Shown: positions 1 to 64,000 of the stretch, piece after piece
Numbering within the stretch: the first letter of the stretch is position 1
Layout of the letters: every line of letters starts with the position of its first letter
Assembly: GCA_036005845.1 (NCBI GenBank)
Contig: DASYQD010000018.1
Location: 13,333 to 77,332 of the forward strand
Direction: 5' to 3'
DNA: 64,000 nt
From: Thermoanaerobaculia bacterium
Lineage (GTDB): Bacteria > Acidobacteriota > Thermoanaerobaculia > Multivoradales > JAIOJS01
Program-made: the position numbers and the translations under genes
The notes under the pieces: generated by a model
The model's database searches: none
What the model saw: the letters and a program-made list of their open reading frames with translations, nothing else
What the model was told of the DNA's origin: nothing

Positions 1-497
1 AGCGAGATGTGGCGACCGACGGCCTCGGCGGCGGTGTAGCCGAACAGCCGCTCGGCGCCGGCGTTCCAGCTCTGGACGATGCCGTCGAGCGACTTGCGGA
101 CGATGGCGTCGTCCGAGGACTCGACGATCGAGGCCAGCAGGCGCGACAGCTCGCCGCGCTCGGCGGCGCGCGCATGGGCGCGCCGGGCCGCCTCGCCGAT
201 GGCGATGATGAGCGCGCAGGTGAACAGATAGGCGACGAGCCCCACCACGTTGACGACGTGGTCGAGGCTGAGCTGGCCCCGCGGCGCCATGAACAGCCAG
301 GTACAGGCGGGATAGCCGAGAAGCGTCGTGAGGAGCGCCGGACCCCAGCCGCCCACCCAGACGGCTACCGCGACGGCCCCGAAGAGAGTGACGAGGGGCA
401 GCGAATCGCCCAGCCACGGGTCGAGCAGCCAGCGCAGGCCGATGGCAGCCGCCAGGGCGGCGACGGCCAGCACGTAGGCGCGAAACGGGCCTCGCAC
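1..497 (-). CDS. PAS-domain sensor protein, probably a histidine kinase; N-terminal part only (gene runs off the window start)
   Basis: Manual translation of the minus strand from a GTG near 497 gives a hydrophobic N-terminus followed by a PAS-like segment ([43 protein letters not shown]). No stop codon occurs before position 1. Not in the ORF track because the stop is outside the window. Confidence 0.5.
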
Positions 498-609
498 GGG
501 GGTTGTCTCGCCCACGATCTTGCAAGGAGAAAGCCAGTCAGCCGGCCCGCGCCTCGAGAACGGCGGCGCCCCGCCTCGTGCGGGCTACGCCCCGATCAGA
601 GCCTAAGAG

Positions 610-1416
610 CTACTGCCAGAACTCGTCGCCGCCCGACGAGGCTGCCGTCGTCGACTCCTGCTTGAGCCAAGCGTCGAACTCGGCGGCCGGGTGGACGGTG
701 ACGAAGCCGCGCATCTTCGAGTGGCCGATGCCGCAGAGCTGCGCGCAGGCGATCTCGTAGTCGTACTTGGGGTCGCCGGTCTTCTCGCGCACGCCGGCCG
801 TGGTGAGCGTCGGTATGAACCAGAGCGGGATCGAGAGGCCGGGGATGGCGTCTTGCTTCACCCGGAACTCGTTGAGCATGAAGCTGTGGATGACGTCCTT
901 GCTGCGCAGCCGCACGATCACCGGCCGGCCGGCGGGCAGGTGGAGCTGGTTGACGGTGGTGACGTCGTCCTTGCCGTTCGGGTCCTTGCGGTCGAGGCCC
1001 AGCGGGTTGGTGGAGACGTCGACCAGCTCGGGCCTGGTGCGACCGAAGATGCCGTCGTTGCCGGCGTAGTGGATGTTCCAGGCGAACTGCTCGCCGGTGA
1101 CCTGCACCTCGAGCGCCTGGTCCTCGGGCGGGAACTTGTCGACGCGCTGCGACCAGAGCGGGATGGAGTAGCCGAAGAGCAGAATCAGCTCGGCGACGAC
1201 GACGCCCCACTCGACCCAGCGGGTGGCGTGCGTGCGCAGGCCCTCGTACTGCGCCTGCGGATGGCGCGAGCGGCGGAAGCGCACCAGCATGTAGAGGAAG
1301 AAGGCGCTCCAGCCGACGAACATGACGAACATCAGGATGTGCACCCACGTCGTCACGGCGTCGATGTCGTGGGCGTGGGCGGAGGCTTCGAGAGGCAGTC
1401 CGAGCCAGTTGCTCAT
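610..1416 (-). CDS. coxB: cytochrome c oxidase subunit II, aa3-type (CuA site, no haem-c domain)
   Basis: 268 aa with two N-terminal TM helices and the CuA motif H...CAQLCGIGHSKM. No CXXCH motif, so it differs from the caa3-type CoxB at 12525..13562. Confidence 0.9.
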   Translation of the reverse strand: MSNWLGLPLEASAHAHDIDAVTTWVHILMFVMFVGWSAFFLYMLVRFRRSRHPQAQYEGLRTHATRWVEWGVVVAELILLFGYSIPLWSQRVDKFPPEDQALEVQVTGEQFAWNIHYAGNDGIFGRTRPELVDVSTNPLGLDRKDPNGKDDVTTVNQLHLPAGRPVIVRLRSKDVIHSFMLNEFRVKQDAIPGLSIPLWFIPTLTTAGVREKTGDPKYDYEIACAQLCGIGHSKMRGFVTVHPAAEFDAWLKQESTTAASSGGDEFWQ

Positions 1417-1682
1417 GGCGTTGAGTCCTTGGATGCCGAGGGCGTTGGAGCGACGGCGTGTTCGTCGTTGGATGGTGCCGGCCCGCCGGCGGCAGCGGCG
1501 CGCAGCGCCTTGCGGCGCACGATCAGCACCATGCCGACGCCGCCGCCGAGCAGCAGGTAGGTGAGGCCGAGCAGGAAGACGATCGACAGCTTGGTGCCGT
1601 GCACCACCGGGTCCTGCGCGGCGCCCCAGCAGACGCTGCAGGCGAGCAGCATCTGGGTCTGCATCAAAGAACCAGTCACCAA
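1413..1682 (-). CDS. small 2-TM membrane protein inside the oxidase operon (function unknown)
   Basis: 89 aa with two predicted TM helices. It overlaps the stop/start of both neighbours (1413-1416 and 1676-1682), which suggests translational coupling within the cox operon. Confidence 0.4.
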   Translation of the reverse strand: MVTGSLMQTQMLLACSVCWGAAQDPVVHGTKLSIVFLLGLTYLLLGGGVGMVLIVRRKALRAAAAGGPAPSNDEHAVAPTPSASKDSTP

Positions 1683-1882
1683 GAGCTCACCTGGCGCGTC
1701 TTGCGCAGGAACCAGACCTCGTAGACGACGAGGCCCGCGGCGGCGCCGAAGGCGCCGAGCGATAGCGCCAGCCAGCCGCCGCCGCCGACGGCCTGGCGCT
1801 GGTCCCAGGCCCAGACGCCCAGCCAGAGCGCGAGCAGCACGGCGGCGCTGATGAAGATCACGTGGAATGCCTTGAGCGACAC
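1676..1882 (-). CDS. small 2-TM membrane protein inside the oxidase operon (function unknown)
   Basis: 68 aa, two hydrophobic helices. Lies between the coxIV-like gene and coxB. Confidence 0.4.
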   Translation of the reverse strand: MSLKAFHVIFISAAVLLALWLGVWAWDQRQAVGGGGWLALSLGAFGAAAGLVVYEVWFLRKTRQVSSW

Positions 1883-1892
1883 CGGTTCCGGC

Positions 1893-2234
1893 TCAGTGGA
1901 TGGGATTGATCTCGTTGAGCTCGGTGATGGTCGGCCCGAGCAGCACGCCGAAGAAGAAGAACACCGTCGCCAGCATGAGGATGAGGATGAGCTTGCGCTC
2001 CGAGATCAGGTGCATGAAGTAGCAGGCCACCAGCGACCCCTTCACCAGGGCGATGGCGAGGGCGACGAGAATGGCCGGCACCGTCGGCAGGTGCAGGTAC
2101 TTGAGCCCGACGGTCACCAGCGTCAGCACCATCAGGCTGCCGAACACCAGCATGTAGGTGCGGACGTGCTTCTTGAGGTCGGCGTGCAGGTGCGGGTCGC
2201 CCTGCTCGGCGGTGTCGATGTGCTGCATGGTCAC
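1893..2234 (-). CDS. ctaF: cytochrome c oxidase subunit IV (prokaryotic CtaF/CoxD family)
   Basis: 113 aa, 3 TM helices, immediately downstream of coxC. Paralogous to the product of 9786..10151. Confidence 0.65.
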   Translation of the reverse strand: MTMQHIDTAEQGDPHLHADLKKHVRTYMLVFGSLMVLTLVTVGLKYLHLPTVPAILVALAIALVKGSLVACYFMHLISERKLILILMLATVFFFFGVLLGPTITELNEINPIH

Positions 2235-2253
2235 CTCAGTGCGACATCTTCGT

Positions 2254-2877
2254 TCAGTGCGAGACCGGAGGCCCGAAGTTGAGCAGGTAGAGGACGGGGA
2301 AGAGGAAGATCCACACCAGGTCGACGAAGTGCCAGAACAGGCCGGCCACCTCCACCCGGTTGGCGAACTGCTGCGGGTCGGTCTGCATCATCTTGGCGCC
2401 GGGGAAGCCGAAGTAGAAGTTGACGCACATCCCGGCCAGCACGTGCAGCGCGTGCAGGCCGGTGAAGGTGAAGTAGCAGGCCATGAAGGTGCTGTACGAG
2501 GGCGGGTGGTGGTGCTCGAACTTGGCGGCGTACTCGAAGCTCTTGACCACCATGAAGACGGCGCCCAGGCCCACCGTGGCGCCCATGTAAAGCCGCAGCT
2601 TCTTGAGGTTGCGCTCCATCGCCGCCACCCACGACATCACCATCGTCACCGACGAGGTGATGAGCACGATGGTGTTGAGGGTGGCGAGCGGGATCGACAG
2701 CAGCTCCGAGCCCGCGCCCCACGCCGGGTTGCCGGTGCGCAGCAGGATGTAGCCGGCGAAGAGCGAGCCGAACAGCATCACCTCGGAGGAGAGGAAGAGC
2801 CAGATGCCGAGCTTGACGTTGTTGAGGCCGGTGTCCGGCCTCGCGTCGACGGTGTACGGGATTGCTGCCGTGGACAT
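2254..2877 (-). CDS. coxC: cytochrome c oxidase subunit III
   Basis: 207 aa with a typical COX3 polytopic profile (WHFVDLVWIFLFPVLY C-terminus). Confidence 0.9.
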   Translation of the reverse strand: MSTAAIPYTVDARPDTGLNNVKLGIWLFLSSEVMLFGSLFAGYILLRTGNPAWGAGSELLSIPLATLNTIVLITSSVTMVMSWVAAMERNLKKLRLYMGATVGLGAVFMVVKSFEYAAKFEHHHPPSYSTFMACYFTFTGLHALHVLAGMCVNFYFGFPGAKMMQTDPQQFANRVEVAGLFWHFVDLVWIFLFPVLYLLNFGPPVSH

Positions 2878-2886
2878 CTCAGCTCC

Positions 2887-4713
2887 TCAAGCGTGTGCGG
2901 GATGCGGAGTGCCCGGGATCGGCGACACCGTCTCCGGCCCCGGCTCGCTCTGCGGGAAGAAGTCGCCCGGATGGTCGGGCACGCTGTACTCGTAGGGGCC
3001 GCGGTAAGCGACCGGCTGCACCTCGAAGTTGCCGTGCGGCGGCGGCGACGGGGCGGACCACTCGATCGTCGTGGCGTCCCACGCGTTGGCGGGCGCCAGG
3101 GCGCCGTGGCGCTTGCTCCAGAAGAAGTTGATGATGAAGGGAATCTGCGACAGCCCCAGGCCCCAGGCCGAGAACGAGATCACCTTGTGCAGCCACAGCA
3201 CGTGCGCGGTGTGGGTGTAGCTGGCGCCGCCGTCGTAGAGCCGCCGCTGCATGCCGGCGAGGCCCTGGATGAACATCGGCATGAAGACGCCGTTGATGAA
3301 AACAAGACTGGGCCAGAAGTGCAGCTGGCCGAGCCTGGTGCTCATGTAGCGGCCGGTGGCCTTCGGATACCAGTAGTAGATGCCGGCGAAGAGCGCGAAC
3401 AGCGTCCCCGGCGCCACCACGTAATGGAAGTGGGCGATGACGTAGTAGGTGTCGTGGAAGTGGATGTCGGGGCTGGCGAGGCCGAGCGGCAGGCCGGTCA
3501 AGCCGCCGATGCCGAACATCGGCAGGAAGGCGAGCGCGAAGAGCATCGGCGGCGTGAAGCGGATCGAGCCGCCCCACAGCGACAGGATGAGGCAGGTGAG
3601 GATGATCACCGAGGGGATCGAGATGATCATCGTCGTGGTCTGGAAGAAGGTCGACATCACCGTGCCCATGCCGGTCATGAACATGTGGTGCGCCCAGACG
3701 ACGAACGACAGCGCGCCTATGGCGAGCACCGAGAAGACCAGCGGCCGGTAGCCCCACAGCGGCTTGCGCGTGTTGTTGGCGATCACCTCGGCGACGATGC
3801 CCATCGCCGGCAGGATCAGCACGTAGACCTCGGGGTGGGCGAGGAACCAGAAGAGGTGCTGCCAGAGCAGCGGCGAGCCGCCGCCGGAGACCTTGAGCAC
3901 CTGCCCGGAGACCACCAGGCCCTGCGGCAGGAAGAAGCTCGTCTTGGCGACGCGGTCCATGAGCTGCATGATGCCGGCCGCCTGCAGGGCCGGGAAGGCG
4001 AGCAGCAGCAGGAACGAGGTGACGAACTGCGCCCAGACGAAGAAGGGCAGCCGCCAGAAGGTGAGCCCCGGCGCGCGCAGCTGGATGATGGTGGTGATGA
4101 AGTTGACCGCGCCGAGCAGCGACGAGGTGATCAGGAAGAGCATGCCGAGGATCCACAGCGTCTGCCCGGTGGGGAGGATGTCCGAGAGCGGCGGGTAGGA
4201 GGTCCAGCCGCCCTGCGCCGAGCCGCCGGGGACGAAGAAGCTGCCGAGCATCACCACGCCGCCCCAGAAGTAGGCGTGGTACGAGAACATGTTGAGCCGC
4301 GGGAAGGCCATGTCGGGGGCGCCGATCTGCAAAGGCACGACGAAGTTGCCGAAGCCGCCGACGGCGAGCGGCACGACGCCCAGGAACACCATGATGGTGC
4401 CGTGCATGGCGCCGAGCTGGTTGTAGAACTCGGGCAGCATCGAGCCGCCGGGCATGCGGGTGTCGCCGAGGATCTTGCCGAGCAGCGGGATCGCCTTGCC
4501 CGGGAAGGCGAGGTTCCAGCGCATCAGCATCATCAGCGAGAAGCCGAAGAGCAGGAACAGCAGGCCGGTGAAGGCGTACTGGATGCCGATCATCTTGTGA
4601 TCGGTGGAGAAGACGTAGTGGCGCCAGAAACCGAGCTGGTGGTGCTCGAGATGCGCGTCGCCATGCGCGTGCGCCGCGGTCTCCGGGTGGGCGTGCGTCG
4701 AAACGTCGGTCAT
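2887..4713 (-). CDS. coxA: cytochrome c oxidase subunit I (haem-copper oxidase catalytic subunit)
   Basis: 608 aa with COX1 signatures (WFFGHPEVYVLILP, HHMF, conserved His ligands). Confidence 0.95.
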   Translation of the reverse strand: MTDVSTHAHPETAAHAHGDAHLEHHQLGFWRHYVFSTDHKMIGIQYAFTGLLFLLFGFSLMMLMRWNLAFPGKAIPLLGKILGDTRMPGGSMLPEFYNQLGAMHGTIMVFLGVVPLAVGGFGNFVVPLQIGAPDMAFPRLNMFSYHAYFWGGVVMLGSFFVPGGSAQGGWTSYPPLSDILPTGQTLWILGMLFLITSSLLGAVNFITTIIQLRAPGLTFWRLPFFVWAQFVTSFLLLLAFPALQAAGIMQLMDRVAKTSFFLPQGLVVSGQVLKVSGGGSPLLWQHLFWFLAHPEVYVLILPAMGIVAEVIANNTRKPLWGYRPLVFSVLAIGALSFVVWAHHMFMTGMGTVMSTFFQTTTMIISIPSVIILTCLILSLWGGSIRFTPPMLFALAFLPMFGIGGLTGLPLGLASPDIHFHDTYYVIAHFHYVVAPGTLFALFAGIYYWYPKATGRYMSTRLGQLHFWPSLVFINGVFMPMFIQGLAGMQRRLYDGGASYTHTAHVLWLHKVISFSAWGLGLSQIPFIINFFWSKRHGALAPANAWDATTIEWSAPSPPPHGNFEVQPVAYRGPYEYSVPDHPGDFFPQSEPGPETVSPIPGTPHPAHA

Positions 4714-4744
4714 CGCTCGGAGCTCCTCAGGCGTTTGCGGATCG

Positions 4745-5962
4745 CTAGACGTTCTCGAAAGCCAGGGACTCGACGAGCCGCGGATCGTTGACCGGCACCA
4801 GCGCCCGCCGCCGCAGCGTCCACGCCAGCGCGCCGGCGAAGAGCAGGCCGAGCGCGAGGAAGGTCAGCACGTCGAGCAGGCGCAGCCGCGGCCCGTCATG
4901 GTACAGGCTCGGCATGATCAGCCAGTAGATGTCCAGCCACTCCATGAGCAGCAGCCAGAGCGCCGAGGCCCAGAGCCCCCAGCGCACGCGCTTGACGTCG
5001 CGCATCAGCAGGAAGAAGAAGGGAATCACGAAGTGGCCGACGACCAGGGCGCGCGTCAGCGGCAGCCAACCCGGGTTGAGCCGCGCGGCGAACCAGTTGG
5101 TCTCCTCGGGCATGTTGGCGTACCACTGCAGCATGAACTGCGCGAAGGCGATGTAGATCCAGAAGACGACGAAGGCGAACATCAGCTTGCCGAGGTCGTG
5201 GAAGTGCTCCATCGTCACCACGCCGCCGAGGGCGCCGCGGCGCTGCAGGAGCAGCGCCAGCACGATGAGCAGCGCGAACGACGACATCGCCAGGCCGCCG
5301 AACAGGTAGCCGCCGAACACCGTCGAGTACCAGCGCGGCGACAGCGACATCACCCAGTCGAAGGAGGCGAGGGTGAGCGTGATGGCGAAGACCAGCATCG
5401 ACGGCGCCGACACCGACTGCATCCGCCGCGTGATCTGCAGCGCGCCCATGCGGTCCTGCCGCTCCGACTGCCGCCAGAACCACCAGCCGAGCAGCGACCA
5501 GAGGACGAGGTAGATCGCGGCGCGGACCACGAACGGCCCCGGCGCCAGCCACCCCGACTTGTGCGCGATGACCGGGTCGTGCGCCGCCGCCTCGCTCGCC
5601 CACGGATAGATGGCGCGGACGCCGAAGGCGATAGGCACGAAGAGGATCGCCGTCACCGGCAGGGTGGCGCCGACCGCCTCGGCCAGGCGCCGCACGACGA
5701 CGCTCCAGCCGGCGCGCGTCAGGTGCTGCAGCAGCACGAAGAAGAGCCCGCCGAGCGACAGCATGGCGAAGTAGACCCAGTTGAAGAGGTAGGAGTGGAA
5801 GAGCTGCGCTGGATCGCCTTTGCCGACGATGAACGCGACGGCGAGCAGCACGACGCCCAGCGCGCCGGCGATCAGCGGCAGCCCGCCGGCGCCCTCGCGC
5901 TTCAGAGTCACCTGCGCGCGGTCGAGCGACGGCGCGGCGTGCGCGTCGTCGCCGTGCGGCAT
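4745..5962 (-). CDS. ActF-like NrfD/PsrC-family polytopic membrane protein (paralogue of ACIII subunit ActF)
   Basis: The ORF track gives 4745..6427. The N-terminal 155 aa are low-complexity and overlap the ActD-like gene. The in-frame ATG at 5962 gives 405 aa, co-linear and similar to ActF at 15003..16223 (406 aa). Confidence 0.75.
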   Translation of the reverse strand: MPHGDDAHAAPSLDRAQVTLKREGAGGLPLIAGALGVVLLAVAFIVGKGDPAQLFHSYLFNWVYFAMLSLGGLFFVLLQHLTRAGWSVVVRRLAEAVGATLPVTAILFVPIAFGVRAIYPWASEAAAHDPVIAHKSGWLAPGPFVVRAAIYLVLWSLLGWWFWRQSERQDRMGALQITRRMQSVSAPSMLVFAITLTLASFDWVMSLSPRWYSTVFGGYLFGGLAMSSFALLIVLALLLQRRGALGGVVTMEHFHDLGKLMFAFVVFWIYIAFAQFMLQWYANMPEETNWFAARLNPGWLPLTRALVVGHFVIPFFFLLMRDVKRVRWGLWASALWLLLMEWLDIYWLIMPSLYHDGPRLRLLDVLTFLALGLLFAGALAWTLRRRALVPVNDPRLVESLAFENV

Positions 5963-5982
5963 CCCGGTGTGCGTCCCGGTGT

Positions 5983-6536
5983 TCACGCCGGCTCCTCCAC
6001 CAGCTCGACCGCCAGCGCGCCGGCGCGCTCGAGGAGCTGCACCGTGGCGCTGCGATCGAAATGCGGGTCGGCGGCTTCGATGGAGATGAAGAAGCGGTCG
6101 TCCGTCACCCGCTCGAAGCGCTTCGATTCGAAGAGCGGATGGTGGTGGCGCGGCAGCTTCGAGAAACCGAGGAAGCCGAGCACCGCGCCGGTGGCGCCGC
6201 CCAGCACGCCGCACTCGAACATGATCGGCACGAAGGCGGGCCAGCTGAAGAACGGCTTGCCGGAGATGACGAGCGGATAGGCGCGCGTCGCCACCCACCA
6301 CTGCAGGCCCATGCCCGCCGCGGCGCCGGCGAGGCCGAAGACGAGCACCGCCAGCGGCACCATCGACCGCTTGAGGCCCATCGCCTTCTCGAGGCCGTGC
6401 ACGGGGAACGGGCTGTGGGTGTCCCACTGCTCGAAGCCGGCATCGCGCACCCGCTCTGCGGCCTTGTAGAGCGCCGCCGGCGAGTCAAACTCGGCCAACG
6501 CTCCCCAGACCGTGCCGGTCGTTGCGGCCGCGGCGC

Positions 6537-6540
<4 letters not shown>
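5983..6540 (-). CDS. ActD-like membrane protein (DUF3341 family), paralogue of ACIII subunit ActD
   Basis: Only the C-terminal ~185 aa of track ORF 5983..7857 are protein-like. This part aligns with ActD at 16854..17402 (EFDSPAAL.../...SWPAFVP...). A GTG at 6540 overlaps the stop of the upstream ActC-like gene (GTGA). Confidence 0.65.
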
Positions 6541-8006
<1,466 letters not shown>

Positions 8007-8023
8007 TCAGCTCCCTCGCGTCA

Positions 8024-8056
8024 CCGCGTTTGTGGTTGGGGGCCCCGCGTTTGGTG
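8024..8056 (-). promoter_or_regulatory. direct repeat pair CCGCGTTTG(N)TG in the 155-nt leader upstream of the actC'-actD'-actF'-cox operon
   Basis: Two copies (about 8024-8035 and 8045-8056) lie 20-50 nt upstream of the ATG at 8006. Candidate regulator binding site. Confidence 0.25.
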
Positions 8057-8160
8057 CCCGCTTCTTACCAAGGGTCCGGGGGCGGGTCAAGTGGCGGCCG
8101 GCGGCGGCCGGACCGGGCCTGCGCGGAGCGTATGCCGGCGCCGCGAAGGGCCTTCCCCAG

Positions 8161-8197
8161 GTCATTGCGAGGAGCGCAGCGACGAAGCAATCTCGAC
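8161..8197. repeat. second copy (left arm only) of the 60227 palindromic element
   Basis: GTCATTGCGAGGAGCGCAGCGACGAAGCAATCTCGAC. Lies at the 3' end of the radical SAM gene, in the leader region of the cox operon. Confidence 0.5.
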
Positions 8198-9406
8198 GCT
8201 GGGAGCGCCGAAAGAGGGCGCCCGCCCGCTGCCCTGGATGGCTTCCTCCATCAGCTCCGGGGTCACTATGGGCGAACTGCGGCGGCGGGCGAAGGCCTCG
8301 ACGCCGCGCTCCACCTTGCCGCGGATGAAGGCGATGGGGATGCGCTCCAAGCGGGCGCGCGCGGCGGGGTTCCACACCAGCGGGCGTTCGTCGAGCGGCA
8401 CGCCGGTAGGGATGTAGGTGCAGCCGGGGTCCTCGGCCAGCACGTCCCCGGTGTGCGCGTAGGCGCGGCAGCGGCAGCCGCCGCAGAGGTCGCGGAATTC
8501 ACAATTGCCGCACCTGCCGCCGAGGAGCGAGGTGTCGCGCAGCGACTGCAGTAACGGCGCCTCCCGCCAGATGCGCGCGAAGCCGCCGTCGTCGCGGACG
8601 TTGCCGGCGACGGCGGTCATGTAGGGGCACGGCGTGACGTCGCCGTCGGGCGTGATGCGGCAGTAGTCGACGCCGGCCATGCAACCGCCGCTGTCGAGCC
8701 CCGCCTCGCCCTCCTCGTAGGCGATGCGCTTGAAGTGCGGCGCGCACTTGGCGCGCACGAGCATCGGCCGGTACTGCTGCTGCAGGGTGACGAGCCGGCG
8801 CAGCATCGCCTCGCCGCGGGCCGGCGGCAGCTCGTGCATCGTCTCACCGCGCCCGGTCTGGACGAGGAAGTAGAGGTTGAACGACCAGGCGCCGAGCCGC
8901 CGCGCCAGCTCGAGCAGCGGCTCGACCTCGTCGTAGTTCTCCTCCATCACCGTCGTCTGCACCAGCACCTCGAGCCCGCGCGCGCGGCAGACCTCGAGCG
9001 CGCGCACCGAGGCGGCGAAGGCGCCGCGGCCGCCGCGGAATCCGTCGTGCCGCTCGGCGTCGATCGAGTCGATGCTCACCGCCACCCCGCGCACGCCGCA
9101 CTCGACCATCCGCGCCGCCACCGCATCGGTGACCAGCACGCCGTTGGTCCCCATCACCACCCACAGGCCGGCGGCCGAAGCGGCCGAGGCGATCTCGTAA
9201 ATGTCACGGCGCAGCAGCGGCTCGCCGCCGGTGAGGATCACCATCTCCGTCCCGAGCGCCTTCATCTCCGCCAGCACCGAGAGGCACTCCTCAGTCGACA
9301 GCTCGTGCGCCGCCGCCTTCCCCGCCTCCATGTAGCAGTGCGGGCAGCGCAGATTGCAGCGCTTCGTCAGGTTCCAGGAGACGAGGGAAGGTCGGAACGA
9401 TGCCAT
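8162..9406 (-). CDS. radical SAM enzyme with C-terminal SPASM domain (AhbD/NirJ-like; possibly haem/cofactor maturation)
   Basis: N-terminal CNLRCPHC (CX3CX2C) motif and a C-terminal Cys cluster (CGNCEFRDLCGGCRC). 414 aa. Confidence 0.8.
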   Translation of the reverse strand: MASFRPSLVSWNLTKRCNLRCPHCYMEAGKAAAHELSTEECLSVLAEMKALGTEMVILTGGEPLLRRDIYEIASAASAAGLWVVMGTNGVLVTDAVAARMVECGVRGVAVSIDSIDAERHDGFRGGRGAFAASVRALEVCRARGLEVLVQTTVMEENYDEVEPLLELARRLGAWSFNLYFLVQTGRGETMHELPPARGEAMLRRLVTLQQQYRPMLVRAKCAPHFKRIAYEEGEAGLDSGGCMAGVDYCRITPDGDVTPCPYMTAVAGNVRDDGGFARIWREAPLLQSLRDTSLLGGRCGNCEFRDLCGGCRCRAYAHTGDVLAEDPGCTYIPTGVPLDERPLVWNPAARARLERIPIAFIRGKVERGVEAFARRRSSPIVTPELMEEAIQGSGRAPSFGAPSVEIASSLRSSQ

Positions 9407-9518
9407 GACAGCGTGCGGAGATCCTAGCCGCTCGCGCTAGTCGATAACATGCCCTCGTGGGTCGCTACGACAAGCTCTTCGAGGCCGTCCTCGGCGGTCG
9501 TTACAACCTGGAGCTGCC

Positions 9519-9737
9519 ATGACCGCGCACAGGTACGAGGTCATCATCTACTGGAGCGACGAAGATCGGTGCTTCGTCGCCGACGTGCCCGAACTGCCTG
9601 GCTGCATGGCGCATGGTGATTCCTACGAGGCAGCGTTGGCGAGCGCGCAAGAGGCCATCGATCTCTGGCTCGACACGGCCGCGGAGCTCAACCGGCCGAT
9701 TCCGCAACCCAAGGGCCGGCGCCTGACCTACGCCTAG
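9519..9737 (+). CDS. hicB: HicB-family antitoxin (UPF0150), apparently orphan
   Basis: 72 aa (YEVIIYWSDEDRCFVADVPELPGCMAHGDSYEEAL.. pattern typical of HicB N-domain). No intact hicA partner nearby. Confidence 0.75.
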   Translation: MTAHRYEVIIYWSDEDRCFVADVPELPGCMAHGDSYEAALASAQEAIDLWLDTAAELNRPIPQPKGRRLTYA

Positions 9738-9785
9738 GTCGGAGCCGTGGCGTGGTTGGGCCGTTGGCCGGCCGCGACCGCCTGC

Positions 9786-10151
9786 CTACTCGCGGACGCC
9801 GTAGGTCGTCTGCTGCACGCGGATCGCCGGCACGCGCCGGGCCCAGTAGTCGGACCAGGTGATGCCGAAGATGGTGAGCAGGAAGAGGATGGCGGCGACG
9901 ACGCACAGCCGCACCATGGCGGTGCTGTACTTGACGTGCATGAAGAAGAGCACCACCAGCGTCGCCTTGGTGAGCGCGATGGTGATGGCGACGACGTCGT
10001 TCCAGGGATCGCCGAGGTGGTGGAAGGCGACGAATACCGTGAGCGCCGTCAGCACCAGCAACGCACTGAACACCGCTAGGTAGGTGCTCACCGGGATGAC
10101 TTTGTGGGCGAGCGGGTAGTCGCCCGGCTTGTCGAGGTGCAACCGGGGCAC
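9786..10151 (-). CDS. ctaF: cytochrome c oxidase subunit IV (CtaF/CoxD family), second copy
   Basis: The track ORF 9786..10730 has a spurious N-terminal extension overlapping coxC. A GTG at 10151 lies directly after the coxC stop at 10154 and gives ~121 aa with 3 TM helices, homologous to 1893..2234. Confidence 0.6.
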   Translation of the reverse strand: MPRLHLDKPGDYPLAHKVIPVSTYLAVFSALLVLTALTVFVAFHHLGDPWNDVVAITIALTKATLVVLFFMHVKYSTAMVRLCVVAAILFLLTIFGITWSDYWARRVPAIRVQQTTYGVRE

Positions 10152-10153
10152 TG

Positions 10154-10867
10154 TCAATACCTCCCCAGCAGGTACAGCAGCGGGAAGAGGAAGATCCACA
10201 CGATGTCGACGAAGTGCCAGTACAACCCGAAGAGCTCTACCGGGTGCGCGTACTCGACGGTGAACTTGCCCTTCGCCGCCAGCGGGATGTAGACGAGCAG
10301 GATGCCGGCGCCGATGATCATGTGGATGGCGTGCATCCCGGTCATCGCGAAGTAGAGGCAGAAGAAGAGCTGCACGTGCCCGCCCTCGCCGGCGGGGAAG
10401 TGGGCCTGGTTGAAGTTGTAACCGGGAACGAGCCCGTGGTGGAACTTCTCGGCGTACTCGAAGTACTTGATGACCAGGAAGACGGTGCCGAGCAGCAGCG
10501 TCAGCACCAGGAACGACGTGAGCAGCTTGCGCCGCCCGGTCTGTGCCGACCACACTGCCATGGCCATGGTGAGCGACGAGGTGATGAGCACCGCGGTGTT
10601 GATGCCGCCGAGCAGGATATTGAGCTGGTGGCTGCCGAGGTGGAAGGCCTGCGGATAGAGGAAGCGGTAGACGAGGTAGGCGGTGAAGAGGCCGCCGAAG
10701 AACATCGCCTCCTGCGCCACAAACGCCCACATGCCCAGCGTCGAGGCGTCGCGCTGCTGGTCGAGGCTGTCGAAGTGGTGCTGCAGCACGCCGGCGTGCG
10801 CGTGCGCGTCGGGCGCATGCGTATCGGACGGCACGATGCCGCCGTGCGGCCGGGCGTCAGCGGCCAC
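10154..10867 (-). CDS. coxC: cytochrome c oxidase subunit III
   Basis: 237 aa with COX3 profile ([18 protein letters not shown]). Confidence 0.9.
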
Positions 10868-10893
10868 GGTGGCCCCCCTCTCCGCGCGCCGCC

Positions 10894-12528
10894 TCAGGCC
10901 GCAACTTTCTTCTCCCCCTCACCGTTGCGGTGGTAGTCGTACGCCTCGTGGTCGACCACCGGCGCGACGTCGAAGTTGAAGGTCGGCGGCGGCGAGCTGG
11001 TCTCCCACTCGAGCCCCACCGCGTTCCACGGGTTCGCTCCCGCCTTCTTGCCGTAGCGCATCGCCCACACCAGGTAGATCATCGGCAGCAGGTAGCCGAC
11101 GCCGAGCACCGTGGCGCCCGCCGTCGACAGCACGTTGAGCACCTGGAACTCCGGCGCGTAGGCGTGGTAGCGGCGCGGCATCCCCATGTAGCCGAGGATG
11201 AACTGCGGGAAGAAGGTGAGGTTGAAGCCGACGAAGACGAGGATCGCCGAGATGCGCCCCCAGAACTCGGGGTAGAGCCGGCCGGTGATCTTCGGCCACC
11301 AGTAGTGGAGGCCGCCGAGGTAGCCCATCAGCGTGCCGCCCACCATGATGTAGTGGAAATGCGCCACCACGAAGTAGGTGTCGTGGACGTGGATGTCGAA
11401 GCCCATGGTGGCGAGAAAGACTCCCGTCAGGCCGCCGATGGTGAAGAGGCCGAGGAAGCCGAAGACGTAGAGCATCGGCGTCTGCCACGACACCGAGCCG
11501 CGGTAGAGCGTCGCCGTCCAGTTGAAGACCTTGATCGCCGAGGGGATGGCCACCAGCATGGTGAGCACCGAGAACAGCGTCCCGGCGAACGCCGTCTGGC
11601 TGGAGACGAAGAGGTGGTGCCCCCAGACCAGGAAGCCGAGCACCGCGATCGCCATCGACGAGAAGGCGACGAACGAGTAGCCGAACACCCGCTTGCGCGA
11701 GAAGGCGGCGACGAGCTCGCTGATGATGCCCATCGCCGGCAGGATCATGATGTAGACCGCCGGGTGGGAGTAGAACCAGAAGAGGTGCTGGAAGAGCACC
11801 GGGTCGCCGCCCAGCGTGGGGTCGAAGATGCCGAGGTGCAGCGCCCGCTCGAGCATCAGCATCACCAGCGTGATGGCGAGGATCGGCGTCGCCAGCATGA
11901 TGATGACGCTGGTGGCGTAGAGCGACCAGACGAAGAGCGGCAGCCGGAACCACGACAGCCCCGGCGCCCGCATGCGGTGCACGGTGACGATGAAGTTGAG
12001 CGCGGTCAAGATCGACGAGAAGCCGGCGATGAAGCCGGCAAGGGCCACGAGGGTCACCGGCGAGTTGGAGAAGCGCGTCGAGAAGGGTGGATAGAAGGTC
12101 CACCCGGTGTCGGCGCCGCCCTGGATGAGCGCGTAGACGCCGAGCGAGCCGGCCACCATGTAGACGTACCAGGAGAGCAGGTTGATCTTCGGGAAGGCGA
12201 GGTCCTTGGCGCCCAGCATCAGCGGCAACAGGAAGTTGCCGAGCACCGCCGGGATCACCGGGATCAGGAAGAAGAAGATCATCACCACGCCGTGCATGGT
12301 GAACAGCCGGTTGTAGGTGTCGGAGGAGACGAAGTCACCTTCCGGCGTCAAAAGCTCGATGCGTACCAGGCCCGCGAAGATGGCGCCGACGGCGAAGAAC
12401 AGCGTCACCGAGCCGAGGTAGAGCAGCGCGATGCGCTTGTGGTCCTTGGTGAGCAGCCAGCTCTTCACGCCGTAGGCGGCGTTGAGGTAGTTGGGCCGCA
12501 GCGTGCGCGCGGCGACGGCGGCACTCAT
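10894..12528 (-). CDS. coxA: cytochrome c oxidase subunit I
   Basis: The track ORF extends to 13239, but its first 237 aa overlap coxB in another frame. The ATG at 12528 overlaps the coxB stop (ATGA). 544 aa with COX1 signatures ([19 protein letters not shown]). Confidence 0.95.
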
Positions 12529-13562
12529 CGGGCGCCTCCTTGCGTGGCTGGAGCGGCGGCCGGCGCTGCTGCTGCCGCGGCGGGCGCCGGTGCGGCCGGA
12601 GCCTGCGGCTGCGCCGCCGGTCCGCCGCCCGCCTCGCCCAGGCTCTTGACGTAGGCGATCAGCTTGAAGAGGTTCTCCTCGCTGATCTGCCCCTTGTAGG
12701 TCGGCATGATCGGCTGGTAGCCGGCGACGACGTCGGCCGGCGGCTCGAGGATCGAGCGCCGCACGTAGCTGGCGTCGGCGACGATGGTCTGTCCGCTGGC
12801 GAGCTGCACCGGCTTGCCGAAGACGCCGCGCAGCGACGGCGCGCGGCCGCCGCCCGCCTCGACGTGGCAGGTGTTGCAGCCGATGGAGGCGAAGAGGTCG
12901 GCGCCCGCCGCGGCCGGCGCCTTGTCGGCCTGCGCGCCGCCGGCGAGCCAGTGCTCGTAGTCCTCGGGCGTCATCACCGTCACCCAACCCACCATGCCCG
13001 AATGCTGCGTGCCGCAGTACTCGGCGCAGAAGAGGTGGTAGGTGCCGGGCTTGGTCGCCTCGAACCAGAGCGTCGTGTACCGGCCGGGCACCAGGTCCAT
13101 CTTGGTGCGGAAGGCGGGGATGTAGAGGCTGTGGAGGACGTCCTCCGCGATCATCTCGATCTTGATCGGCTGCCCGGTGGGCACGTGCAGGGCGTTGATC
13201 TCGCGCTGCCCCTCGGGATGCTGGAAGCGCCACATCCACTGCTTGCCGGTGGCGGTGAGCTCGAGCGCGTTGGCCGGCGGCTCGACCTGCAGGAAGAACA
13301 CGCGCGCGCCCCAGAAGAAGAGGAAGAGCACGATGCCGAGCGGGATGATCGTCCAGGTCACCTCGAGCAGCATGGAGGCGTGGAAGCTGCCGCCCACCTC
13401 GTCGGCCGAGCGGCGCCGGTAGCGGACGGCGCAGTAGACCACCGAGGCGGCGATGAGCAGCGAGAAGAAGGCGCTCATCGCCACCAGGAAGACGTAGAGC
13501 GCGTCGACCTGGCCGGCCATCGTCGAGGCCGCCTCGGGGAAGAGTGGGAAACCGGAGTGCAT
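12525..13562 (-). CDS. coxB: cytochrome c oxidase subunit II fused to a C-terminal cytochrome c domain (caa3-type)
   Basis: CuA motif [11 protein letters not shown]...[12 protein letters not shown] plus a C-terminal CNTCH haem-binding motif and an Ala/Pro-rich tail. 345 aa. Confidence 0.9.
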
Positions 13563-14435
13563 CTAGGTGGACACCTCGATCCGGGAGGGGCGGTTCATCG
13601 CAATGCGGCCGCGGCGCTCCTGCCGCAGCATGAAGGCGATGAAGGCGCCCAGCGCCAGCACGGTGAGCACGCCGCCGATGCGCACGAGACGCATCGTCAG
13701 CAGCGTGTACTTGCCGGTCATCGCGTCGTAGTGGAAGCAGTAGAGGAGGACCTGGTCGGCGAAGGTGCCGAGGCGGCCCGCCGAGGCTTCGACCATCGCC
13801 AGGCGAAGGTCCTTCGGCGCCGGCTCGGTGGTGTAGAGGTAGCGCGCGATCCTGCCCTGCGGCGTCGCCATCACCAGCGTCGAGGCGTGCACGAACTGGC
13901 CGCCTTCGGCCTTGTAACGGAAGCCGATGGCGCGGGTCATGGCGGCGATCGCGCGCGCGTCGCCGGTCAGGAAGTGCCAGCCGGCGTCGCCGCCGGCGCG
14001 GCCGAAGGTGGCGAGCGCGTCGGCCTTCTTGCGCCGTGCGTCGGCCGCCGTGTCGCGCGGGTCGAAGCTGAAGACGACGAGCTCGTAGTCGGTCCGCGCG
14101 CCGAAGGTGAGCATGCGCAGCGAGCGCGCCAGGCCTTCGAGCGCCAGCGGGCAGAGCATCGGGCAGTTGTAGTAGACCGGCACCACGATCACCGGCTTCT
14201 TGCCGAAGTACTGGCCGAGGCGCACCTCGGCGCCGGTCTCGTCGCGGAGGCGGACGTCGAGCGGGAGCTGGCCGCCGACGTGGCGGTCGATGCCGACGTC
14301 GCGCAACGCCGGCGGCAGCACCGACGCCGCGGGGTCGTCGGCGCGCAGCGGCGCGGGGTTCGCCAGAGTGAATACCGTCGCGACGGCCGCCGCGAGCGCG
14401 CCGAGCGCGACGATGCGTGCGCGCCGCGCGCTCAC
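13563..14435 (-). CDS. SCO1/SenC copper chaperone (thioredoxin-like, CxxxC)
   Basis: CPMLCP motif and a conserved downstream His. Membrane-anchored. Start GTG overlaps the upstream stop (GTGA). Its stop abuts the coxB ATG. Confidence 0.85.
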
Positions 14436-15010
14436 CGGTGCGCCTCCGGTGTCGGGGCAGGAGTGGCGCTCGTGGTCACGACAGGTGCGGCACCAGCCGC
14501 GGCCGGCTCGGCGGTCATCGCCGGCACGGTCGCCCTCGCGGCAGGCGCCGGAGTCGGCGCCGCCGCCCGCGCCGGCAGCCCGCGCGCCGCCAGGATGTCG
14601 ATCGCGCGCTCCACCGGGATGTGCGCGACGCCGGCGGCCTGGTCGACCCAGCCGTAGCTCTCCAGCCGCTCCTTCTCCCCGCGGCGCACGCGTTCGAGCT
14701 CGCGCTCGGGCCGCGCCAGCAGCTGCGGCGCCGCCGCCCTGGCCGCCGGCGCGACGAGCGGCTGATTGGCCGCCGCCGCCTCCGCGCGCCAGCTCACGAA
14801 GCCGCGCAGCAGGAAGAAGACGCCGACGCCCGACAGCAGGGCGGTGACGAGCAGCGCGACGCCCATCCAGATCAGCTGGTGGTACTGGATCTCGCGGTCG
14901 AACTCCACCGACTCGTGCGGCGGCTCGTACGGCGCCTCGTGGGCGTGCGCGTAGCCGCCGGCGGGCGCCAGGCCGGTGCCGTGCGTGCCGGGCGGCCGCG
15001 GCTCACTCAT
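14432..15010 (-). CDS. single-TM hypothetical protein, positional candidate for ACIII subunit ActG
   Basis: 192 aa with one TM helix ([23 protein letters not shown]) and an Ala/Pro-rich C-terminus. Start overlaps the actF stop by 8 nt. Confidence 0.45.
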
Positions 15011-16223
15011 GCGCCAGCACCTCCGCCAGGAACGGGTCTTTCACCGGCAGCAGCGACCGCGCGGCGAGCTGGCCCAGGTAGAACCAGACGAAGATGCCGC
15101 CGATGCCGACCAGCGCCGCGAGGTCGATCCACAGCCCGGCCAGCCCGCTGCCGCGATCGCCGGCACCGTGTCGCACCGCCTGCAGCGTCGGCGCCACGTG
15201 CCAGAAGTAGTCGAGCCAGCGCATGAAGAGCATCCAGATCGCCACCTTCACCAGCATCGCGCCGCGGCGCTTGACGTCGGCCGAGAGCAGGATGAGGAAG
15301 GGCAGGAAGAAGTGGCCGATCACCAGCAGGGCCGAGACCAGGCCCCAGCCGCCGTGCGCGCGGCGCAGGTAGAAGGGGATCTCCTCCGGCAGGTTGCCCG
15401 CCCAGATGAGCAGGAACTGCGAGAAGGAGAGGTACGCCCACAGCATGGTGAAGGCGAAGAACAGCTTGCCGTAGTCGTGGAAGTGCTGCGGCCGCAGCAC
15501 GCCGGCCATCGGCGCGTGCCGGCGCAGCCAGTTGGCGACCACGACGGCGAAGACGAGGCCCGAGAGGCCGAGACCGGCGAAGAACCAGAGGCCGAAGAGG
15601 CTCGACTGCCAGTGCGGGTCGAGCGACATCAGCCAGTCGATCGAGGCGAAGCTGCCGGTGAGCGCGAGCAGCAGGAAGCCGGCCGCCGAGATCGCCTGCA
15701 AGCGGCGGAAGATCGCCGGGTCGCCGGTTTCGTCCTGGCGGCGCGAGAGCTGCGTCAGCGACCACGCCAGCGCGATCCAGATCAGGAAGTAGAAGAGAGC
15801 GCGGCCGATGAAGAACGGTACGTTGAGGTAAGGCGCCTTCTGCTGCAGCACCTGGTCGTGGCGCACCACCTCGTCGCGGCTCCACTCGAAGAGATCGTGC
15901 ATCCCGAGCAGCACCGGCACGAAGAGCAGCAGCAGCAGCGGCAGCGTGCGCGCGCCGGCTTCGAGCGGGCGGCGGATCATCAGCCCCCAGGCGCCGCGCG
16001 AGAGGTGGTGCAGCATCGCCAGCCCGAGGCAGCCGAGCGCCACGCTCAGCCACAGCACCCAGGCCACCAGCCAGGACTGGAAAAAGTGCGGCCGGTCGAC
16101 GACGAAGCCGAGCGCGGCGACGACGAGCCCGACGACGCCGGCGATGAGGAACCGGCCCTGCAGGCCGCGCAGCTCGGACGGCGGCGCGAAGGAGTCGGCG
16201 GTAATCGGCGCGTCGATGGCCAT
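15003..16223 (-). CDS. actF: alternative complex III subunit ActF (NrfD-like membrane protein)
   Basis: 406 aa polytopic protein in the canonical act position. Paralogous to 4745..5962. Confidence 0.85.
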   Translation of the reverse strand: MAIDAPITADSFAPPSELRGLQGRFLIAGVVGLVVAALGFVVDRPHFFQSWLVAWVLWLSVALGCLGLAMLHHLSRGAWGLMIRRPLEAGARTLPLLLLLFVPVLLGMHDLFEWSRDEVVRHDQVLQQKAPYLNVPFFIGRALFYFLIWIALAWSLTQLSRRQDETGDPAIFRRLQAISAAGFLLLALTGSFASIDWLMSLDPHWQSSLFGLWFFAGLGLSGLVFAVVVANWLRRHAPMAGVLRPQHFHDYGKLFFAFTMLWAYLSFSQFLLIWAGNLPEEIPFYLRRAHGGWGLVSALLVIGHFFLPFLILLSADVKRRGAMLVKVAIWMLFMRWLDYFWHVAPTLQAVRHGAGDRGSGLAGLWIDLAALVGIGGIFVWFYLGQLAARSLLPVKDPFLAEVLAHE

Positions 16224-16864
16224 CAGTGGTGCTCGCCAGGCTCCTCCGCCTCGGCGGCGGGCGGCGCCGCGGCGGCGGCAGCGGCCTGGTCCACGCCGGC
16301 GCGGTCCGTCGGCTCGAGATCGGCGAGGTGCGCCCGCTGCGAGAGCTGCAGCGCCCGCACGTAGGCGGCGATCGCCCAGCGGTCCTCGGGCGGGATCGAC
16401 GGCGCGTAGCTCGGCATGACGCCGAAGCCGTGGGTCATGACGTCGAAGTAGTAGCCCACCGGCGAGTTGACCAGGCGGTCGTCGTGGAAGGACGGCGGCT
16501 GCTTGAAGCCGCGCCGCACCGCCATGCCCTGGCCGTCGCCGAGGCGGCCGTGGCAGGGCGAACAGTAGACGTCGAAGCGCTGGTGGCCGCGCTCGAGGAG
16601 CTGCCTCGTCGCCGGCATCGGCAGCTCGGCGACGACGTTGCCCGCGGCGTCCTTGCCGGTCGAGAACGCCACGTCTTCGCCGAGGTGGCCGCGCGCCACC
16701 GTGCCTTCGGGGAGCTGGCGCGACGCCATTCCGTCGGCGAAGAACTTCGACGCCTCGAGCGGCTCGTAGCGCGGCTGGTCGTGCATGTCCTGACGGCAGC
16801 CGCCGAGCACGAGCCCGCCGCCGAGCATCAGCGGCGCGACGAAGCGTCTCGCCCTAATACTCAA
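16223..16864 (-). CDS. actE: alternative complex III subunit ActE (monohaem cytochrome c, lipoprotein)
   Basis: Single CSPCH motif. The probable TTG start at 16864 yields the lipoprotein-like signal MSIRARRFVAPLMLGGGLVLGGC. The track ORF (to 17026) is over-extended into actD. Confidence 0.75.
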   Translation of the reverse strand: MSIRARRFVAPLMLGGGLVLGGCRQDMHDQPRYEPLEASKFFADGMASRQLPEGTVARGHLGEDVAFSTGKDAAGNVVAELPMPATRQLLERGHQRFDVYCSPCHGRLGDGQGMAVRRGFKQPPSFHDDRLVNSPVGYYFDVMTHGFGVMPSYAPSIPPEDRWAIAAYVRALQLSQRAHLADLEPTDRAGVDQAAAAAAAPPAAEAEEPGEHH

Positions 16865-17398
16865 CTTCGGAGACCTCCGTCGGCGCCTGCGACTCCAGGA
16901 ACTGCCGCGTGCCGTCGGCGTGGAAGCGCGCGTCGACCGCCTCGATGCAGAGGAAGTAGCGGTCGCGCGAAGCGGCGGAGAACCGCGGCAGGTTGAACAC
17001 CGGATGGTAGGGAGTCGGCAGGCCATTGAGCGCCAGCATGCCCAGCACCGCCGTCAACGACGCGAAGAGGATCGTCATCTCGAAGGTCACCGGCACGAAC
17101 GCCGGCCACGACAGCGGCGGCTTGCCGCCGATGTTGAGCGGATAGGCGATGGCGTTGACGTAGACCTGCAGCCCGAGCCCGGCGAGGCAGCCGGCGACGC
17201 CGCCGCCGAGCACCATCAGCGGCAGCTTGCTGTGGTGGTGCCCGAGCGCGTGCACCACCTCCTCGATCGGGTAGGGCGCGTAGGCGTCCATCTTCCGGTA
17301 GCCGGCCTTGCGCGCCTGCTCGGTGGCGGCGATCAGCGCGCCCGGCGTCTCGAACTCCGCCATCAACCCGTAGAGGCGGCCGCCGCTGTCCTGGCTGC

Positions 17399-17402
<4 letters not shown>
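16854..17402 (-). CDS. actD: alternative complex III subunit ActD (DUF3341)
   Basis: ATG at 17402 overlaps the actC stop (ATGA). 182 aa with a central TM pair. Confidence 0.8.
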
Positions 17403-21995
<4,593 letters not shown>

Positions 21996-21999
<4 letters not shown>

Positions 22000-22646
22000 C
22001 GGTGGCACACCGAGCAGCTCGTGCGGCTGACGATCTTGTATTCCTTCATCAGCTCTGCGCGCCGCGCCGCGGAGATCAAAGCCGGGTCCCAGTTGGGGTT
22101 GAAGACTTCCTCGCGCGGCCGCACGTACTTCGCCGGGTCGCGATGGCAGCCGACGCACCACTCCATCTTCAGGCTCGACGCCTTCCAGGTCAGCGGCATG
22201 CGGCCGATGTCGCCGTGACAGGTGGTGCAGCCGATGCCCTTGGCGACGTGGATGCTGTGATTGAAGTAGACGAAGTCGGGCAGGTCATAGACGCGCCGCC
22301 AGTGCAGGGGAGTGCCGTCGCGGAAGCTCGCCCGCACCGGCTCGAGGATGGGCGAGTCGGCGAACAGCACCGAGTGGCAGCCCATGCAAGTGGCCGTCGG
22401 CGGGATGCCGGCGAAGGCGCTCTTCTCGACCGAGGTGTGGCAGTAGCGGCAGTCGAAGCCTTCCTCGCCGACGTGATGGTCGTGGCTGAACGGCACCGGC
22501 TGCTCGATCACCTGCCGCTCGCGCGTCACCGCCGGCGAGCGGTCGATCGCCATCGCCACCCACCCCGCGAACGCGATGAAGAAGATCAGCCCGAAGATGC
22601 TGACCCGCGAGATCGTGTTCGTGCTGGGGTGGAAGATCTGCGCCAT
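21996..22646 (-). CDS. actA: alternative complex III subunit ActA (pentahaem cytochrome c, membrane anchored)
   Basis: Five CXXCH motifs (CRYCH, CMGCH, CTTCH, CVGCH, CSVCH) after one N-terminal TM helix. Start ATG at 22646 (the track ORF is 36 aa longer). Confidence 0.9.
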
Positions 22647-22733
22647 CGCTCTCCCTGACTGCTGCCCAATCTGCGATGCGCCCCGCGAAACGCGGCGCCC
22701 AACATACCAGCACTCACGGCGGCACGTCCCGCC

Positions 22734-22756
22734 CCTTGTGCGCGGCCGGCACAAGG
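22734..22756. promoter_or_regulatory. perfect palindrome CCTTGTGC-N7-GCACAAGG in the divergent actA/ctaB intergenic region
   Basis: Lies 88-110 nt upstream of actA and ~106 nt upstream of ctaB. TGTGC/GCACA half-sites resemble CRP/FNR-family operators. Confidence 0.35.
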
Positions 22757-22861
22757 TATCGCGCGGCTATCGCTAGGTCAACACATGCCGCGCGATTGAC
22801 GGATGCAGCGTCGCCTTGTGATCGATGAGCGGCCGCAGACCGACTGCTATGCTCGCCGCCG

Positions 22862-23752
22862 ATGCGCGAGAGCACGCTCCAGGCGACGGCGGGAGTGCGC
22901 CTGCGCGATTTTCTCGGCCTCGCCAAGACGGGCATCACCGCGATGGTGGCGCTCTCGGCGGCGGCGGGGATGCTGCTCGCGGCCGACGACGGGCCGACCT
23001 CGCCGGCGCTGTGGTTCCACACCTTGCTCGGCACGGCACTGGTGGCTGCGGCGGCATCGGCACTCAACCAGGTCGTCGAGCGCGACGTCGACGGCTTGAT
23101 GCGCCGCACAGCGCAGCGGCCGCTGCCGGCGGGGCGGATGCAGGCCGATGCCGCGGTGGCGTTCGCGGCGCTCCTCGGCGGCGGCGGGCTGCTCGAGCTG
23201 GCGCTGGGCGCCAACCTGCTGGCGGCGTCGCTGGCGGCCGCGACGCTGGTCGGTTACGTCGCCGTCTACACACCGCTCAAGCGCGTCAGCTCGCTGTCGA
23301 CCGTCATCGGCGCGATCCCCGGCGCGGTGCCGCCGATGGTCGGCTGGGCAGCGGTGACCGGCACGCTCGGGCCCGGCGCGTGGGCGCTCTTCGCACTACT
23401 CTTCTTCTGGCAGATGCCGCACTTCCTCGCCATCGCCTGGCTCTACCGCTCCGACTACGCTCGCGGCGGCTTCCCGATGCTGTCAGTGGACGACGAAGGC
23501 GGCCTGCGCACGTCGCGGCAAGCGCTTCTGTACTGCGCGGCGCTCGTGCCGGTGAGCCTACTGCCTGCGGCACTCGGGCTCGCAGGCGCCGTCTACTTCG
23601 CCGGCGCGCTCATTGCTGGCGGCTGGTTCCTCGCCGCGAGCGCGGCGTTCGCGCTCGACCGCAGCGCGCCGGCCGCGAAGCGGCTGATGCTGGTCTCGGT
23701 GTTCTACCTGCCGGCGGTGCTTGCCGCGCTGGCGGCCGACCGGCTGATCTGA
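22862..23752 (+). CDS. ctaB: protohaem IX farnesyltransferase (haem O synthase)
   Basis: 296 aa polytopic UbiA-family protein with NQ..ERD.D..M.RT..RPLP motif. Confidence 0.9.
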   Translation: MRESTLQATAGVRLRDFLGLAKTGITAMVALSAAAGMLLAADDGPTSPALWFHTLLGTALVAAAASALNQVVERDVDGLMRRTAQRPLPAGRMQADAAVAFAALLGGGGLLELALGANLLAASLAAATLVGYVAVYTPLKRVSSLSTVIGAIPGAVPPMVGWAAVTGTLGPGAWALFALLFFWQMPHFLAIAWLYRSDYARGGFPMLSVDDEGGLRTSRQALLYCAALVPVSLLPAALGLAGAVYFAGALIAGGWFLAASAAFALDRSAPAAKRLMLVSVFYLPAVLAALAADRLI

Positions 23753-23916
23753 GCTGATCGCGGCTGCGCGGTGCTGGGTCGTAATGCCCTCACGAGAGCG
23801 TGTTCCCAGAGTGAGGCCCGCCGTGCTGCTCCGTGACGCCGGTCCGGCCCGCTACCAGTGACGGGGCTTTGCCCAGCAAATCGCTCCTGCCCAAATAATC
23901 GGCAGGCTGCCAAAGG

Positions 23917-24141
23917 TCACTTAGCGTCGGGAAGGATGTCCGCCGCGCGGAGCGCTAGCCGGCGCAGCCATGCGCTCAACTTCAAGCCGTCACGCGCGGC
24001 AGCAGCCTCAAGAGCGCGCTTCTGCTCGGCCTGGATGCGCATGCGCACGACGTCATCCTTGAGCGCCTTGCCGGCCGGCGGGCCGGCCCTCCTCTTCGCC
24101 TGGGTCACGGCGTTAGATTGTGGGCGGATGTAGCTACACAT
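23917..24141 (-). CDS. ribbon-helix-helix protein, MobC/CopG-like (relaxosome accessory or antitoxin-type)
   Basis: ...RRAGPPAGKALKDDVVRMRIQAEQKRALEAAAARDGLKLSAWLRRLAL. Start is uncertain: track ORF starts at 24234, and the ATG at 24141 gives 74 aa. A TGTAGCTACA palindrome abuts that ATG. Confidence 0.5.
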   Translation of the reverse strand: MCSYIRPQSNAVTQAKRRAGPPAGKALKDDVVRMRIQAEQKRALEAAAARDGLKLSAWLRRLALRAADILPDAK

Positions 24142-24604
24142 CAAGTCAGCGTCCGCCAATGGTAGTCGGGCACCTTGAGGTACTTCCGGAGCGCTCGACG
24201 CATGACCTCGCTCTCGCTGAGCAGAGTTGGCCATCCAGCGCGATCCCGGCCTGTTCGCCTATTACTATCCGCCAAGCGGGGCGGTCTTCGTCAGGTGCGT
24301 CCACTGCGCCAAGTGCGGCGAGGAGTCCGCCTTTGGGTTCACCACAGGCGCAGATGACCGTGAGCGATTGGCGCGGATCGCCCTGCCGCAGAGCGCCCTA
24401 AGCCAGGCTGTCACTTCAAATGACCAGCGCCGCCTTGTGGCGCGGCGCGAAGCCTCAGCGGCCGCTGCCGCTACCACCGCCCGCATGGCTTGCCCTGCGC
24501 CGCCTTCCTCGCCGTGGGCATCTTGTGGCGCCCTGGAGACGAGTGGCACGCAGCGGCGTGCATCTGCTATGTCGCGTCGGCTGGTGCCGCGCCAGAAACG
24601 GGCG

Positions 24605-24844
24605 CTATTGCTTAGTCGTCGCCGTCAGCTTCTTTGAAGGGAAGAAGTGCCAGAAGACCGGATAAAGAGTCCCGGTCAAGAAAGACTCCACTAGGGCGAT
24701 TGGCCATGAACGGCAAAAAAAGATGAGCGCCACGGCGAGGCCCAAGTACACAAATCCTGCCAAAAGAACGAGCCACACCTTGGCACCGATGTCGGCAATA
24801 ATCTTGTAGGCCTTAGCCTGCTCTTCGGTGATGCGCTCGGGCAT
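24605..24844 (-). CDS. small 2-TM membrane protein (island gene, unknown function)
   Basis: 79-86 aa depending on start (TTG 24865 or ATG 24844). Two hydrophobic helices. Low GC. Last gene of a three-gene minus-strand operon. Confidence 0.4.
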   Translation of the reverse strand: MPERITEEQAKAYKIIADIGAKVWLVLLAGFVYLGLAVALIFFCRSWPIALVESFLTGTLYPVFWHFFPSKKLTATTKQ

Positions 24845-24857
24845 GGCTGTCGGCAGC

Positions 24858-25220
24858 CTAGGCAACGACGCTGTAGACTTCGATTACCTGCAACTTGCGC
24901 GGATCGAATTGGCACTCCTCGCCTTCAGCCTCGCACACATGACAAACAACGGTTGCGGGCACGCGCTCGCCCGCCGGCACGTACTCAGCAATGTTCTTGT
25001 CGCGAGGGCAGAGATAGCCGTGCCGCTTGGCGAATAGGCCCTCTCTCACGGCGAGTTCGCATAACATATGAGCTACACGGTAAGGGACACGAAAGAAGCT
25101 GCGGATATTCTCGACGTAGATGTTTTGTGGATCGGTGTTGCGCATTAGCTCGGCACGGCGTGCGAACGCATCCCCAATCCAGCTCCTATCCATTGCGCCG
25201 ACGAATCTCTCGAACCACAT
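24858..25220 (-). CDS. Cys-rich hypothetical protein (possible zinc ribbon, CHVCEAEGEEC)
   Basis: 120 aa. Overlaps the upstream gene by 35 nt. No recognisable family. Confidence 0.4.
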   Translation of the reverse strand: MWFERFVGAMDRSWIGDAFARRAELMRNTDPQNIYVENIRSFFRVPYRVAHMLCELAVREGLFAKRHGYLCPRDKNIAEYVPAGERVPATVVCHVCEAEGEECQFDPRKLQVIEVYSVVA

Positions 25221-26043
25221 AGGCCGCCCCTTGGTCTAAATGGGAAAACGTCCTGAAGCTAACGATGCCCTTGGTCGGGTCTACTGTGAAGTGATCCAGG
25301 CCGATGCTGTCCCCCATCCACTTGAAAGTGGTGGCAAGCAGCGGCTTGTCGCGCAGATCGTCGTATAGAGATGGATCGTCTCTCTTCACCAAGTAGTTTC
25401 CGTCCATCACCTGACGCGTCGTCGCGCGCGCCTTCTTAAACTGCACAGCCGGGGCGTCGATCAAACCTTCGTCCCAAAGCGCCTTCACTCCCTCGTTCAA
25501 GTCCTCGGGATGTACATCGGAAAGGCCGAGAGAATCGAACACAAGGATCTCCACCATCGCTTCGTCTAGATCCTTGATGCTTCGTATGACTCGACCCGGC
25601 TCGTACTGAGCTGCAAGATTCTTCTCCATAATCGTAAAGCGCAGTTCTAAACTGTTCCGACCGCACGTGACGTGCACGGGCCAGAGATAATCGACGGCCT
25701 TCTTCTCTAGTGGATCGGCAAGGTAGACAACGTAGGGAAGGTCCAGCAGATAGAACCAGCTACGGCTCGTCCTAGCGGGGTCGCTTGCCAGCAACCGACC
25801 ATCGTCAAGCAACCCCTCAGGCAGATCGCGTACTGTGACGTCCGAACACCTGTGGAGGTGCACATGGTGCTTTGTCGTGAGATGGTGCGTGATGATAAAC
25901 GCGTCGACCTCGCCCCCGTCGCGGGAGCCCAGGATTGCTTCGATGACCTGTGCCTTGGTGCCGGTCGGTAGATCGAAGTACTGCCGCAGCTGTTCAAGGG
26001 GATACAGATCTAGTAAGCGAACGGCAAGTGGATTCTGAGCCAC
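25186..26043 (-). CDS. hypothetical protein (285 aa, no recognisable domain), first gene of island operon
   Basis: The track ORF extends to 26448 through high-GC sequence. A GTG at 26043 is preceded by a strong Shine-Dalgarno (GGAGGGGGC-GTG). Low GC. Confidence 0.5.
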   Translation of the reverse strand: MAQNPLAVRLLDLYPLEQLRQYFDLPTGTKAQVIEAILGSRDGGEVDAFIITHHLTTKHHVHLHRCSDVTVRDLPEGLLDDGRLLASDPARTSRSWFYLLDLPYVVYLADPLEKKAVDYLWPVHVTCGRNSLELRFTIMEKNLAAQYEPGRVIRSIKDLDEAMVEILVFDSLGLSDVHPEDLNEGVKALWDEGLIDAPAVQFKKARATTRQVMDGNYLVKRDDPSLYDDLRDKPLLATTFKWMGDSIGLDHFTVDPTKGIVSFRTFSHLDQGAAYVVREIRRRNG

Positions 26044-26233
26044 GCCCCCTCCAGACCTGTTGAACCAGTGGACTACGGCAGACCATACCGCAGATCGTGA
26101 CGAGAGGAGCCAGGGCGTCACGGGCGGCCGTGGATGCGCCGGCCGCCAGTCTAGCGCACTCCTCGGCCAGACCCTGGTCTGCGACCGACCTCCGGACAGG
26201 CGGCACATCCCGCAAGCCACGAATCGCCCCGGG

Positions 26234-26262
26234 TTGACTTGTCGAAATGTCGCCAATAAAAT
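26234..26262 (+). promoter_or_regulatory. sigma70-like promoter (TTGACT-17nt-TAAAAT) driving a near-leaderless transcript for the 26269 ORF
   Basis: Consensus-like -35 and -10 boxes with 17-nt spacer. ATG at 26269 is 7 nt after the -10. Direct TGTCG repeats and a TGTCGC/GCGACA inverted repeat overlap the -10 and start codon. Confidence 0.5.
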
Positions 26263-26268
26263 AGGCCC

Positions 26269-26910
26269 ATGAGCGACAACGACCACCACCCCGACGGGAT
26301 AGCGAAGCGCGACAGCCTCACTCCGCTCAACGCCTGCGTCCACGCCGCGCTGGAGCACGGCGTGGGGCTGGCTCAGGCGTTCTTTGAAGGGCGCCAGCTT
26401 GACCCGTGGCTGTTCGCTCACATTGTGCGCTACGGGGTGCTGGAGCACCTACCGGACGCCATCGTCAACGTGGACGATTACGGCGTCACACGCAACGCCA
26501 TGTGCGGCGTGGAGATTCACGCTGACGGTTGCTCCATTCGGATCTGGAAGAAGCCCAGGGCCGAGGATGAGTATCTCCAGCCTCCAGGAGAGTCGGAGGT
26601 CCGCCAATCCTTCTACTGGCAGCAGATCCCTCTGCCTTTCGCAGTCGAGCAGCAGCTACCTCAGCCGGACAACTTGGCGTATGTCTGGGAAGCCTTGCCC
26701 TCCGGGACAATGAATCTGTTCCTCGTCAAGCCGAGCGGCATCGAAGGAATCTGGAAGCCGGGTCTATTCGAGTGGGCCGTTCCGGTGCCGCATCCGGCGG
26801 AGCTGGTCACCGTCGGTACCGACTTCCTCGAGGGCGACGAGGACGAAGATCTGGATATCGACCTGCCAAACGCGGGTTCTGGTGGCGGCGAGCCCAACGG
26901 CGGAGCCTAA
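26269..26910 (+). CDS. hypothetical protein with acidic C-terminal tail (213 aa)
   Basis: ORF begins immediately after the promoter. No recognisable family. Co-directional and adjacent to the XRE/ImmA-like gene. Confidence 0.5.
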   Translation: MSDNDHHPDGIAKRDSLTPLNACVHAALEHGVGLAQAFFEGRQLDPWLFAHIVRYGVLEHLPDAIVNVDDYGVTRNAMCGVEIHADGCSIRIWKKPRAEDEYLQPPGESEVRQSFYWQQIPLPFAVEQQLPQPDNLAYVWEALPSGTMNLFLVKPSGIEGIWKPGLFEWAVPVPHPAELVTVGTDFLEGDEDEDLDIDLPNAGSGGGEPNGGA

Positions 26911-26917
26911 GGCAGTC

Positions 26918-28024
26918 ATGGCGGCAGTCAACGGAGAACGCGTCAAGCAGGCGCGCGAGATACGAGCGCTTACGCAGGGTGAGCTTGCAGAGCGCATCGG
27001 AGTCTCGCAGCCAACCATTTCGCTCATCGAACAAGGAGCGCAGCAGCCATCCGAAGGGGTGCTGCAAGCGCTGGTGCTGGCGACGGGCTTTCCTGTGGGC
27101 TTCTTTCAGAAAGGGAAGGGGCCGGACTTTCCGTCGGGGTCTATGCTCTATCGCAAGTCGAAGAAACTACCGAGCACGCCAGCCAGTCAGTTGCGGCAGT
27201 CGGCGCGGCTTGCTCTGGAGCTGGTCCAAGCCCTCGGCACTCGATTCAAGCCGATCCCCGTGCGGATACCGCTGGTAGGCAGCGGTGATCCGATAGAGGC
27301 CGCGCATGTCGGCCGGTCGGTCCTGGGAGCATCGCCAGACGGGCCGATGACCGGAGTCATTCGGCGCCTGGAGCGCGCCGGGGTGCTTGTCGTATTCCTC
27401 CCCTCGGCGCCCGACGGATTCGACGGCTTCTCCGCTTGGTCCGACGAGGGCGACGGACACGAGAGGCGCCCAATCATTTGCCTTAAGCACGGCGTGCCGG
27501 GCGACCGTCTTAGGCTCACGGCGGCGGAGGAGCTGGGCCACCTGATGATGCATCAGGACTTCCTAGGCGGTTTGAAGGAGCTGGAGCAGGAAGCCGATGA
27601 GTTTGCAGGAGAGTTTCTATTTCCGCAGAGCGAGATGAAGGAGCAACTCAGGCTGCCGATAACACTCGCGCACTTGGGCGAGCTCAAAGCGCGTTGGGGC
27701 GTCTCCATCGCTGCCATCGCACACCTTGCCGAGCAGCGGGGATTGATCAGCGACCGCCAAAAGCGGTACGTGCGGGCAAAGCTGCATGATCGCGGGTGGC
27801 TGCATACGGAGCCGATCCATATCCCGGTAGAGGCCCCCAAGCTTTGGCGCCAGATGGCGGAGGGCATCTTCGGAGCGCCGGTTGACCATAAGCGCTTGGC
27901 GCGCGAGTTTGAGGTCTCCTCTGGCTTCGTTCAACAGTTGATCGAGGTCAACCGGCCGCTAGACGCGAGACCCATTGCTCCTAGCTCTCAGGTTCTTCTG
28001 CGCTTCGACCGCCGTCGCGCCTGA
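26918..28024 (+). CDS. XRE-family HTH fused to ImmA/IrrE-like (COG2856, M78-type) metallopeptidase domain
   Basis: N-terminal HTH (QAREIRALTQGELAERIGVSQPTISLIEQG) and central AAEELGHLMMH. The latter is an ImmA-like motif with the first His replaced by Glu. 368 aa from ATG 26918. Confidence 0.75.
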   Translation: MAAVNGERVKQAREIRALTQGELAERIGVSQPTISLIEQGAQQPSEGVLQALVLATGFPVGFFQKGKGPDFPSGSMLYRKSKKLPSTPASQLRQSARLALELVQALGTRFKPIPVRIPLVGSGDPIEAAHVGRSVLGASPDGPMTGVIRRLERAGVLVVFLPSAPDGFDGFSAWSDEGDGHERRPIICLKHGVPGDRLRLTAAEELGHLMMHQDFLGGLKELEQEADEFAGEFLFPQSEMKEQLRLPITLAHLGELKARWGVSIAAIAHLAEQRGLISDRQKRYVRAKLHDRGWLHTEPIHIPVEAPKLWRQMAEGIFGAPVDHKRLAREFEVSSGFVQQLIEVNRPLDARPIAPSSQVLLRFDRRRA

Positions 28025-28087
28025 ATCGCAGGCTTGACACGTAGCTCGTTGGTAACCACACCGTGGATACTAATTGGAGACGTGGCG

Positions 28088-28519
28088 ATGGACCCAAGAG
28101 AACGGCGCAGACTGGTGATAACGGTAACGGTCCGAATCACTCGGAAGGGTAACGCATGGACTGTTCCTTCTCAGTGAGCGTCCCGAACGTTGGACCACCT
28201 CGGGGAAGTGGCGGTCACCCACCGTTGGCACTCTCGGATGGTGACTGGTAACGATGTCAAGTTTCGCGGGCCGCGGTGGAGAAGCTGCGAGCAGAGCGGG
28301 TGGCGAGATGCGCGTGTGGGGGAGCACCGTGCTAATCAAAACGCTGGCCGAGTACGACCGGTCGACGAGTACCGGCTCGCCGGCTACCCGCTCGTGCTGA
28401 GCACTGGCAAGAAGCTGTTCTCCGACAGGTTCGCGTCACCAGACTTCACCCTGACCGAGTCGCGCGCCGTGCGATCCGGAGGCCTGGTCAACACCTACCG
28501 TGGCGCCGGCTCAGGCTGA
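28088..28519 (+). pseudogene. frameshifted/degraded RibD C-terminal domain (dihydrofolate reductase-family) gene
   Basis: C-terminal frame gives VDEYRLAGYPLVLSTGKKLF...LTESRAVRSGGLVNTY (RibD_C hallmark). Upstream part is in another frame (..VLIKTLAEYD..). A short ORF from ATG ~28088 stops after 29 codons. A TTGACA lies at ~28035. Confidence 0.45.
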
Positions 28520-28672
28520 TCAACCACACCGACAGCTCGTCTCGGCGTTCTGCTTGCCGGCGGTGGTCGCCGCGCTGGCGGGTGACGGGCTGATTGAGCT
28601 GAGCGCGGCGGCGCGGATACGGGACCGCCTGGCGGGGCAGCACGTGATTCACGTGCTAATCTGGGAGCCGCC

Positions 28673-28906
28673 ATGAAGACGAACGTCACGCTCAAGCTCG
28701 ATGCGGATCTCCTCCGCGAGGCGCGCGTGGTGGCAGCCGAAGAGGGGCGATCGATGAGCGCTCTTCTCACCGATCAACTCGAAGGCATCGTGCGCGAGCG
28801 GAAGGCCTTCGTTAAGGCGCGGCGGCGGGCACTTGCCCGTCTCCGAGAGGGTCTCGACCTCCAGTGGACACCGCCCGCATCGCGGGACGAGCTCCATGAG
28901 CGATAG
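28673..28906 (+). CDS. vapB: VapB-type RHH/AbrB-like antitoxin
   Basis: 77 aa (MKTNVTLKLDADLLREARVVAAEEGRSMSALL). Overlaps vapC by 11 nt. Confidence 0.7.
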   Translation: MKTNVTLKLDADLLREARVVAAEEGRSMSALLTDQLEGIVRERKAFVKARRRALARLREGLDLQWTPPASRDELHER

Positions 28907-29348
28907 ACACTTCGTCGACACCAACATCCTGATGTACGCCCACGACGCTGCCACGGGCGAGAAGCATCAAATGGCCCGGGCGCTGGTGGAGCAGTTGTGG
29001 GAGACGAGGTCGGGTGTCGTCAGCACCCAGGTCCTTCAGGAGCTGGCGGTCAACTTGCGGAGGAAGGCCAAGAAGCCACTCGATGCAAGGACGACTCGTG
29101 ACGTCGTGTCCGACTACCTTGCGTGGCACGTTGTCGTGAATGGCGGGGAGTCGGTTCTCGAAGCGCTCGATCTCGAAGCGCGGCATCGCATCTCTTTCTG
29201 GGATGCCCTCCTGATACAGGCCGCGAACGCTTCTGGCGCTGAGATCCTCTACTCCGAGGATCTGTCGGACGGCCAACGTTACGGATCGGTACGAGTCATC
29301 AATCCGTTTCGAGTGAAGGCCCGCGCCGCTCCGCCATCGCCCGGCTAG
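28896..29348 (+). CDS. vapC: PIN-domain toxin VapC
   Basis: MSDRHFVDTNILMYA...FWDALLIQAA, 150 aa from ATG 28896 (the track ORF starts 21 codons earlier). Confidence 0.85.
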   Translation: MSDRHFVDTNILMYAHDAATGEKHQMARALVEQLWETRSGVVSTQVLQELAVNLRRKAKKPLDARTTRDVVSDYLAWHVVVNGGESVLEALDLEARHRISFWDALLIQAANASGAEILYSEDLSDGQRYGSVRVINPFRVKARAAPPSPG

Positions 29349-29360
29349 AATCCGCGGCCG

Positions 29361-30011
29361 ATGGCTGCCATGGCTCCTCCCCCCGTGCGCTGGCTTCCGG
29401 CCGCGCTCGGCGCGCTGCTGCTGATGATGACGATCGGCCTCGGCCTCGTCTGGTGGTGGGGGAGGCAGCCGCCGCCGTCGCTGCCGGTGATGAGCGAGCT
29501 GCCGGCGTTCACGCTCATAGACAAGAGCGGCGCGACGGTCACGCCCGCCACGCTCGCCGGGCGGCCGTGGATCGCCGACCTCGTCTTCACGCGTTGCCAG
29601 CTCTCCTGTCCGCTGATGACCGAGCGCATGGCGTCGCTCGGCCAGCGCCTCGCGCCCGGCGTGCGCCGCGTCAGCATCTCGGTCGATCCGGCGCACGACA
29701 CGCCGGCGGTGCTCGCCGAGTACGCGAAGGTGCACAAGGCGGAGGCGCCCGATTGGCTCTTCCTCACCGGTGACGAAGCCGAAATGCATCGCCTCGCGGT
29801 CGAAGGGTTCAAGCTCGGCGTCGCTCCCGCCGACGCCAGCGATCCGCGCGCCGCGCAGGAGCCGGTGACGCACAGCACGCGCTTCGTGCTCGTCGACGGC
29901 CAGGGCCGCGTGCGGGGGTGGTACGACGCCTTCGACGAGGGCTCGCTGGGCAAGTTGCTGCGCGACGCGGCGTGGCTCGCCGCCAGCAACGACGGGGCCG
30001 CCGGCGGGTGA
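29361..30011 (+). CDS. SCO1/SenC copper chaperone (second copy)
   Basis: N-terminal TM, CQLSCP motif, downstream His (THSTRFVLVD). Confidence 0.85.
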   Translation: MAAMAPPPVRWLPAALGALLLMMTIGLGLVWWWGRQPPPSLPVMSELPAFTLIDKSGATVTPATLAGRPWIADLVFTRCQLSCPLMTERMASLGQRLAPGVRRVSISVDPAHDTPAVLAEYAKVHKAEAPDWLFLTGDEAEMHRLAVEGFKLGVAPADASDPRAAQEPVTHSTRFVLVDGQGRVRGWYDAFDEGSLGKLLRDAAWLAASNDGAAGG

Positions 30012-30421
30012 CGCTGCGCGATCTGCCGGCGCTCAACGCTGCCCTCAACGCCGCCTCGGCGATCACGCTCCTCATCGGCTACGGGCTCATCCGCCGCGGC
30101 CGCTGGCGCGCGCACCGCGCGGCGATGATCACGGCGTTCGTGCTGTCGAGCGTGTTCCTCACTTCGTATCTCGTCTACCACGCGCAGGTGGGCAGCGTGC
30201 GCTTCCCGGGGCAGGGCTGGGTGCGCACGCTCTACCTAACGATCCTCGCCACGCACACGGTGCTCGCCGCCGCCGTGCCGGTGCTGGCGATCGTCACGCT
30301 GTCGCGCGCGCTGCGGCGGCGCTTCGACCGCCACAAGCTGATCGCGCGCTGGACGCTGCCGATCTGGCTCTACGTATCGGTGACCGGCGTCGTCGTCTAC
30401 TGGATGTTGTACCGACTCTGA
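30008..30421 (+). CDS. ctaM: DUF420 membrane protein (CtaM-like oxidase assembly factor)
   Basis: GTG at 30008 overlaps the sco stop (GTGA). 137 aa with 4 TM helices (LNAALNAASAITLLIGYGLIRRGRWRAHRAAMITAF). Confidence 0.7.
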   Translation: MTLRDLPALNAALNAASAITLLIGYGLIRRGRWRAHRAAMITAFVLSSVFLTSYLVYHAQVGSVRFPGQGWVRTLYLTILATHTVLAAAVPVLAIVTLSRALRRRFDRHKLIARWTLPIWLYVSVTGVVVYWMLYRL

Positions 30422-30472
30422 GCGCGTCACGCGCGCGCCCAATCGCCGCCGGCGCGCCTGTATCCTTGCGGC

Positions 30473-30940
30473 GTGGCATGGCGCGATCGCCCGCTGGGCC
30501 TGATCCTCATCGTCGCCTACAAGGCGATCTGGGGCACGCTCGAGATCGCGGCCGGCATCTCCGTCCACTGGGTGCCGTCGCTGCTCGCGGCGAGGCTGGC
30601 CGACGACCCGCAAGACCAGCTCGCCAACTGGTTGAAGGCTCACGTGCCGCTCGAGCCGGAGCACCTGCGTTTGGCGATCTTCGGTCTGCTGGCGCTCGGC
30701 ATCCTCAAATGGGCGCTGGCGATCGGGATCTGGCGGCGGTCGTGGCTGGTGCGCGACCTGGCGCTGCTGGTGATGGGCGTCGCCGGCGTCTTCGCCATCG
30801 TCGGGTTGGCGGCGCATGCGACGATCTTCCGGCTGGTGGTCGTCGTCACCGACCTGCTCATCGTCGTCTACATCTGGCGCTTCCTGCCGCGCCACCTGCC
30901 GCCGCGGCCGAGGCGCGCCGGGACGCCGGTGCTACCCTGA
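30473..30940 (+). CDS. DUF2127 membrane protein
   Basis: 155 aa (YKAIWGTLEIAAG pattern), 4 TM helices. Confidence 0.55.
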   Translation: MAWRDRPLGLILIVAYKAIWGTLEIAAGISVHWVPSLLAARLADDPQDQLANWLKAHVPLEPEHLRLAIFGLLALGILKWALAIGIWRRSWLVRDLALLVMGVAGVFAIVGLAAHATIFRLVVVVTDLLIVVYIWRFLPRHLPPRPRRAGTPVLP

Positions 30941-30944
30941 TCGC

Positions 30945-31844
30945 ATGACGGCGCGGGATCCCCAAGCCACACCGGGACCGCTCGAGGTGTTGGCCGAGGC
31001 CGAGCGCACGGTGCGCGAGCAAGGCCGCGCCGCGCTCTGCCAGGTGGTGCGCGTCGAGGGGTCGACGCCCGGCAAGGTGGGCTGGAAGCTGCTCGTGCGA
31101 CCCGACGGCAGTTCGTGGGGCAACCTCGGCGGCGGCGCCTTCGAGGCGATGGTCGCTGCCGACGCCGCCGAGCTGCTCGCCGCGTCGAACGCGGGCTCGG
31201 AGGTCAAGCGCTACTACCTGACCGAGAAGGCGGTGCAGGGCGAGCCCACGGGCATGGTCTGCGGCGGCCTGATGGAGGTGCTGCTCGAGGTGCTGGCGGC
31301 GCCGCCGCTGGTCGTCGTTTGCGGCGGCGGACCGGTGGGGCAGGCGGTCGTGCGCGCGGCGGCGCTCGCCGGCTTCGACTCGGCGGTGGCCGAGGACCGC
31401 CCGCGCTTCCGCGAGCCGGCGCTCTTCCCGGCGGCGACGCGGCCGGTCGAGGTGTCGCGCGATTACCGCGAAGACTTTCTCGCGCCGTTCGCCGGCCGCG
31501 AGCTCTACGTGGCGATCGTCTCGCGCTGCTGGGAGACCGATTCGGCGGCGCTGGCGGCGGTGGTGCGGCAGGCGCCGGCGCGGCTCGCCTATCTCGGTTT
31601 GATGGGCAGCCGGCGCAAGATCGCGCGCGTGCGGCGCGAGGTGGAGAAGCAGGGTCTCGCGCTCGACCGAGGCTTGACGCTGGATGGCGCCGGTCTGCGC
31701 GCGCCGATCGGGCTGCCCATCGGCGGCGACACGCCGGGTGAGATCGCCATTGCGATCGTCGCCGAGATGATCCAGGTGCGCAGCGCGGCGGCGGCCGCGG
31801 CGAGTAGCGGCGCCGCCAGCGCATCCGGCGCGCGGTCGGCTTAG
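30945..31844 (+). CDS. XdhC/CoxI-family accessory protein (molybdenum cofactor insertion chaperone family)
   Basis: N-terminal XdhC_CoxI-like region and Rossmann-like GxGxxG (VVVCGGGPVGQAV). ATG at 30945 (the track ORF starts 43 codons earlier in low-complexity sequence). Confidence 0.7.
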   Translation: MTARDPQATPGPLEVLAEAERTVREQGRAALCQVVRVEGSTPGKVGWKLLVRPDGSSWGNLGGGAFEAMVAADAAELLAASNAGSEVKRYYLTEKAVQGEPTGMVCGGLMEVLLEVLAAPPLVVVCGGGPVGQAVVRAAALAGFDSAVAEDRPRFREPALFPAATRPVEVSRDYREDFLAPFAGRELYVAIVSRCWETDSAALAAVVRQAPARLAYLGLMGSRRKIARVRREVEKQGLALDRGLTLDGAGLRAPIGLPIGGDTPGEIAIAIVAEMIQVRSAAAAAASSGAASASGARSA

Positions 31845-33196
31845 GCGTCGATCGCAGCCGCCGAGGCTTCCGCTGCGCCGCTCGCCGCTGCCGCGGTGCG
31901 CATGCCGTCGGCGAAGAGCGCCACAGCCATTGCCGCGATCGTCGCCGGGAAGATCTGCAGCACGATGCGCGTGAAGGTGGTGACGACCAAAAGCCTCGTG
32001 TCGGTGTCCTGGCCGGCGCAGCTCGCCAGGTAGCCGGCGAGGTGGAGCAGGGCGACGGCGACGAACGGCCGCAGCCGCGGCACGAGCAGCAGCAGCGGCA
32101 GCACGAGGAGCAGCAGCGCGAAGCCGTGCCACTCCGGCGCCAGCAGTTGTTCGGCGACGATGCGGAGGGTGGCGACGAGCCGACTCGGGATGGGCAGCCC
32201 TTTGTCGTAGCTCTGCAGCAGGTGGTGCTGCGCGATGCGCCACCACGAATAGCCGACGATGAGCATCGGTGGCACGAGGAGCGCCGCGGAACCTGCCGGG
32301 CGCGGGCGTCGGCCGTGCCAGAACCAACGGCTGAGCTGCACGGCGACGAGACCGACCGCCATCACCAAGCCCTCCTGCTTCGAGGCGCCAGCGAGCGCGG
32401 CGCAGAGACCGATCTGCACGTCGGCCGCGGTCGACAGCGGCGCGAGGAGCGCGGGCAGCGAGGCGGCGAGCGCCAGCGCGAGGAACCAGTCGGCGGCGCC
32501 CGCCATGATGTTGGCGACGGCGAAGCCGGCGCAGGAGAGCGCGACGAAGGCGACGACGGCGTGGCGCCGGAACGGCGGGATGCCTTCCGCGACCAGCACC
32601 TCACGCACGCTGATCAGGATGAGCGCCAGCAGCAGCGGCGACCAGAGCAGCAGTGCACCTTCGCGCCAGCCGGCAAGCATCGCGGTGACCGCCAGCAGCT
32701 CGGGGTAGAGGTTGGGGTAGTCGGGGTGGAACACCCAGCCCAGCGGCTGCGCGAGGTAGCCGTAATCGACATGGCCCTCGAGCAGGAAGCGATGTCCCTT
32801 GAGACCCCAGTGGTAGATGAAGTCGGGGATGGCGATCCACCCCGTCCAGGCGAGTGCAGCGAAACCGAGCACCGCCAGGATCGCGACGGCATCACCCCAG
32901 CCGAAGCTCGCGCTCCGCCGCGACGGCCTGCGCGCGCGAACAACGAACGCGATGAGCGCGGCGGCGAGTAAGAACGGCAGCGCGATAGCGAGTCTCCAGC
33001 GCCAGCCGAGGAGGTCGAGCAGGCTCAGCAGCGCGTGAAGCAGCAGCGCGCCAGCGATGAACCCAAGGACGAGTCGCAGCGGTCGCGTGACCGGCAGCCG
33101 CGCGGCGATCGGCTGCCCAGCCGCGGCGAGCAGCACGAGCACCAGAGGCGCCGCCAACCAGCCGAGCGCGCTCACGGCAACCGGTAGAGACCGCAC
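31841..33196 (-). CDS. polytopic membrane protein, possible GT-C-type glycosyltransferase
   Basis: ~450 aa with >=10 TM helices. The first ~54 aa of the track ORF look spurious. Start is approximate. Confidence 0.45.
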   Translation of the reverse strand: MRSLPVAVSALGWLAAPLVLVLLAAAGQPIAARLPVTRPLRLVLGFIAGALLLHALLSLLDLLGWRWRLAIALPFLLAAALIAFVVRARRPSRRSASFGWGDAVAILAVLGFAALAWTGWIAIPDFIYHWGLKGHRFLLEGHVDYGYLAQPLGWVFHPDYPNLYPELLAVTAMLAGWREGALLLWSPLLLALILISVREVLVAEGIPPFRRHAVVAFVALSCAGFAVANIMAGAADWFLALALAASLPALLAPLSTAADVQIGLCAALAGASKQEGLVMAVGLVAVQLSRWFWHGRRPRPAGSAALLVPPMLIVGYSWWRIAQHHLLQSYDKGLPIPSRLVATLRIVAEQLLAPEWHGFALLLLVLPLLLLVPRLRPFVAVALLHLAGYLASCAGQDTDTRLLVVTTFTRIVLQIFPATIAAMAVALFADGMRTAAAASGAAEASAAAIDA

Positions 33197-33663
33197 CAGG
33201 GCTCGCCCGCCACGCGCCGCGCGCCTGCTGGCGCCGAACGCGAGCTCGCGACGACGACGCGGCCCGGCGGCGTCGCCGCACCCGCCTGCACCACCTCGCG
33301 GTGCGGCAGGAAGTACGCGGCCCAGCGCCAGCGGAAGAAGTCGTTCGTCGGGTCCCACAGCAGCACCGGCTCGCGCGCCGGGAGCAGCGCGTCGACGCTC
33401 CGCAGGCAGCGGTCCAGGCGCTCCGGCGGCCGGCTGCCGAGCCGCCAGTACATCGAGCTCGGCTGGTGGAGCGTGCCCGCAAGCCAGTCGTGGCGCGCGC
33501 CGCGGGCCTCGAAAACGAAGGTGCCGCCGGCCCAGACGAGCAGCAGCGCGACCAGCACGTCCGCCAGCCGACGCGACGAGCCGGGCCCGCGCGCACGCAG
33601 AAGTGGCGTCGCGCCATCCACGGCGCGTGCATCACTCGGTGGCGTCGACGGCGTGGCCATCAT
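33172..33663 (-). CDS. hypothetical protein with N-terminal TM anchor
   Basis: Candidate start at MMATPS.. in track ORF 33172..33750. Overlaps the start region of the downstream membrane protein. Weak support. Confidence 0.3.
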   Translation of the reverse strand: MMATPSTPPSDARAVDGATPLLRARGPGSSRRLADVLVALLLVWAGGTFVFEARGARHDWLAGTLHQPSSMYWRLGSRPPERLDRCLRSVDALLPAREPVLLWDPTNDFFRWRWAAYFLPHREVVQAGAATPPGRVVVASSRSAPAGARRVAGEPWCGLYRLP

Positions 33664-33748
33664 CGAAGGGTGCGCGAAGCGGCGCGCAGACGATATCGCC
33701 CGCGCGGCGCAGGGCCGCACGGCGCGCGAGCGGATAAGCTGCGCGGCC

Positions 33749-35083
33749 ATGCCGCAAGCCGCTCTGGCGCCGCCGCGGCCTGCGGTGAGCGCGCTCCTCG
33801 CCGAGTGGGGGAGGTCCCCCGACGACCCGCGGCTCGAGGTCGACGCGCGCGACGAGATGCTCGGCTTCCTGCGCGAGCTCCACGGCGGCGACGAGGAACA
33901 GGCGCTCGCTGCCTACTACCGGAGCGGGGCCGCCATTGCCGCCGTGTACCTGCAGGTGCTGCGCTGGCGTTTCGGCAAGGCGAGCGCGGTGCCGTCGCTG
34001 CTCGACTTCGCCAGCGGCTACGGCCGCGTGACCCGGTTCCTGCTCGACGCAGTGCCGGCGCGGGCGCTGACCGCCGCCGACGTCCTTCCCGGCGCCGTTG
34101 CCTTCCAGCGCCGCACCTTCGGCGTGCAGGCGGCCGCGTCGGCCACCCGGCCGGAGGAGCTCGAGCTGCCGGGGCCGTTCGCCGCCATCCTGGTCACCTC
34201 GCTGTTCACGCACCTGCCTGACGCGCGCTTCCGGTCGTGGCTCGCCGCATTGCTCGCGCGGTTGGCGCCCGGCGGCGTGCTCGCTTTCAGCACCCACGAC
34301 TTGGCGCTGTTGCCGCCCGAGCAGCGGACGGCGCGCGGCCTCGTGTTCCAGCCGCACAGCGAGATCGCCGACCTCGCGGTCGAGGACTACGGCTCGACCT
34401 GGGTCGACGAGTCCTTCGTGCGCGACGCGCTCGCCGCCACGGGCCGCAGGGTGGCCGCTCGCCGCTTCACGCGCGCTCTCCTCAACCACCAGGACCTGTG
34501 GCTCGTCGTGGACGAAGTGGATGGAGCCGACGCGTTCGCCGGCCTGCAGTTGCAGAGCGAGCCCGAGGTCGTGGTGGAGGAGTGCGAGCTCGCCAGCGGG
34601 TCGCTGGCGCTCGCGGGCTGGGCGCACGCGCGGCAGGGGACTGTGGCGCGCGTGGAGGCGAGCCTCGACGGCGTACGGCTCGGCGCCGCTGTGGTGGATC
34701 AGCCGCGTGCCGACGTCGCCGCCGTGCTGGGTCCCGGCGCGGAGCGCAGCGGCTGGGGCCTGCGCCTCGCGTTGCCGCCGAGCTTCTCGCCGGTCGACTC
34801 AGTGCTGCTGCTGCGTGCCGTCGACCGCGCCGGCCACGCGCATCCGGTGTGGGTAGGGCGCCCACTCGTCCTCGCCCTGCAGTCGCGGGCGTTGCAGGCC
34901 CGCGAGGCGCGCGCCGCGCTCCACGTCGCGCGCCGCGAGCTCGCCGAGCACCGCGCCTGGGCCGCGCACGAGATCGAGGGCTTGCGTGCCACCGTCGCCG
35001 CCATGCGCGCCAGCCGCTTCTGGAAGCTGCGCGATGCCTGGTTCACGGTGAAGCGCGCGCTGCGCTTGACGGACGAGAGCTAG
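33749..35083 (+). CDS. class I SAM-dependent methyltransferase with C-terminal extension/coiled coil
   Basis: Motif I LLDFASGYGRVTRFL. ATG at 33749. 444 aa. Confidence 0.6.
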   Translation: MPQAALAPPRPAVSALLAEWGRSPDDPRLEVDARDEMLGFLRELHGGDEEQALAAYYRSGAAIAAVYLQVLRWRFGKASAVPSLLDFASGYGRVTRFLLDAVPARALTAADVLPGAVAFQRRTFGVQAAASATRPEELELPGPFAAILVTSLFTHLPDARFRSWLAALLARLAPGGVLAFSTHDLALLPPEQRTARGLVFQPHSEIADLAVEDYGSTWVDESFVRDALAATGRRVAARRFTRALLNHQDLWLVVDEVDGADAFAGLQLQSEPEVVVEECELASGSLALAGWAHARQGTVARVEASLDGVRLGAAVVDQPRADVAAVLGPGAERSGWGLRLALPPSFSPVDSVLLLRAVDRAGHAHPVWVGRPLVLALQSRALQAREARAALHVARRELAEHRAWAAHEIEGLRATVAAMRASRFWKLRDAWFTVKRALRLTDES

Positions 35084-35087
35084 CGCC

Positions 35088-37577
35088 GTGGACGCGGCGT
35101 GGTCTCCCGCGGCGCTGCTGCCGGCCGCCCTGGTGCTCGCCTGCGGCGCCGCGCTGCTCGCCGCGCTGCGCCGCTGGTACGACGCCGTGCCCTGGCGCGT
35201 GGCGGCGGCGTTCGCGCTGCTGTTGGTGCTGCTGCTCTGGCCGGTGCTCGTCGGCGGCAAGGTGCTGCTGCCGCTCGGCAACCTCGTCGGCTTCCCGCCC
35301 TGGCGCGGTCTGCCGCCGCCGCAGCCGCCGACGCATGCGATCCAGGGCGACCTCGTGCACCAGATCGTGCCCTGGCAGGCGGAGGTGCGGCGGTCGCTCG
35401 CCGACGGCCGCTGGCCGCTGTGGAACGAGCACGCCGGCGCCGGCATGCCGCTGATGGCCGACCCGCAGTCGCAGGTCTTCCAGCCTTTGGTCGCGGTGGC
35501 GCTGCCGCTGCCGCTGTCGGCCGCGATGGGCGTCACCGGAGCGCTGCGCATCCTGCTGGCGCTGGTCGGCATGTTCGTGCTGCTGCGGCGCCAGGGGATC
35601 GGCGAGGCCGCGGCGCTCGTCGGCAGCGTCGGCTACGGCCTGTGCGGCGCGATGCTGCTCTGGCTCGGTTGGCCGCTCGCCAACGCGGTGGCGTGGACGC
35701 CGCTAGGCCTCTACGCAGTGGTTCGCTGCCACCGCGACGGCGGCCGGCGCGACGTCGCGCTGCTTGCCGCGGTGACTGCGGCGCTGCTGCTCGGCGGCCA
35801 TCCCGAGACGATCGTGCAGTCAGGTGTGCTGATAGGACTGTTCGTGCTCGCGTGCGCATGGGAGCGGCGGCGGAACGGCTCGCCGGTTGCGCCGTTCGTG
35901 CTGCGCTGCGCCGGCGCGGCGGCGGTTGCCGGGCTGTTGCTGGCGCCGCTGCTGTTGCTGCAGCAGGGCTACCTGCCGGCGACCGATCGCGCCACCGCTC
36001 TGCGCTGGTTCCTGGCGATGCCGTCGTTGACGCAGCTGTGGTCGTTCTGGCAGCGGGCCGAGGCGTGGCGCGCCTGGGCGGCGCGCGTCGAGCCGCAACT
36101 GCTGTCGCTCTTCGCGTTGCGCGCGTGGGGCGGCCACGAGCTGTTCTGGGGCGAGGCGAACTTCGTCGAGCAGGGGTCGGCATCGGTGGGCGCAGCGGTC
36201 GGCGTGCTGGCTGTGGCGGCGGTGATGCGGCGCCGGGCGCGGATGCCGCAGGAGTCGCTGCTGATCGGCTTCTCCACGGTCGCGCTGCTGCTGATCGCCA
36301 AGCCGCCGCTGATCTACCGGTTCGTCGGCCAGCTGCCGCTGCTCGGACCCTCGTCGGTGCACGAGAACCACCGGCTGATGCTGCTCGTGGCGCTCGCTGC
36401 GTGCTATCTGGCGGCGTGCGAGGTCGAGCGATGGACGCGCGGCGAACGCGCGCCGCGCGCGCTGGCGATCGGCGCCGCGATCGTGGTCGGCGTGCTGGCG
36501 TGGGCGTACCTCGGGCACCTACCTCCGGGCAGCGCGGAACGGACGGTGCAGGCGTGGTGGCTGGCGCTGCAAGTCGCGGCCGGGCTATTCGTTGTCGGTT
36601 TGACTTTCTTGCTCGGGTCGGCCATTCGACTGCGCCGATCGGCGCCTTGGCTCCTCGCCGTCGTCGTCGCGGCCGAGCTGGTGACGCTGCACCGGAGCGC
36701 CCTCGTACCGGCGCCCTCGCGGCTCTTCTATCCACGCGCGCCGAGTCTCGACTACTTGGCGCAGCACCTCGGCGGCGACCGCCTGGTGGCGCTCGCCGAC
36801 ACGCTGCCCGCCAACTTCGCCCAGGTCCTCGGTTTCAATGACGTGCGCATCGACGGTCCGGCGCGGCCCAACGCCTACGTGCAGCTGATCGACCCGCTGC
36901 GCGACCCCGGCCCGGTGACGCTCGCCAACGCCGCGCAGCTCGGCCAGCCGGGAGCGCGGCTCTACGATCTGCTCGGCGTCCGCTACGTGCTCGGCCCGCC
37001 CGGATGGGAGCTGCCGCTGCCCGTGGCCTACCGGGACGGGTCGCTGTGGATCTACGAGCATCCGCGCCCGCTGCCGCGCTTCTTCCTGCCGCCGGCGGCC
37101 ACCATCTACCGCGGCGCCGACTGGACCGCCTGGTTCCGCCGCCAGCGCGACTTCGCCGCGCGCGCCCTCGTCGCCGCCGGCCCGCCGGGCGCCGACGCCC
37201 CGCGATGGCGCGCGCGCCGCGGCCGCGCCGCCTTCACCTTCGCGCGTCGCGAAACCACGCGCTGGACCGCCGACGTGCGCGCACCGGAGCCGCGCCTGCT
37301 CACCGGCGCCGTCTACCAGGACGGCGGCTGGCGCCTCCTCGTCGACGGCCGCCCGCACGAGACCGTGCCCGCCAACGGCCCCCTCTTCGGCGCCTGGCTC
37401 CCCGCCGGCGAGCACCACCTCGACCTGCTCTACCGCCCGCGCCGCTTTGTCGCCGGCTGCCTGCTCGCGGCGCTCGCGCTCGCTGCCGGCCTCGCCTGGC
37501 TGACGCCGCCGCCGCGCTCGCCGACGCGATCCGGACGGCGCCCCTGCCGGCGAGGAGCTGCTCGCGTGGCTGCGTAA
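35088..37577 (+). CDS. YfhO-family membrane protein (bacterial membrane glycosyltransferase family)
   Basis: 829 aa with N-terminal multi-TM region, large extracytoplasmic domain and C-terminal TM. Start 5 nt after the methyltransferase stop. Confidence 0.65.
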   Translation: MDAAWSPAALLPAALVLACGAALLAALRRWYDAVPWRVAAAFALLLVLLLWPVLVGGKVLLPLGNLVGFPPWRGLPPPQPPTHAIQGDLVHQIVPWQAEVRRSLADGRWPLWNEHAGAGMPLMADPQSQVFQPLVAVALPLPLSAAMGVTGALRILLALVGMFVLLRRQGIGEAAALVGSVGYGLCGAMLLWLGWPLANAVAWTPLGLYAVVRCHRDGGRRDVALLAAVTAALLLGGHPETIVQSGVLIGLFVLACAWERRRNGSPVAPFVLRCAGAAAVAGLLLAPLLLLQQGYLPATDRATALRWFLAMPSLTQLWSFWQRAEAWRAWAARVEPQLLSLFALRAWGGHELFWGEANFVEQGSASVGAAVGVLAVAAVMRRRARMPQESLLIGFSTVALLLIAKPPLIYRFVGQLPLLGPSSVHENHRLMLLVALAACYLAACEVERWTRGERAPRALAIGAAIVVGVLAWAYLGHLPPGSAERTVQAWWLALQVAAGLFVVGLTFLLGSAIRLRRSAPWLLAVVVAAELVTLHRSALVPAPSRLFYPRAPSLDYLAQHLGGDRLVALADTLPANFAQVLGFNDVRIDGPARPNAYVQLIDPLRDPGPVTLANAAQLGQPGARLYDLLGVRYVLGPPGWELPLPVAYRDGSLWIYEHPRPLPRFFLPPAATIYRGADWTAWFRRQRDFAARALVAAGPPGADAPRWRARRGRAAFTFARRETTRWTADVRAPEPRLLTGAVYQDGGWRLLVDGRPHETVPANGPLFGAWLPAGEHHLDLLYRPRRFVAGCLLAALALAAGLAWLTPPPRSPTRSGRRPCRRGAARVAA

Positions 37578-37617
37578 GGGCGCGCGCATGAACTGCGCAG
37601 CACTGAGCCCGCGACGA

Positions 37618-39018
<1,401 letters not shown>

Positions 39019-39040
39019 GTCTTCACGAATGAACGCGGCC

Positions 39041-40774
39041 TCACGGCGTCACCGAGGTGGCGGCGTACTCGGGCAGCTCGTCGGCGATCAACGGCGCCGC
39101 GCCGCCGATGGGCAGCTCGGCGGTGATGGCGGTGCCCGAGCCTGGCGCCGTCTCCACGTGCACCTGGCCGCCGTGCTCCTGCAGGATGCGGTAGACGATC
39201 GCCATGCCGAGGCCGGTGCCCTGGTCGAAGAACGACTTGAAGGGCTGGAAGAGCTTGGCGCGCTCCTCGGCGCCCATGCCGCGGCCGGAGTCGGCGACGC
39301 AGAGCTGGTACATGTCGCCGGCGATGCGGCCGCTGATGCGCAGCGTGCCGCCGCCGGGCATCGCCTTGAGCGCGTTGCGGGCGAGGTTCCAGAAGATCTG
39401 GCTCACCTGGTCGGGGTCGGCGTAGATGCGGGCGCTGGGCGGGTCGAGCGACACGTCCAGCCGGTGCCGCGCCTGCAGCTCGGGGCTGTTGGAGAGCAGC
39501 TCGACGTGCTCGGCGAGCAGGCGCGCGACGTCGAACCAGGCGCAGGCGCGCTCCTTCGGCCGCGCGAACTGCAGGAAGCTCTTGATCGTGCGGTCGAGCC
39601 GCTGGCTCTCGCGCAGCACGATCTGCAGCAGCTTGCTGCGCTGCGGGTCCTCCTCGGCCGCCGGCGAGAGCATCTGCACCGAGCCCGAGATGGCGGCGAG
39701 CGGGTTGCCGATCTCGTGCGCGATGCCGGCGGCGAGCTCGCCCACCGCCGCCATGCGGTCCTTCATGCGCAGCTCGGCCTGCAGCGCCCGCCACTCGGTC
39801 AGGTCCTGGAAGACGACGATGTAGCCGCCGAGGCTGGCATGGGCGTCGGTCAGCGGGCTGACGGTGAAGCCGAACCAGCTCGTCCCCTGCTGGCCGCCGC
39901 CGTCGTACTCGGCGCGCACCCAGCGGCTGCGCCGGCTCTCCTCGGTGAGCACCTCCCAGCGCTCGGCAGGGAAGAGCTTCGCCTCGGCGATGTGGCAACC
40001 CATAAGGCGCTCGGCGTGCCGGCCGAGGAGCTGGCCGCCGGCGCGGTTGAGGCTGGTGACGATCCCGTCGCGGTCGGTGGTGATGAGCCCCGACGAGATC
40101 GACTGCACGACGTCGTGGTAGACGACCTGCAGGTCGGCGAGGTTCTCGCGCTGCTCCTGCAGCTCGCTCTCGGCGAGGGTGGCGTTCTTCGCCAGGTAGG
40201 AGGTGAAGAAGGCGACGCCGTAGAAGCCGAGCAGGTGGATGCCGAGCTTGTAGATGAGCAGGAAGACGGAGATCTGCTCGACGTCGACGGCGGCGGGGAA
40301 CCAGCCGTAGTGGAGACCGAGCAGCGTCGTCGCATAGAGCAGGTAGGCGACGTTGGCGACCAGCACCGCCGAACGCCGCCGCAGCAGCGCCGCCGCGACG
40401 CTGATGACGATCAGGTAGAGCATCGAGAACGGGCTGCCGCTGCCGCCGAACCAGTAGACGAGGGCGGTGATGAGCAGCAGGTCGCCCAGGAACTGCGCAT
40501 ACGCCTGTACCTCGGCGGGCGCGCGCGCGCCGAGCAGCCCGAGGTAGACGAGCGAGAACCCGTAGGCGAGGCCGAGGAGCACGAAGACGAAGCGCGGCGC
40601 GATGAACAGCGCCGGCTCGCGCGGCAGCAGGGCGACGAGGAAGTAGAGCAGGAAGACGCTGGTCACCACCACCAGGCGGATGGCGACCAGCCACTTGAGC
40701 TGCCGGCGCAGCAGCCCGAGGTCGCGCGGCGCGCCGCGCGAGGTCACTTTCACCCGCCCGCCCGCGGCGCGCAT
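39041..40774 (-). CDS. pilS: sensor histidine kinase PilS-like (multi-TM N-terminus, PAS, HisKA, HATPase)
   Basis: 577 aa from ATG 40774. The track ORF (to 41749) overreads into pilC. H-box IAHEIGNPL. G-boxes DSGRGM / GTGLGMAIV. Confidence 0.85.
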   Translation of the reverse strand: MRAAGGRVKVTSRGAPRDLGLLRRQLKWLVAIRLVVVTSVFLLYFLVALLPREPALFIAPRFVFVLLGLAYGFSLVYLGLLGARAPAEVQAYAQFLGDLLLITALVYWFGGSGSPFSMLYLIVISVAAALLRRRSAVLVANVAYLLYATTLLGLHYGWFPAAVDVEQISVFLLIYKLGIHLLGFYGVAFFTSYLAKNATLAESELQEQRENLADLQVVYHDVVQSISSGLITTDRDGIVTSLNRAGGQLLGRHAERLMGCHIAEAKLFPAERWEVLTEESRRSRWVRAEYDGGGQQGTSWFGFTVSPLTDAHASLGGYIVVFQDLTEWRALQAELRMKDRMAAVGELAAGIAHEIGNPLAAISGSVQMLSPAAEEDPQRSKLLQIVLRESQRLDRTIKSFLQFARPKERACAWFDVARLLAEHVELLSNSPELQARHRLDVSLDPPSARIYADPDQVSQIFWNLARNALKAMPGGGTLRISGRIAGDMYQLCVADSGRGMGAEERAKLFQPFKSFFDQGTGLGMAIVYRILQEHGGQVHVETAPGSGTAITAELPIGGAAPLIADELPEYAATSVTP

Positions 40775-40788
40775 GGGCGCACCGGCCC

Positions 40789-41997
40789 CTACCCGATCTT
40801 CTGCAGGATCGAGTACATCGGCAGGTACATGGCGGCGACGATGAAGCCGATGATGCCGCCGAGCACGGTGATCAGCAGCGGCTCGATCAGCTTCATCATG
40901 CCCGCCACCGCGGTGTCGACCTCGTCCTCGTAGAAGTCGGCGATCTTCGACAGCATCTGGTCGAGGGCGCCGGTCTGCTCGCCGACGCCGATCATCTGCA
41001 CCACCATGGCAGGGAAGACCTTGGTCTGGCCGAGCGGGTCGGCGAGGGTCTTGCCCTCTTCCACCGCCTTGCGCACCGCCATGATGGCGTCTTCGATGAT
41101 GGTGTTGCCGGCGGTCTTGGCGGTGATCTCGAGGCCGTCGAGGATGGGCACGCCCGAGGAGGTGAGGGTCGACAGCGTGCGGCAGAAGCGCGCGATGGCG
41201 ATCTTTCTCAGCAGCATGCCGATGACCGGGATCTTGAGCAGCGCGGCGTCGACGATGCGGGTGAACTTCGGCTGCGACTTGTAGAAGCGGTAGAAGGCGA
41301 TGCCGCCGGCGATCAGCACCGGGATGACGAACAGCGTGTAGCTGGCGAGGAAGTTCGACAGCGCGATGACGACGCGCGTCGGCAGCGGCAGCTCGCTGCC
41401 GAGGCCGGCGAAGAGCTGGGCGAACACCGGGATCACCTTCCAGAGGATGATCCACACCACGCCGATGGCGATGAAGATGACGGCCGCCGGGTAGATCAGC
41501 GCCGACTTGACTTGGCTCTTCAGCTTGACCGACTTCTCGATGTAGGTCGACAGGCGCTGCAGGATGATGTCCAAGATGCCGCCCGCCTCGCCGGCGGCGA
41601 TCATGTTGGTGTAGAGCGCGTCGAACGCCTTGGGATGCTTGCGCATGGCGTCGGCGAGCGAAGCGCCCTGCTCGACGTCGGAGCGCGTCTTCTGGATGAT
41701 CTCGCGGAAGGTGCGCTGCTCCTCCTGCTCGCCCAAGATCTCCAGGCACTGCACCAGCGGCAGGCCGGCGTCGAGCATCACCGAGAACTGCCGCGTGAAC
41801 AGCGCCACCCGCTTCGAAGAGACGCCCTGCGGCAGCCGCGGCAGGATGGCGACCTCGCGCCCCTTCTCCTTGATGCTGGTGATCTGGATGTTCTGGCGGC
41901 GCAGCACCGCCTCGGCGGCGGCGCGGTTGTCGGCGAGCAGGATGCCTTCCTGCACGGCGCCGGTGCGGCTCTTGCCTTTCCAGGTGAAGTTCGGCAT
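40789..41997 (-). CDS. pilC: type IV pilus inner-membrane platform protein PilC (GspF family)
   Basis: 402 aa, duplicated T2SSF domains, 3 TM helices. Confidence 0.9.
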   Translation of the reverse strand: MPNFTWKGKSRTGAVQEGILLADNRAAAEAVLRRQNIQITSIKEKGREVAILPRLPQGVSSKRVALFTRQFSVMLDAGLPLVQCLEILGEQEEQRTFREIIQKTRSDVEQGASLADAMRKHPKAFDALYTNMIAAGEAGGILDIILQRLSTYIEKSVKLKSQVKSALIYPAAVIFIAIGVVWIILWKVIPVFAQLFAGLGSELPLPTRVVIALSNFLASYTLFVIPVLIAGGIAFYRFYKSQPKFTRIVDAALLKIPVIGMLLRKIAIARFCRTLSTLTSSGVPILDGLEITAKTAGNTIIEDAIMAVRKAVEEGKTLADPLGQTKVFPAMVVQMIGVGEQTGALDQMLSKIADFYEDEVDTAVAGMMKLIEPLLITVLGGIIGFIVAAMYLPMYSILQKIG

Positions 41998-42028
41998 CGG
42001 TGGCTCCTAGGTCCGAGTGATCGCGGGC

Positions 42029-43165
42029 TCAGCGTTCGGCGCCGGCGGTCGCGGGAGTGGGGGTCACTCCGCCGCCGATGGCGAGGCCGAGCGCCGCCGG
42101 GCCGCGGGCGATGATCTCCTGCAGCTCGTCGGGGTGCGAAGACCGCCCCATCGCGGTCTGCAGGCTGATCAGGCGGCGGAAGTACAGCGACGCCAGCGAC
42201 TGGTTCATCGTCTGCATCCCGAACTTCGCCTGGCCGGTCTGCATCATGCCGTAGATCTGGTGGATCTTGTCCTCGCGGATCAGGTTGCGGATCGCCGAGT
42301 TGGGGATCAAGATCTCCATCGACATCACGCGCCCCTTGCCGGTCGCCTTGGGCAGGAGCGACTGGCAGAGGATCCCCTCCAGCACGAACGAGAGCTGCAC
42401 ACGGATCTGCCCCTGCTGGTGGGCGGGGAAGATGTCGACGATGCGGTTGATCGTCTGCGCCGCCGAGTTGGTGTGGAGCGTGGCGAAGGTCAAGTGGCCC
42501 GTCTCGGCGATGCGCAGCGCCGACTCGACGGTCTCGAAGTCGCGCATCTCGCCGATGAGCACCACGTCGGGGTCTTCGCGCAGCGCCGAGCGCAGCGCGT
42601 TGCTGAAGCTGTGGGTGTCGGCGTGCAGCTCGCGCTGGTTGACGATGCACTTCTTGTGCGAGTGCAGGTACTCGACCGGGTCCTCGATGGTGATGATGTG
42701 CTCGGCGCGCTCGCGGTTGACCTTGTCGAGCATGGCGGCGAGCGTCGTCGACTTGCCCGAGCCGGTGGGGCCGGTGACGAGCACCAGGCCGCGCGGCTTC
42801 TCGCAGATCTTCTCGACGATCGTCGGCAGGCCGAGGTCGCGGAAGGAGCGGATCTCGTAGGGGATCTGGCGGAAGGCGGCGGCGATGGCGCCGCGCTGGT
42901 GGAAGACGTTGGCGCGGAAGCGGGCGAGGCCCTTGATGCCGAAGCTGAAGTCGATCTCGAGGTTCTCCTCGAGGCGGTGCTTCTGGTTGTCGGTGAGGAT
43001 CGAGTAGGCGATCTGCTTGGTTTCGCTGGGCGTCAGCGGCGGGTAGTTGAGCGGTTTGAGCCGGCCGTCGTGGCGAATCTGCGGCGGCGAGTTGGTGGTC
43101 AGGTGCAGGTCCGAGGCGCCCTGCTCGACCATCGTCTTCAGCAGCTCGTTCAGGGTCGGCGGCAT
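42029..43165 (-). CDS. pilT: twitching-motility retraction ATPase PilT
   Basis: Walker A GPTGSGKST, Asp/His boxes, and a C-terminal tetrapeptide region typical of PilT rather than PilB (378 aa). Confidence 0.9.
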   Translation of the reverse strand: MPPTLNELLKTMVEQGASDLHLTTNSPPQIRHDGRLKPLNYPPLTPSETKQIAYSILTDNQKHRLEENLEIDFSFGIKGLARFRANVFHQRGAIAAAFRQIPYEIRSFRDLGLPTIVEKICEKPRGLVLVTGPTGSGKSTTLAAMLDKVNRERAEHIITIEDPVEYLHSHKKCIVNQRELHADTHSFSNALRSALREDPDVVLIGEMRDFETVESALRIAETGHLTFATLHTNSAAQTINRIVDIFPAHQQGQIRVQLSFVLEGILCQSLLPKATGKGRVMSMEILIPNSAIRNLIREDKIHQIYGMMQTGQAKFGMQTMNQSLASLYFRRLISLQTAMGRSSHPDELQEIIARGPAALGLAIGGGVTPTPATAGAER

Positions 43166-43260
43166 TCCGGCTCCACTCCCTTCGAGGTGGACGCCACGAG
43201 ATCGCGGCCTCGCAAGAGGGCTCTCGTGGATGTGACGATTTTTGTCGGCCGGCAGTGTAG

Positions 43261-43293
43261 CACAAGCGAAAAGGCGGGCCCTGTGGCCCGCCT
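43261..43293 (-). terminator. rho-independent terminator for the cytochrome c gene
   Basis: 9-bp GC stem AGGCGGGCC/GGCCCGCCT with 4-nt loop. On the minus strand it is followed by TTTTCGCTTGT. ~55 nt past the stop at 43348. Confidence 0.5.
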
Positions 43294-43347
43294 CTCACCG
43301 ACGCCGCGGCGCGCGGCGTCGCGCCAAAACGAGTGGAGATCCCGCTG

Positions 43348-43920
43348 CTAGGTGCCCGGCTCCGCGTGCGGGATCGAGCGCAGGTACTCGTAAATGGCGG
43401 TGAGGTCGCGGTCGGTCATCTCGCCGAAGACCGGCCAGGGCATGACCTGGAGGAGCTCGTCGGGGTCGTCGGGGTCGTGGCCGGTGCGCATCAGGTTCTT
43501 GAACTCGGCGAGCGTCAGGCCGGCCGGCAGCCCGTCGGCGTCGGGGGTGATGTTGTCCGAGGTGAACGGACCGAAGGACACGCCGCCGGCGAGGTAGTGC
43601 TCGGTGTTGATCCGCTTCGGCTGGCCGAGGTACGGGTCGCCGCCGGGAGCGTAGGGCGGGTTCGTGTGGCAATCATTACAACCGCTCTGCGCATTGACGA
43701 TGTAACTGCCGAGGCCCACGAGGTCCCGGTCCTTGTGCCGCGTGTTCAGCGGTACGGGGGCGATCTTGAAGCCCGTGAGGATGCGGTCGAGCTCGGCATT
43801 GCCCGAGCGCGCCTTCTCGACCGCCTGCCCGCCGGCCGGCGGCGCGGCCGCCGAGACGCCGAGCACGCAGAGGACCAACACCAACGCCGCCGAGGCCACC
43901 AGCCACGCTCTCGTTCGCAT
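43348..43920 (-). CDS. secreted monohaem cytochrome c
   Basis: Signal peptide MRTRAWLVASAALVLVLCVLG and a single CNDCH motif. ~190 aa. Confidence 0.7.
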   Translation of the reverse strand: MRTRAWLVASAALVLVLCVLGVSAAAPPAGGQAVEKARSGNAELDRILTGFKIAPVPLNTRHKDRDLVGLGSYIVNAQSGCNDCHTNPPYAPGGDPYLGQPKRINTEHYLAGGVSFGPFTSDNITPDADGLPAGLTLAEFKNLMRTGHDPDDPDELLQVMPWPVFGEMTDRDLTAIYEYLRSIPHAEPGT

Positions 43921-44036
43921 CACGTCGCTCCTTCCTGTCATGCCGCCGTCAGCTGCCCTTCGAATGCTTCAGCGCAAAAACGCGCGCAGGGCATTCACGT
44001 GAGGTGCCAGCGCTCGCGCTGCTATCGTCCCGTTCG

Positions 44037-46001
44037 ATGGCCGAAGATCCCCATCAGGAAGAAGCCCTCGGCAAGGCCTACGACGCGCATCTGATGCGCC
44101 GGCTGGTGGCGTACGTCCGCCCCTACCGCGGACAGATGGCGCTCGCCGTCGCGCTCATCGTGCTCTCCTCGGTGCTCGACCTGGTCGGGCCGCTGGCCAC
44201 GGCGGTCGCGCTCGACCTCTTCGTGAAACCGGCCGGCGGCGGCACGGTGTCCGGCCTGTCGCGCTGGGTGCTCGGCCGGCTCGCGGCAGCCGGGCTCCAT
44301 CCCGATCGCGCGACCGGCCTCGCTTGGTGCGGCGTCGTCTACCTGGTGTCGCTGCTGTCGACCTTCGGCGTCCTCTACTGGCAGTCGTACGTGATGCAGC
44401 TCATGGGGCAGCGCATCATGCGCGACCTGCGGCGCGAGGTGTTCGCGAAGTTGCAGCGCCTGCAGGTGGCGTTCTTCGACCGCAACCCGGTGGGGCGGCT
44501 GGTGACGCGCGCGACGACCGACGTCGATGCGCTCAACGAGCTGTTCACGGCGGGCCTGGTGTCGGTGTTCGGCGACGTGGTCACGCTGCTCGGCATTGTC
44601 TGCGTGCTATTCGCGCTCAACTGGCGCTTGGCGCTGGTGACGTTCTCGATCCTGCCGCTGCTGCTGCTCATCACGCTCTGGTTCAAGGCGCGGGCGCGCG
44701 ACATGTACCGCCAAGTGCGGGTCTGGATCGCGCGCATCAACGCCTACCTGCAGGAACACATCAGCGGTATGGCGGTGGTGCAGCTCTTCGGCCGCGAGGA
44801 GCCGGCGCTCGCCGAGTTCCGCGCCATCAACAAGACCCACCGCGACGTCAACGTCAAGACGATCTTCTATTACGCCGTATACTACCCGGCCGTCGAGCTA
44901 ACGACGTCGCTCGGCCTGGCGCTCATCATCTGGTACGGCGGCGGCCGCGTGCTGGCGGGCGCGCTCTCCATCGGCGCCCTCGTCGCCTTCTTCCAGTACG
45001 CGCAGCGCTTCTACGAGCCGATCTCCGACCTCTCCGACAAGTACAACATCCTGCAGGCGGCGATGGCGTCGTCGGAGCGCATCTTCAAGCTGCTCGACTC
45101 GCCGGTGGAGATCGCGACGCCGGCGGCGCCTTACGAGCCTGAGGCGCTGCCGGCGCTGCCGAGCGCCGCCGCGGCGACCGTGCCTGCCGGCCCGCGTGCC
45201 CGCGCCGTGCGCGGCGAGGTCGAGCTCGACCACGTTTCGTTCGAGTACAAGGCGGGCGAGCCGGTGCTGCGCGACGTCTCCTTCCGCATCGAGCCCGGGC
45301 AGTCGGTAGCGGTAGTCGGCCACACCGGCGCCGGCAAGAGCACGCTGGCGAGCCTGCTGCTGCGCTTCTACGACCCGCAGGCGGGGAGCGTGCGCGTTGA
45401 TGGCGTCGACGTGCGGCAATGGGACCTCGGAACGCTGCGGCGCAGCATCGCGATGGTGCTGCAGGATGTCTTCCTGTTCGCCGGCAACTTGGCCGACAAC
45501 GTCACGTTGGGCGATCCGGCGATCAGCGGCGAGCGCCTGCGCTGGGCGGCGCGCGAGGCGCGCGCGTTGGACTTCATCGAGCGCCTGCCGCAAGGCTTCG
45601 ACACCGCGGTGCAGGAGCGCGGCGCGGGGCTGTCGGTGGGGCAGAAGCAGCTCGTGTCGTTCGCGCGGGCGCTGGCGTTCGACCCTGCGATCCTGATCTT
45701 GGACGAGGCGACGTCATCGGTCGACACCGAAACGGAGCAGCGCATCCAGGAGGCGCTCGATCGGCTGCTGGTCGGCCGCACGAGCCTGGTCATCGCGCAC
45801 CGCCTGTCGACCGTGCAACGCTGCGACCGCATCCTCGTCATGCACAAAGGCGAGCTCCGCGAGTTCGGCACGCATCAAGAGCTCCTCGCCCGCCGCGGTA
45901 TCTACTACCGCCTGTATTTGCTGCAGTACCGCGACCAGCTCGGAGGGGAAGTCGGCCCCGCGCCGGATGTGGCGCTGCCGGGTGTAACGTCGCCGCCATG
46001 A
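44037..46001 (+). CDS. ABC exporter, fused permease-ATPase (MsbA/lipid-export-like family)
   Basis: 6-TM domain then NBD with Walker A GHTGAGKST, signature LSVGQKQ, Walker B ILILDEATS. Confidence 0.85.
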   Translation: MAEDPHQEEALGKAYDAHLMRRLVAYVRPYRGQMALAVALIVLSSVLDLVGPLATAVALDLFVKPAGGGTVSGLSRWVLGRLAAAGLHPDRATGLAWCGVVYLVSLLSTFGVLYWQSYVMQLMGQRIMRDLRREVFAKLQRLQVAFFDRNPVGRLVTRATTDVDALNELFTAGLVSVFGDVVTLLGIVCVLFALNWRLALVTFSILPLLLLITLWFKARARDMYRQVRVWIARINAYLQEHISGMAVVQLFGREEPALAEFRAINKTHRDVNVKTIFYYAVYYPAVELTTSLGLALIIWYGGGRVLAGALSIGALVAFFQYAQRFYEPISDLSDKYNILQAAMASSERIFKLLDSPVEIATPAAPYEPEALPALPSAAAATVPAGPRARAVRGEVELDHVSFEYKAGEPVLRDVSFRIEPGQSVAVVGHTGAGKSTLASLLLRFYDPQAGSVRVDGVDVRQWDLGTLRRSIAMVLQDVFLFAGNLADNVTLGDPAISGERLRWAAREARALDFIERLPQGFDTAVQERGAGLSVGQKQLVSFARALAFDPAILILDEATSSVDTETEQRIQEALDRLLVGRTSLVIAHRLSTVQRCDRILVMHKGELREFGTHQELLARRGIYYRLYLLQYRDQLGGEVGPAPDVALPGVTSPP

Positions 46002-46549
46002 GCGAAACCGTGGCGACGCAGCCGGCCGAGGACCTGCGCTATCCGGTGGGAGAGTGGGACCGGCAGCCGGCTGCGGATCCCGCGGCGGTGGCCGCAGCGA
46101 TCGCGACGATCGAGGCGCTGCCGACGCGGCTGCGCGAGGCGGTCGCCGGCCTCGACGACGCGCAGCTCGACACCCCCTACCGCCCAGGCGGCTGGACCGT
46201 CCGGCAGCTCGTCCACCACGTCGCCGACAGCCACCTCAACGCCTACATCCGCTGCAAGTTCGCCCTCACCGAAGACCGGCCGGCGATCAAAGCGTACGAA
46301 GAGAAGCTCTGGGCGGAGCTACCAGAGGCGAAGAGCGCGCCGGTCGAGGTCTCGCTGAAGCTGCTCGAGGCGCTCCACGAGCGATGGGTGCTCGCCCTGC
46401 GCGCGCTCGGGGAAGCGGAGCTCGATCGCCCCTACGTGCACCCCGAGATTGGCGAAATGCCCCTGCGCGCCATGCTGGGAATGTACGCCTGGCACAGCCG
46501 CCATCACGTCGCGCATGTCACGGGGTTCCGGCGGCGACAGGGCTGGTAG
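45998..46549 (+). CDS. DinB/YfiT-like metal-dependent hydrolase family protein
   Basis: 183 aa (WTVRQLVHHVADSHLNAY...AWHSRHHVAH). Start ATG overlaps the ABC gene stop (ATGA). Confidence 0.65.
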   Translation: MSETVATQPAEDLRYPVGEWDRQPAADPAAVAAAIATIEALPTRLREAVAGLDDAQLDTPYRPGGWTVRQLVHHVADSHLNAYIRCKFALTEDRPAIKAYEEKLWAELPEAKSAPVEVSLKLLEALHERWVLALRALGEAELDRPYVHPEIGEMPLRAMLGMYAWHSRHHVAHVTGFRRRQGW

Positions 46550-46713
46550 GTGGCTGTTCGCAGGTTGACCAGGTGTACGTCATACGAGGGCTAGGAGCAT
46601 TCCCGCGCCGTGCCGCGCGCCCGCACAGTTCAGATCCGGCCGTCATCGCTACGACGCGAGCGACCTAGAACTGGAGCCTTTGAGACGCCAGCACTCAGAA
46701 CACCGCAGCGCTC

Positions 46714-47508
46714 CTATTGTGTCTCGGAGGCCGGCTGGTCAACACAAGCATACGGCTGGCACCGATCCCACAGATCCTCGAAATAGGTCTCGAAGAGCGC
46801 GTAGATAGAGGGTTGACCCTGACTCATCTTTCTGCACTCGATCACAGGTGCGTGCTCCTCGTTTTGCTTGCGCACGATGTAAGGTACGATAAAAAGTACT
46901 TCGTCCAAGAAGAAAAGCCGCCAGAGATACGGCTCCCGATGGCAGCGAACCTCGATGGCAATTCCTTCCATCACCAATGCCTGAATGTTAGTCAAAGTGT
47001 AGGCGACAGCCGCCATCCAACTCTCGTAGCTACTGCCGAGGTCCTTCGCCCGCTGCCGAGTGAATTGATCAGAGTTCTTTCCGGCGCACAGCACCCGAAT
47101 CGTTTCATCTGATCGTTTCTTCAGGCGAGCCGCATCGAATAGTAGCGCCTTATCGTGCCCTCCCAAGATGTTCCGCCCAAGTTGGATGAGGATTCGCGAG
47201 GTCTTTGCTCTCGAAAAGTTGTCTCGAATTGCGTTCTCGGCATGCCGAAAGTTCGGATAGAACCGCACAAAGCCGAAAGCACCTCCAGCTCGCCGCGCCC
47301 AGTAGGCAGACAGGCGATCGAGGAGTGCATCGCGGAGCTGTCGCCGCAGCGCGACTACGACGATCATGGCCAAAGTTATGCCGGTTGCGGCGGTTAGCCA
47401 AGGATCTCCAAGAGGCCTGCCAAACGCCTTCATTAGCGCGTAGACTACCGCCGCGAGCAAGGCGACTACCGCCGCAGAAAGGAGATCACTCAGAAGTTCT
47501 TTCTTCAT
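46714..47508 (-). CDS. 2-TM membrane protein with ~200-aa cytoplasmic domain of unknown family
   Basis: ATG at 47508 (MKKELLSDLLSAAVVALLAAVVYALM...) is preceded by AAGGG. 264 aa. Last gene of the minus-strand island operon. Confidence 0.5.
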   Translation of the reverse strand: MKKELLSDLLSAAVVALLAAVVYALMKAFGRPLGDPWLTAATGITLAMIVVVALRRQLRDALLDRLSAYWARRAGGAFGFVRFYPNFRHAENAIRDNFSRAKTSRILIQLGRNILGGHDKALLFDAARLKKRSDETIRVLCAGKNSDQFTRQRAKDLGSSYESWMAAVAYTLTNIQALVMEGIAIEVRCHREPYLWRLFFLDEVLFIVPYIVRKQNEEHAPVIECRKMSQGQPSIYALFETYFEDLWDRCQPYACVDQPASETQ

Positions 47509-48973
47509 TGCTGGCCCTTTGTTTGCGGAGCCAAAGAATCGCCGGTCGCGCATCGTACTGGCCCGTTCCAATCAGCTCTAAGTAATGCGACAGTGGCACA
47601 TGCTCCAGGCTTGGCCCTAGATGCGCGATAAAGTCATTAAGCGTGAGGCCATTTTCGTCGAGCATCTGCTGCAATAGCTGCCGCCCGGTCGCCACATCGG
47701 CAGTCTCAGACGCGGACGGTCGCGCTGGCTCTCGGACCTTGTAGTCTTCGTGGGACGCCTCGCCGAACTCTGCGACCGCGTGCATGCCGAGCGTCCGCGT
47801 CTGAATTTCTGCCAATCCGACATCACCGCCCCTCGCGGTCGAGGCAACCCAGTGCAACGACTGGTAACCATTACTCTTCGGGCGAGCGATGTAGTCCGAA
47901 AATCCCCGTGGACTGTTCCAGCGGGTCAAAAGCGCGCTTAGAACGTCAACAAACTTGTAACAGGTGCTTGGATTCCTGTCATCGATAACCGCTCGGTAGC
48001 CAATGCTGTCCCAGAGACCAGATACCGGGACTTCGTACCGTAGTGATTTCTGGTAGGCGCTGAAGACCGACTTCGTCCTACGCTGCAAGACGACACGAGT
48101 CGGTGACAACTCTGCAGCCGCGAGCTCAAGTGCCTGTTCCACCTCGCAGAGAAAGCGACTTCCGGGCAGGGCCTCGTCAAGGTCTTGGCGCGTCTCGGCA
48201 AATATCTGTGGATCGACTTCCGCAAATGCCAAATCGCGCAAGTCTCTCGCTCTGTCCCCGAAGCGGTGCTCCCCGACCAGAAGGGGCAGGACTCGGAGAG
48301 CGAAGCTCGCCAACTCAGCCCGCAAGGCTGTCGGCACTTCGAGAGCTGATACTTCCGAGACGGAGGCTACCACTGTGCTGAAGAAGAGAAGAATATAGAC
48401 GGCCTCCCTCTCTGCTTGGCTTGGATCGAGCGAGCTACGAAGCTGCTGCCGAAGAAAGCCCGCAGCATCGATGGCGGCGCGGGATACGGGCAGGTGTGGC
48501 GGCGGCGATTCGGCGGAAACCGATCGCGCCGCGCGCAATGCCCGGCGAAGGCTTTCCTGGAATGGTCCGTAAAAGAACGCCGCTATCCGGAGTCCAGCGC
48601 GCGCGCGCGCGGATAGCTCTCGAGTCGTCGATCCTCTCGCTTTGTGTGCGAGCTCGTGTCCGGCCAGACATAAAATTTCAAGAAGCTCCAAATCCAGCGC
48701 GAAGAAGCCGGGCTGAAAGCTGCTGGTGTCCGCGCCGAAGTCCATAAAAAGACGCCAGACCGCCCTAGACGAATAGAGAGGGAGTTTCAGGCCAGCCAAT
48801 TCCCTCAGCTGGATAGGGACCTGTCGAATTTCCTCGAGAAAGCCACCCTGGGGATAAAGCTCCCGGCAGAGCTCAGACTGCTCGAGCTCTTCCAAGTGCG
48901 CCAGTTCGCGGGCGAGCCAGGGATGATCGTTCCGCGCCACAGACAACCAATTGCGGTCTAAGGAGACAATCAT
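47486..48973 (-). CDS. fusion protein: N-terminal HEXXH metallopeptidase-like domain + C-terminal RelA/SpoT (RSH) nucleotidyl/pyrophosphotransferase domain
   Basis: ILCLAGHELAHKARG (HEXXH) at residues ~105-115. C-terminal DSIGYRAV.., GYQSLHWV, EIQTRTLGMHAVAEFGEASHEDYK match RSH synthetase motifs. 495 aa. Confidence 0.7.
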   Translation of the reverse strand: MIVSLDRNWLSVARNDHPWLARELAHLEELEQSELCRELYPQGGFLEEIRQVPIQLRELAGLKLPLYSSRAVWRLFMDFGADTSSFQPGFFALDLELLEILCLAGHELAHKARGSTTRELSARARAGLRIAAFFYGPFQESLRRALRAARSVSAESPPPHLPVSRAAIDAAGFLRQQLRSSLDPSQAEREAVYILLFFSTVVASVSEVSALEVPTALRAELASFALRVLPLLVGEHRFGDRARDLRDLAFAEVDPQIFAETRQDLDEALPGSRFLCEVEQALELAAAELSPTRVVLQRRTKSVFSAYQKSLRYEVPVSGLWDSIGYRAVIDDRNPSTCYKFVDVLSALLTRWNSPRGFSDYIARPKSNGYQSLHWVASTARGGDVGLAEIQTRTLGMHAVAEFGEASHEDYKVREPARPSASETADVATGRQLLQQMLDENGLTLNDFIAHLGPSLEHVPLSHYLELIGTGQYDARPAILWLRKQRASNEERTSE

Positions 48974-49117
48974 GCCGTCTCTATCTTGGGTCCAATCAGG
49001 TTATTGCTTGTTTGTTGTTTGCTCGAAGTCGGCTCTCGGTCAGGATGCTACAAACCTCTACGCGTGAGATGCGCGCCGATAGTCCTCAGCAAAGAACGCG
49101 GCCGGACTCAGCGCCGC

Positions 49118-49483
49118 TCAGGACATACTAGACAGTTGAGCCATGAGCGAAACGACCAATCCAGCGACCTCCTCGGCCTCGTGCCCACGCCCGCTAAAAA
49201 GATGGAACCGCTTAAAGTATTCTAGCACGTCGGATTTCTGCAGGCGCCGAGCAGAAAGAGCGTATGGAAGGTAGTTGACTGATACGCCTCTCAAAAGGCG
49301 CGTATAGCTCCTGGTGGTCAGCCGACGAGCGGCATACTGAACGAGAAAGGCCTCATGCTCGCTGAGAGCATGCTCGAGGTCGGCGATCGTTGCTACGTTA
49401 AACAAGAGAAAGTGGTCGGTGTGGCCTGCGGCAACACCAGATAGTACAAGCCTATCCAGGAGGACTGAAGCAGCCTCGGCCAT
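49118..49483 (-). CDS. hypothetical protein (121 aa)
   Basis: ORF lies between the two RSH genes and overlaps the upstream gene by 90 nt. Coding status uncertain. Confidence 0.3.
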   Translation of the reverse strand: MAEAASVLLDRLVLSGVAAGHTDHFLLFNVATIADLEHALSEHEAFLVQYAARRLTTRSYTRLLRGVSVNYLPYALSARRLQKSDVLEYFKRFHLFSGRGHEAEEVAGLVVSLMAQLSSMS

Positions 49484-50226
49484 CGCACGTCTATTCTAGC
49501 GACCAGCGGACTCGCCCGGATGAAGCGGTCGAGAGAGTCCGCATCAATTGTGACCTCGCCAGGACTGACCTGAATGTCACTATCCAAGGCGGCCCGATAG
49601 CCGTGCAATGTATCGCGAAGACGCGAAAACTCTTGATCAGCAAGCTCAAGAAGACCGGCAATCCTTGAGAACGCTCGCTGTGCCTGTCGCGGCACAGCAT
49701 TCCTGGTCTTGTATCCGAGATCATGGTGGATCTCGGCCCAGGAGTGTTGGAGAATGGATCTGATTTGTATCTCTGCCTTAAGGTCTCGAAACCGCCTATA
49801 CTCTGGAAGATCTATCCTGGATTCTCCCAGCGACACAACGTAGTGCACGGAGAGATACCCAAACCGGTCTGGATCCAAGATCGCTCTCTTGTCGACCGAA
49901 TTGTCAGTGTCCACTTCGAACTCTTCCTGTACAAGCTCTGCGATTCTGTCCACGTCGTCCGCAAAGTAGGTGATCAGGCGAATTCCGGCCAGGTCAGTGA
50001 TCTCGTCGAGCGATTGATACGCGGACGGATGTCTTTGTAGTTTTAGCGAGAGCGACTCGGCTGTCTTCGGACGTCCGGTTATTGAGTGAATTGCTGAAGC
50101 AGTGGGCTCTATGAGCCTTTGAAGGAGACTTGTCATCTCCGTAGCGAAGCGGGCGTAGATTTGGAACCTGTGCTGATACTCGCCAAGGATCGCCTCAGGG
50201 CGGCGGGGCGCCAACGACAGATTCAT
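49393..50226 (-). CDS. RelA/SpoT-domain small alarmone synthetase-like protein
   Basis: ITDLAGIRLITYF, GYLSVHYVV, LKAEIQIRSILQHSWAEIHHDLGYK are canonical (p)ppGpp-synthetase-fold motifs. 277 aa, no HD hydrolase domain. Confidence 0.8.
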   Translation of the reverse strand: MNLSLAPRRPEAILGEYQHRFQIYARFATEMTSLLQRLIEPTASAIHSITGRPKTAESLSLKLQRHPSAYQSLDEITDLAGIRLITYFADDVDRIAELVQEEFEVDTDNSVDKRAILDPDRFGYLSVHYVVSLGESRIDLPEYRRFRDLKAEIQIRSILQHSWAEIHHDLGYKTRNAVPRQAQRAFSRIAGLLELADQEFSRLRDTLHGYRAALDSDIQVSPGEVTIDADSLDRFIRASPLVARIDVRWPRLLQSSWIGLYYLVLPQATPTTFSCLT

Positions 50227-50277
50227 GACCTCAGCAAGGGATGGTCGGTGAGGCGTCGGCGGCCCGGCTGTAATCTG

Positions 50278-50317
50278 GGCCGCCGGCGGGGCTGCGCGGC
50301 CGCCGGCAGGGCTGCGC
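50278..50317. repeat. 20-bp tandem direct repeat x2 (GGCCGCCGGC[G/A]GGGCTGCGC) upstream of the RSH gene
   Basis: Two adjacent units differing at one position, 50-90 nt upstream of the start at 50226. Confidence 0.55.
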
Positions 50318-50889
50318 TAGCATTGCCAGTGAGAGCAAAATGATGATTGGGGCTGCCTGACATGTGCTTAGAGCACCACCAACGGAGGCGACAAGACCGG
50401 CGCACCCGGCCAGCGTCCCCCTTCTGCTTCCGAGAGAGTGACGATGTTGCCCATCCTACGGCGGCCAAATGCGCGTCGCTGAGACGAGAGAGGCTCGCCC
50501 GCTCTCCCATATGGCCTCGTGGCTGGCTTCTGCCATTCCTACTTAGACGGACGCGGGGACGCGATTTCCCCGCCGACGAAGGCCTCACCTTCGACGTGAC
50601 TGTAGTAGTTAGGAGTCTGCGCGAGGTTCTTTGTCACCTGCGTGCGCTGCCCCGCGTTGACCGAGGGCCTGAGGATCCCGAGGCGCGATGCATGGATCGG
50701 ACGATTTGCACAGCCTCTCGGGAGACCTCCCGTTTCCACTAGACGACGGAGCCTGCGGGCCTTGGCAGGATTCCGTGGCCGGAGGTCGCCTTTCCGGCGA
50801 TCTTTGGTCGCCTCGGCTCGCTCGCGGAGAGCGCGCTGAGAGCCTGGTGTTTATTGCTATCCGCGGACGGGCCTGCCGGATCAGGATCC

Positions 50890-51191
50890 GCCGGGCGGAC
50901 TTGCTGCATGGGATGTGATTTCTGGTGCGGCCCGCCTCGGCGCGCGGGTGTTCGGCGTCAGCACAGGACACTCCCTATCAGCGGGGGGGCGTCGAGCGCC
51001 TGCACCTGCCTTACGAGCTGCTCAGCGATGCGCGGCTCGAGCTCGCCGGTGCGCTTCGGTTGCCGACCTTATCGGTGGCGGGGCACACCGTGATCAGGCG
51101 GCTGACTCTGATCGGACGGCACGGTCGGATCGAGACCTGCTTGTACCCGGTCTTTCTGCCGGACGCGGATGCCCACAGCGTCCTAGGGTAG
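50890..51191 (+). pseudogene. 5'-truncated, frameshifted peroxiredoxin (Bcp/AhpC-TSA family) remnant
   Basis: C-terminal frame: ERLHLPYELLSDARLELAGALRL...RRLTLIGRHGRIETCLY. An upstream adjacent frame reads ARVFGVSTGHS. The catalytic Cys region is absent. Confidence 0.45.
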
Positions 51192-51262
51192 ATTGCCAAG
51201 GCCGGCGCCTGAGGGACCATCGAGCACCCGTCGGCGCCGGCGACAACCAGGAGAGAGCAGCG

Positions 51263-51688
51263 ATGGCGAGAGTGACCGGGATCGGCGGTGTGTTCTTCAA
51301 GAGCAGGGGCGACCACAAGGCCGTGGCGGCCTGGTATCAGAAGCACCTGGGCATGGCGCCCGAGCCTTGGGGCGGCGTGATCCTCAAGTGGCCGGAGGAC
51401 AAAGCCGCGGACGGGGGTCTTACCGTTTGGCATGTCGCCGGCAGCGACAGCAAGTGGTTCAGCCCCAGCGAGTCGTCCTTCATGATCAATTACCGCGTCG
51501 ACGATCTCGACGGGCTGCTCGCGCAGCTGCGCGCCGACGGAGTGGAAGTCGTGGGCGAGCCGCAGTCGGATGACAACGGCAAGTTCGCCTGGATCCTGGA
51601 CCCGGACGGCAACAAGGTCGAGCTCTGGCAGCCCATGAGCGGCAAAGACGAGAACCAGGAGGACGCCGCCGCGAAGCCGCAAGCGTAG
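51263..51688 (+). CDS. VOC-family (glyoxalase/bleomycin-resistance fold) protein
   Basis: 141 aa. RBS AGGAGAGAG upstream of the ATG. Confidence 0.7.
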   Translation: MARVTGIGGVFFKSRGDHKAVAAWYQKHLGMAPEPWGGVILKWPEDKAADGGLTVWHVAGSDSKWFSPSESSFMINYRVDDLDGLLAQLRADGVEVVGEPQSDDNGKFAWILDPDGNKVELWQPMSGKDENQEDAAAKPQA

Positions 51689-51749
51689 GGCCCGCCGCCA
51701 AGGTGCGTGCCCTTCCGCGCGTTGCGCGCTGACGCGCAGTTACCACTCC

Positions 51750-52241
51750 ATGAGGCCGAACCGTCGTCCGCTCGCGCTGCATCGTCGTCTGCCGGCGCTG
51801 AATCGTCATCTGCTCGTGCTCGGCGCGCTCGCTCTGCTTCTTTCCTCGTTCGCCTGCCGCCACGGCAGCTCCACGGAGCCTGGCGCCCGCACGCTCTTTC
51901 TCGTCTACAGCGAGCCCTCCTCGTTTCCGCCGCCGGGCGACCCGGGCTGTACCCACCACAACGCCCCGGCGTTTCTGCACGCGATGACGGATTGGGGTGG
52001 CGCCGGCACGCTCCAGCCGCGAGAGGGCCGGGTGCACTCGCTGCTGTTCGACGCGCCGCCTCCCGGCGAGCACTGGCTCCAGGTCTTTGACTATCGGTTC
52101 TGCGCCACGGGTTGCCCGATCGCGGTCGAGGGTCTCTCCATCAACAGCGTGCAGCTACGGCGAGTCTCGCCGTCCGGCGGCGCATCGTCGTGTCCGGTCG
52201 TGTGGTTCAGCCTCGGCTCCCACGGCTCGGTCTCGCCCTAG
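51750..52241 (+). CDS. putative lipoprotein, unknown function
   Basis: Signal peptide with lipobox-like LLSSFAC. 163 aa. Confidence 0.4.
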   Translation: MRPNRRPLALHRRLPALNRHLLVLGALALLLSSFACRHGSSTEPGARTLFLVYSEPSSFPPPGDPGCTHHNAPAFLHAMTDWGGAGTLQPREGRVHSLLFDAPPPGEHWLQVFDYRFCATGCPIAVEGLSINSVQLRRVSPSGGASSCPVVWFSLGSHGSVSP

Positions 52242-52245
52242 TTTC

Positions 52246-52884
52246 TTACCGCGGTGAGGCGGGAGCCGCGGGCAGCTCCTGCAGCACCTTGCCGTCGGAG
52301 TCGAGGAACTGGATCGACGCGGCGCCTTCCGGGGCAACCTTCAAGACCAGGCGCTGCTTCCCCCCCGCATCGGCGAGCGCCAGTTGCGCGACGCCGTCAT
52401 CGCCGCGGCCCACGAAGACGCGTCGTTGGTTCGGTCCGCCGGGCGGGCTGTCTCGGATGATGAGCCCGGCCCGCCGCACTTCGTGGTCGTTGACGCCCAT
52501 GAGCTGCACTTCCTGGCTCGCACCGTAGCGATCGAAGGTGAGGCTGCCGCCGGCGTCGGCCACCTCGCCCTTTTCGTTCTTGTGCCCCGCGAAGATGAGG
52601 CCGCCGTTCTCGCTGCCTTCGTCGTTGAGGAAGATGAGCCCGGCATACGGCCGGGGCTCGCTCGCCGTTTCCTTGCCGTGCACGTACACGCCCGGCAGGC
52701 GCGTGCGATCGCTGATGACCAGCCGCAGGGTCCCGTCGGGCTCGACGACGTTGATGCGCTGCACGTCGATCTCGTCGAAGCTCGGGTGCTTCGCGGGTGC
52801 GGCGGCGAGCAGCACCGTACCCGCGAGGACCACGGTCAGAACGCCGGAATAGACGACTAGGAACCTCTCGCCTCTCTTGGCCAT
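52246..52884 (-). CDS. hypothetical secreted/periplasmic protein
   Basis: 212 aa, N-terminal hydrophobic anchor, no recognised motifs. Confidence 0.4.
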   Translation of the reverse strand: MAKRGERFLVVYSGVLTVVLAGTVLLAAAPAKHPSFDEIDVQRINVVEPDGTLRLVISDRTRLPGVYVHGKETASEPRPYAGLIFLNDEGSENGGLIFAGHKNEKGEVADAGGSLTFDRYGASQEVQLMGVNDHEVRRAGLIIRDSPPGGPNQRRVFVGRGDDGVAQLALADAGGKQRLVLKVAPEGAASIQFLDSDGKVLQELPAAPASPR

Positions 52885-52953
52885 GGCTGTCTCCTTCGTT
52901 GACCGCCAAGAGAGTGTATGGCTGGGATGCGGGCGTGCCCGCGCGGGCCGGTG

Positions 52954-53646
52954 TCAGCGGGTGACCGTCACCGGCTGGTCGCGATACATCTGCGGGTAGA
53001 GCCGCTTGAGCGCCGCCACCTTCGGCAGGTCGTTGCGCACGATGTAAGGGTGCGTCGGGTTGTGGATGAGGAAGTCCTGGTGGTAGCCCTCGGCGGCGTA
53101 GAACGCCTTCAGCGGTTCCACCTTGGTCACGATCGGATCGTCGAAGATCGCCGCCTTGCCGAGCTGGGTGATGTAGGCGCGGGCAACGCGCTCCTGCGCC
53201 GGCGAGGCGAAGAAGATCTGCGAGCGGTAGCTCGACCCGCTGTCCGGGCCCTGGCGGTCGAGCTCGGTGGGGTCGTGGGCGACGGAGAAGTAGAGCCGCA
53301 GGAGCTGGCCGTATGACACCTTCGCGGGGTCGAAGGTGATCTCGACCGCTTCGGCGTGCCCGGTGCGCTCCGTGGTCACCTGGTCGTAGGTCGCCGTCGC
53401 CTTGTCGCCGCCCGAGTAGCCGGCGACGACCTTGGTGACGCCGTCGACGTGCTCGAACATCCCCTGCATCCCCCAGAAGCAGCCGCCGGCGAGCACGGCG
53501 ACCTCGGTGTGTTTGGCCGGCGCCACGGGCGCGTCGACCGCCGGCGCGGGGATCACTTTGTCGATGGCATCGGCGCTGGAGGAGCGGGCGAGGAAGCCGG
53601 CGGCGAGGGCGGCGCCGGCGATGGTGACGAGCAGCTTCGATCGCAT
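52954..53646 (-). CDS. msrA: peptide-methionine (S)-S-oxide reductase MsrA (exported form)
   Basis: GCFWG active-site motif. Signal peptide MRSKLLVTIAGAALAAGFLA. The track ORF is extended 53 codons upstream. Confidence 0.85.
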   Translation of the reverse strand: MRSKLLVTIAGAALAAGFLARSSSADAIDKVIPAPAVDAPVAPAKHTEVAVLAGGCFWGMQGMFEHVDGVTKVVAGYSGGDKATATYDQVTTERTGHAEAVEITFDPAKVSYGQLLRLYFSVAHDPTELDRQGPDSGSSYRSQIFFASPAQERVARAYITQLGKAAIFDDPIVTKVEPLKAFYAAEGYHQDFLIHNPTHPYIVRNDLPKVAALKRLYPQMYRDQPVTVTR

Positions 53647-53774
53647 GATTGGGTGTCTCCCTTCGACGTGGGCTGCACGACGATGGGGCGTCGGCAACGC
53701 TCCATGGTACGTCTCGCCGCTGCCGGCGGATTTCGGGAGTCGAGCCGCCAAGGGTACGCTCGTCGAAGTAGCGC

Positions 53775-54383
53775 ATGCCCTTCGCTCGCCAGCTGGCGCG
53801 GCCACGCGGATTGTTGGGCCTCCTCGCCGGCGAGGCGCTGGCCTGGCAGAACCGCGAGGTCAACGCTTGGACGCTCTCGCTGCTCGGCCTCGGCGTCGAG
53901 GACCGCATCGTCGAGATCGGCTTCGGCCCCGGCGTGGGAGTGAGACTGGCGGCGGCGCGAGCGCGGCGGGGCCTGGTGGCCGGGGTGGATCCATCGTCGA
54001 TGATGGTGCGGCGAGCGCGGTGGCGCAACCAGCGCGCGGTACGCCGCGGGCGAGTCGACCTGCGCCGCGGCACCGTGGAGGAGCTGCCGTGGGTCGACGC
54101 CACCTTCACGCACGCGTGGAGCGTCAACACGTTCTTCGAGTGGCCCGACCAGGCGGCGGGGCTCGCCGAGGTGGCGCGCGTGCTACGGCCTGGCGGCCGA
54201 CTGGCCCTCACCACGCAGGCGCGGTGGGCGCATGACGAGGCCGAGGCGAAGGACGCCACCCGCGAGGCGCTCGATCTCCTCGCTGCCGCGGGTTTCCACG
54301 AGCTCGAGGTGAAGCGGCGCCGGATGAAGCCGCTGCCCGCCGTTTGCCTCCTCGGCAGCAAGCTGGCTGTCAGCGCTGGCTGA
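53775..54383 (+). CDS. class I SAM-dependent methyltransferase (Methyltransf_11-like)
   Basis: VEIGFGPGVG motif I. 202 aa. Confidence 0.6.
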   Translation: MPFARQLARPRGLLGLLAGEALAWQNREVNAWTLSLLGLGVEDRIVEIGFGPGVGVRLAAARARRGLVAGVDPSSMMVRRARWRNQRAVRRGRVDLRRGTVEELPWVDATFTHAWSVNTFFEWPDQAAGLAEVARVLRPGGRLALTTQARWAHDEAEAKDATREALDLLAAAGFHELEVKRRRMKPLPAVCLLGSKLAVSAG

Positions 54384-55323
54384 TCGCGATCGCAGCGGAC
54401 GCCTGTCGCTCGTTGCGAAGGTGCTCGTCGAGGTAATCGAGCAGAGCAGCGTCGACGTCGGGGTCCACCTTCCGCCCGAAGTGGCATCCGCTCGCCACCA
54501 GCGCCGGCCCATCGCTCAGCCGCCAAGTGCTCGGGTGGCCGTCCTTGCCGAAGATCGTGGCGATGCAGCGACGGTGGTCGTTGGCGAACCGCAGGCCCTT
54601 CTCGCCGAGGAGCACGGTCTGCACGAAGGCTTCGTCGGGGCAGATGGTGCCTTCGAAGTAGCTCACGAGGTCGGGCTCGCCGCGGTACGCGGCCATCACT
54701 TTGTCGACCGCCACTCTTCGCAGCGTCGTCCACTGCGAGCCGCGGTAGACGGTCCTGCCGCGCAGCGCCGGGATCTCGCGCAACCGCCGGCCGAGGCGCG
54801 GTCCGTACGTCAGGTGCACCTGGAACCAGGGCTGCCAGCTGTTCGCCTTGCGCAGCACGCGCAGCAGCGGCAGCGCGCGCGGCTTGTCGACGTACTCGTA
54901 GCAGTAGCGCACGCGCCCTTGTCGCCGCCGGCCGTCCTCGAAAGGCTCGTGGATCGGGAAATAGGTCATGTACCCGTCCCACTCGCCGGCCGCGAGCTCG
55001 GCTTCGGTCTTCGCCAGCGGCTGCAGCGGGTAGTCGGCTCCCGACAAATACACGAGCCAGTCGTAGTCGACACCGCGCTTTTCGAGCAGCTCGACGGCGG
55101 TGAAGTAGGGCTCGAGCAGGCTCCAGTAGCCGCGGCGTCCCTGCCGAGCGTGGCGGAAGTGGAGCGTGTCGAGCGTCCGTAGCCGCTCCTCGTCGAGCGG
55201 CGGCGCGGTCGGGCAGTGGCCGACGACGAGCGCGGCGTCGGAGCTGCCTTCTCGCAACCGCGTGAGCAGCCGCAACACCTGGTCGGGCTGGCGGTGCGTC
55301 TGTACGAAGTAGGCGACGCGCAC
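54370..55323 (-). CDS. putative glycosyltransferase (Core-2/I-branching, GT14-like)
   Basis: 317 aa. Weak pattern similarity only (WLVYLSGADYP, DGYMTYF). Confidence 0.4.
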   Translation of the reverse strand: MRVAYFVQTHRQPDQVLRLLTRLREGSSDAALVVGHCPTAPPLDEERLRTLDTLHFRHARQGRRGYWSLLEPYFTAVELLEKRGVDYDWLVYLSGADYPLQPLAKTEAELAAGEWDGYMTYFPIHEPFEDGRRRQGRVRYCYEYVDKPRALPLLRVLRKANSWQPWFQVHLTYGPRLGRRLREIPALRGRTVYRGSQWTTLRRVAVDKVMAAYRGEPDLVSYFEGTICPDEAFVQTVLLGEKGLRFANDHRRCIATIFGKDGHPSTWRLSDGPALVASGCHFGRKVDPDVDAALLDYLDEHLRNERQASAAIAISQR

Positions 55324-55334
55324 CGGCGATCCAC

Positions 55335-56297
55335 CTAGGCCGTCGCGGCCGACGCCGCGGCGGCCTCACTATTTTCGAGCGCCCGCAGCTCGCCGAACCG
55401 TGACAGGTAATCCAGGTACAGATCGGTGATGCGGTCGAGCGACGTCGCCACCCGCACCGCCGCGAGCTGCTCGAGCGCGCGCTTCCACTCCGTGCCGCCG
55501 ATTCGCCGCTCGAGCACGGCGATCGCCGCGATCACCGCCTCGCGATCGGGATCGGTGTAGAAGGGGTAGTCGTCGCCGAGGTGCTCGCGCGCCGCTTCGT
55601 CGCGGCTGGTGAGCAGCACGGCGTTGCACGCCGCTGCCGTCGCCACTTTGTTGTTGGGCTTGTAAAGCACCTCGCGCCTGGTGCCGCGCACCGACAGGTG
55701 CGCATTGAATTCGGATGCGCGGCCGAACCAGTCGTCGAAGACGGTGGTGAGGCCCGGGATCGCCTCTTTGAACGGCAGCGAGCGCGGGTCGCCGATGAAG
55801 CCCAGCCGCAGGCGGTCGTCGGGCACGGTGCGCGGGCGGTAGCGCTCGTCCCAGTGCTGCGGGATGAGCACGGCGCCGGGGCGGCCGCCGCCGAAGTCTT
55901 CGAGCGCGCGGCGGCTCCGGAAGATCATGCCGTCCCAGGCGGCGGCGTAGCGGATGCCGCGCTTGAAGACGACGGTGTCCTGCACGTCGACGACGATCGG
56001 GTTGCCGGCGCGCTTGGAGCGCCAGAGGTCGAGCAGGTCGATGCGCTTGACGAAGACGAGGATCGCATCACGCAGGCCGGCGAGCTCGCCGGCGAAGATG
56101 GAACGCGCCGCCACGCCGCGCCGGCGCAACGCCACCGCCATCTGGTCGGCGGCGATGTCGGTCGAGCCCTTCTGGTAGTACTTGACGAAGCACACTTCTC
56201 GTGCGGGCGAGGATTGGCGCGCGGGCGAGGAGCGGCGGCTCGGCGCCGGGGCCGGGCGGGCGGAGGCGTTGGAAGCGGCCATGGGGGAGAAGGGCAC
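55335..56297 (-). CDS. hypothetical protein, possibly a glycosyltransferase-associated protein
   Basis: 320 aa with Ala/Ser/Pro-rich N-terminus. No clear motifs. Confidence 0.35.
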   Translation of the reverse strand: MPFSPMAASNASARPAPAPSRRSSPARQSSPAREVCFVKYYQKGSTDIAADQMAVALRRRGVAARSIFAGELAGLRDAILVFVKRIDLLDLWRSKRAGNPIVVDVQDTVVFKRGIRYAAAWDGMIFRSRRALEDFGGGRPGAVLIPQHWDERYRPRTVPDDRLRLGFIGDPRSLPFKEAIPGLTTVFDDWFGRASEFNAHLSVRGTRREVLYKPNNKVATAAACNAVLLTSRDEAAREHLGDDYPFYTDPDREAVIAAIAVLERRIGGTEWKRALEQLAAVRVATSLDRITDLYLDYLSRFGELRALENSEAAAASAATA

Positions 56298-56346
56298 ACG
56301 CTATCAGCAGTACACTAGGCACGCCCACTCCAGCGAGGTGCTACTC

Positions 56347-57006
56347 ATGCGCCAGCCGCCCATCGCGCTGACCGGTCGTTTGTCGCTCGCCTGCGTGCTG
56401 CTCGCGCTGTCCTCACCGCTGCTCGCGCAGTCGCAAACCACTGCAGCGCCTCCGCGGCCCGCCGCCGGCGCCGCGGTGCAGTTTGAAGACGAGGCCCTCG
56501 CCGCCGCCGACCGCGACGTGCTCGCGCGCGCCGCGCAGCAGGTCGGCCGCTGGGCGATGATCCAGCGCGTGGTGCAGGCGGTGAAGGCGCAGGAAGCGTC
56601 GCCGCCGGCGATGGAGCGCGTGCGCGCGATCGACGCGGCGTGGCAGCGCGGCGAGGACCCCGAAGGGCTCGCCACGTCGCTGGCGAAGAACGATTGCGCG
56701 CAGGCGCTGCAGACGCTGATGTCGGCCAACCCCGGCTACGGCGACGCGTATGTCACCGACCACCAGGGCGCCATCGTTTGCATGACCGACCGCACGAGCG
56801 ACTACTGGCACGGCGACGAGGAGGCGTGGACGCGCGCGTATGCGGGCGGCGCCGGCGCCGTCGTCGTCGGCAAGAACGAGCGCGACGCGACGACCGGGCT
56901 CGACGTGGTGCCGATCTCGGTGCCGATCAAGAGCGCCGGCCAGGTGATCGGTGTGCTGACGGTCGGGCGGATCGCGGCGCCGCCGGTGCACGCCTCGCCG
57001 GGTTGA
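56347..57006 (+). CDS. secreted hypothetical protein
   Basis: Signal peptide MRQPPIALTGRLSLACVLLALSSPLLAQS. 219 aa. Confidence 0.4.
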   Translation: MRQPPIALTGRLSLACVLLALSSPLLAQSQTTAAPPRPAAGAAVQFEDEALAAADRDVLARAAQQVGRWAMIQRVVQAVKAQEASPPAMERVRAIDAAWQRGEDPEGLATSLAKNDCAQALQTLMSANPGYGDAYVTDHQGAIVCMTDRTSDYWHGDEEAWTRAYAGGAGAVVVGKNERDATTGLDVVPISVPIKSAGQVIGVLTVGRIAAPPVHASPG

Positions 57007-57181
57007 TCGCGCCGCCGCGGAAACCCTTCCGCAGGCTTGTGTTATCATCGGTAGAGACTTACCTGTTCTCCGATGGCTGCAGTCCTCCCGGTTTGCCGGC
57101 CCGATGCCGGCGCTGATCGTTTCCCCCCGCTCTCCGCCAGAGGCCTTCCCGCCTGACACCCGTTACCCTTGGAGAGGAGCG

Positions 57182-57466
57182 ATGAAGAGGCTGTACGTTG
57201 GCAACCTTCCGTTCAGTGCCACCGAGGATGAGGTCCGCGACCTGTTCGAGCAGCACGGCCGCGTCCACTCCTGCTCGCTGATCAACGACCGCGAGACCGG
57301 GCAGCCGCGCGGCTTCGGGTTCGTCGAGATGGAGGAGGAGGACGCCGACTCGGCGGTCGGCGCGCTCAACGGCTACTCCCTCGGCGGCCGCGCCTTGAAG
57401 GTGAACGAGGCCAAGCCTCGCGAGCCTCGCGGCGGTGGCGGCGGCGGACCGCGCCGTTCCTGGTAG
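57182..57466 (+). CDS. RRM-type RNA-binding protein (glycine-rich tail)
   Basis: RNP1/RNP2 motifs (LYVGNLPF, RGFGFVEM). 94 aa. RBS GGAGAGGAG upstream. Confidence 0.8.
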   Translation: MKRLYVGNLPFSATEDEVRDLFEQHGRVHSCSLINDRETGQPRGFGFVEMEEEDADSAVGALNGYSLGGRALKVNEAKPREPRGGGGGGPRRSW

Positions 57467-57701
57467 CCCGCCTCCGCCGGCGGACGACCCGCAGGCTCTG
57501 GCGCTCGCGGTGCGCGAGGCCTGCCGTGCCGCGCTCGTCGAGGCGCACGAGGAGGCACTCGTCGCGGGCCTCTGCGGCGAGGGTGCGTGGGAGGCGGCGC
57601 TCGGCTCGCTGTCGCGGCTCGGCGCCGAGGAGTTGCTGGCGCGAGCGCGAAGCGGCGATCGAGAGCCGTCGGCTTCGCCCGTCGATCGGAAGTAGTCGGG
57701 G

Positions 57702-58475
57702 CTAAGCGCGCGAGGCGCGATTCGCGCGCGGCGCGGCCGGCGGGCTCGCGTCGTCGGTGACTTCCGGCGGCAGACCCGCCGGCTCGACGGCGCCGCGGTG
57801 CTGCAGCGCCCGTACCGTGACGCCGCACGTCAGGGCCCAAAGGCCGCCCACGATCCAGCCGCCGATGACGTCGGTCGGGTAGTGGACGCCGAACAGCACG
57901 CGCGTGAAGCCGATGAGGATGACGAGCGCCGCCGCCAGCGCCAGCACGTAGAGCCGCACGCGCCGGTAGGGCACGAGCCGCGCGACGAGCACCGCGATCG
58001 ACAGGTAGACGGCCGACGAGAGCAGCGCGTGGCCGCTGGGGAAGCTGGCGTTGCCGACGTGGACGAGCTGCGGCACGAGCACCGGCCGCGGGCGCGCGAA
58101 GAGGCGCTTGAGCACGTTCTCGAGCAGCATGGCGCCGCCGCCCGAACCGAGCATGGCGAGCGCCATCGCCTGTTTGCGCAGCAGCAGCAGGAAGCCGGCG
58201 GCGGCGAGCAGCACCGGCACCAGCACGGCGTGGCTGCCCAGCGCGGTGATGTCGCGCGCCGCGCTCAAGAGCCACGCCGGCCCGCGCAGGTGATCGGGCG
58301 CCGAAGGATCGCGCAACGCGCGCAGCGCCGCCTCGTCGAGCGCGCGGCTGTCGCCGTGGAGCACGGCAAAGGCGAGCGCGGCGAACAGCCAGACGCCGGC
58401 GACGACGAGCAATGCCAGCGCGAGAGCGCGGTGCTCGGGAGCGAAGCGGCGCGCGGTGGGCGGGGGCGCGGTCAT
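57702..58475 (-). CDS. PAP2-family membrane phosphatase
   Basis: KRLFARPRP, PSGH and RVLFGVHYPTDV motifs. Confidence 0.8.
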   Translation of the reverse strand: MTAPPPTARRFAPEHRALALALLVVAGVWLFAALAFAVLHGDSRALDEAALRALRDPSAPDHLRGPAWLLSAARDITALGSHAVLVPVLLAAAGFLLLLRKQAMALAMLGSGGGAMLLENVLKRLFARPRPVLVPQLVHVGNASFPSGHALLSSAVYLSIAVLVARLVPYRRVRLYVLALAAALVILIGFTRVLFGVHYPTDVIGGWIVGGLWALTCGVTVRALQHRGAVEPAGLPPEVTDDASPPAAPRANRASRA

Positions 58476-58584
58476 TGCAGGATTAGAGCCACGCGCGAGG
58501 CGCAACGACGCATCGTAGAGCGGTGCGGGCGCCGAGCGCTCCCTCGCGCCGCACCGTCAGCTGACCCGCCGGCCGCGGCGTAGG

Positions 58585-60216
58585 ATGCGCGCCGTGGAAG
58601 AGGGCCTGCGCCGCGACCTGCTGCTGCTCGCGCTCGCGGCGTCGCTGCTGTTCCTGCCCGGGCTCGGCCGGCGAGACGTGTGGAATCCCGACGAGGCGCG
58701 CTACGCCGAGGTGGCGCGCGAGATGCGCGACGCCGGCTCGTGGGCGCTGCCGCGGCTCGACGGCGAGGTCTACACGCAGAAGCCGCCGCTCTTCTTCTGG
58801 CTCATCGCCGCGAGCTCGCTGTTGACCGGCGGCGTCGACGAGACGGCGGCGCGGCTGCCGTCGGCGCTCGCCGGCATCGGCGCGGTGCTGCTCGTCTATC
58901 GGCTCGGGCGGCGATTCCACGGCCGGCGCGCGGGGCTGCTCGCCGCGGCGGTCTTCGCCACCTGCTTCAAGGTGCTCTGGCAGGCGCGCTTCGGGCAGAT
59001 CGACATGCTGCTGGCGTTCCTCGTCGCGCTGCAGCTCTGGTGGTTCGCGCGCGGCTACACCGAGTCGCGGCCGCGCTGCTACTGGCTGATGCACCTCGCC
59101 GGCGGGCTCGCGATCCTGGCCAAGGGGCCGGCGGGGTGGCTGCCGCCGCTTCTCGCCATCATCGTTTTCCTGCTCTGGAACGGCGAGCGCGGCGAGCTGC
59201 GCCGGCTGCGGCTCGGGCGCGGCGTGCTGGTGGTGGCGGCGGTGGCGCTCGCCTGGCTGGTGCCGGCGGGGATCGCCGGCGGCCGCGCCTACCTCGACCA
59301 GATCGTGATGCGGCAGAACGTGACGCGCTACGCCAACCCGTGGCACCACCGGGAGCCCTGGTACTACTACCTGACGGTGATCCCGCCCGAGTTCCTGCCC
59401 TGGTCGCTGTTCCTGCCGACGGCGGTGGTGGCGGCGCGCGGCGCCGGCGGCCGCGAGAAGAGCGGCGCGCGGCTGTGGGCGTCGTGGGCGATCGTCACCG
59501 TGGTGTTCTTCAGCCTCTCGCCCGCCAAGCGCGACGTGTACGTGCTGTCGATGTACGCCGCTCTGGCGCTGCTCGTCGGCGCGGCGCTCGATCGGCTCGC
59601 GGGACTGTGGCCGGCTCGGCGGCGGTGGGCGGTATGGCCGTTCGCGATCTTCGCGGTGCTCGTGCTGCTCATCGTGGCGGCAGTCGTCGTCGCCGGCCGC
59701 GGCCGGCCGGAAGCGGCGGCGCTCGGCGGCGACGCGTTCGTCTGGATGGTGACGGCCTCGCTGGTGCCGTTGCTGCTCGCCGCCGCGCTCGGCTGGTGGT
59801 GGGCGCGGCAAGGGCGGCTGCCGCGCGCGGTGTTCGCGGTCGCCGCGGGGATGGGCGCGCTCGAGCTGGCGCTTGCCTTCGCCATCCTGCCGCGCTTCGA
59901 TGCCGTGAAGTCGGCGCGCGGGCTGTCGCGCGAGCTGGTGGCGCGCATGCAGCCGGGCGACGTCTACGGCATCTACCCGCGCCTCGATTCGACGTTCCTC
60001 TTCTACAGCGGCCGCTACGCCGCGGACCTGCAGAGCGAGGCGGAGCTGCGCGCGTTCACCGCTCGACCCGGCCGCGTCTGGGTGCTCGCGCAACGCGACG
60101 ATTGGTCGAGGCTCGCGTCCCGGCCGCCGCTCGTCGAAGTAGCGCGCGACGCCGACCCGCGCGAGGGTTACCTGCTGCTCGCAAAACCGGAGATGAACGG
60201 CGGGCCGCGCCGCTGA
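58585..60216 (+). CDS. ArnT/PMT-like glycosyltransferase (GT83/GT39 family, undecaprenyl/dolichyl-phosphate sugar transferase)
   Basis: DEARYAEVAREM motif in first periplasmic loop, 11+ TM helices. Divergent from the PAP2 phosphatase. Confidence 0.75.
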   Translation: MRAVEEGLRRDLLLLALAASLLFLPGLGRRDVWNPDEARYAEVAREMRDAGSWALPRLDGEVYTQKPPLFFWLIAASSLLTGGVDETAARLPSALAGIGAVLLVYRLGRRFHGRRAGLLAAAVFATCFKVLWQARFGQIDMLLAFLVALQLWWFARGYTESRPRCYWLMHLAGGLAILAKGPAGWLPPLLAIIVFLLWNGERGELRRLRLGRGVLVVAAVALAWLVPAGIAGGRAYLDQIVMRQNVTRYANPWHHREPWYYYLTVIPPEFLPWSLFLPTAVVAARGAGGREKSGARLWASWAIVTVVFFSLSPAKRDVYVLSMYAALALLVGAALDRLAGLWPARRRWAVWPFAIFAVLVLLIVAAVVVAGRGRPEAAALGGDAFVWMVTASLVPLLLAAALGWWWARQGRLPRAVFAVAAGMGALELALAFAILPRFDAVKSARGLSRELVARMQPGDVYGIYPRLDSTFLFYSGRYAADLQSEAELRAFTARPGRVWVLAQRDDWSRLASRPPLVEVARDADPREGYLLLAKPEMNGGPRR

Positions 60217-60226
60217 CGGCAGCCTC

Positions 60227-60303
60227 GTCATTGCGAGGAGCGCGGCGACGAAGCAATCTCGATCTACCAGCATCGAGATCGCTTCGCTTCGCTCGCGATG
60301 ACG
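60227..60303. repeat. ~77-bp imperfect palindromic element whose left arm (37 bp) is duplicated at 8161..8197
   Basis: GTCATTGCGAGGAGCGCGGCGACGAAGCAATCTCGAT...ATCGAGATCGCTTCGCTTCGCTCGCGATGAC. The 8161 copy matches 36/37 nt and supplies the last 12 codons of the radical SAM ORF. Confidence 0.5.
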
Positions 60304-60319
60304 ATGGGGCTTCCGGCGG

Positions 60320-61243
60320 CTACGCCCGCGCGCGCTCCTTCTTCTCCTCCAGCTCTTCGAGCGTCTTCGGCCAGTCCTCCTTCATCAGCCGTGACAGCAC
60401 GCGGTCGGCGAGCAGGCGGCCGCCGGTCTGGCAGGTGGGGCAGTAGTTGGCCTCGTTCTCGGCGTAGAGGATGCGCTGTACCGGCGTGCCGCAGACCGGG
60501 CAGGGCTGGCCGTAGCGGCCGTGCACGGCCATCTGCGGGCGGAAGGCGGTGACCTTCTCGGGGAAGTTGTCGCCGGTCTCCTCGCGAAGGCGCACGACCC
60601 ATTCGCGCAGCACCTCCTGCGTCGCCGCGAAGAGCCGCGCGGTCTCCTCCTCATCGAGATCGGTCGTGCGCTTGAACGGCGACAGCTTCGCGCGGTGCAG
60701 GATCTCGTCGGAGTAGGCGTTGCCGATGCCGGAGAGGATGCGCGGGTCGGTCATCGCCCGCTTCAACGTGTGCGTCTCGGCGGCGAGCGCGGCGCGGAAA
60801 GTCTCCGGCGTGGCGTCGAGCACCTCGAGGCCGCCGCGATCGTGCGTGGCCAGGCCCGCTTCGCCGGCTACGAGGTAGAGCGAGGCGCGCTTCTTCGGGC
60901 TCGCCTCGGTGAGCAGCAGCGTGCCGTTGGGGAAGTCGAAGGCGGCGAGCCCGACCTTCTTCGGCACCGCGACCGGCGCCGCGCCGGCGGCGTGCGGCTT
61001 CCAGCGCAGCCGCCCGGCGATCATCAGGTGGAGGACGAGGAAGAGGTCGCCTTCGAGCGCGAAGACGAGCCGCTTGCCCAGCCGCCGCAGCGCGACGACG
61101 CGCTTGCCCTCGGCGCTCGAGATCGGCGGCGCGACCGAGCGCAGCAGGAACGGGCTCGCCAGCCGCACGCGCTCGAGCGTCTGGTCAAGGACCCGCGGCT
61201 GGAGCGCCTCGAGGTAGAGGACGACGTCGGGCAGCTCGGGCAT
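60320..61243 (-). CDS. formamidopyrimidine-DNA glycosylase family (Fpg/Nei) with C-terminal zinc finger
   Basis: N-terminal MPELPDV catalytic Pro2. C-terminal CPVCG...CPTCQ zinc finger. 307 aa. Confidence 0.8.
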   Translation of the reverse strand: MPELPDVVLYLEALQPRVLDQTLERVRLASPFLLRSVAPPISSAEGKRVVALRRLGKRLVFALEGDLFLVLHLMIAGRLRWKPHAAGAAPVAVPKKVGLAAFDFPNGTLLLTEASPKKRASLYLVAGEAGLATHDRGGLEVLDATPETFRAALAAETHTLKRAMTDPRILSGIGNAYSDEILHRAKLSPFKRTTDLDEEETARLFAATQEVLREWVVRLREETGDNFPEKVTAFRPQMAVHGRYGQPCPVCGTPVQRILYAENEANYCPTCQTGGRLLADRVLSRLMKEDWPKTLEELEEKKERARA

Positions 61244-61543
61244 CGCGCGCCCTACGTTACGCTCACCGGCGTGAGCGAGCGCAGCCCGAACGTTTCATTG
61301 CCGGCGAGCGACGGCGCGGCCACCACCTTCTGCTGGGACTTCTTCGGTCCGCGCGCCGAGGGTACCGCCAGGCACTTTCTTCGGCACCTGGACGAGTTCC
61401 TGCAGCGCGAGCGCGTGGAGGGTTGCGCTACGGCGGTGGAAGAGCTCCGCGCCGGACATTGGGTCGTGACCTGCCGAACGCCGGCGGAAGCGGCGACAGC
61501 CGTGCGCCAGGCGTTGCGCCCGCGGCGCGAGATCGAGCCGACG

Positions 61544-62334
61544 TGACCGCGCCCGCCGAACCCCGCGCCGCCGCGGCGGCACCCGCGACGACGCCGCCGG
61601 CGAGCGGCGCCGTCCCCAACACCGCCGCGGCGCCGCCCTGGTTCCGCGCCGTCGTTTGGGACAGCTTGCTCGGCGGCCTCTGCCCGCTGCTGCCCATTCC
61701 GTTCCTCGACGACCTCGTGCTCGCCCGCATGCGCCGCCGCATGGTCGAGCACCTGGTGAGCCGCTGGCAGGTGGCGCTGGCGCCGGCGCAGCTCGCGCTG
61801 CTCGCCGCCGGCGCCCGCCGCGGCGGGCTCGCCCGCTTCGCGGTGAAGGCCGTCATCTACCCGTTCAAGGAGATGCTGCGGAAGATCCTCTACTTCCTCG
61901 CGGTCAAGGACGCGGTCGATACCTTCTCGCTGCTCTTCCACCAGGGCTACTTGGTGCACGCCGCGCTCGCACACGGCGCGCTCGGCAGCGGCGGCGCGGT
62001 CGACGACGCGCGCGTCGCGAGCACGGCAGCCGCCGTCCACGGCACGCTCGCGGCCACCAACACGCGGCCGCTGCGGCGACTTCTCATCGGCGTGCTGCGC
62101 AACAGCCGCGACCTCGTGCGCGCCACTGTGCGTTGGCTGGCTGCACGGCTCGGGCGCCGCCGCGACGCCGCGCCGATGATGGCCGCCGTCGCCGACGAGG
62201 GCGCCTCGCGGCCCGAGCTCGGCTCGCCCGAGGCCGAGCAGCTCCTCGACCGCCTGCTGCGCGCGCTCTGGGGCGAGCGCAGTTACCTCGAGCGGCTCGA
62301 GGCCGACCTCGCGCGGCGGCTGCCGTCGCGCTGA
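61544..62334 (+). CDS. hypothetical protein
   Basis: 263 aa from GTG 61544. Conserved-looking core (FLDDLVLARMRRRMVEHL...IYPFKEMLRKILYFLAVKD). No family assignment. Confidence 0.35.
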
Positions 62335-62400
62335 GCCCTTCTCGTCGCGCTGACCTTGCCTCGTGACAAACTAGCGGGCCTTCCGCAACGTAGTGCATCT

Positions 62401-63072
62401 ATGGCTCTCGAAGCGCGCCGCCACCGACGCTACGACGTCGCCGACGTCCGCGGCAGCCTGCTGCTCTCGCTCGACGCCCGCATCCTCAACATGAGCTTGA
62501 CCGGCATGGCGATCGAGACGAGCTCGGTGCTCAAGGTGGGCGGCGACTACTGGCTGCGCCTGTCGCAGGACGGCGACCCGCTGCGCTTCAAGACCAAGGT
62601 GCAATGGTGCCGCCTGGTGCGCAACGAGAAGGACGCCGCCGGCGAGGTGCGCGCCGTCTACCAGGCCGGGCTCGACTTCCGCGACGGGCTCGACGAGCAC
62701 GCGCGGCAGGTGCTCGCCTTCCTCGAGAAGAACATCGTCGTCGAGGTCGACCGCCGGCTCACCGGCCGCTTCAACCTCGCCCAGGCGCCGACCGCGGCGC
62801 TCGCCGTGCGCCACGACTTCGAGGTGCGCCGGTTGAGCCTCGGCGGCATGATGGTGGAGACGGTCTGGGACCCGGCGCTCGACTCCATCGTCGACCTCGA
62901 GGTGCAGACCGGCCGCGGCGTCGTGCACACGCGCGGCCGCGTGCGCTCGGTGCTGCCCGCCATCGGCGATCCCAACGGGCCGCCCGTCTTTGCCGTCGGC
63001 CTGGCGTTCGTCGGCCTGGCGCCCGAGGACCAGCGCTCGCTCACCGCGCTGGTCGAGACCCTGCTCGAGTAG
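62401..63072 (+). CDS. PilZ-domain protein (c-di-GMP receptor family)
   Basis: RRHRRY...DLS.TGM motif near the N-terminus and a second PilZ-like repeat. 223 aa. Confidence 0.65.
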   Translation: MALEARRHRRYDVADVRGSLLLSLDARILNMSLTGMAIETSSVLKVGGDYWLRLSQDGDPLRFKTKVQWCRLVRNEKDAAGEVRAVYQAGLDFRDGLDEHARQVLAFLEKNIVVEVDRRLTGRFNLAQAPTAALAVRHDFEVRRLSLGGMMVETVWDPALDSIVDLEVQTGRGVVHTRGRVRSVLPAIGDPNGPPVFAVGLAFVGLAPEDQRSLTALVETLLE

Positions 63073-63088
63073 GCGTCGGCCGCCCGGC

Positions 63089-63146
63089 TTGACAGCCGCG
63101 GCGGAGCGACGCTATCTTGTTAGCAGCCAACCGCGGTGAGTGCTAA
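63089..63146 (+). promoter_or_regulatory. groESL promoter (TTGACA-18-TATCTT) with CIRCE/HrcA operator TTAGCAGCC-N9-GAGTGCTAA
   Basis: CIRCE inverted repeat at ~63120-63146 matches the consensus TTAGCACTC-N9-GAGTGCTAA in 7/9 + 9/9 positions. Confidence 0.75.
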
Positions 63147-63220
63147 TCGCGCTCGTAAAGACCGCGCCGGCCAAATACCGCAAATCGAGCCTTTTCAGCC
63201 AGTTGTCAAACGTGTCGTAA

Positions 63221-64000
<780 letters not shown>

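Follow-up and report, generated by a model that had tools for sequence, protein, structure and literature searches.

A conserved, putatively Rex-type operator dyad upstream of actA at the ACIII-caa3 locus of Thermoanaerobaculia and other Acidobacteriota

The operators of the NADH/NAD+-sensing repressor Rex are the closest described counterparts of the element reported here, and the systems of Streptomyces, Bacillus, Staphylococcus, Thermus, Thermotoga and Desulfovibrio were used for comparison. Rex recognizes TTGTGAAN4TTCACAA, an 18-bp inverted repeat located near -35/-10 elements, and is released by NADH (PMC8376106). The Staphylococcus aureus operator, TTGTGAAW4TTCACAA, contains critical positions at 4-5 and a preferentially A/T-rich spacer, and altering the spacer length strongly impairs binding (PMC2883068). 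In Streptomyces avermitilis, operons of aerobic metabolism are under direct repression by Rex via such operators (PMC5355995), and the predicted Rex regulon of Desulfovibrio includes qrcABCD, a relative of alternative complex III (ACIII) (PMC4045070). The CRP family provides the second point of comparison, with recognition sequences of the form AWTGTRA-N6-TYACAWT or AAATGTGA-N6-TCACATTT (PMC8465061). In the Rex literature, as far as it is searchable, neither the phylum Acidobacteriota nor actA as a target was found.

Rex homologues are annotated in Acidobacteriota genomes, a phylum that the comparative Rex regulon study of Ravcheev (2012) reportedly did not cover. A related regulatory logic, in which a redox-linked regulator acts on an aerobic respiratory promoter, is displayed by the FNR/ArcA repression of cyo and ndh in Escherichia coli, where FNR represses both. 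The FNR box is TTGAT-N4-ATCAA.

The window, i.e. the whole 64,000-nucleotide stretch of DNA that was analysed, has a composition of ~69% GC and contains an inverted repeat between two divergent genes. The features discussed below are the following.

21996 to 22646, minus strand (ATG at 22646): actA, a pentahaem-type cytochrome c (Pfam Cytochrome_C7/c3).
22862 to 23752, plus strand (ATG at 22862): ctaB, haem O synthase of the UbiA family (Pfam UbiA, 1.3e-53).
22734 to 22756, no strand: putative operator dyad CCTTGTGC-GCGGCCG-GCACAAGG, with conserved arms and a free spacer.
22734 to 22741, 22742 to 22748 and 22749 to 22756: left arm CCTTGTGC, spacer GCGGCCG and right arm GCACAAGG of the dyad.
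22736 to 22754: dyad core TTGTGC-N7-GCACAA, which written as 7-N5-7 is TTGTGCn-N5-CGCACAA.
22776 to 22781, minus strand: predicted -35 hexamer TTGACC of the actA promoter P1, which contains GTCAA and belongs to a conserved (G)TTGAC island.
22753 to 22758, minus strand: predicted -10 hexamer TACCTT of P1, within a conserved GATA(C/G)CTTGTG block and overlapping the dyad arm by 4 nt.
22693 to 22713, minus strand: conserved block GTGCTGGTATGTTGGGCGCCG with the extended -10-like TGGTATGTT (22701-22709), found in most close relatives.
22845 to 22853, plus strand: predicted ctaB extended -10 TGCTATGCT, ending 8 nt before the ATG.
22796 to 22800, plus strand: TTGAC, the partner of GTCAA, with no counterpart at this place in any relative.

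An earlier, sequence-only reading had described an 8-N7-8 palindrome and a GTCAA-N14-TTGAC pair between divergent actA and ctaB genes. Both repeats are present where it placed them, and the two gene calls hold by Pfam and operon context. actA is the first gene of an ACIII-SCO1-COX2 (caa3-type) gene string that continues on the minus strand with an ActB-like Fe-S protein, NrfD/ActC, ActD, a cytochrome c, SCO1 and COX2. The homologues of ctaB carry the name haem O synthase, and the nearest homologues of the flanking genes belong to metagenome bins of Thermoanaerobaculia (Acidobacteriota). On the other side of ctaB, the stretch at ~23760-29350, between ctaB and SCO1/DUF420, displays a GC content of 0.60-0.63 as compared with ~0.70 and carries a NikA-like gene, an HTH_3-Peptidase_M78 (ImmA/IrrE-type) gene, a DUF6364-PIN toxin-antitoxin pair and small ORFs. 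It looks like an inserted mobile island, because ctaB, SCO1 and DUF420 are contiguous in the relatives L082, L085, L087 and L175-L179.

The dyad is preceded by ...CGCC and followed by TATCG..., and read on the actA strand it is the 19-bp, 7-N5-7 element TTGTGCC-GGCCG-CGCACAA. Perfect repeats of this length are common in this DNA: the 64-kb window contains ~50 different inverted repeats with perfect 8-bp arms and a loop of 0-12 nt. Simulated 215-nt regions of the same composition contain at least one with p = 0.107, which falls to p = 0.017 when a minimum of 3 A/T per arm is required. The earlier claim that the palindrome was very unlikely by chance was thus overstated; taken alone, at p ~0.02-0.11 per 215-nt region, the 8-N7-8 palindrome is suggestive and mildly unusual. 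It is raised above chance because orthologous loci conserve it, and not because it is improbable. The frequency of such repeats, at p ~0.1 per intergenic region, speaks for a chance palindrome in GC-rich intergenic DNA, an explanation whose probability is nonetheless negligible, refuted as it is by conservation of the orthologous position across lineages with unalignable flanks. The second repeat fares differently. GTCAA (22777-22781) and TTGAC (22796-22800), separated by 14 nt, are at chance level, since 5-bp inverted repeats spaced by 10-20 nt are expected in 96% of the simulated 215-nt regions. The suggestion that the pair forms a second operator or the ctaB -35 is not borne out, GTCAA being the reverse complement of the conserved TTGAC(C), the predicted actA -35, and the TTGAC partner being conserved in no relative.

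Motif scanning of the 64-kb window revealed a single exact copy of the N7 dyad, the other match carrying 3 mismatches and being at chance level; a dispersed REP-like repeat was rejected on this copy number. The 18-bp Rex consensus has no match in the whole window at up to 3 mismatches. Around the predicted actA -35 there is also a perfect 10-nt inverted repeat, ATCGCGCGGC/GCCGCGCGAT (22758-22767 and 22787-22796; simulation p ~0.016), for which the relatives show no conservation, and in L002 a 6-bp repeat of another sequence, TTCGCG/CGCGAA, flanks this -35. Similarly, a lone TTGTGA at 22816-22821 is not conserved in relatives.

Orthologous loci were collected via CtaB and via ActA homologues. 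The motif TTGTGC-N7-GCACAA is found in five distinct sequences (the window, L002, L171, L091/L180 and L082/L181), with spacers CGGCCGC, CGACCGC, GAGCCAC, TCATCAC and CCGCCGC that vary freely. The only change in the arms is a single T-to-C substitution at the critical position 4 of the left arm in L082/L181. The right arm CGCACAAG is invariant in all five diverged sequences, unlike the variable 7-nt spacer and downstream flank. In an alignment of eight sequences, TTGAC, CGTGATA(C/G)CTTGTG, CACAAG and GTGCTGGTATGGTGGGCGCCG stand out as islands in DNA that varies freely between them, which is a classic footprint pattern. The sister lineages, at 79-86% CtaB identity, carry 18-bp forms at the same place, either TTGTGAC-N4-GTCACAA or TTGTGAA-N4-TTCACAA. 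These are TTGTGACGGTCGTCACAA in L087, L176, L178 and L182, TTGCGACCGTCGTCACAA in L183, TTGTGACGATCGTCACAA in L085 and TTGTGAATGCATTCACAA in L004. As compared with the sisters, the window form has one additional base and an A to C and T to G exchange at the inner half-site positions. The window form is considered a derived version because the sister lineages carry 18-bp forms at the same place, and the exchange is symmetric, so that the dyad stays a perfect 8+8 palindrome.

The wider distribution of the element was determined in 80 species-representative genomes with an ActA relative at 54-93% identity, 71 of which name Acidobacteriota or one of its lineages in the genome title, by scoring the 400 nt ahead of actA for mismatches to TTGTGAA-N4-TTCACAA. 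At most one mismatch (13/14 or better) was found in 21 of the 80 species, and 20 of these are Acidobacteriota of several classes with the actA dyad, L168 (Bacterium HR16) being a separate match. The other loci have at least 3 mismatches or no match. None of 73 control coding segments matches, even at up to 4 mismatches. In 1.2 Mb of locus DNA, 32 of the 34 matches with up to 2 mismatches lie upstream of actA; in this DNA as a whole, ~4 matches would be expected by chance from base-4 odds. A site-like match after ctaB in L045 lies within a low-complexity repeat and was dismissed. The element is patchy (21/80 species), as is the gain and loss of Rex operators between lineages. In three Vicinamibacterales loci (L118, L141 and L169) the sequence TTGATCCTTTTTTCACAA is located ~85-110 nt upstream of actA; the right half-site is retained and the left half is replaced, and this element is possibly a half-decayed or re-specified operator.

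Fifteen distinct sites yield the consensus TTGTGAAAATTTTCACAA, whose A/T-rich centre is displayed in GC-rich genomes. G3, G5, A6, T13, C14, A15, C16 and A17 are invariant, and the deviations (TT, CA, AA and CT pairs) are one-sided and not compensatory, which argues for a protein site and against a hairpin. A nucleic-acid hairpin, whether a 5'-terminal mRNA stem-loop, an attenuator/terminator or a cruciform, would agree with the 8-bp GC-rich stem, which folds on both strands, with the fully palindromic 18-22 nt versions of some relatives (e.g. GCTTGTGAATGCATTCACAAGC) and with the A-T to C-G change at positions 7/12, which looks compensatory. It is very improbable, as the 15 sites conserve sequence rather than pairing, the dyad of one class lies in the predicted, untranscribed -35/-10 spacer, and the predicted start of the window clade falls inside the dyad. 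Moreover, the dyad region folds no better than shuffles on either strand (z = -0.42 and -0.38), Rfam scanning of it gave nothing near threshold, and a strict promoter/terminator scan revealed no terminator at the dyad and no T-tail. A structured RNA or intrinsic terminator was rejected on these tests and on the lack of compensatory changes. From its pattern of conservation, the dyad is judged to be a protein-binding site conserved by evolution.

The consensus TTGTGAAAATTTTCACAA reproduces all 14 specified positions of TTGTGAA-N4-TTCACAA, including positions 1-2, 7, 12 and 17-18. At the orthologous place of the window dyad, the Rex consensus is matched at 14 of 14 positions in L004 and at 12 of 14 in L085, L087, L176, L178 and L182, and the distant lineages also share the A/T-rich centre of Rex operators (AAGT, AACT, AAAT and ATTT). 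The targets are likewise comparable, a respiratory operon in each case: the predicted qrcABCD site of Desulfovibrio and ACIII-caa3 here. In contrast, the window version departs from the canonical Rex operator and counts against the Rex assignment. It is 19 bp long (7-N5-7) with one additional spacer base, positions 6-7 and 12-13 are changed, with C/G replacing A/T at positions 6/13, and the centres of its clade are GC-rich (GGCCG, GACCG, AGCCA and CATCA). The single occurrence within the 64-kb window points in the same direction, no second site being present.

The sequence-only reading had likened the half-sites to those of the CRP/FNR family with atypical spacing. The TGTG...CACA type and a spacing one base over the canonical one are upheld, whereas the assignment to that family gives way to Rex, which fits better. 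A CRP/FNR-family dimer responding to cAMP, O2, NO or another ligand, and either repressing P1 or activating a downstream extended -10 promoter, is accordingly a rather unlikely reading, with points on both sides. The half-sites are shared with CRP-type sites (E. coli CRP; Thermus SdrP/TTHA1359), the relatives also share the 6-bp spacing, and the family consensus resembles CRP-family recognition sequences (PMC8465061). The core TGTGA-N6-TCACA is perfect in the sites of ~18-20 species, and a protein of this family may bind them, its core being a subset of the consensus of the actA sites. Physiologically, repression of an aerobic oxidase operon by an O2-sensing protein like FNR would also be sensible. 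Against this, the TT..AA outer pairs (positions 1-2 and 17-18) and A7/T12 that are conserved in the actA sites are foreign to the CRP consensus, and together with the A/T-rich centre they fit Rex better. The window sequence TGTGC-N7-GCACA is neither TGTGA-N6-TCACA (CRP type) nor TTGAT-N4-ATCAA (FNR type), and no FNR box is found at the actA dyad. The tested CRP-family protein, SdrP, did not tolerate a 7-bp spacer in vitro (PMC8465061). The confinement of sites to actA in the 1.2 Mb of locus DNA is also unlike a global CRP regulon. Thus, a small Rex-like regulon would account better than CRP for the TT/AA ends, A7/T12, the W-rich centre and the actA-only sites.

The dyad remains with actA when the gene order changes. 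In L082/L181 a CLIPPER/DUF7933 gene (8427-9764 in L082 and 313-1650 in L181) and in L085/L086 a TonB_C gene (8466-9797 in L085) separates actA from ctaB; in both cases the dyad still precedes the actA ATG by ~125 nt, and ctaB is without a dyad. In distant Acidobacteriota the actA dyad is present under varied upstream neighbours, including an ABC ATPase, a TonB-dependent receptor and an M61 peptidase, and in ten distant loci no regulator gene directly precedes actA. By this demonstrated linkage, the dyad is assigned to actA and the ACIII-caa3 operon, and ctaB is regarded as a divergent neighbour and not as a dyad target. In the L082/L181 lineage the actA -35 (TTGGCG) and the left arm of the dyad (TTGCGC) are both degraded, which may reflect read-through from the inserted upstream gene.

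A separate conserved element precedes ctaB. The extended -10 CTGCTATGCT (TGnTAnnnT), ending 8 nt before the ATG, is kept in 9 relatives and is seen in L002, L004, L082, L085, L087, L171, L175 and L178. The form CTG(C/G)TAT(G/A/C)(C/T)T occupies the same distance from the ctaB ATG even in L082, L085 and L175, three relatives with unrelated upstream DNA. This persistence argues that ctaB has its own promoter, ~100 bp from the dyad. No Shine-Dalgarno sequence is found before ctaB (window 22845-22861), and the ctaB mRNA of the window clade is probably leaderless or near-leaderless. Over the ctaB start (22824-22876) there is a sub-threshold Rfam match to sul1 RNA (20.9 bits, gathering threshold 36.2 bits, E = 0.25), which is probably noise. 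The earlier proposal that the dyad co-controls ctaB did not hold up, given that the dyad follows actA when genes intervene and that ctaB has its own conserved extended -10.

The putative actA promoter P1 is formed by the (G)TTGAC island, which is conserved in eight aligned relatives, and by the -10 block, which in relatives takes the extended form TGATA(C/G)CTT. The two are separated by 17 nt in the window and 17-19 nt in relatives, and the spacer following (G)TTGAC is not conserved. With TTGACC-17-TACCTT as promoter, the start is predicted at ~22746 and the dyad would extend from ~-10 to +13. The assignment of P1 is comparative, since it is not called when the window region is scanned strictly for the sigma-70 consensus. 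The other lineage classes all display TAnnnT -10 hexamers beside or overlapping the dyad, as judged by inspection. The dyad of class 1 (Vicinamibacterales, Solibacteraceae and others) sits within TTGACA-18-CATTAT or TTGACA-18-CATAAT, promoters that were called by a prediction tool in L126 and L148 with 10/12 and 11/12 consensus matches. In class 2 (other Thermoanaerobaculia) TTGCAC-17-TAGGAT is followed after 7 nt by the dyad, and in class 3 TACAAT is followed by it after 4 nt, both by inspection. In the window clade TTGACC is followed after 17-19 nt by (TGn)TA(C/G)CTT, and the dyad begins with the last bases of this element. Thus, in every lineage the dyad would overlap the predicted core promoter, either in the -35/-10 spacer or across -10/+1, a position expected of a repressor. 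Rex operators similarly overlap core promoter elements (PMC8376106), as is predicted for the actA dyad.

The conserved block at 22693-22713 may represent either a further promoter, P2, or an element of the 5'-UTR. L183 retains P1 and the dyad but lacks this block, and the distance from the dyad to the downstream hexamer is 26-29 nt, a variation of 3 nt among relatives; P1 is for these two reasons taken as the constant partner of the dyad. A weak -35 together with the downstream extended -10 TGGTATGTT resembles an activator-dependent promoter and lends the CRP/FNR reading some support; activation from the dyad, whose centre would lie at ~-47.5 to -51 relative to this candidate -10 on the predicted positions, is formally possible. 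This range, with its 3-nt variation, corresponds to neither of the activator positions -41.5 and -61.5, and in the predicted architecture the dyad instead overlaps the -10/+1 region of P1. The presence of the dyad without the downstream block in L183 and its location within the predicted -35/-10 spacer in one class are further points against CRP-type activation. A promoter-like element, AGTCCCTTGAAC-17-TATGTT, occurs at the same relative place in other Thermoanaerobaculia (L094, L095, L100, L102 and L130), with the dyad centre at ~-50.5.

The preferred reading, to which we give an even chance, is that the dyad serves as operator for the repression of ACIII-caa3 by a dimeric regulator of redox type, most probably Rex. 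The arms TTGTGC/GCACAA would be bound by a repressor dimer with winged-helix or HTH domains, and the bound protein would keep RNA polymerase off P1 because the dyad covers the predicted -10 hexamer and start (~-10 to +13). The ACIII-caa3 operon would then be shut until the signal of the regulator releases the protein. A Rex-type protein is the most likely candidate because the 18-bp dyad kept ahead of actA in many Acidobacteriota is identical to the Rex operator consensus, and such a protein would de-repress ACIII-caa3 upon NADH accumulation. The 7-N5-7 element of the window would be a local, one-base-longer descendant of the 18-bp TTGTGAA-N4-TTCACAA. What we infer from these comparisons is where the promoter and transcription start lie, that the operon is repressed, and which regulator and signal are involved. 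The earlier suggestion of a redox-type regulator tied to ACIII-caa3 is retained as the best guess, given the match to the Rex consensus upstream of actA.

The regulator gene was sought with E. coli CRP and Bacillus subtilis Rex as tblastn queries and with a four-sequence Rex profile for hmmsearch, the Rex sequences having been validated against NCBIfam. No Rex gene (PF06971 + PF02629) was found in the 64-kb window or related loci (tblastn of 170 loci, hmmsearch of 179 loci), and E. coli CRP gave no match to a Crp/Fnr-like gene at E < 1 in the window and 170 loci, a result that also weighs against a CRP/FNR-type regulator. A weak match in L097 proved to be a NuoI-like ferredoxin and was rejected. 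The regulator is consequently proposed from the DNA motif, as no Rex or Crp/Fnr gene was found in the loci searched. Among the matches listed in a profile search for Rex members of Acidobacteriota, only Bacillus and Streptomyces were present; a search of Rex representatives comprised 1,742 clusters, whose members that were looked up mostly had no names. P0389 and its relatives form a large clade of environmental Rex proteins from Candidatus Eisenbacteria, and Rex is therefore common beyond the Gram-positives as well, in at least one uncultured phylum of soil.

The 19-bp form allows several readings. A tentative one is that, in the window clade, an 18-bp Rex/CRP-type operator was remodelled to the 19-bp 7-N5-7 element, which is constant in at least five diverged genomes. 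Altered half-site spacing impairs binding of canonical Rex (PMC2883068) and was not tolerated by a CRP-family protein (PMC8465061) in vitro. If remodelling occurred, either the cognate dimeric regulator would have co-evolved to the new half-site spacing or a different regulator would have taken over, and the locus would represent a natural, datable case of a change in operator geometry. These same in vitro effects of spacer changes, together with the non-canonical 7-N5-7 geometry and position 6, would also suit a decaying relic, in which a 1-bp insertion damaged the operator and the arms are kept because they double as -10, discriminator and initial transcribed sequence. The overlap of the left arm with the -10 hexamer and the L082/L181 lineage, with its T-to-C change at critical position 4 and degenerate -35, are consistent with it. 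Decay is nevertheless improbable, as the inner bases changed symmetrically and the perfect 8+8 palindrome persists. A pure relic is disfavoured in particular by the right arm CGCACAAG, which is free of any promoter role and yet constant in the five diverged sequences. A co-evolved regulator, a regulator takeover and a weakened relic partly kept by promoter constraints thus remain as readings of the 7-N5-7 form.

The dyad is a cis-regulatory element of an ordinary kind, a transcription-factor operator with a probable repressor role, and within a known operator family it is new in spacing, phylum and target. ACIII and the caa3 oxidase form the main quinol-to-oxygen route in many soil Acidobacteriota, which are mostly uncultured, and nothing was found on the regulation of the ACIII-caa3 operon in this phylum in the searchable literature. 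If the remodelling reading is true, alternative complex III of Acidobacteriota would with this dyad gain its first defined cis-regulatory element and regulon link. The Rex consensus in a conserved operator embedded in the promoter provides a testable handle on the binding protein and on its release by NADH, and the clade-specific version with one additional base pair constitutes a small natural experiment in repressor-operator co-evolution. A Rex-type operator at this place suggests that the aerobic respiratory capacity of these bacteria may be tuned to the cellular redox state.

Follow-up and report, generated by a model that had tools for sequence, protein, structure and literature searches.

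The window, the whole 64,000-nucleotide stretch of Thermoanaerobaculia DNA that was analysed, carries on its forward strand an intact ctaB (22862-23752; Pfam UbiA, 1.3e-53), which encodes heme O synthase of the UbiA family and forms the conserved left flank of a variable locus. CtaB orthologues with 81-93% amino acid identity are found in L088, L170-180, L001 and L002. In eleven related contigs from five lineages (L001, L002, L173-175, L176 and L177-180), all of them Thermoanaerobaculia wherever they are named, ctaB is followed directly by sco. In the window, sco (29361-30011, forward strand; Pfam SCO1-SenC, 3.1e-25) lies behind a right junction at 29354, and judged against the empty ctaB-sco junctions some 5.6 kb (~23753-29353) are foreign. 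Homology to the empty-site genomes ends at 23750-23752 and picks up again at 29354-29357 (at 29354 for L001, at 29357 for L173). DNA has been inserted behind ctaB and the ancestral ctaB-sco-DUF420 neighbourhood is split; the interruption of a ctaB-sco-ctaM order, described in the original prediction, is borne out by the empty junctions in related genomes. The GC content of this islet ranges from 0.55 to 0.66 with a mean of 0.615, and does not fall to the ~50% first estimated. GC3 is 0.67-0.80 in all nine islet genes, including vapBC, as compared to 0.91-0.94 in the flanking core genes. At least two compositional classes are present in the islet, which therefore is of mosaic origin. No tRNA or tmRNA gene is located nearby.

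The first gene of the islet (23917-24141, reverse strand) encodes a small ribbon-helix-helix (RHH) protein of 74 amino acids as called, with a possible 105-amino-acid extension to 24234. It had been taken for a MobC-like protein, but the RHH match covers 37 residues only and the profile matches stay below their cut-offs (NikA-like 26.3 bits, cut-off 27; MbpA 16.9 bits, cut-off 90; MobA ~17 bits, cut-offs 80-90). It is predicted to act as a DNA-binding regulator or to be antitoxin-like, and its presence does not diagnose mobilisation. Further genes, earlier regarded as orphan hypotheticals, form a conserved three-gene module on the reverse strand (24605-26043) encoding a two-TM protein of 79 amino acids (24605-24844), a Cys-rich protein of 120 amino acids (24858-25220) and a protein of 285 amino acids (25186-26043). 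This module has the lowest GC content in the islet (GC3 0.67-0.70). On the forward strand, a candidate RmrT-like toxin gene (26269-26910; PADLOC RmrT, 1.6e-7) with a promoter-like site at 26234-26262 precedes a gene for a putative RmrA antitoxin (26918-28024), which combines an N-terminal XRE HTH with an ImmA/IrrE Zn-peptidase domain of the M78 family (PADLOC RmrA, 2.3e-58, full length; Pfam HTH_3, 3.5e-11, and Peptidase_M78, 6.2e-16). What had been described as an XRE/ImmA-like regulator hence appears as the full-length antitoxin of a predicted RosmerTA pair, RmrT being encoded upstream. Only four clusters of this rare RmrT variant occur among 5.8 billion clustered sequences, and the genes of two homologues (P0011 and P0012) are each followed next by an HTH_3+Peptidase_M78 gene. 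The frameshifted RibD_C pseudogene reported earlier is present as a remnant at ~28190-28519 on the forward strand; its repaired translation matches PF01872 at E 6e-4, below the curated cut-off. The islet ends with a vapBC toxin-antitoxin (TA) pair (28673-29348, forward strand; VapB 28673-28906, DUF6364, 1.2e-6; PIN-domain VapC 28896-29348, PIN, 1.6e-10). Its GC3 is 0.74-0.76 versus 0.92 in sco, and it is absent from every empty site.

The gene content, formerly read as a mark of mobile DNA, is thus predicted to be TA/defence cargo and provides no evidence of mobility. Neither integrase, transposase nor relaxase was detected in any islet ORF by Pfam, NCBIfam, PADLOC or PHROGs, in keeping with the earlier observation that an integrase is missing. 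The islet likewise contains no excisionase and no pseudogene remnant of an integrase, excisionase or relaxase, and its non-coding gaps do not exceed 463 nt. No part of the islet DNA matched plasmids or phages, and no relatives of the two islet proteins tested (the 285-amino-acid family and RmrA) were found on viral contigs.

The islet is marked by a direct repeat of the ctaB terminus. The proximal copy (DR1, 23689-23771, 83 nt, forward strand) is the functional end of ctaB and comprises the last 61 coding nucleotides, the stop codon and ~19 nt of downstream leader; the distal copy (DR2, 28535-28616, 82 nt, forward strand) is an orphaned, decayed terminus with leader on the border between a 4.76-kb cargo block and vapBC. 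The two are identical at 71 of 83 positions (85.5%), within the ~80-85% originally given, and their alignment contains one 1-nt indel instead of the two reported. Since the region has 70% GC and many chance matches of 14-20 nt, a fortuitous similarity of GC-rich, low-complexity sequence was considered and rejected as having next to no probability: the Smith-Waterman score of the repeat is 51.5 against a runner-up of 18 among 842 window tiles on both strands (mean 10.6, SD 2.6), i.e. ~15 SD above any other match in the window, and the matching stretches run collinear with the reading frame and stop codon of ctaB. The ctaB terminus is genuinely duplicated in this 83-nt repeat. As described earlier, DR2 still reads in the ctaB frame (LVSAFCLPAVVAALAGDGLIE), and the TGA of this frame (28674-28676) overlaps the vapB ATG (28673). 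An insertion of ~4.9 kb bracketed by the repeats had been proposed. The insertion as such is established by the empty-site contigs, its size and bracketing are not: since the foreign DNA reaches ~29353 and includes vapBC, DR2 sits inside it, and the 4.85 kb between the repeats are not the unit of insertion, because vapBC, on the right-hand side of DR2, is no less foreign and is missing from the empty sites as well.

DR2 has decayed as sequence free of coding constraint. While DR1 differs from the L088 orthologue at three of the last 60 coding nucleotides, all of them third-codon positions, DR2 differs from ctaB by nine substitutions, three at each codon position (3:3:3), and by one frameshifting deletion. 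Five amino acids are replaced in a peptide that is invariant in the window, L088 and L001. The lack of codon-position bias, the replacements and the frameshift show that DR2 is old and non-functional. Its closest relatives are DR1 of the window itself and the ctaB genes of the clade. The divergence unique to DR2 is ~0.13 per site uncorrected (~0.15 by Jukes-Cantor), which is of the same order as the synonymous divergence per lineage (~0.18, from a window-L088 dS of 0.37), and the duplication is therefore an old event. The longest identical run between DR1 and DR2 is 13 nt, so that they are no good substrate for RecA or an integrase, and the islet is now fixed in place. No third repeat copy and no terminal inverted repeats were found at the islet. 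At the left edge of DR2 no microhomology is visible, the sole shared motif being GGCTGAT, 14 nt away.

The closest lineages carry other genes at the same junction, although their islands are covered in part only, as the contigs or flanking sequences end early, and an integrase or another ctaB copy may lie beyond the covered part in L088 and L170-172. In L088 (CtaB 93% identical), an AbiEi/nucleotidyltransferase-like (AbiE-like) pair directly follows ctaB. The islands of L170-172 (CtaB 91-92% identical) contain a PIN-like gene, a response regulator, a GHKL ATPase, a type II methyltransferase and a MerR-like gene. The extremities of the islands are shared. On the left, a post-stop leader of roughly 20-35 nt (23753-23785, forward strand; GCTGATCGCGGCTGCGCGG...) is common to DR1, DR2, L170-172 and L088, and blastn homology between the window and L170 stops at 23773; the empty sites of L001 and L173-175 share a spacer unlike this leader. 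On the right, the window and L170-172 have the last 118 nt of the RibD_C remnant (28401-28517) in common, immediately left of DR2 (blastn 79.7% over 118 nt, E 9e-21, to L170 12569-12685 and L171 8639-8755; tblastn match in L172 at 7950-8063). Judged by ctaB, the occupied loci group as one clade with moderate support (157 of 200 bootstraps, 78%). Because the closest lineages hold unrelated TA/defence cargo at this junction and share island extremities, the pattern is that of a hotspot with cargo turnover and not of a discrete element. The islet itself was not found attached to ctaB elsewhere. The original interpretation as a decayed integrative or mobilisable element holds as far as an insertion behind ctaB is concerned; an identifiable element, with integrase, relaxase or transposase, is lacking.

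With about even confidence we regard ~23753-29353 as an old, integrase-free, mosaic TA/defence islet in a lineage-specific variable ctaB-sco hotspot of uncultured soil Thermoanaerobaculia (Acidobacteriota), with the repeat as the displaced former terminus of ctaB. We propose that one step in the assembly of the islet left the repeat as its scar. As to the order of events, we infer that vapBC and a short post-stop leader were already located behind ctaB. The 4.76-kb block with the RHH gene, the three-gene module, RosmerTA and the RibD_C remnant would then have entered, anchored on homology to the ctaB 3' end and leader. The former ctaB terminus would have been displaced downstream to decay as non-coding DNA (DR2), with DR1 remaining joined to ctaB. 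Later on, sister lineages would have swapped cargo, presumably serving defence, with the left anchor kept and the right breakpoints varying. By analogy, the most likely mechanism would be recombinase-independent, ctaB-anchored recombination, through either one crossover with a circularised fragment or homology-facilitated illegitimate recombination, the latter as proposed for orphan 3'-end arrays of T6SS/Rhs loci. TA islets and defence hotspots that lack mobile-element genes are described to spread via recombination in flanking core genes (PMC13617665, PMC10250203), and anchor-mediated displacement moving old 3' ends downstream is described as well (PMC5361080). Against anchored recombination counts that four different cargoes, including vapBC, begin within a few nucleotides of one point, ~20-35 nt past the stop codon. 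An intermediate ctaB-leader-vapBC-sco arrangement occurs in none of ~180 loci. The low GC3 of the cargo indicates a first entry into the clade from outside, which ctaB-anchored recombination alone does not explain.

Tyrosine-integrase islands are classically recognised by attL and attR, direct repeats that overlap a conserved gene at its 3' end, and the 83-nt repeat has this signature too. The islet may hence be the relic of a site-specific integrative element of the CIME type, a tentative alternative that we consider rather doubtful. Here the att site would be the ctaB 3' end plus leader, DR1 would be attL and DR2 attR, integrase and any transfer genes would have been deleted later (or integration would have occurred in trans), and the common junction of the sister lineages would reflect repeated use of one att site by different elements. 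The 83-nt repeat has the expected look, and several unrelated cargoes start at one junction with the leader in common, as a site-specific att would give. The event is old enough for gene loss, and every pairwise comparison shows unusual conservation in the last 70 nt of ctaB, which would suit a recombination site but is weak evidence. CIMEs, which keep att sites but no longer have genes for integration and transfer, are well documented, and so is tandem accretion at the ends of target genes (PMC5704250). This reading is weakened by the lack of any integrase, excisionase, relaxase or pseudogene remnant thereof in an islet whose largest non-coding gap is 463 nt, by the fact that none of these is visible in the covered parts of the three other occupied lineages, and by the missing plasmid, phage and viral-contig relatives. 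Moreover, vapBC lies outside the repeats, so that not all foreign DNA is bounded, and a third att copy is lacking. Naive sites do not have the post-stop part of the repeat, so the empty site of the relatives could not be the attB. Finally, no second ctaB copy lies within 9 kb in L170-172, and none of 147 ctaB loci reveals a ctaB-targeting element.

Two further histories were considered. Transfer of all 5.6 kb, with the internal ctaB fragment in it, by one homologous recombination from a donor with a ready-built composite islet between ctaB and sco is improbable; the repeat would then record an event in another genome. Hotspot islets can move as a whole via flanking core genes (PMC10250203, PMC13617665) and the occupied loci are closely related, but ctaB shows no recombination-tract signal and the origin of the repeat is merely shifted to the donor. 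Such a transfer is also compatible with an integrase-free mosaic islet and not exclusive of it. Less probable still is a local duplication by slippage or unequal crossing-over that copied the ctaB terminus and leader before unrelated illegitimate events placed cargo between the copies. It would agree with the proximity of DR2 to DR1 of the window and to the ctaB genes of the clade, and with the neutral decay of DR2 as a redundant local copy. However, it needs two independent rare events at one spot and gives no reason for the repeat to end, on its right, at the boundary between leader and cargo in the sister lineages; no related genome has adjacent copies, and no second copy of the local terminus was found at any of the 147 other ctaB loci.

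The islet in several respects resembles known systems. In the integrase-free core defence hotspots cDHS1/2 of P. aeruginosa (PMC10250203) and the TA islets of Photorhabdus (PMC13617665), core genes likewise surround a short, low-GC, variable TA/anti-phage tract, relatives hold other cargo or none, mobile-element genes are missing, and transfer is thought to occur via recombination in the flanking genes. In contrast to these, the ctaB-sco islet belongs to uncultured Thermoanaerobaculia, is flanked by respiratory genes with neither tRNA nor tmRNA close by, and holds an internal duplicate of the left-flank terminus, a scar not reported as typical there. In the T6SS/Rhs/CDI arrays of orphan 3' ends and immunity genes (PMC5361080), a constant upstream gene serves as homologous anchor, as proposed here for ctaB, and new cargo displaces the old 3' end and downstream module, which are kept as orphans. 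There the anchor is a polymorphic toxin gene and the cargo consists of effector-immunity pairs, whereas here it would be a housekeeping enzyme gene with one orphan terminus only and TA/defence modules, and the mechanism is likened by analogy only. With CIMEs and the tandem accretion of ICEs and IMEs (PMC5704250), the islet shares direct repeats of a conserved gene's 3' end bounding foreign DNA, the lack of integration and transfer genes and an adjoining further foreign module. It differs by having no recognisable integrase or relaxase remnant, only two att-like copies for what would be two modules, a leader within the repeat that naive sites lack, and no known related functional element targeting ctaB. 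Regarding the cargo, RosmerTA (RmrT/RmrA; PMC10440598) likewise has a gene for an antitoxin with HTH and ImmA/IrrE Zn-peptidase domains directly behind a small toxin gene of low conservation; from sequence, the islet is predicted to encode such a system with a rare RmrT variant that matches its PADLOC profile weakly (1.6e-7) and an RmrA that matches over its full length (2e-58). The ctaB-sco islet is best read as an ordinary gene-swapping hotspot without integrase and not as an identifiable mobile element.

In the ancestral arrangement, found throughout the retrieved ctaB loci, ctaB is followed directly either by sco or by the DUF420 gene. Of the close relatives whose CtaB is at least 81% identical, the loci L001 (30-nt spacer), L002, L173-175 (25-nt spacer), L176 and L177-180 (9-nt spacer) have an empty ctaB-sco junction, which bears out the original prediction that an insertion has split ctaB from sco. 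Homology between the window and the empty-site genomes ends at 23750-23752 and restarts at 29354-29357. The inserted DNA thus measures about 5.6 kb and includes the vapBC pair (28673-29348). GC3 is 0.91-0.94 in ActB, ActA, ctaB, sco, DUF420, DUF2127 and xdhC, and 0.67-0.80 in every gene of the islet, with 0.74 for vapB and 0.76 for vapC. The interior of the islet has a GC content of 0.55-0.66 (mean 0.615) as compared to 0.71-0.73 in the flanks; the fall in GC is real, but the predicted value of about 50% was overstated. Since the insertion reaches to approximately 29353, the foreign tract encloses the distal copy of the ctaB-terminus repeat, continues for 740 nt to the right of it and is divided by it into a 4.76-kb block and vapBC. 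The insertion is therefore not bracketed by the repeats, as had been proposed. The DNA belongs to an uncultured bacterium of the Thermoanaerobaculia (Acidobacteriota). The JGI metagenome contig 3300036853 Ga0376046_0000075 carries identical DNA, and a Logan contig from SRR11742809 carries a part of it. When CtaB, VapC and RmrT were looked up as exact proteins, all matches came from this one population, and no strain variant without the 4.76-kb block was among them.

The direct repeat of the ctaB end itself is genuine. The proximal copy DR1 (23689-23771, 83 nt) and the distal copy DR2 (28535-28616, 82 nt) are identical in 71 of 83 alignment columns (85.5%) and differ by one 1-nt gap, where two had been counted before. 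The repeat spans the ctaB stop codon, with the final 61 nt of coding sequence before it and about 19 nt after it. When the ctaB terminus was aligned locally with all 300-nt tiles of both strands of the window, DR2 scored 51.5 and the runner-up 18 (mean 10.6, SD 2.6), so that a chance likeness of GC-rich DNA is ruled out. Translated in the ctaB frame, DR2 reads LVSAFCLPAVVAALAGDGLIE. Its stop codon is lost by a 1-nt deletion, and the frame consequently stays open up to a TGA overlapping the start codon (ATG) of vapB, as had been noted. The 19 residues preceding the C-terminal residue of CtaB are identical in the window, in L001 and in L088, an occupied locus of a sister lineage (LVSVFYLPAVLAALAADRL). 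DR1 differs from L088 at three sites, all of them third-codon positions. DR2 differs from DR1 at nine sites distributed 3:3:3 over the codon positions, with five amino-acid replacements and the frameshifting deletion, and it is most closely related to the ctaB of the window itself and to the ctaB genes of its clade, not to any foreign ctaB. DR2 is therefore a displaced copy which has drifted without coding constraint, and not a piece that a distant donor's functional ctaB contributed. The divergence unique to DR2 amounts to about 0.13 per site without correction and, by our own estimate, to about 0.15 after Jukes-Cantor correction. This is of the same order as the per-lineage synonymous divergence from the sister lineage (approximately 0.18; window-L088 dS 0.37), and the 20% divergence of a shared RibD_C remnant agrees with it; the event is thus an old one. 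DR1 and DR2 have no identical stretch longer than 13 nt, so the repeat structure is now effectively locked.

A third repeat copy, as tandem accretion predicts, was sought at the right edge of the insertion and was not found (best score 11.5). Inverted or short direct repeats at the ends of the 4.76-kb block, in the vapBC flanks and at the ends of the whole insertion did not rise above shuffled controls; the best short repeat, GAGTGAGGCCCGC... at 23808 and 29310, has a z of about 2.4. The weak direct similarity of 23808-23833 (GAGTGAGGCCCGCCGTGCTGCTCCG) to 29310-29333 (GAGTGAAGGCCCGCGCCGCTCCG), near both ends of the 5.6-kb insertion, is not significant (score 10.5; shuffle mean 7.6, SD 1.2, maximum 13).

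Concerning the genes of the islet, their reading as typical mobile DNA finds no support. Pfam, NCBIfam, PADLOC and PHROGs detect no integrase, transposase or relaxase domain in any of the ORFs, as had been noticed for the integrase, and the largest non-coding gap of 463 nt leaves no room for a decayed integrase. The supposed MobC-like protein is a small ribbon-helix-helix (RHH) protein whose matches are limited to a 37-residue RHH motif and stay below the curated thresholds (NikA-like, 26.3 bits with a cut-off of 27; MbpA, 16.9 bits with a cut-off of 90); it is no evidence of mobilisation. The gene at 26918-28024, previously taken for an XRE/ImmA-like regulator, matches the RosmerTA antitoxin RmrA over its full length (PADLOC, residues 16-354, 2.3e-58) and fuses an N-terminal HTH to an ImmA/IrrE (M78) Zn-peptidase (Pfam HTH_3 and Peptidase_M78). 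Directly upstream in the same operon, separated by 7 nt, a 213-aa ORF matches the toxin RmrT (PADLOC, 1.6e-7). RmrT has few homologues, an HTH_3-Peptidase_M78 gene always comes after them, and the pair is kept in the homologue contigs L168 and L169. By sequence, RmrT and RmrA are a toxin-antitoxin (TA)/defence pair of the RosmerTA type described in PMC10440598, with putative toxicity, neutralisation and anti-phage activity. A promoter and terminator scan returned one promoter-like site upstream of rmrT and otherwise nothing above expectation. The predicted RibD_C pseudogene is real, though heavily decayed. To the right of DR2, vapBC is a standard type II pair of a PIN toxin (1.6e-10) preceded by a small antitoxin gene (DUF6364/RHH-like, 1.2e-6) that overlaps it by 11 nt.

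The presumed orphan hypotheticals form a conserved three-gene module on the minus strand (24605-26043), encoding proteins of 285, 120 and 79 aa. Homologues of all three genes, in the same order and with the same overlap, are found in three unrelated contigs (L083 9905-11342, L084 10001-11460 and L085 3702-5178), and in L084 the module adjoins TIR, HicB and type IIG RM/SNF2-PLD genes. The 285-aa family comprises 341 representative clusters and has no Pfam model; its AF2 model is confident (pLDDT 82), with weak fold matches to TBP/CENP-N-like sheets. The Cys-rich 120-aa protein, whose gene overlaps that of the 285-aa protein, is 62-68% identical between contexts, and the third protein has two TM segments and 71-89 aa across contexts. 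We consider this uncharacterised module, brought to light here, a candidate new defence or abortive-infection system and the most promising by-product of the analysis.

Even the window's closest ctaB relatives have neither this islet nor an empty site. In L088 (CtaB 93% identical), a weakly AbiEi-like gene (AbiEi_2) and a nucleotidyltransferase gene (NTP_transf_8) directly follow ctaB (1290-3174). L170-172 (CtaB 91-92% identical) carry a PIN-like gene, a response regulator, a 626-aa double GHKL ATPase, a type II methyltransferase (PADLOC, 2.5e-46), a MerR/mad1-like HTH protein (MADS-like) and then an AbiEii-like gene. The cargoes of L170 (7832-13284) and L171 (3902-8345) differ further, the methyltransferase being truncated in L171. 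All occupied sites, including DR1 and DR2, have in common a post-stop leader, GCTGA-C-CG...GCGCG, similar over some 20-35 nt; L001 and L173-175, which are empty, have another spacer in common. At 23740-23760, a 7-mer stands on both sides of the stop codon (GCTGATC-TGA-GCTGATC, i.e. GATC N6 GATC) in all occupied sites and in none of the empty L001, L002 and L173-175; this arrangement may belong to a recombination site, or it may just be where the common leader begins. The window stays homologous to L170 up to 23773, which practically coincides with the right edge of DR1, and DNA past the leader in L088 has no significant homology to the DNA after DR1 or DR2. The last 118 nt of the RibD_C remnant (28401-28517) lie directly left of DR2 and are 79.7% identical (blastn, E 9e-21) to a remnant that lies beyond the cargo in L170 and keeps less of the pseudogene. 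L171 gives the same match by blastn and L172 a corresponding one by tblastn; the right breakpoints of the remnant differ between the window and L170. Shared leader and shared remnant mean that the window block and the L170-172 islands have both extremities in common, and not the cargo. A nucleotide tree of ctaB groups the occupied loci in one clade (157 of 200 bootstraps). The simplest reading is that an island was present in the common ancestor of this clade and that its cargo has been swapped since. The same core genes flank empty (L001, L002, L173-180) and differently filled tracts (window, L088, L170-172), the sequence seen in L088 and L170-172 ending before the sco flank. The cargo is of deviant composition and mostly TA/defence (RosmerTA, VapBC, an AbiE-like pair, a type II methyltransferase with a GHKL ATPase), as is expected of a hotspot.

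The islet lies amid a respiratory gene neighbourhood, since the alternative complex III operon (18859-22754, minus strand; also L081 1-6378) is situated directly upstream of ctaB, divergently oriented. It encodes a pentahaem ActA, an ActB of 1046-1100 aa, an NrfD-like ActC, ActD and a cytochrome cbb3-type subunit. At the empty site L173, an unrelated 523-aa ORF (11159-12730) replaces DUF2127 (window 30473-30940) between DUF420 and xdhC, and an extra CLIPPER/DUF7933 gene is located between actA and ctaB; these differences indicate further small variable spots. A second low-GC islet, without integrase (46700-50300, GC 0.55-0.60), lies between the DinB_2 and glyoxalase genes. It codes for two RelA_SpoT-domain proteins (47486-48973, 5.5e-18; 49393-50226, 1.8e-21), both matching the PADLOC candidate PDC-S33, and for a membrane protein of 285 aa; an ORF of 121 aa is present as well. 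The whole has the look of a toxSAS-type TA/defence islet.

With regard to the origin of the repeat structure, we favour, at roughly even confidence, a recombinase-independent recombination anchored in ctaB. No recombinase or remnant of one is present in the visible parts of the four occupied lineages. Foreign DNA extends past the repeats, the repeat holds a leader that is missing from naive sites, and a third copy is absent. Moreover, the right-hand breakpoints of the RibD_C remnant differ among lineages, and no ctaB-targeting element exists among 147 ctaB loci. A circularised fragment carrying the ctaB end might have entered by a single crossover, or homology-facilitated illegitimate recombination (HFIR) might have been at work. 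Either way, the previous ctaB terminus and its module would have been pushed downstream, yielding the order ctaB terminus, new cargo, old terminus, old cargo, from which we infer that the 4.76-kb block is newer than vapBC. The left edge of DR2 shows no microhomology, with GGCTGAT 14 nt upstream, and neither a donor nor a recipient intermediate was found. The divergence profile along ctaB gave no signal of a recombination tract from an L170-like donor; the last 70 nt of ctaB are conserved in all pairs.

In the less likely alternative, an integrase that acted in trans or was lost later would have inserted the DNA site-specifically and left a CIME-type relic, perhaps with accretion (PMC5704250). 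Att-like repeats that duplicate the 3' end of the target gene (83 and 82 nt, 85% identical) are the classic geometry for it, and several cargoes begin at nearly the same nucleotide. Two features of a CIME, retained att sites and missing integration and transfer genes, fit by default. Furthermore, low-GC cargo must first have reached the clade by another route, and the islands of L088 and L170-172 are visible only in part. On the other side, the islet has no tyrosine, serine or DDE recombinase gene of its own and no mobilisation module beyond the subthreshold RHH match, and the empty sites do not hold one copy of the repeat; in L001 and L173-175 the different spacer takes the place of its post-stop part. 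Neither the element nor a second ctaB-terminus copy was found in any ctaB locus outside the window's own population, the search for it in other genomes having been suggested in the original prediction. Islet DNA and proteins gave zero matches to plasmid, phage and viral collections, and no related functional ICE or IME emerged from these or from the loci. A discrete element that reconstitutes ctaB is unsupported. The window contains no tRNA or tmRNA, and Rfam returned only a chance miRNA match on 23000-30000. It is unlikely that the ctaB terminus with its leader of about 30 nt is a dedicated cassette-exchange site served by a recombinase encoded elsewhere in the genome or on a helper element. 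If true, TA/defence cassettes unrelated to each other would enter and be swapped at almost the same nucleotide, Thermoanaerobaculia would possess an integron-like or cis-mobilised cassette system, and DR2 would be a retained inter-cassette site. A local duplication that preceded the insertion gains no support from the relatives, and we regard it as very improbable.

The locus exemplifies, in uncultured soil Acidobacteriota, the way in which small TA/defence islets arise and turn over between core genes with no mobile-element machinery in sight. The orphaned ctaB terminus is a datable scar of one assembly step, and in metagenomes of Thermoanaerobaculia the ctaB-sco gap can serve as a landmark to harvest defence cargo. 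TA/defence hotspots that lie between core genes and lack an integrase are known already, and so are 3' ends orphaned by displacement; new is the instance of both phenomena in a poorly studied phylum, not a new kind of mobile element. The ctaB-anchored recombination fits the TA islets and defence hotspots without mobile-element genes reported in PMC13617665 and PMC10250203. Downstream displacement of an old terminus with its module has been proposed for T6SS/Rhs orphan arrays (PMC5361080). In HFIR-type orphan arrays an orphaned 3' fragment of the constant upstream gene lies between newer and older cargo, the position that DR2 occupies here between the 4.76-kb block and vapBC.

Follow-up and report, generated by a model that had tools for sequence, protein, structure and literature searches.

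A low-GC island of a Thermoanaerobaculia bacterium carries a probable RosmerTA-type pair beside an unannotated three-gene cassette that may act in defence

Introduction

Three groups of described systems resemble parts of the locus analyzed here. The order of its rightward gene pair, rmrT followed by rmrA, matches the definition of Rosmer (Millman et al. 2022), and the placement of the toxin first, 7 nt ahead of its partner gene, agrees with the ImmA/Rosmer node D25 of NetFlax (Ernits et al. 2023; PMC10440598). CapH/CapP and ImmR/ImmA are switches composed of an HTH repressor and an M78 protease that derepress CBASS or ICEBs1 genes. The third point of reference is lambda Rex, with its two proteins RexA and RexB; the paper describing the RexA crystal structure identified IML3/CHL4 and RdgC as structural neighbors of RexA.

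Here, we describe an island within a 64,000-nucleotide stretch of DNA from a Thermoanaerobaculia bacterium, referred to below as the window. A previous reading of this DNA, made from the sequence alone, had singled out two diverging operons in the island as a candidate defense-type module. We estimate a probability of roughly 55% for our explanation as a whole, including the readings of both modules: a decayed integrative island of ~4.85 kb, seated in the 3' end of ctaB and no longer containing its integrase, in which two unrelated conflict modules lie back to back.

Results

The GC content is 0.56-0.64 inside the island compared to ~0.70 in the flanks, and the earlier interpretation of a low-GC, horizontally acquired island is upheld. 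At each border of the island lies one copy of a 60-nt direct repeat, a duplication of the ctaB 3' end; the copies are 85% identical and spaced 4846 nt apart (Table 1). A ribbon-helix-helix protein encoded inside the left border is island cargo that lies outside both modules, and is possibly a remnant of a mobilizable element. A dihydrofolate-reductase-like fragment was suspected at the ORF 28190..28519, for which Pfam gave no confirmation. An Rfam scan of 23500..29500 returned no match to a non-coding RNA, and no tRNAs were found in the whole window. All five ORFs that the sequence-only reading had assigned to the two operons are present where it placed them, and each has conserved homologs in other genomes, indicating that they are real genes rather than chance reading frames. 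The control region between the operons, given as ~225 bp, spans exactly 225 bp (26044..26268).

Table 1. Features of the island and its borders, in window coordinates
Feature	Coordinates	Strand	Description
ctaB, UbiA family	22862..23752		UbiA match, E 1e-53
Left repeat copy	23689..23748	+	Functional ctaB 3' end; left island border
Ribbon-helix-helix protein, NikA/MobA-like	23917..24234	-	NikA-like, E 8e-6, just short of the Pfam cut-off; weak MbpA/MobA matches
GC-rich hairpin	24589..24605	.	Directly 3' of the C stop codon; pattern match only
Gene C	24605..24844	-	79 aa; predicted small membrane protein; third cassette gene
Gene B	24858..25220	-	120 aa
Gene A	25186..26043	-	285 aa; first cassette gene; unannotated family
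Sigma-70-like promoter	26234..26262	+	TTGACT-17-TAAAAT; conserved in 4/4 loci with this RmrT family
RmrT-like gene	26269..26910	+	213 aa; putative toxin/effector of the Rosmer pair
rmrA	26918..28024	+	368 aa; XRE-type HTH and M78 (ImmA/IrrE); putative antitoxin/repressor
Right repeat copy	28535..28594	+	Decayed, displaced ctaB 3' end; right island border

The two rightward genes share the same orientation, with 7 nt between the end of rmrT and the ATG of rmrA; the rmrA ORF can be extended upstream to a GTG at 26882. The 368-aa protein is a fusion of XRE-HTH and ImmA/IrrE domains, as had been recognized (HTH_3, E 3.5e-11; Peptidase_M78, E 6e-16), and is matched by 14 PADLOC RmrA models, the best at E 2.3e-58 with residues 16-354 aligned to profile positions 2-333 of 363. 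The 213-aa protein had been listed with A, B, and C as matching no described family. This remains true of A, B, and C, but the 213-aa protein is matched by the PADLOC RmrT model PDLC03939 (E 1.6e-7), a modest match of 29 bits covering profile positions 11-178 of 212 (79%). A PDB search with the profile of this RmrT-like protein gave nothing significant. The acidic tail attributed to it is present; the protein is very acidic, with a net charge of -22, and has no transmembrane segment. Three loci with RmrT homologs (L020, L021, and L022) all keep the T gene followed by an HTH-M78 gene, with RmrA identities of 72%, 56%, and 67%.

The metal motif of RmrA reads A-E-E-L-G-H, in which the first His of HExxH is absent, and the downstream E..AD.FA block is retained. 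At the same position, CapP (7t5t) has A-H-E-L-G-H and the L021 homolog has H-E-L-A-H. Because the first His is missing, the peptidase activity of RmrA is doubtful, and the "protease switch" proposed previously is uncertain in this protein. Conservation in the intergenic region is confined to the right-hand ~45 bp, which belong to the Rosmer pair, and an operator search across the 225 bp found only weak palindromes. Only 6 nt separate the end of the sigma-70-like promoter from the rmrT ATG, implying a leaderless rmrT mRNA, and this leaderless arrangement is conserved together with the promoter; rmrT-rmrA would be transcribed as such a message from its own conserved promoter.

In the leftward operon, gene A, for which a strong SD had been claimed, has GGAGGGGG upstream of a GTG start. 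The A family comprises 341 cluster representatives, all of ~285 aa. Scans of A, B, and C against Pfam, NCBIfam, PHROGs, and PADLOC gave nothing usable, including no match at E up to 1 in PADLOC-DB v2.0.0. Likewise, 58 members of the A family had no PADLOC match at E up to 0.01 and none in Pfam, and a PDB search with the A profile returned no match at E up to 10. The structure model of A (pLDDT 81.8, pTM 0.81) predicts an N-terminal helical bundle and a mixed beta domain, a fold resembling the CENP-N/IML3/RdgC class; CENP-L/CENP-N are the human orthologs of IML3/CHL4. A Foldseek search of the viral structures in BFVD found nothing below E 1e-3, with only faint TBP/RdgC-like hints. We rejected the assignment of A to RexA itself, as the 58-sequence A profile, when aligned to lambda RexA with hhalign, gave a probability of 0.1. 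The invariant residues of A are K187 and G259, and the near-invariant residues are mostly hydrophobic or structural; none of these residues looks catalytic. A loop at residues 200-222 of A is also conserved, though disordered. Net charges are -9 for A and -1 for B, and an acidic or neutral charge is unusual for DNA binders.

Gene B overlaps A by 35 nt in the window, as previously noted. In its product, the motif IYVENIRSFF and a predicted winged-helix core are accompanied by a Cys cluster in the C-terminal part (C71, C93, C96, and C103), which occurs as a complete CxxC...CxxC in Bacteroidota and viral copies. C had been described as a protein with two transmembrane helices; the first of these is strongly hydrophobic (residues 23-44), whereas the second (residues 46-66) is only weakly so. 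C also carries a C-terminal H-[YF]-F-P motif. The hairpin following C may mark the end of the leftward operon; such hairpin sites are no commoner than in shuffled sequence.

The co-occurrence in other genomes that the sequence-only reading had called for was found for the leftward genes with each other. Of 41 independent loci, 34 extend far enough downstream to show all three genes, and every one of these 34 has A, B, and C in collinear order, C being located in them by a C-family HMM match directly after B. The loci belong to Acidobacteriota, Proteobacteria, Gemmatimonadota, Bacteroidota, and one predicted virus. The A/B overlap is out of frame, at 23-38 nt in 26 of 28 loci, mostly 32 nt and always 2 mod 3, and B and C mostly overlap by 4 or 1 nt. 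The cassette loci have only A, B, and C in common, with no conserved target genes alongside. The cassette has a patchy phyletic distribution, and identity to the A protein of the window is 42% in Longimicrobiales, 36% in a Gammaproteobacterium, and 26-30% in Acidobacteriaceae; this conflict with taxonomy points to horizontal mobility of the cassette. A-B-C forms a three-gene unit with translational coupling and independent horizontal movement.

Defense-type genes near cassettes include the Rosmer pair in the window, DISARM DrmD and DrmMI, an HNH_2 nuclease, a GmrSD_C-like protein, and TIR proteins, and mobile-element genes include four integrases, transposases, and a resolvase. One copy is in a prophage, between integrase and capsid genes, and another is on a predicted viral contig. 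Housekeeping genes border approximately half of the triplet loci, so no statistical enrichment of defense neighborhoods was established. A tblastn search with two A proteins found no match in 50,697 phage and 72,556 plasmid records. In IMG/VR, patterns from close relatives found none and a Bacteroidota-type alignment found one viral contig. Cultured carriers include Pedobacter kyonggii (WP_131032605-607), Aquimarina algicola, Granulicella mallensis, Tunturiibacter psychrotolerans, and Hymenobacter sp. YC55. Literature searches by the accessions of the cultured homologs gave no match, and those on the Rosmer mechanism or on RdgC/RexA-like defense systems gave nothing describing the A-B-C triplet.

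The cassette and the Rosmer pair were not found together elsewhere. HMM searches of the flanks of the triplet loci found RmrA- or RmrT-like genes in 0 of 41; a lone weak match to a Rosmer gene in locus L034 (E 8e-4) is more than 3.5 kb away. Conversely, A, B, and C were found at 0 of the 3 loci with RmrT homologs. Genes of 286 and 283 aa beside the RmrT homologs in L021 and L022 are A-like by length only and are unrelated. The earlier proposal of a five-gene module, with the divergent operon under the control of the HTH/M78 protein, fails the co-occurrence test that this proposal itself had set, linkage being absent in both directions, and control of both operons by the XRE/ImmA protein is unsupported because the two modules travel separately. 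From these sequence comparisons, it is very likely that the modules are independent. Their divergent layout is defense-island clustering, not shared regulation.

Discussion

Based on profile matches and gene order, we consider it likely that the rightward pair is a toxin-antitoxin/defense system of the RosmerTA type, a kind already described. The suggestion that the HTH/M78 fusion is part of a conflict system is upheld in this form, with the 213-aa protein as the other member of the pair. By analogy with characterized Rosmer systems, RmrA would neutralize RmrT and probably represses its own promoter via its HTH. Infection or stress could then lead to the release of RmrT.

For A-B-C, we tentatively suggest a function in defense or exclusion, at somewhat less than even odds. 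A would have no enzymatic activity and a two-lobed fold of the CENP-N/RdgC/RexA class; it would partner with B, which combines a winged helix and a zinc-ribbon-like tail, and the two together may sense foreign nucleic acid or nucleoprotein in the cytoplasm. This sensor would gate or recruit C, which would damage the membrane and thereby abort infection, as in a Rex-like exclusion cassette. It is possible, if on the improbable side, that A-B-C represents a new and widespread family for phage exclusion or abortive infection, whose sensor has the CENP-N/RdgC/RexA fold and is partnered by a winged-helix/zinc-ribbon protein, with a very small membrane protein as effector, and that this family, present in at least four phyla and in viruses, is a distant three-gene analog or relative of lambda Rex. 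As the mechanism of A-B-C, signaling from a sensor to a membrane effector is our leading candidate, at odds well below even.

Several properties of the cassette are also those of an addiction or stabilization module of mobile elements, in which C is a membrane toxin checked by A and/or B, B is an autorepressor, and there is no direct anti-phage role. C is small, hydrophobic, and last in a tightly coupled operon, the winged helix of B is a fold typical of repressors, and copies are found near integrases and transposases, in a prophage, and on a viral contig. Nonetheless, we consider this explanation unlikely. Three conserved co-translated proteins, including a 285-aa partner, exceed the needs of a typical toxin-antitoxin system, and many copies are enclosed by housekeeping genes and have no element close by. 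Furthermore, addiction modules are usually common on plasmids and phages, yet the search with two A proteins found no copy in the plasmid and phage records.

It is quite unlikely that A-B-C is an ordinary cellular regulatory device for membrane-anchored signaling, with C tethering or sensing, A adapting, and B acting as a transcription factor for an accessory trait. The winged helix of B, the absence of catalytic-looking invariant residues in A, and the housekeeping neighbors at approximately half of the loci are compatible with such a device, but the patchy phyletic pattern is at odds with taxonomy, the cassette has no conserved target genes next to it, and the copy described here is in a low-GC island, with defense-gene neighbors at several loci. 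Finally, repression of both operons from the 225-bp region by the XRE-HTH/M78 protein, relieved upon damage or infection, would make the five genes a single system. This is highly improbable and already largely refuted: the divergent arrangement, the one promoter-like site and the several imperfect palindromes of that region, the regulation of neighboring operons by the HTH-M78 pairs CapH/CapP and ImmR/ImmA (PMC10440598), and the weak matches of CapP and CapH models to the 368-aa protein would favor it, but linkage is conserved in neither direction, the conserved ~45 bp beside rmrT travel with rmrTA, and the HTH and peptidase are fused as in RmrA antitoxins, compared to split in CapH/CapP.

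In our preferred reading of two unrelated modules on a decayed island, the Rosmer pair merely extends a known system into Thermoanaerobaculia, with its Glu-for-His metal motif being of interest. The triplet is a useful lead: it is sharply bounded and invariant in architecture, its dual-coding A/B overlap is kept across phyla, and its family of hundreds, without annotation in any library searched, recurs beside defense and mobile genes. Since cultured carriers exist, the triplet is directly testable. If it protects against phage, it would add a new system and provide a second way into the long-unsolved signaling from sensor to membrane effector of the Rex type.

The rightward pair resembles RosmerTA in its XRE-HTH and M78 protein, which matches RmrA HMMs over its full length, in the co-oriented gene directly preceding rmrA, which matches the RmrT HMM and places the toxin first, and in its conservation as a unit in homologs and its location on a mobile island. 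It differs in having EELGH in place of HExxH, in a strongly acidic RmrT that lacks a membrane segment, in contrast to the membrane-depolarizing RmrT of Gordonia phage Kita, and in the distance of its host phylum (Acidobacteriota, Thermoanaerobaculia) from the tested RosmerTA examples. The 368-aa protein has the same two domains, XRE HTH and M78 peptidase, as CapH/CapP and ImmR/ImmA, and the CapP structure 7t5t can be aligned to its peptidase core (E 2e-4). However, the domains are fused here and separate there, the adjoining operon is not a conserved partner, and the catalytic His is replaced by Glu in RmrA. In contrast to lambda RexA/RexB, A-B-C has three genes instead of two, with an extra winged-helix/Cys-cluster protein, and is not linked to a cI-type repressor. 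RexB, at 144 aa, has four transmembrane helices, whereas C has 79 aa and one or two helices, so that the cassette lacks a RexB-like polytopic partner. What A-B-C may share with lambda Rex, as a lead to how it works only, is a cytoplasmic protein of ~280 aa with a predicted fold in the structural neighborhood of RexA, co-transcription of this protein with a small membrane protein, and carriage by prophage-like elements and islands.

The A-B-C cassette

The leftward genes A (285 aa), B (120 aa) and C (79 aa) form a separate, strictly conserved cassette that belongs to no described family. Forty-one independent loci, one of them on an IMG/VR contig and the others in genomes and metagenomes, were scored with an HMM for each of the three proteins and for RmrA and RmrT, the proteins of the rightward pair. 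Wherever the downstream sequence is long enough, at 34 loci, A, B and C were adjacent and collinear without exception. Of the remaining seven, six run into a contig end, and at L007 a B-like gene stands in another setting. This B-family gene (E 1e-48) lies between unrelated 163-aa and 325-aa genes at the only locus with B outside the triplet, where no A or C homologue was detectable. No RmrA- or RmrT-like gene turned up in the examined flanks of any of the 41 triplet loci, contrary to the proposal of the sequence-only reading that the HTH/M78 protein governs both divergent operons as one system. The first four loci share only A, B, C and a few weak flanking-ORF matches (29-40% identity).

A word-index search found eight clusters for A and six for B. 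When 1.84 billion representatives were searched with a profile, the A family grew to 341 proteins with E no higher than 1e-3, of which 203 reached 1e-30 or better; almost all are about 285 aa long and matched end to end. Apart from one spurious YycH match, the 58 A-family members sampled gave no Pfam or PADLOC family, in agreement with the earlier view that A, B and C fit no described family, and the cultured representatives are all annotated "hypothetical protein". Carriers include Thermoanaerobaculia, Acidobacteriaceae (Granulicella, Tunturiibacter), gamma- and "delta"-proteobacterial metagenome-assembled genomes, Longimicrobiales and Bacteroidota (Pedobacter, Aquimarina, Hymenobacter). Identities of A to the window copy cut across this taxonomy, indicating horizontal transfer.

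The out-of-frame overlap of A and B, at 25186..25220 in the window, measures 32 nt in 16 loci, 35 nt in five, 38 nt in four and 23 nt in one. With two exceptions due to insertions, it is always 2 mod 3 across phyla, so B is read in the +1 frame relative to A throughout, and the dual-coding stretch looks inherited. Between B and C the overlap is usually 4 or 1 nt. Coupling this close and this well conserved speaks for A, B and C being co-translated partners. Extra DNA separates A from B at loci L040 (1324 nt) and L047 (174 nt), and A is fragmented in L047 and L013; these three are likely disrupted copies.

The rightward pair

By its profile matches, the rightward pair is a predicted Rosmer-type toxin-antitoxin or defence pair, a further member of a known system. 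The 368-aa protein contains Pfam HTH_3 and Peptidase_M78 domains, matches 14 PADLOC RmrA models nearly end to end (best E 2.3e-58) and is also matched by the phage regulator family phrog_2439 (E 6e-65). The 213-aa protein, left unplaced by the sequence-only reading, has a match of modest strength to the PADLOC RmrT model PDLC03939 (E 1.6e-7; residues 15-178 on profile positions 11-178 of 212); this protein is strongly acidic, with a net charge of -22, and lacks a membrane segment. As defined by Millman et al. (bioRxiv 10.1101/2022.05.11.491447), Rosmer couples a Zn-peptidase antitoxin with a toxin of unknown function, and the ImmA/Rosmer antitoxin node has many different toxin partners, with the toxin first in 58% of cases (Ernits et al., PMC10440598). 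The word-index search for the 213-aa family yielded no more than three further clusters, and at all three loci an HTH-M78 gene lies directly 3' of the homologue, its product being 72%, 56% and 67% identical to that of the window. At one of them, L020, a SocA_Panacea-domain gene with a partner of 124 aa diverges from the RmrTA homologue on its upstream side, so that another toxin-antitoxin-type pair clusters with Rosmer in the position of the window's triplet.

The M78 metal motif of RmrA is EELGH in place of HExxH: CapP (7t5t) reads A-H-E-L-G-H, whereas the window protein reads A-E-E-L-G-H, and its proteolytic activity therefore cannot be assumed. The change recurs in the 72%-identical L020 homologue; the 56%-identical homologue at L021 keeps H-E-L-A-H. 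The regulatory "protease switch" suggested earlier should be dropped.

A TTGACT-17-TAAAAT promoter ends 6 nt upstream of the rmrT ATG. This promoter and the first codons (M-S/N-D) are kept at all four rmrT loci (the window, L020, L021 and L022) while the remaining upstream DNA is not conserved, so rmrTA travels with its own promoter. Because the -10 element lies so close to the ATG and no Shine-Dalgarno sequence precedes the start at these loci, the mRNA is probably leaderless in all four.

The island and its neighbors

In this Thermoanaerobaculia (Acidobacteriota) metagenome-assembled genome, database records list the exact proteins as hypothetical proteins VGS57_01960, VGS57_01965 and VGS57_01970. 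G+C is 0.56-0.64 within 24,000-29,000, compared to about 0.70 elsewhere. A direct repeat brackets the island. Its left copy is the last 60 nt of present-day ctaB and its right copy is a decayed duplicate without stop codon (LVSVFYLPAVLAALAADRLI* versus LVSAFCLPAVVAALAGDGLI...); the repeat is the footprint of an element once integrated into the 3' end of ctaB. As no integrase remains in the island and no tRNA was found, we read it as a decayed island of about 4.85 kb. A 136-aa ORF inside it is probably a decayed island gene: its first ~60 residues look protein-like, with a CxxC (CVHCAKCGEE), and the remainder is Ala/Arg-rich, like out-of-frame high-GC sequence.

Features of the window and of homologous loci (positions within each)
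Feature	Position	Strand	Remark
ctaB (UbiA family)	22862..23752		left neighbor of low-GC stretch
Direct repeat, 60 nt	23689..23748, 28535..28594		85% identity, 4846 nt apart
136-aa ORF	24227..24637	+	
C	24605..24844	-	
B	24858..25220	-	
A	25186..26043	-	
rmrT promoter through start	26234..26271		
rmrT-like	26269..26910	+	
rmrA	26918..28024	+	ATG at 26918
M78 motif	27527..27541		RmrA residues 204-208
VapBC-like pair	28673..29348		just beyond right repeat
DUF6364 ribbon-helix-helix gene	28673..28906		overlaps PIN gene
PIN-domain gene	28896..29348		likely ATG 28896
SCO1/SenC	29361..30011		right neighbor of low-GC stretch
Second low-GC island	46000..50600		GC 0.55-0.64
RelA_SpoT protein, 495 aa	47486..48973	-	
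RelA_SpoT protein, 277 aa	49393..50226	-	
L007 B-family gene	522..935		
L020 SocA_Panacea gene and partner	146..1118	-	
L024 gene group	400..15000		TIR_2, N6/N4 DNA methylase, SRAP peptidase, gp3 packaging
L040 insertion	5345..6670		
L047 insertion	2075..2250		

The genomic context suggests that the triplet is an accessory, mobile, conflict-type cassette. The Rosmer and VapBC-like pairs are close by in the window, and elsewhere its neighbors include DISARM DrmD and DrmMI (L002), an HNH_2 nuclease (L019), a GmrSD_C-like 821-aa protein (L011) and TIR proteins. Of the first 16 loci, four have tyrosine integrases, ISL3 and IS1595 transposases and one resolvase lie near triplet copies, and the Tunturiibacter triplet sits between an integrase and a major capsid gene. 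L024, a 33-kb predicted viral contig (IMGVR_UViG_3300023099_000117), has the triplet with methyltransferase, packaging and TIR genes; it also encodes a 37-kD nucleoid-associated protein homologue and a PAPS-reductase-like protein (assigned by eye). Housekeeping genes flank about half of the triplet loci, and collections of isolate phages and plasmids yielded no copy. In the window's second low-GC island, small unknown ORFs surround two RelA_SpoT genes, whose products may be small-alarmone-synthetase toxins (toxSAS/CapRel-like).

Discussion

Architecture, fold class, translational coupling and context point tentatively, with a probability of roughly 0.4, to the triplet being a defence system. 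A and B would form a cytoplasmic sensor and C would be the membrane effector of a Rex-like exclusion or abortive-infection unit. That the triplet is instead a membrane-toxin addiction module seems unlikely, and an ordinary membrane-anchored regulatory unit is slightly less probable again. A joint five-gene system is very improbable: the five ORFs, the 35-nt A/B overlap and the 225-bp divergent spacer were confirmed and co-occurrence is strong within each half, but conserved linkage of the two halves is absent in the flanks examined at the 41 triplet loci, and a lack of co-occurrence is what the sequence-only reading itself took as refuting it. The value of the finding is narrower than first proposed and rests on A-B-C, a clean, widespread, unannotated three-gene unit with cultured carriers that is a good candidate for experiment.

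In C, one strong hydrophobic helix at residues 23-44 is followed by a weaker one, and the C-terminus carries a conserved H-[YF]-F-P motif. The AlphaFold model of A (pLDDT 81.8, pTM 0.81) places a four-helix bundle at the N-terminus, followed by mixed beta-sheet domains. The invariant residues K187 and G259, together with near-invariant ones, are unlike a catalytic set, and the most conserved stretch, KKxxSTxxExMDE (203-215), coincides with the model's one low-confidence segment and would fit a partner-binding loop. RexA (8twq) is absent among the 60 listed structural matches of A, and comparing the A profile with lambda RexA in hhalign gave a negative result. The predicted fold of A resembles the CENP-N/IML3/RdgC class; in humans, the orthologues of CHL4 and IML3 are CENP-N and CENP-L. 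The lambda RexA crystal-structure paper (PMC11077077) lists IML3, CHL4 and RdgC among the proteins structurally related to RexA, with a Z of only 4.4 between RexA itself and RdgC.

What the first reader, a model, noticed from the sequence alone, without database searches (positions are those of the whole stretch)
46714..50226. Second low-GC island encoding two RelA/SpoT-synthetase-domain proteins, one fused to an HEXXH peptidase-like domain, plus a 2-TM protein: toxSAS-like or nucleotide-signalling defence candidate
Minus-strand operon: (1) a 277-aa stand-alone RSH synthetase-fold protein with all catalytic motifs and no hydrolase domain; (2) a 121-aa ORF of uncertain coding status; (3) a 495-aa protein with an N-terminal ~280-aa domain carrying GHELAH (HEXXH) and a C-terminal RSH synthetase domain; (4) a 264-aa protein with two N-terminal TM helices and an unknown cytoplasmic domain. 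Toxic small alarmone synthetases (toxSAS; FaRel/PhRel/CapRel types) are known toxin and anti-phage effectors that make (pp)pApp or pyrophosphorylate tRNA. I do not recognise a peptidase-RSH fusion paired with a second free RSH and a membrane protein as a described architecture. The peptidase-like domain could be a fused sensor or antitoxin module (by analogy to CapRel, whose C-terminal domain serves that role). The 2-TM protein could be an effector or receptor of the nucleotide product. Low GC and the flanking pseudogene support horizontal acquisition.
Basis: partly seen in the sequence, partly recalled or inferred. Interest (0 to 1): 0.8.

Follow-up and report, generated by a model that had tools for sequence, protein, structure and literature searches.

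The report
Truncated Rel-like synthetase with membrane partner
The island holds two unrelated alarmone-synthetase units: one is a gene broken by a frameshift, and the other is a very rare, conserved pair (a cut-down Rel-like synthetase plus a membrane protein with a dead phospholipase-D-type domain) that often sits beside phage-defence genes and has not been described.

Summary
The ORFs, both RelA/SpoT synthetase domains and the low-GC island are real. The proposed four-gene operon with a peptidase-RSH fusion is not.

**Unit A.** The 277-aa "free RSH" and the 121-aa ORF are one ~369-aa gene split by a 1-nt frameshift. Its family is large (~360 aa) and has a RelQ/RelP-like core.

**Unit B, the synthetase.** The 495-aa protein has no peptidase domain.
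- Its N-terminus has the RSH hydrolase (HD) fold but no conserved catalytic residues.
- GHELAH is not conserved in the family.
- The protein reads as pseudo-HD, then an intact synthetase, then a helical tail: a long Rel-type enzyme without TGS, ZFD or ACT.

**Unit B, the partner.** The 264-aa protein has two TM helices and a cytoplasmic PLD-fold domain that lacks the HKD histidine.

**Conservation.** This pair, usually overlapping by 4 nt, recurs in 10 of 12 loci. The synthetase family has only 14 representatives among 1.84 billion. Neighbours include restriction-modification, SIR2-HerA, Pycsar, PIN and transposase genes. One partner homologue carries a borderline NUDIX-box match.

**Best reading.** A mobile two-gene alarmone-based conflict or defence module, sitting next to a dead single-gene synthetase. 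The mechanism is inferred, not shown.

The parts
46714..50226 (-). Horizontally acquired low-GC island holding unit A (broken synthetase gene) and unit B (synthetase plus membrane-partner pair)
   Evidence: GC 0.567 against 0.68-0.70 in the flanks. GC3 0.59-0.65 against 0.89-0.92 in host genes. No tRNA in the window, no flanking repeats, no Rfam match.
49393..50226 (-). Unit A, 5' part: small alarmone synthetase gene. Residues 1-247 are in frame; the last 30 codons are out of frame after the frameshift.
   Evidence: Pfam RelA_SpoT E 1.8e-21. Motifs RPKxxxSxxxK, DxxGxR, GY(124)xSxH, ExQxR and HxxxYK are present. 1775 homologues, typically 353-405 aa.
49481..49484 (-). Site of the 1-nt frameshift that splits unit A
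   Evidence: tblastn of P0039: aa 5-248 in one frame, aa 258-361 in another. Junction sequence. The repaired 369-aa protein aligns end to end with P0039 (48% identity, E 3e-121). The same 277-aa product is on record for an NCBI MAG contig and was read on JGI and Logan contigs.
49118..49483 (-).
   Evidence: Aligns to residues 258-361 of the full-length homologue P0039. No Pfam family.
47486..48973 (-). Unit B gene 1: 495-aa long-RSH-derived enzyme (pseudo-HD, synthetase, helical tail)
48404..48973 (-). N-terminal helical domain (about residues 1-190): HD-hydrolase fold without conserved catalytic residues (pseudo-hydrolase)
48644..48658 (-). GHELAH (HEXXH, residues 106-110): a chance motif
   Evidence: Only the first His is partly conserved (GLxxH). 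The Glu and the second His are unique to this sequence. No peptidase fold or family hit.
47729..48103 (-). Synthetase (SYN) domain, residues 291-415, catalytic motifs intact
   Evidence: Pfam RelA_SpoT 299-414. Family-invariant residues include R299, K301, S305, K309, D322, R327, K366, N368, Y370, H374, E389, Q391, R393, H408, Y411 and K412.
47492..47707 (-). C-terminal four-helix tail (residues 423-494), possibly related to the alpha-helical domain of long RSHs
   Evidence: Conserved across the family. hhalign to the post-TGS helical region of long RSHs: probability 71%, E 3.7e-5. Helices in the model.
46714..47508 (-). Unit B gene 2: 264-aa membrane protein whose start overlaps the end of gene 1 by 23 nt
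   Evidence: Homologues lie immediately downstream of the synthetase gene in 10 of 12 loci, at 25-45% identity. Only 3 database hits including itself.
47329..47496 (-). Two N-terminal transmembrane helices (residues ~5-60). Both ends are probably cytoplasmic.
   Evidence: Hydrophobic segments are conserved in all homologues. Model helices 2-28 and 36-78. Topology is inferred from the positive-inside rule (MKK... and RRQLR).
46759..47271 (-). Cytoplasmic PLD-fold domain (residues ~80-250) without the HKD catalytic histidine

Best explanation
The island carries two independent, horizontally acquired RSH units.

**Unit A (50226-49118)** is a single-gene small alarmone synthetase with a C-terminal accessory domain, about 369 aa when repaired. 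A 1-nt frameshift has inactivated it, so it is most likely a recent pseudogene.

**Unit B (48973-46714)** is an intact, probably translationally coupled gene pair that behaves as one mobile module.
- *Gene 1* descends from a long Rel/SpoT-type enzyme. It has lost the TGS, ZFD and ACT regulatory domains and the hydrolase active site. It keeps a complete synthetase site, including the PKxNGYQSxH G-loop typical of (p)ppGpp synthetases.
- *Gene 2* puts a catalytically degenerate PLD-fold domain on the cytoplasmic face of the membrane through a two-helix anchor.

**Proposed mechanism (inferred).**
1. On a trigger such as phage infection or envelope damage, gene 1 makes a 3'-pyrophosphorylated nucleotide, most likely (p)ppGpp.
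2. Gene 1 cannot degrade its own product.
3. The PLD-like domain of gene 2, which keeps an invariant Arg at the position of the phosphate-binding Lys, binds this product or the enzyme.
4. That binding couples nucleotide production to the membrane. Gene 2 would act either as the receptor/effector that arrests or kills the cell, or as the gatekeeper that controls the synthetase.

**Shown:** gene structure, folds, motif conservation, gene-pair conservation, rarity, horizontal origin and genomic neighbours.
**Inferred:** the product, the trigger, the role of gene 2 and the defence function.
For: **Unit A**
- tblastn shows a frame switch. The repaired protein aligns end to end with a 370-aa homologue at E 3e-121.
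- The same truncated product is on record for or read on NCBI, JGI and Logan contigs.
- Relatives occur as lone genes on a 3.5-kb ColE1 plasmid, a Bacteroides phage-plasmid and a Bacillus megaplasmid.

**Unit B gene 1**
- Best sequence and profile matches are long RSHs.
- No conserved residue in the HD-like part, but every synthetase motif is invariant.
- No TGS, ZFD or ACT by Pfam.
- The tail resembles the long-RSH helical domain (probability 71%).

**Unit B gene 2**
- The HKD motif is absent, but an Arg is invariant at the motif's basic position.

**The pair**
- A gene 2 homologue lies directly downstream in 10 of 12 loci. The overlap is 4 nt in six of them and 23 nt here.
- No other conserved ORF or DNA upstream.

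**Rarity and mobility**
- 14 representatives among 1.84e9. The 90% clusters of the ten members looked up hold only 1 or 2 sequences each.
- Host contigs range from 32% to 60% GC.
- Island GC3 is 0.6 against 0.9 in the host.

**Neighbours**
- Type II restriction-modification plus PIN.
- SIR2_2 plus DUF87/HerA.
- Pycsar cyclase plus PycTM.
- PIN pair.
- Integrase and transposases.

**Link to nucleotides**
- One gene 2 homologue is fused to a domain with a near-canonical NUDIX box.

**Precedent**
- A toxSAS that aborts infection by making pppGpp when a partner protein activates it (bioRxiv 10.64898/2026.04.06.716658).
Against: - No experiment and no known-system model supports a defence role. PADLOC gives only a partial PDC-S33 match to the synthetase core.
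- Only 12 loci were seen, and enrichment of defence neighbours was not tested statistically.
- In L001 the pair lies 55 nt downstream of a housekeeping long RSH among ordinary metabolic genes. In this window the flanks are also housekeeping genes.
- Two family members lack gene 2 next to them.
- The mirror-tree correlation between the two genes is weak (r 0.26, Mantel p 0.16).
- The HD fold of the N-terminus rests on a predicted structure built from 14 sequences. Profile comparison finds no HD similarity.
- The gene 2 model is only moderate (pLDDT 69, 3 sequences).
- The NUDIX match is just below Pfam's threshold (20.2 against 21.1 bits).
- The product nucleotide and any binding by gene 2 are untested.
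Confidence: 0.5

Rival explanations
1. Unit B is a classical toxSAS-type toxin-antitoxin pair. The synthetase is the toxin. The membrane protein is its antitoxin, acting either by direct sequestration at the membrane or by removing the product.
For: - Bicistronic genes overlapping by 4 nt are the signature used to find toxSAS toxin-antitoxin systems (PMC7229694).
- PIN toxin genes lie next to two loci.
- The NUDIX-box fusion in L096 could degrade the product, as SAH-type antitoxins do.
- The pair is mobile and patchily distributed.
Against: - Known toxSAS antitoxins are small soluble proteins or SAH hydrolases, not 2-TM PLD-fold proteins.
- The synthetase occurs without gene 2 in two loci, which is unexpected for a lethal toxin.
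- The enzyme is closest to housekeeping long RSHs, not to validated toxSAS subfamilies.
- The PLD domain lacks the catalytic His.
Confidence: 0.22
2. Unit B is an accessory stringent-response device and not a conflict system. A membrane-anchored sensor (gene 2) activates a ribosome-independent (p)ppGpp synthetase (gene 1) under envelope or lipid stress.
For: - The synthetase core and G-loop are long-RSH-like.
- In L001 the pair lies directly downstream of the housekeeping Rel gene on the same strand.
- Loss of TGS, ZFD and ACT implies regulation that does not depend on the ribosome.
- PLD-fold proteins often act on lipids.
Against: - The family is extremely rare and every looked-up cluster holds only 1 or 2 sequences.
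- None of the 185,579 GTDB species genomes scanned carries it.
- Host GC varies widely and the island GC3 is foreign here.
- Half of the loci have defence or mobile-element neighbours.
Confidence: 0.15
3. One reading: a four-gene operon in which a zincin (HEXXH) peptidase-like sensor or antitoxin domain is fused to an RSH synthetase and works with a second free RSH and a 2-TM effector.
For: - All ORFs are co-directional and lie within one low-GC island.
- HEXXH is literally present.
Against: - HEXXH is not conserved in 14 homologues.
- The free RSH is frameshifted.
- The free RSH is absent from every related locus that I could read.
- The two synthetase domains are only remotely related to each other.
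Confidence: 0.03
4. The whole island is decaying foreign DNA with no current function.
For: - Unit A is frameshifted.
- A degraded redoxin gene flanks the island.
- No sigma-70-like promoter was found.
Against: - Both unit B ORFs are full length and keep every family-invariant residue.
- The promoter scan does not cover Acidobacteriota promoter types.
Confidence: 0.08

Closest known systems
Long RSH enzymes (Rel, RelA, SpoT), N-terminal catalytic half
   Same: - Same domain order: HD fold, helical bundle, then synthetase.
- 99.9% profile match over the bundle and synthetase.
- Identical G-loop motif PKxNGYQSxH.
- Like RelA, the hydrolase domain is catalytically dead.
   Different: - No TGS, ZFD or ACT/RRM domains.
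- The HD-like part has diverged beyond sequence recognition.
- Only a short helical tail remains.
- It is coupled to a membrane protein, and it is mobile and rare instead of universal.
toxSAS toxin-antitoxin modules (FaRel, FaRel2, PhRel, PhRel2, CapRel; Jimmy et al. 2020, PMC7229694)
   Same: - An RSH synthetase in a compact, overlapping two-gene arrangement on mobile DNA.
- The synthetase active site is intact.
   Different: - The enzyme is not a single-domain SAS. It keeps an HD-fold domain and groups with long RSHs.
- The partner is a 2-TM PLD-fold protein unlike any described antitoxin.
- Toxicity is untested.
CapRel-type fused toxin-antitoxin and PANGU type I Pag1B/GRel (SAS plus C-terminal regulatory domain)
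   Same: - Unit A has the same layout: an N-terminal synthetase (G-loop Tyr124), a helical linker and a ~120-aa C-terminal domain in one ~365-aa protein.
- Relatives occur as lone genes on a small plasmid, a phage-plasmid and a Bacillus megaplasmid.
   Different: - No sequence match to CapRel, FaRel2 or Tas1 chains, even at E 10. The closest solved relatives are RelQ and RelP.
- No nucleoid-associated-protein gene lies next to it.
- The copy in this window is frameshifted.
Nucleotide-signal plus transmembrane-effector defence systems (CBASS, Pycsar, type III CRISPR accessory effectors)
   Same: - A nucleotidyltransferase-fold enzyme is paired with a protein that has N-terminal TM helices and a C-terminal domain that looks ligand-binding.
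- One family member sits beside a Pycsar system.
   Different: - The signal generator would be an RSH pyrophosphokinase, not a cyclase.
- The receptor would be a PLD-fold domain, not SAVED, CARF, STING or a cNMP-binding domain.
- Nothing here shows signalling.
Non-catalytic PLD-fold domains (TrmB sugar-binding domain, FAM83 DUF1669) and PLD nucleases (Nuc, NucT, SauUSI, BfiI)
   Different: - The HKD His is replaced (L195/W196 region).
- The family has its own invariant H-x-E-x-[YF]-L-W-R-L and QLG...GG motifs.
- It is membrane-anchored.

Membership tests
RelA/SpoT homologue (RSH) synthetase superfamily | RelA_SpoT (PF04607) domain above the gathering score | tested here: met
   77 bits (277-aa protein) and 65.7 bits (495-aa protein) against a cut-off of 27. 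All 15 family members hit.
RelA/SpoT homologue (RSH) synthetase superfamily | Catalytic motifs: RxKxxxSxxxK, DxxxxR, G-loop Tyr, ExQxR, HxxYK | tested here: met
   Present in both proteins and invariant across the 495-aa family.
Long RSH (Rel/RelA/SpoT) | N-terminal HD-fold hydrolase or pseudo-hydrolase domain before the synthetase | tested here: met
Long RSH (Rel/RelA/SpoT) | C-terminal regulatory region with TGS, ZFD and ACT/RRM domains | tested here: not met
   The protein ends at residue 495. No member of the family has a Pfam hit to TGS, ACT or the other C-terminal long-RSH families that the long RSH hits carry.
Long RSH (Rel/RelA/SpoT) | Alpha-helical (AH) domain | tested here: inconclusive
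   hhalign of the tail against the post-TGS helical region: probability 71%, E 3.7e-5. No Pfam PF19296 hit.
toxSAS toxin-antitoxin module | SAS gene in a conserved, often overlapping bicistronic arrangement | tested here: met
   The pair is conserved in 10 of 12 loci, with a 4-nt overlap in six. The enzyme is not, however, a single-domain SAS.
toxSAS toxin-antitoxin module | Membership of a validated toxic subfamily (FaRel, FaRel2, PhRel, PhRel2, CapRel) | tested here: not met
toxSAS toxin-antitoxin module | Toxicity that the partner neutralises | not testable with these tools
   Needs expression assays.
Zincin (HEXXH) metallopeptidases | Conserved HEXXH zinc-binding motif | tested here: not met
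   The Glu and the second His occur only in the window's sequence. Homologues read RHVFQ, HHYFQ, IYAYN and so on.
Zincin (HEXXH) metallopeptidases | Peptidase fold or family match | tested here: not met
Phospholipase D superfamily | PLD alpha/beta fold | tested here: met
Phospholipase D superfamily | HxK(x)4D(x)6GSxN catalytic motif | tested here: not met
   The family alignment shows LWRLxFxD...PY at the equivalent strands. There is no His or Lys, and Arg197 is invariant. The motif placement is my own reading of the strand order in the model.
PADLOC candidate PDC-S33 | Full-length match to the 349-position profile | tested here: not met
   Only profile positions ~41-176 (the synthetase core) match, at 35-68 bits. 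One relative of unit A, P0095, matches positions 44-300 but at the same low score of 63 bits.
PANGU type I (NAP plus GRel toxSAS) | Adjacent nucleoid-associated-protein gene | tested here: not met
   No such gene lies next to unit A in the window or next to relatives on three plasmids. Membership of the GRel subfamily was not tested.

The most novel reading that the evidence does not exclude
Unit B is an alarmone-signalling abortive-infection system. A Rel-derived, hydrolase-dead synthetase makes (p)ppGpp or a related 3'-pyrophosphorylated nucleotide as a dedicated second messenger. The degenerate PLD-fold domain of the 2-TM partner is its receptor, and on binding the partner damages the membrane. 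This would be the first RSH-based messenger/effector defence system and the first PLD-fold alarmone receptor.
Probability: 0.2. Interest if true: 0.85.

Novelty: new variant of a known kind. Interest (0 to 1): 0.6.

Why it matters
RSH enzymes are known as housekeeping stringent-response factors, as toxins of toxin-antitoxin systems and as single-protein phage sensors. This pair would add a fourth design: a long Rel-type enzyme stripped of its ribosome-sensing domains and of its hydrolase, and coupled to a membrane protein built on a dead PLD fold.

If the membrane protein binds the alarmone, that defines a new receptor class for (p)ppGpp-type nucleotides and a new link between alarmone synthesis and the membrane.

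If it regulates the enzyme instead, it shows how a stringent factor can be rewired to a non-ribosomal input.

Either outcome can be tested directly with two small genes. The correction of the annotation also matters. NCBI labels one member as a bifunctional synthetase/hydrolase, and the evidence here does not support that label.

Tried and rejected
- **Peptidase reading of the N-terminal domain.** Rejected by motif non-conservation and by fold.
- **GHELAH as a relic of the RSH HDxxED motif.** This was my own idea. Profile comparison of the N-terminus with the HD domain gives probability 0.1%, so I do not claim it.
- **Scans of 185,579 species genomes.** I used gene 2 patterns and a family-specific synthetase pattern. 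No true member was found; the two hits match only the synthetase motif.
- **Alignment A4.** It was too divergent to search with.
- **Metagenome scan.** It returned 80 loci, all ordinary long RSHs at 30-38% identity.
- **Gene 2 against plasmid and phage collections.** No match.
- **Mirror-tree test of co-evolution.** Inconclusive: r 0.26, p 0.16.
- **Search for a third conserved gene or upstream element.** None found.
- **Rfam on the island.** Nothing.
- **tRNA and flanking repeats as integration marks.** None.
- **Promoter and terminator scan.** Uninformative.
- **Assigning unit A to a named SAS subfamily.** Not possible, because the supplement of PMC7229694 is not held.
- **Literature searches for an RSH plus TM/PLD system.** Nothing found.

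Full report
**Source and observation**

The window comes from a Thermoanaerobaculia (Acidobacteriota) metagenome-assembled genome; the products of two of the genes carry NCBI tags VGS57_02065 and VGS57_02075. Pfam finds a RelA_SpoT synthetase domain in the 277-aa protein (E 1.8e-21) and in the 495-aa protein (E 5.5e-18), and nothing in the other two ORFs.

The island is clearly foreign. Its GC is 0.567, against 0.68-0.70 on both sides. Third-codon-position GC is 0.59-0.65, against 0.89-0.92 in the neighbouring ABC-transporter and MsrA genes. There is no tRNA, no flanking repeat and no Rfam match.

**Unit A: one broken gene, not two ORFs**

- Homologues of the 277-aa protein number 1775 at E<=0.001 and are typically 353-405 aa long. 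They cover only the first ~85% of the query.
- tblastn of the 370-aa homologue P0039 matches residues 5-248 in one frame and residues 258-361 in another. The second stretch is exactly the "121-aa ORF".
- The junction lies at ...GAC GTG CG|ATG GCC... near 49481-49484, with no slippery run.
- Adding one base gives a 369-aa protein that aligns end to end with P0039 (48% identity, E 3e-121).
- The same 277-aa product is on record for an NCBI contig and was read on JGI and Logan contigs. The frameshift is therefore probably real, although these assemblies may share reads.

The core of unit A is closest to RelQ/RelP among solved structures (E 1e-17 to 1e-11). It gives no match to CapRel, FaRel2 or Tas1, even at E 10. 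PADLOC's PDC-S33 matches only the synthetase core. Relatives sit alone on a 3.5-kb ColE1 plasmid, in a Bacteroides phage-plasmid and on a Bacillus megaplasmid, with no nucleoid-associated-protein gene beside them. The layout (synthetase, linker, C-terminal domain) resembles CapRel and the PANGU effector Pag1B/GRel. I could not test membership of those families.

**Unit B gene 1: a cut-down long RSH, not a peptidase fusion**

*Sequence.* The best sequence matches are long Rel/RelA/SpoT proteins. They are collinear from about residue 219 onwards. Profile comparison gives 99.9% probability over residues 188-433.

*Rarity.* An exhaustive search of 1.84 billion representatives found only 14 proteins at E<1e-30, 13 of them 452-509 aa long. 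They are conserved over residues ~170-490. Each of the ten 90% clusters I looked up holds one or two sequences.

*Conservation.* In the family alignment every synthetase catalytic residue is invariant, including the G-loop PKxNGY(370)QSxH. No residue before position 197 is invariant. Of GHELAH, only the first His is partly conserved.

*Structure.* The AlphaFold model (pLDDT 80, pTM 0.72) gives these matches:

| Target | Program | Score | Call |
|---|---|---|---|
| Rel HD+SYN fragment | Foldseek | TM 0.72 over 385 columns | 50 |

No peptidase appears in either list. At the profile level the N-terminus shows no HD similarity. I therefore call it an HD-fold pseudo-hydrolase on structural grounds only.

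*Tail.* No TGS, ZFD or ACT domain is present. The conserved four-helix tail gives a moderate hit (71%) to the helical domain that follows TGS in long RSHs.

*Relation to unit A.* The two synthetase domains in the window are only remotely related to each other. They are not duplicates.

**Unit B gene 2: a membrane-anchored dead PLD fold**

The nine-member alignment keeps H-x-E-x-[YF]-L-W-R-L, P-Y and a QLG...GG loop, but not HxK(x)4D...GSxN. By strand order, the catalytic His position holds Leu or Trp, and the Lys position holds an invariant Arg. The strand-order placement is my own reading.

**The pair is the conserved unit**

| Locus | Gene 2 downstream? | Notable neighbours |
|---|---|---|
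| Window | yes, 23-nt overlap | broken unit A; housekeeping flanks |
| L001 | yes, 4-nt overlap | housekeeping Rel gene 55 nt upstream |
| L086 | yes, 4-nt overlap | genes of unknown function |
| L087 | yes, 4-nt overlap | protein kinase |
| L089 | yes, 4-nt overlap | type II restriction-modification, ORF6N, PIN |
| L090 | yes, 4-nt overlap | integrase, IS91 and DDE transposases |
| L091 | yes, adjacent | SIR2_2 plus DUF87/HerA |
| L092 | yes, 4-nt overlap (cut by contig end) | PIN pair |
| L095 | yes, 149-nt gap | short contig |
| L096 | yes, 101-nt gap, fused to a NUDIX-box domain | short contig |
| L088 | no | contig starts 343 nt upstream; 2209-aa peptidase_C1 protein downstream |
| P0174 contig (no DNA held) | no | Pycsar cyclase plus PycTM |

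- No related locus whose DNA I could read carries a unit A homologue, and no third conserved ORF or upstream sequence exists.
- Host contigs span 32-60% GC.
- In L096 the Pfam NUDIX match is E 6e-4 at 20.2 bits, just under the 21.1 cut-off. The box reads GGKTDGSETFKEALYREIKEEID.
- A Mantel test of co-divergence between the two genes was inconclusive.

**Mechanism**

Shown:
- An intact synthetase site of the long-RSH type.
- No hydrolase residues and no ribosome-sensing domains.
- An obligate-looking membrane partner whose phosphate-handling fold has lost its nucleophile.
- Horizontal mobility, and frequent defence or toxin-antitoxin neighbours.

Inferred:
- The enzyme makes (p)ppGpp. This rests on G-loop identity with long RSHs.
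- The partner either receives that nucleotide, as the TM effectors of Pycsar and CBASS do, or controls the enzyme. The NUDIX-box fusion suggests that the partner lineage deals with nucleoside-diphosphate compounds.
- A recent preprint shows that a partner-activated toxSAS can abort infection by making pppGpp. A (p)ppGpp output is therefore compatible with defence.

I give 0.5 to "mobile RSH-membrane conflict module". Within that, I split roughly evenly between receptor/effector and regulator/antitoxin roles for gene 2. The main rival outside that class is an accessory envelope-stress alarmone synthetase. It is favoured by the L001 context and disfavoured by the rarity and mobility of the family.

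**Novelty**

Searches of the held literature found no description of an RSH paired with a TM PLD-like protein, or of a pseudo-HD-SYN protein lacking TGS. I rate it a new variant of a known kind, namely RSH-based conflict modules. The core intuition, an unusual RSH paired with a 2-TM partner, survives.

Noticed in passing
window 24000-29000 (gene at 26882-28024, + strand): The first low-GC island (GC 0.57-0.64) carries a 380-aa protein with HTH_3 and Peptidase_M78 (ImmA/IrrE-type) domains. Two neighbouring large ORFs have no Pfam match.
   Followed up: partly
window ~50790-51191, + strand: A degraded redoxin or peroxiredoxin-like remnant lies at the island's edge. Pfam Redoxin matches the C-terminal half only (E 0.02), and there is an in-frame stop upstream. 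It may mark the insertion site.
   Followed up: partly
window 50278-50317: A tandem 20-nt duplication (GGCCGCCGGCGGGGCTGCGC twice, 95% identical) lies in the 700-nt non-coding stretch upstream of unit A.
   Followed up: no
L096 1839-3269: The membrane-partner homologue is 476 aa long. It carries an extra C-terminal domain with a near-canonical NUDIX box (Pfam NUDIX E 6e-4, just below threshold).
   Followed up: partly
L089 5304-6592: The membrane-partner homologue has a basic ~50-aa C-terminal extension. Its end overlaps the start of a PIN-domain gene by 4 nt, so the extension may act as a fused antitoxin-like tail.
   Followed up: no
contig of P0174 (Logan ERR4592245; no DNA held): This 676-aa family member has repeated copies of the C-terminal helical module and no membrane partner. 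It is followed by a Guanylate_cyc gene and a PycTM gene, which together form a Pycsar system.
   Followed up: no
L001 1-2713: Here the pair lies 55 nt downstream of, and on the same strand as, a housekeeping long RSH gene whose TGS/ZFD/ACT end is visible. This is the only locus with that arrangement.
   Followed up: partly
window 47486-48973: The 495-aa protein gave no self-match in either protein search, although the JGI contig calls exactly this gene. NCBI names a relative, MCW5213028.1, a bifunctional synthetase/hydrolase. That name looks wrong.
   Followed up: partly
L087 2616-3464 and L001 7242-8330: A Ser/Thr protein kinase gene lies within a few kb of the pair in two loci. This may be coincidence.
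   Followed up: no
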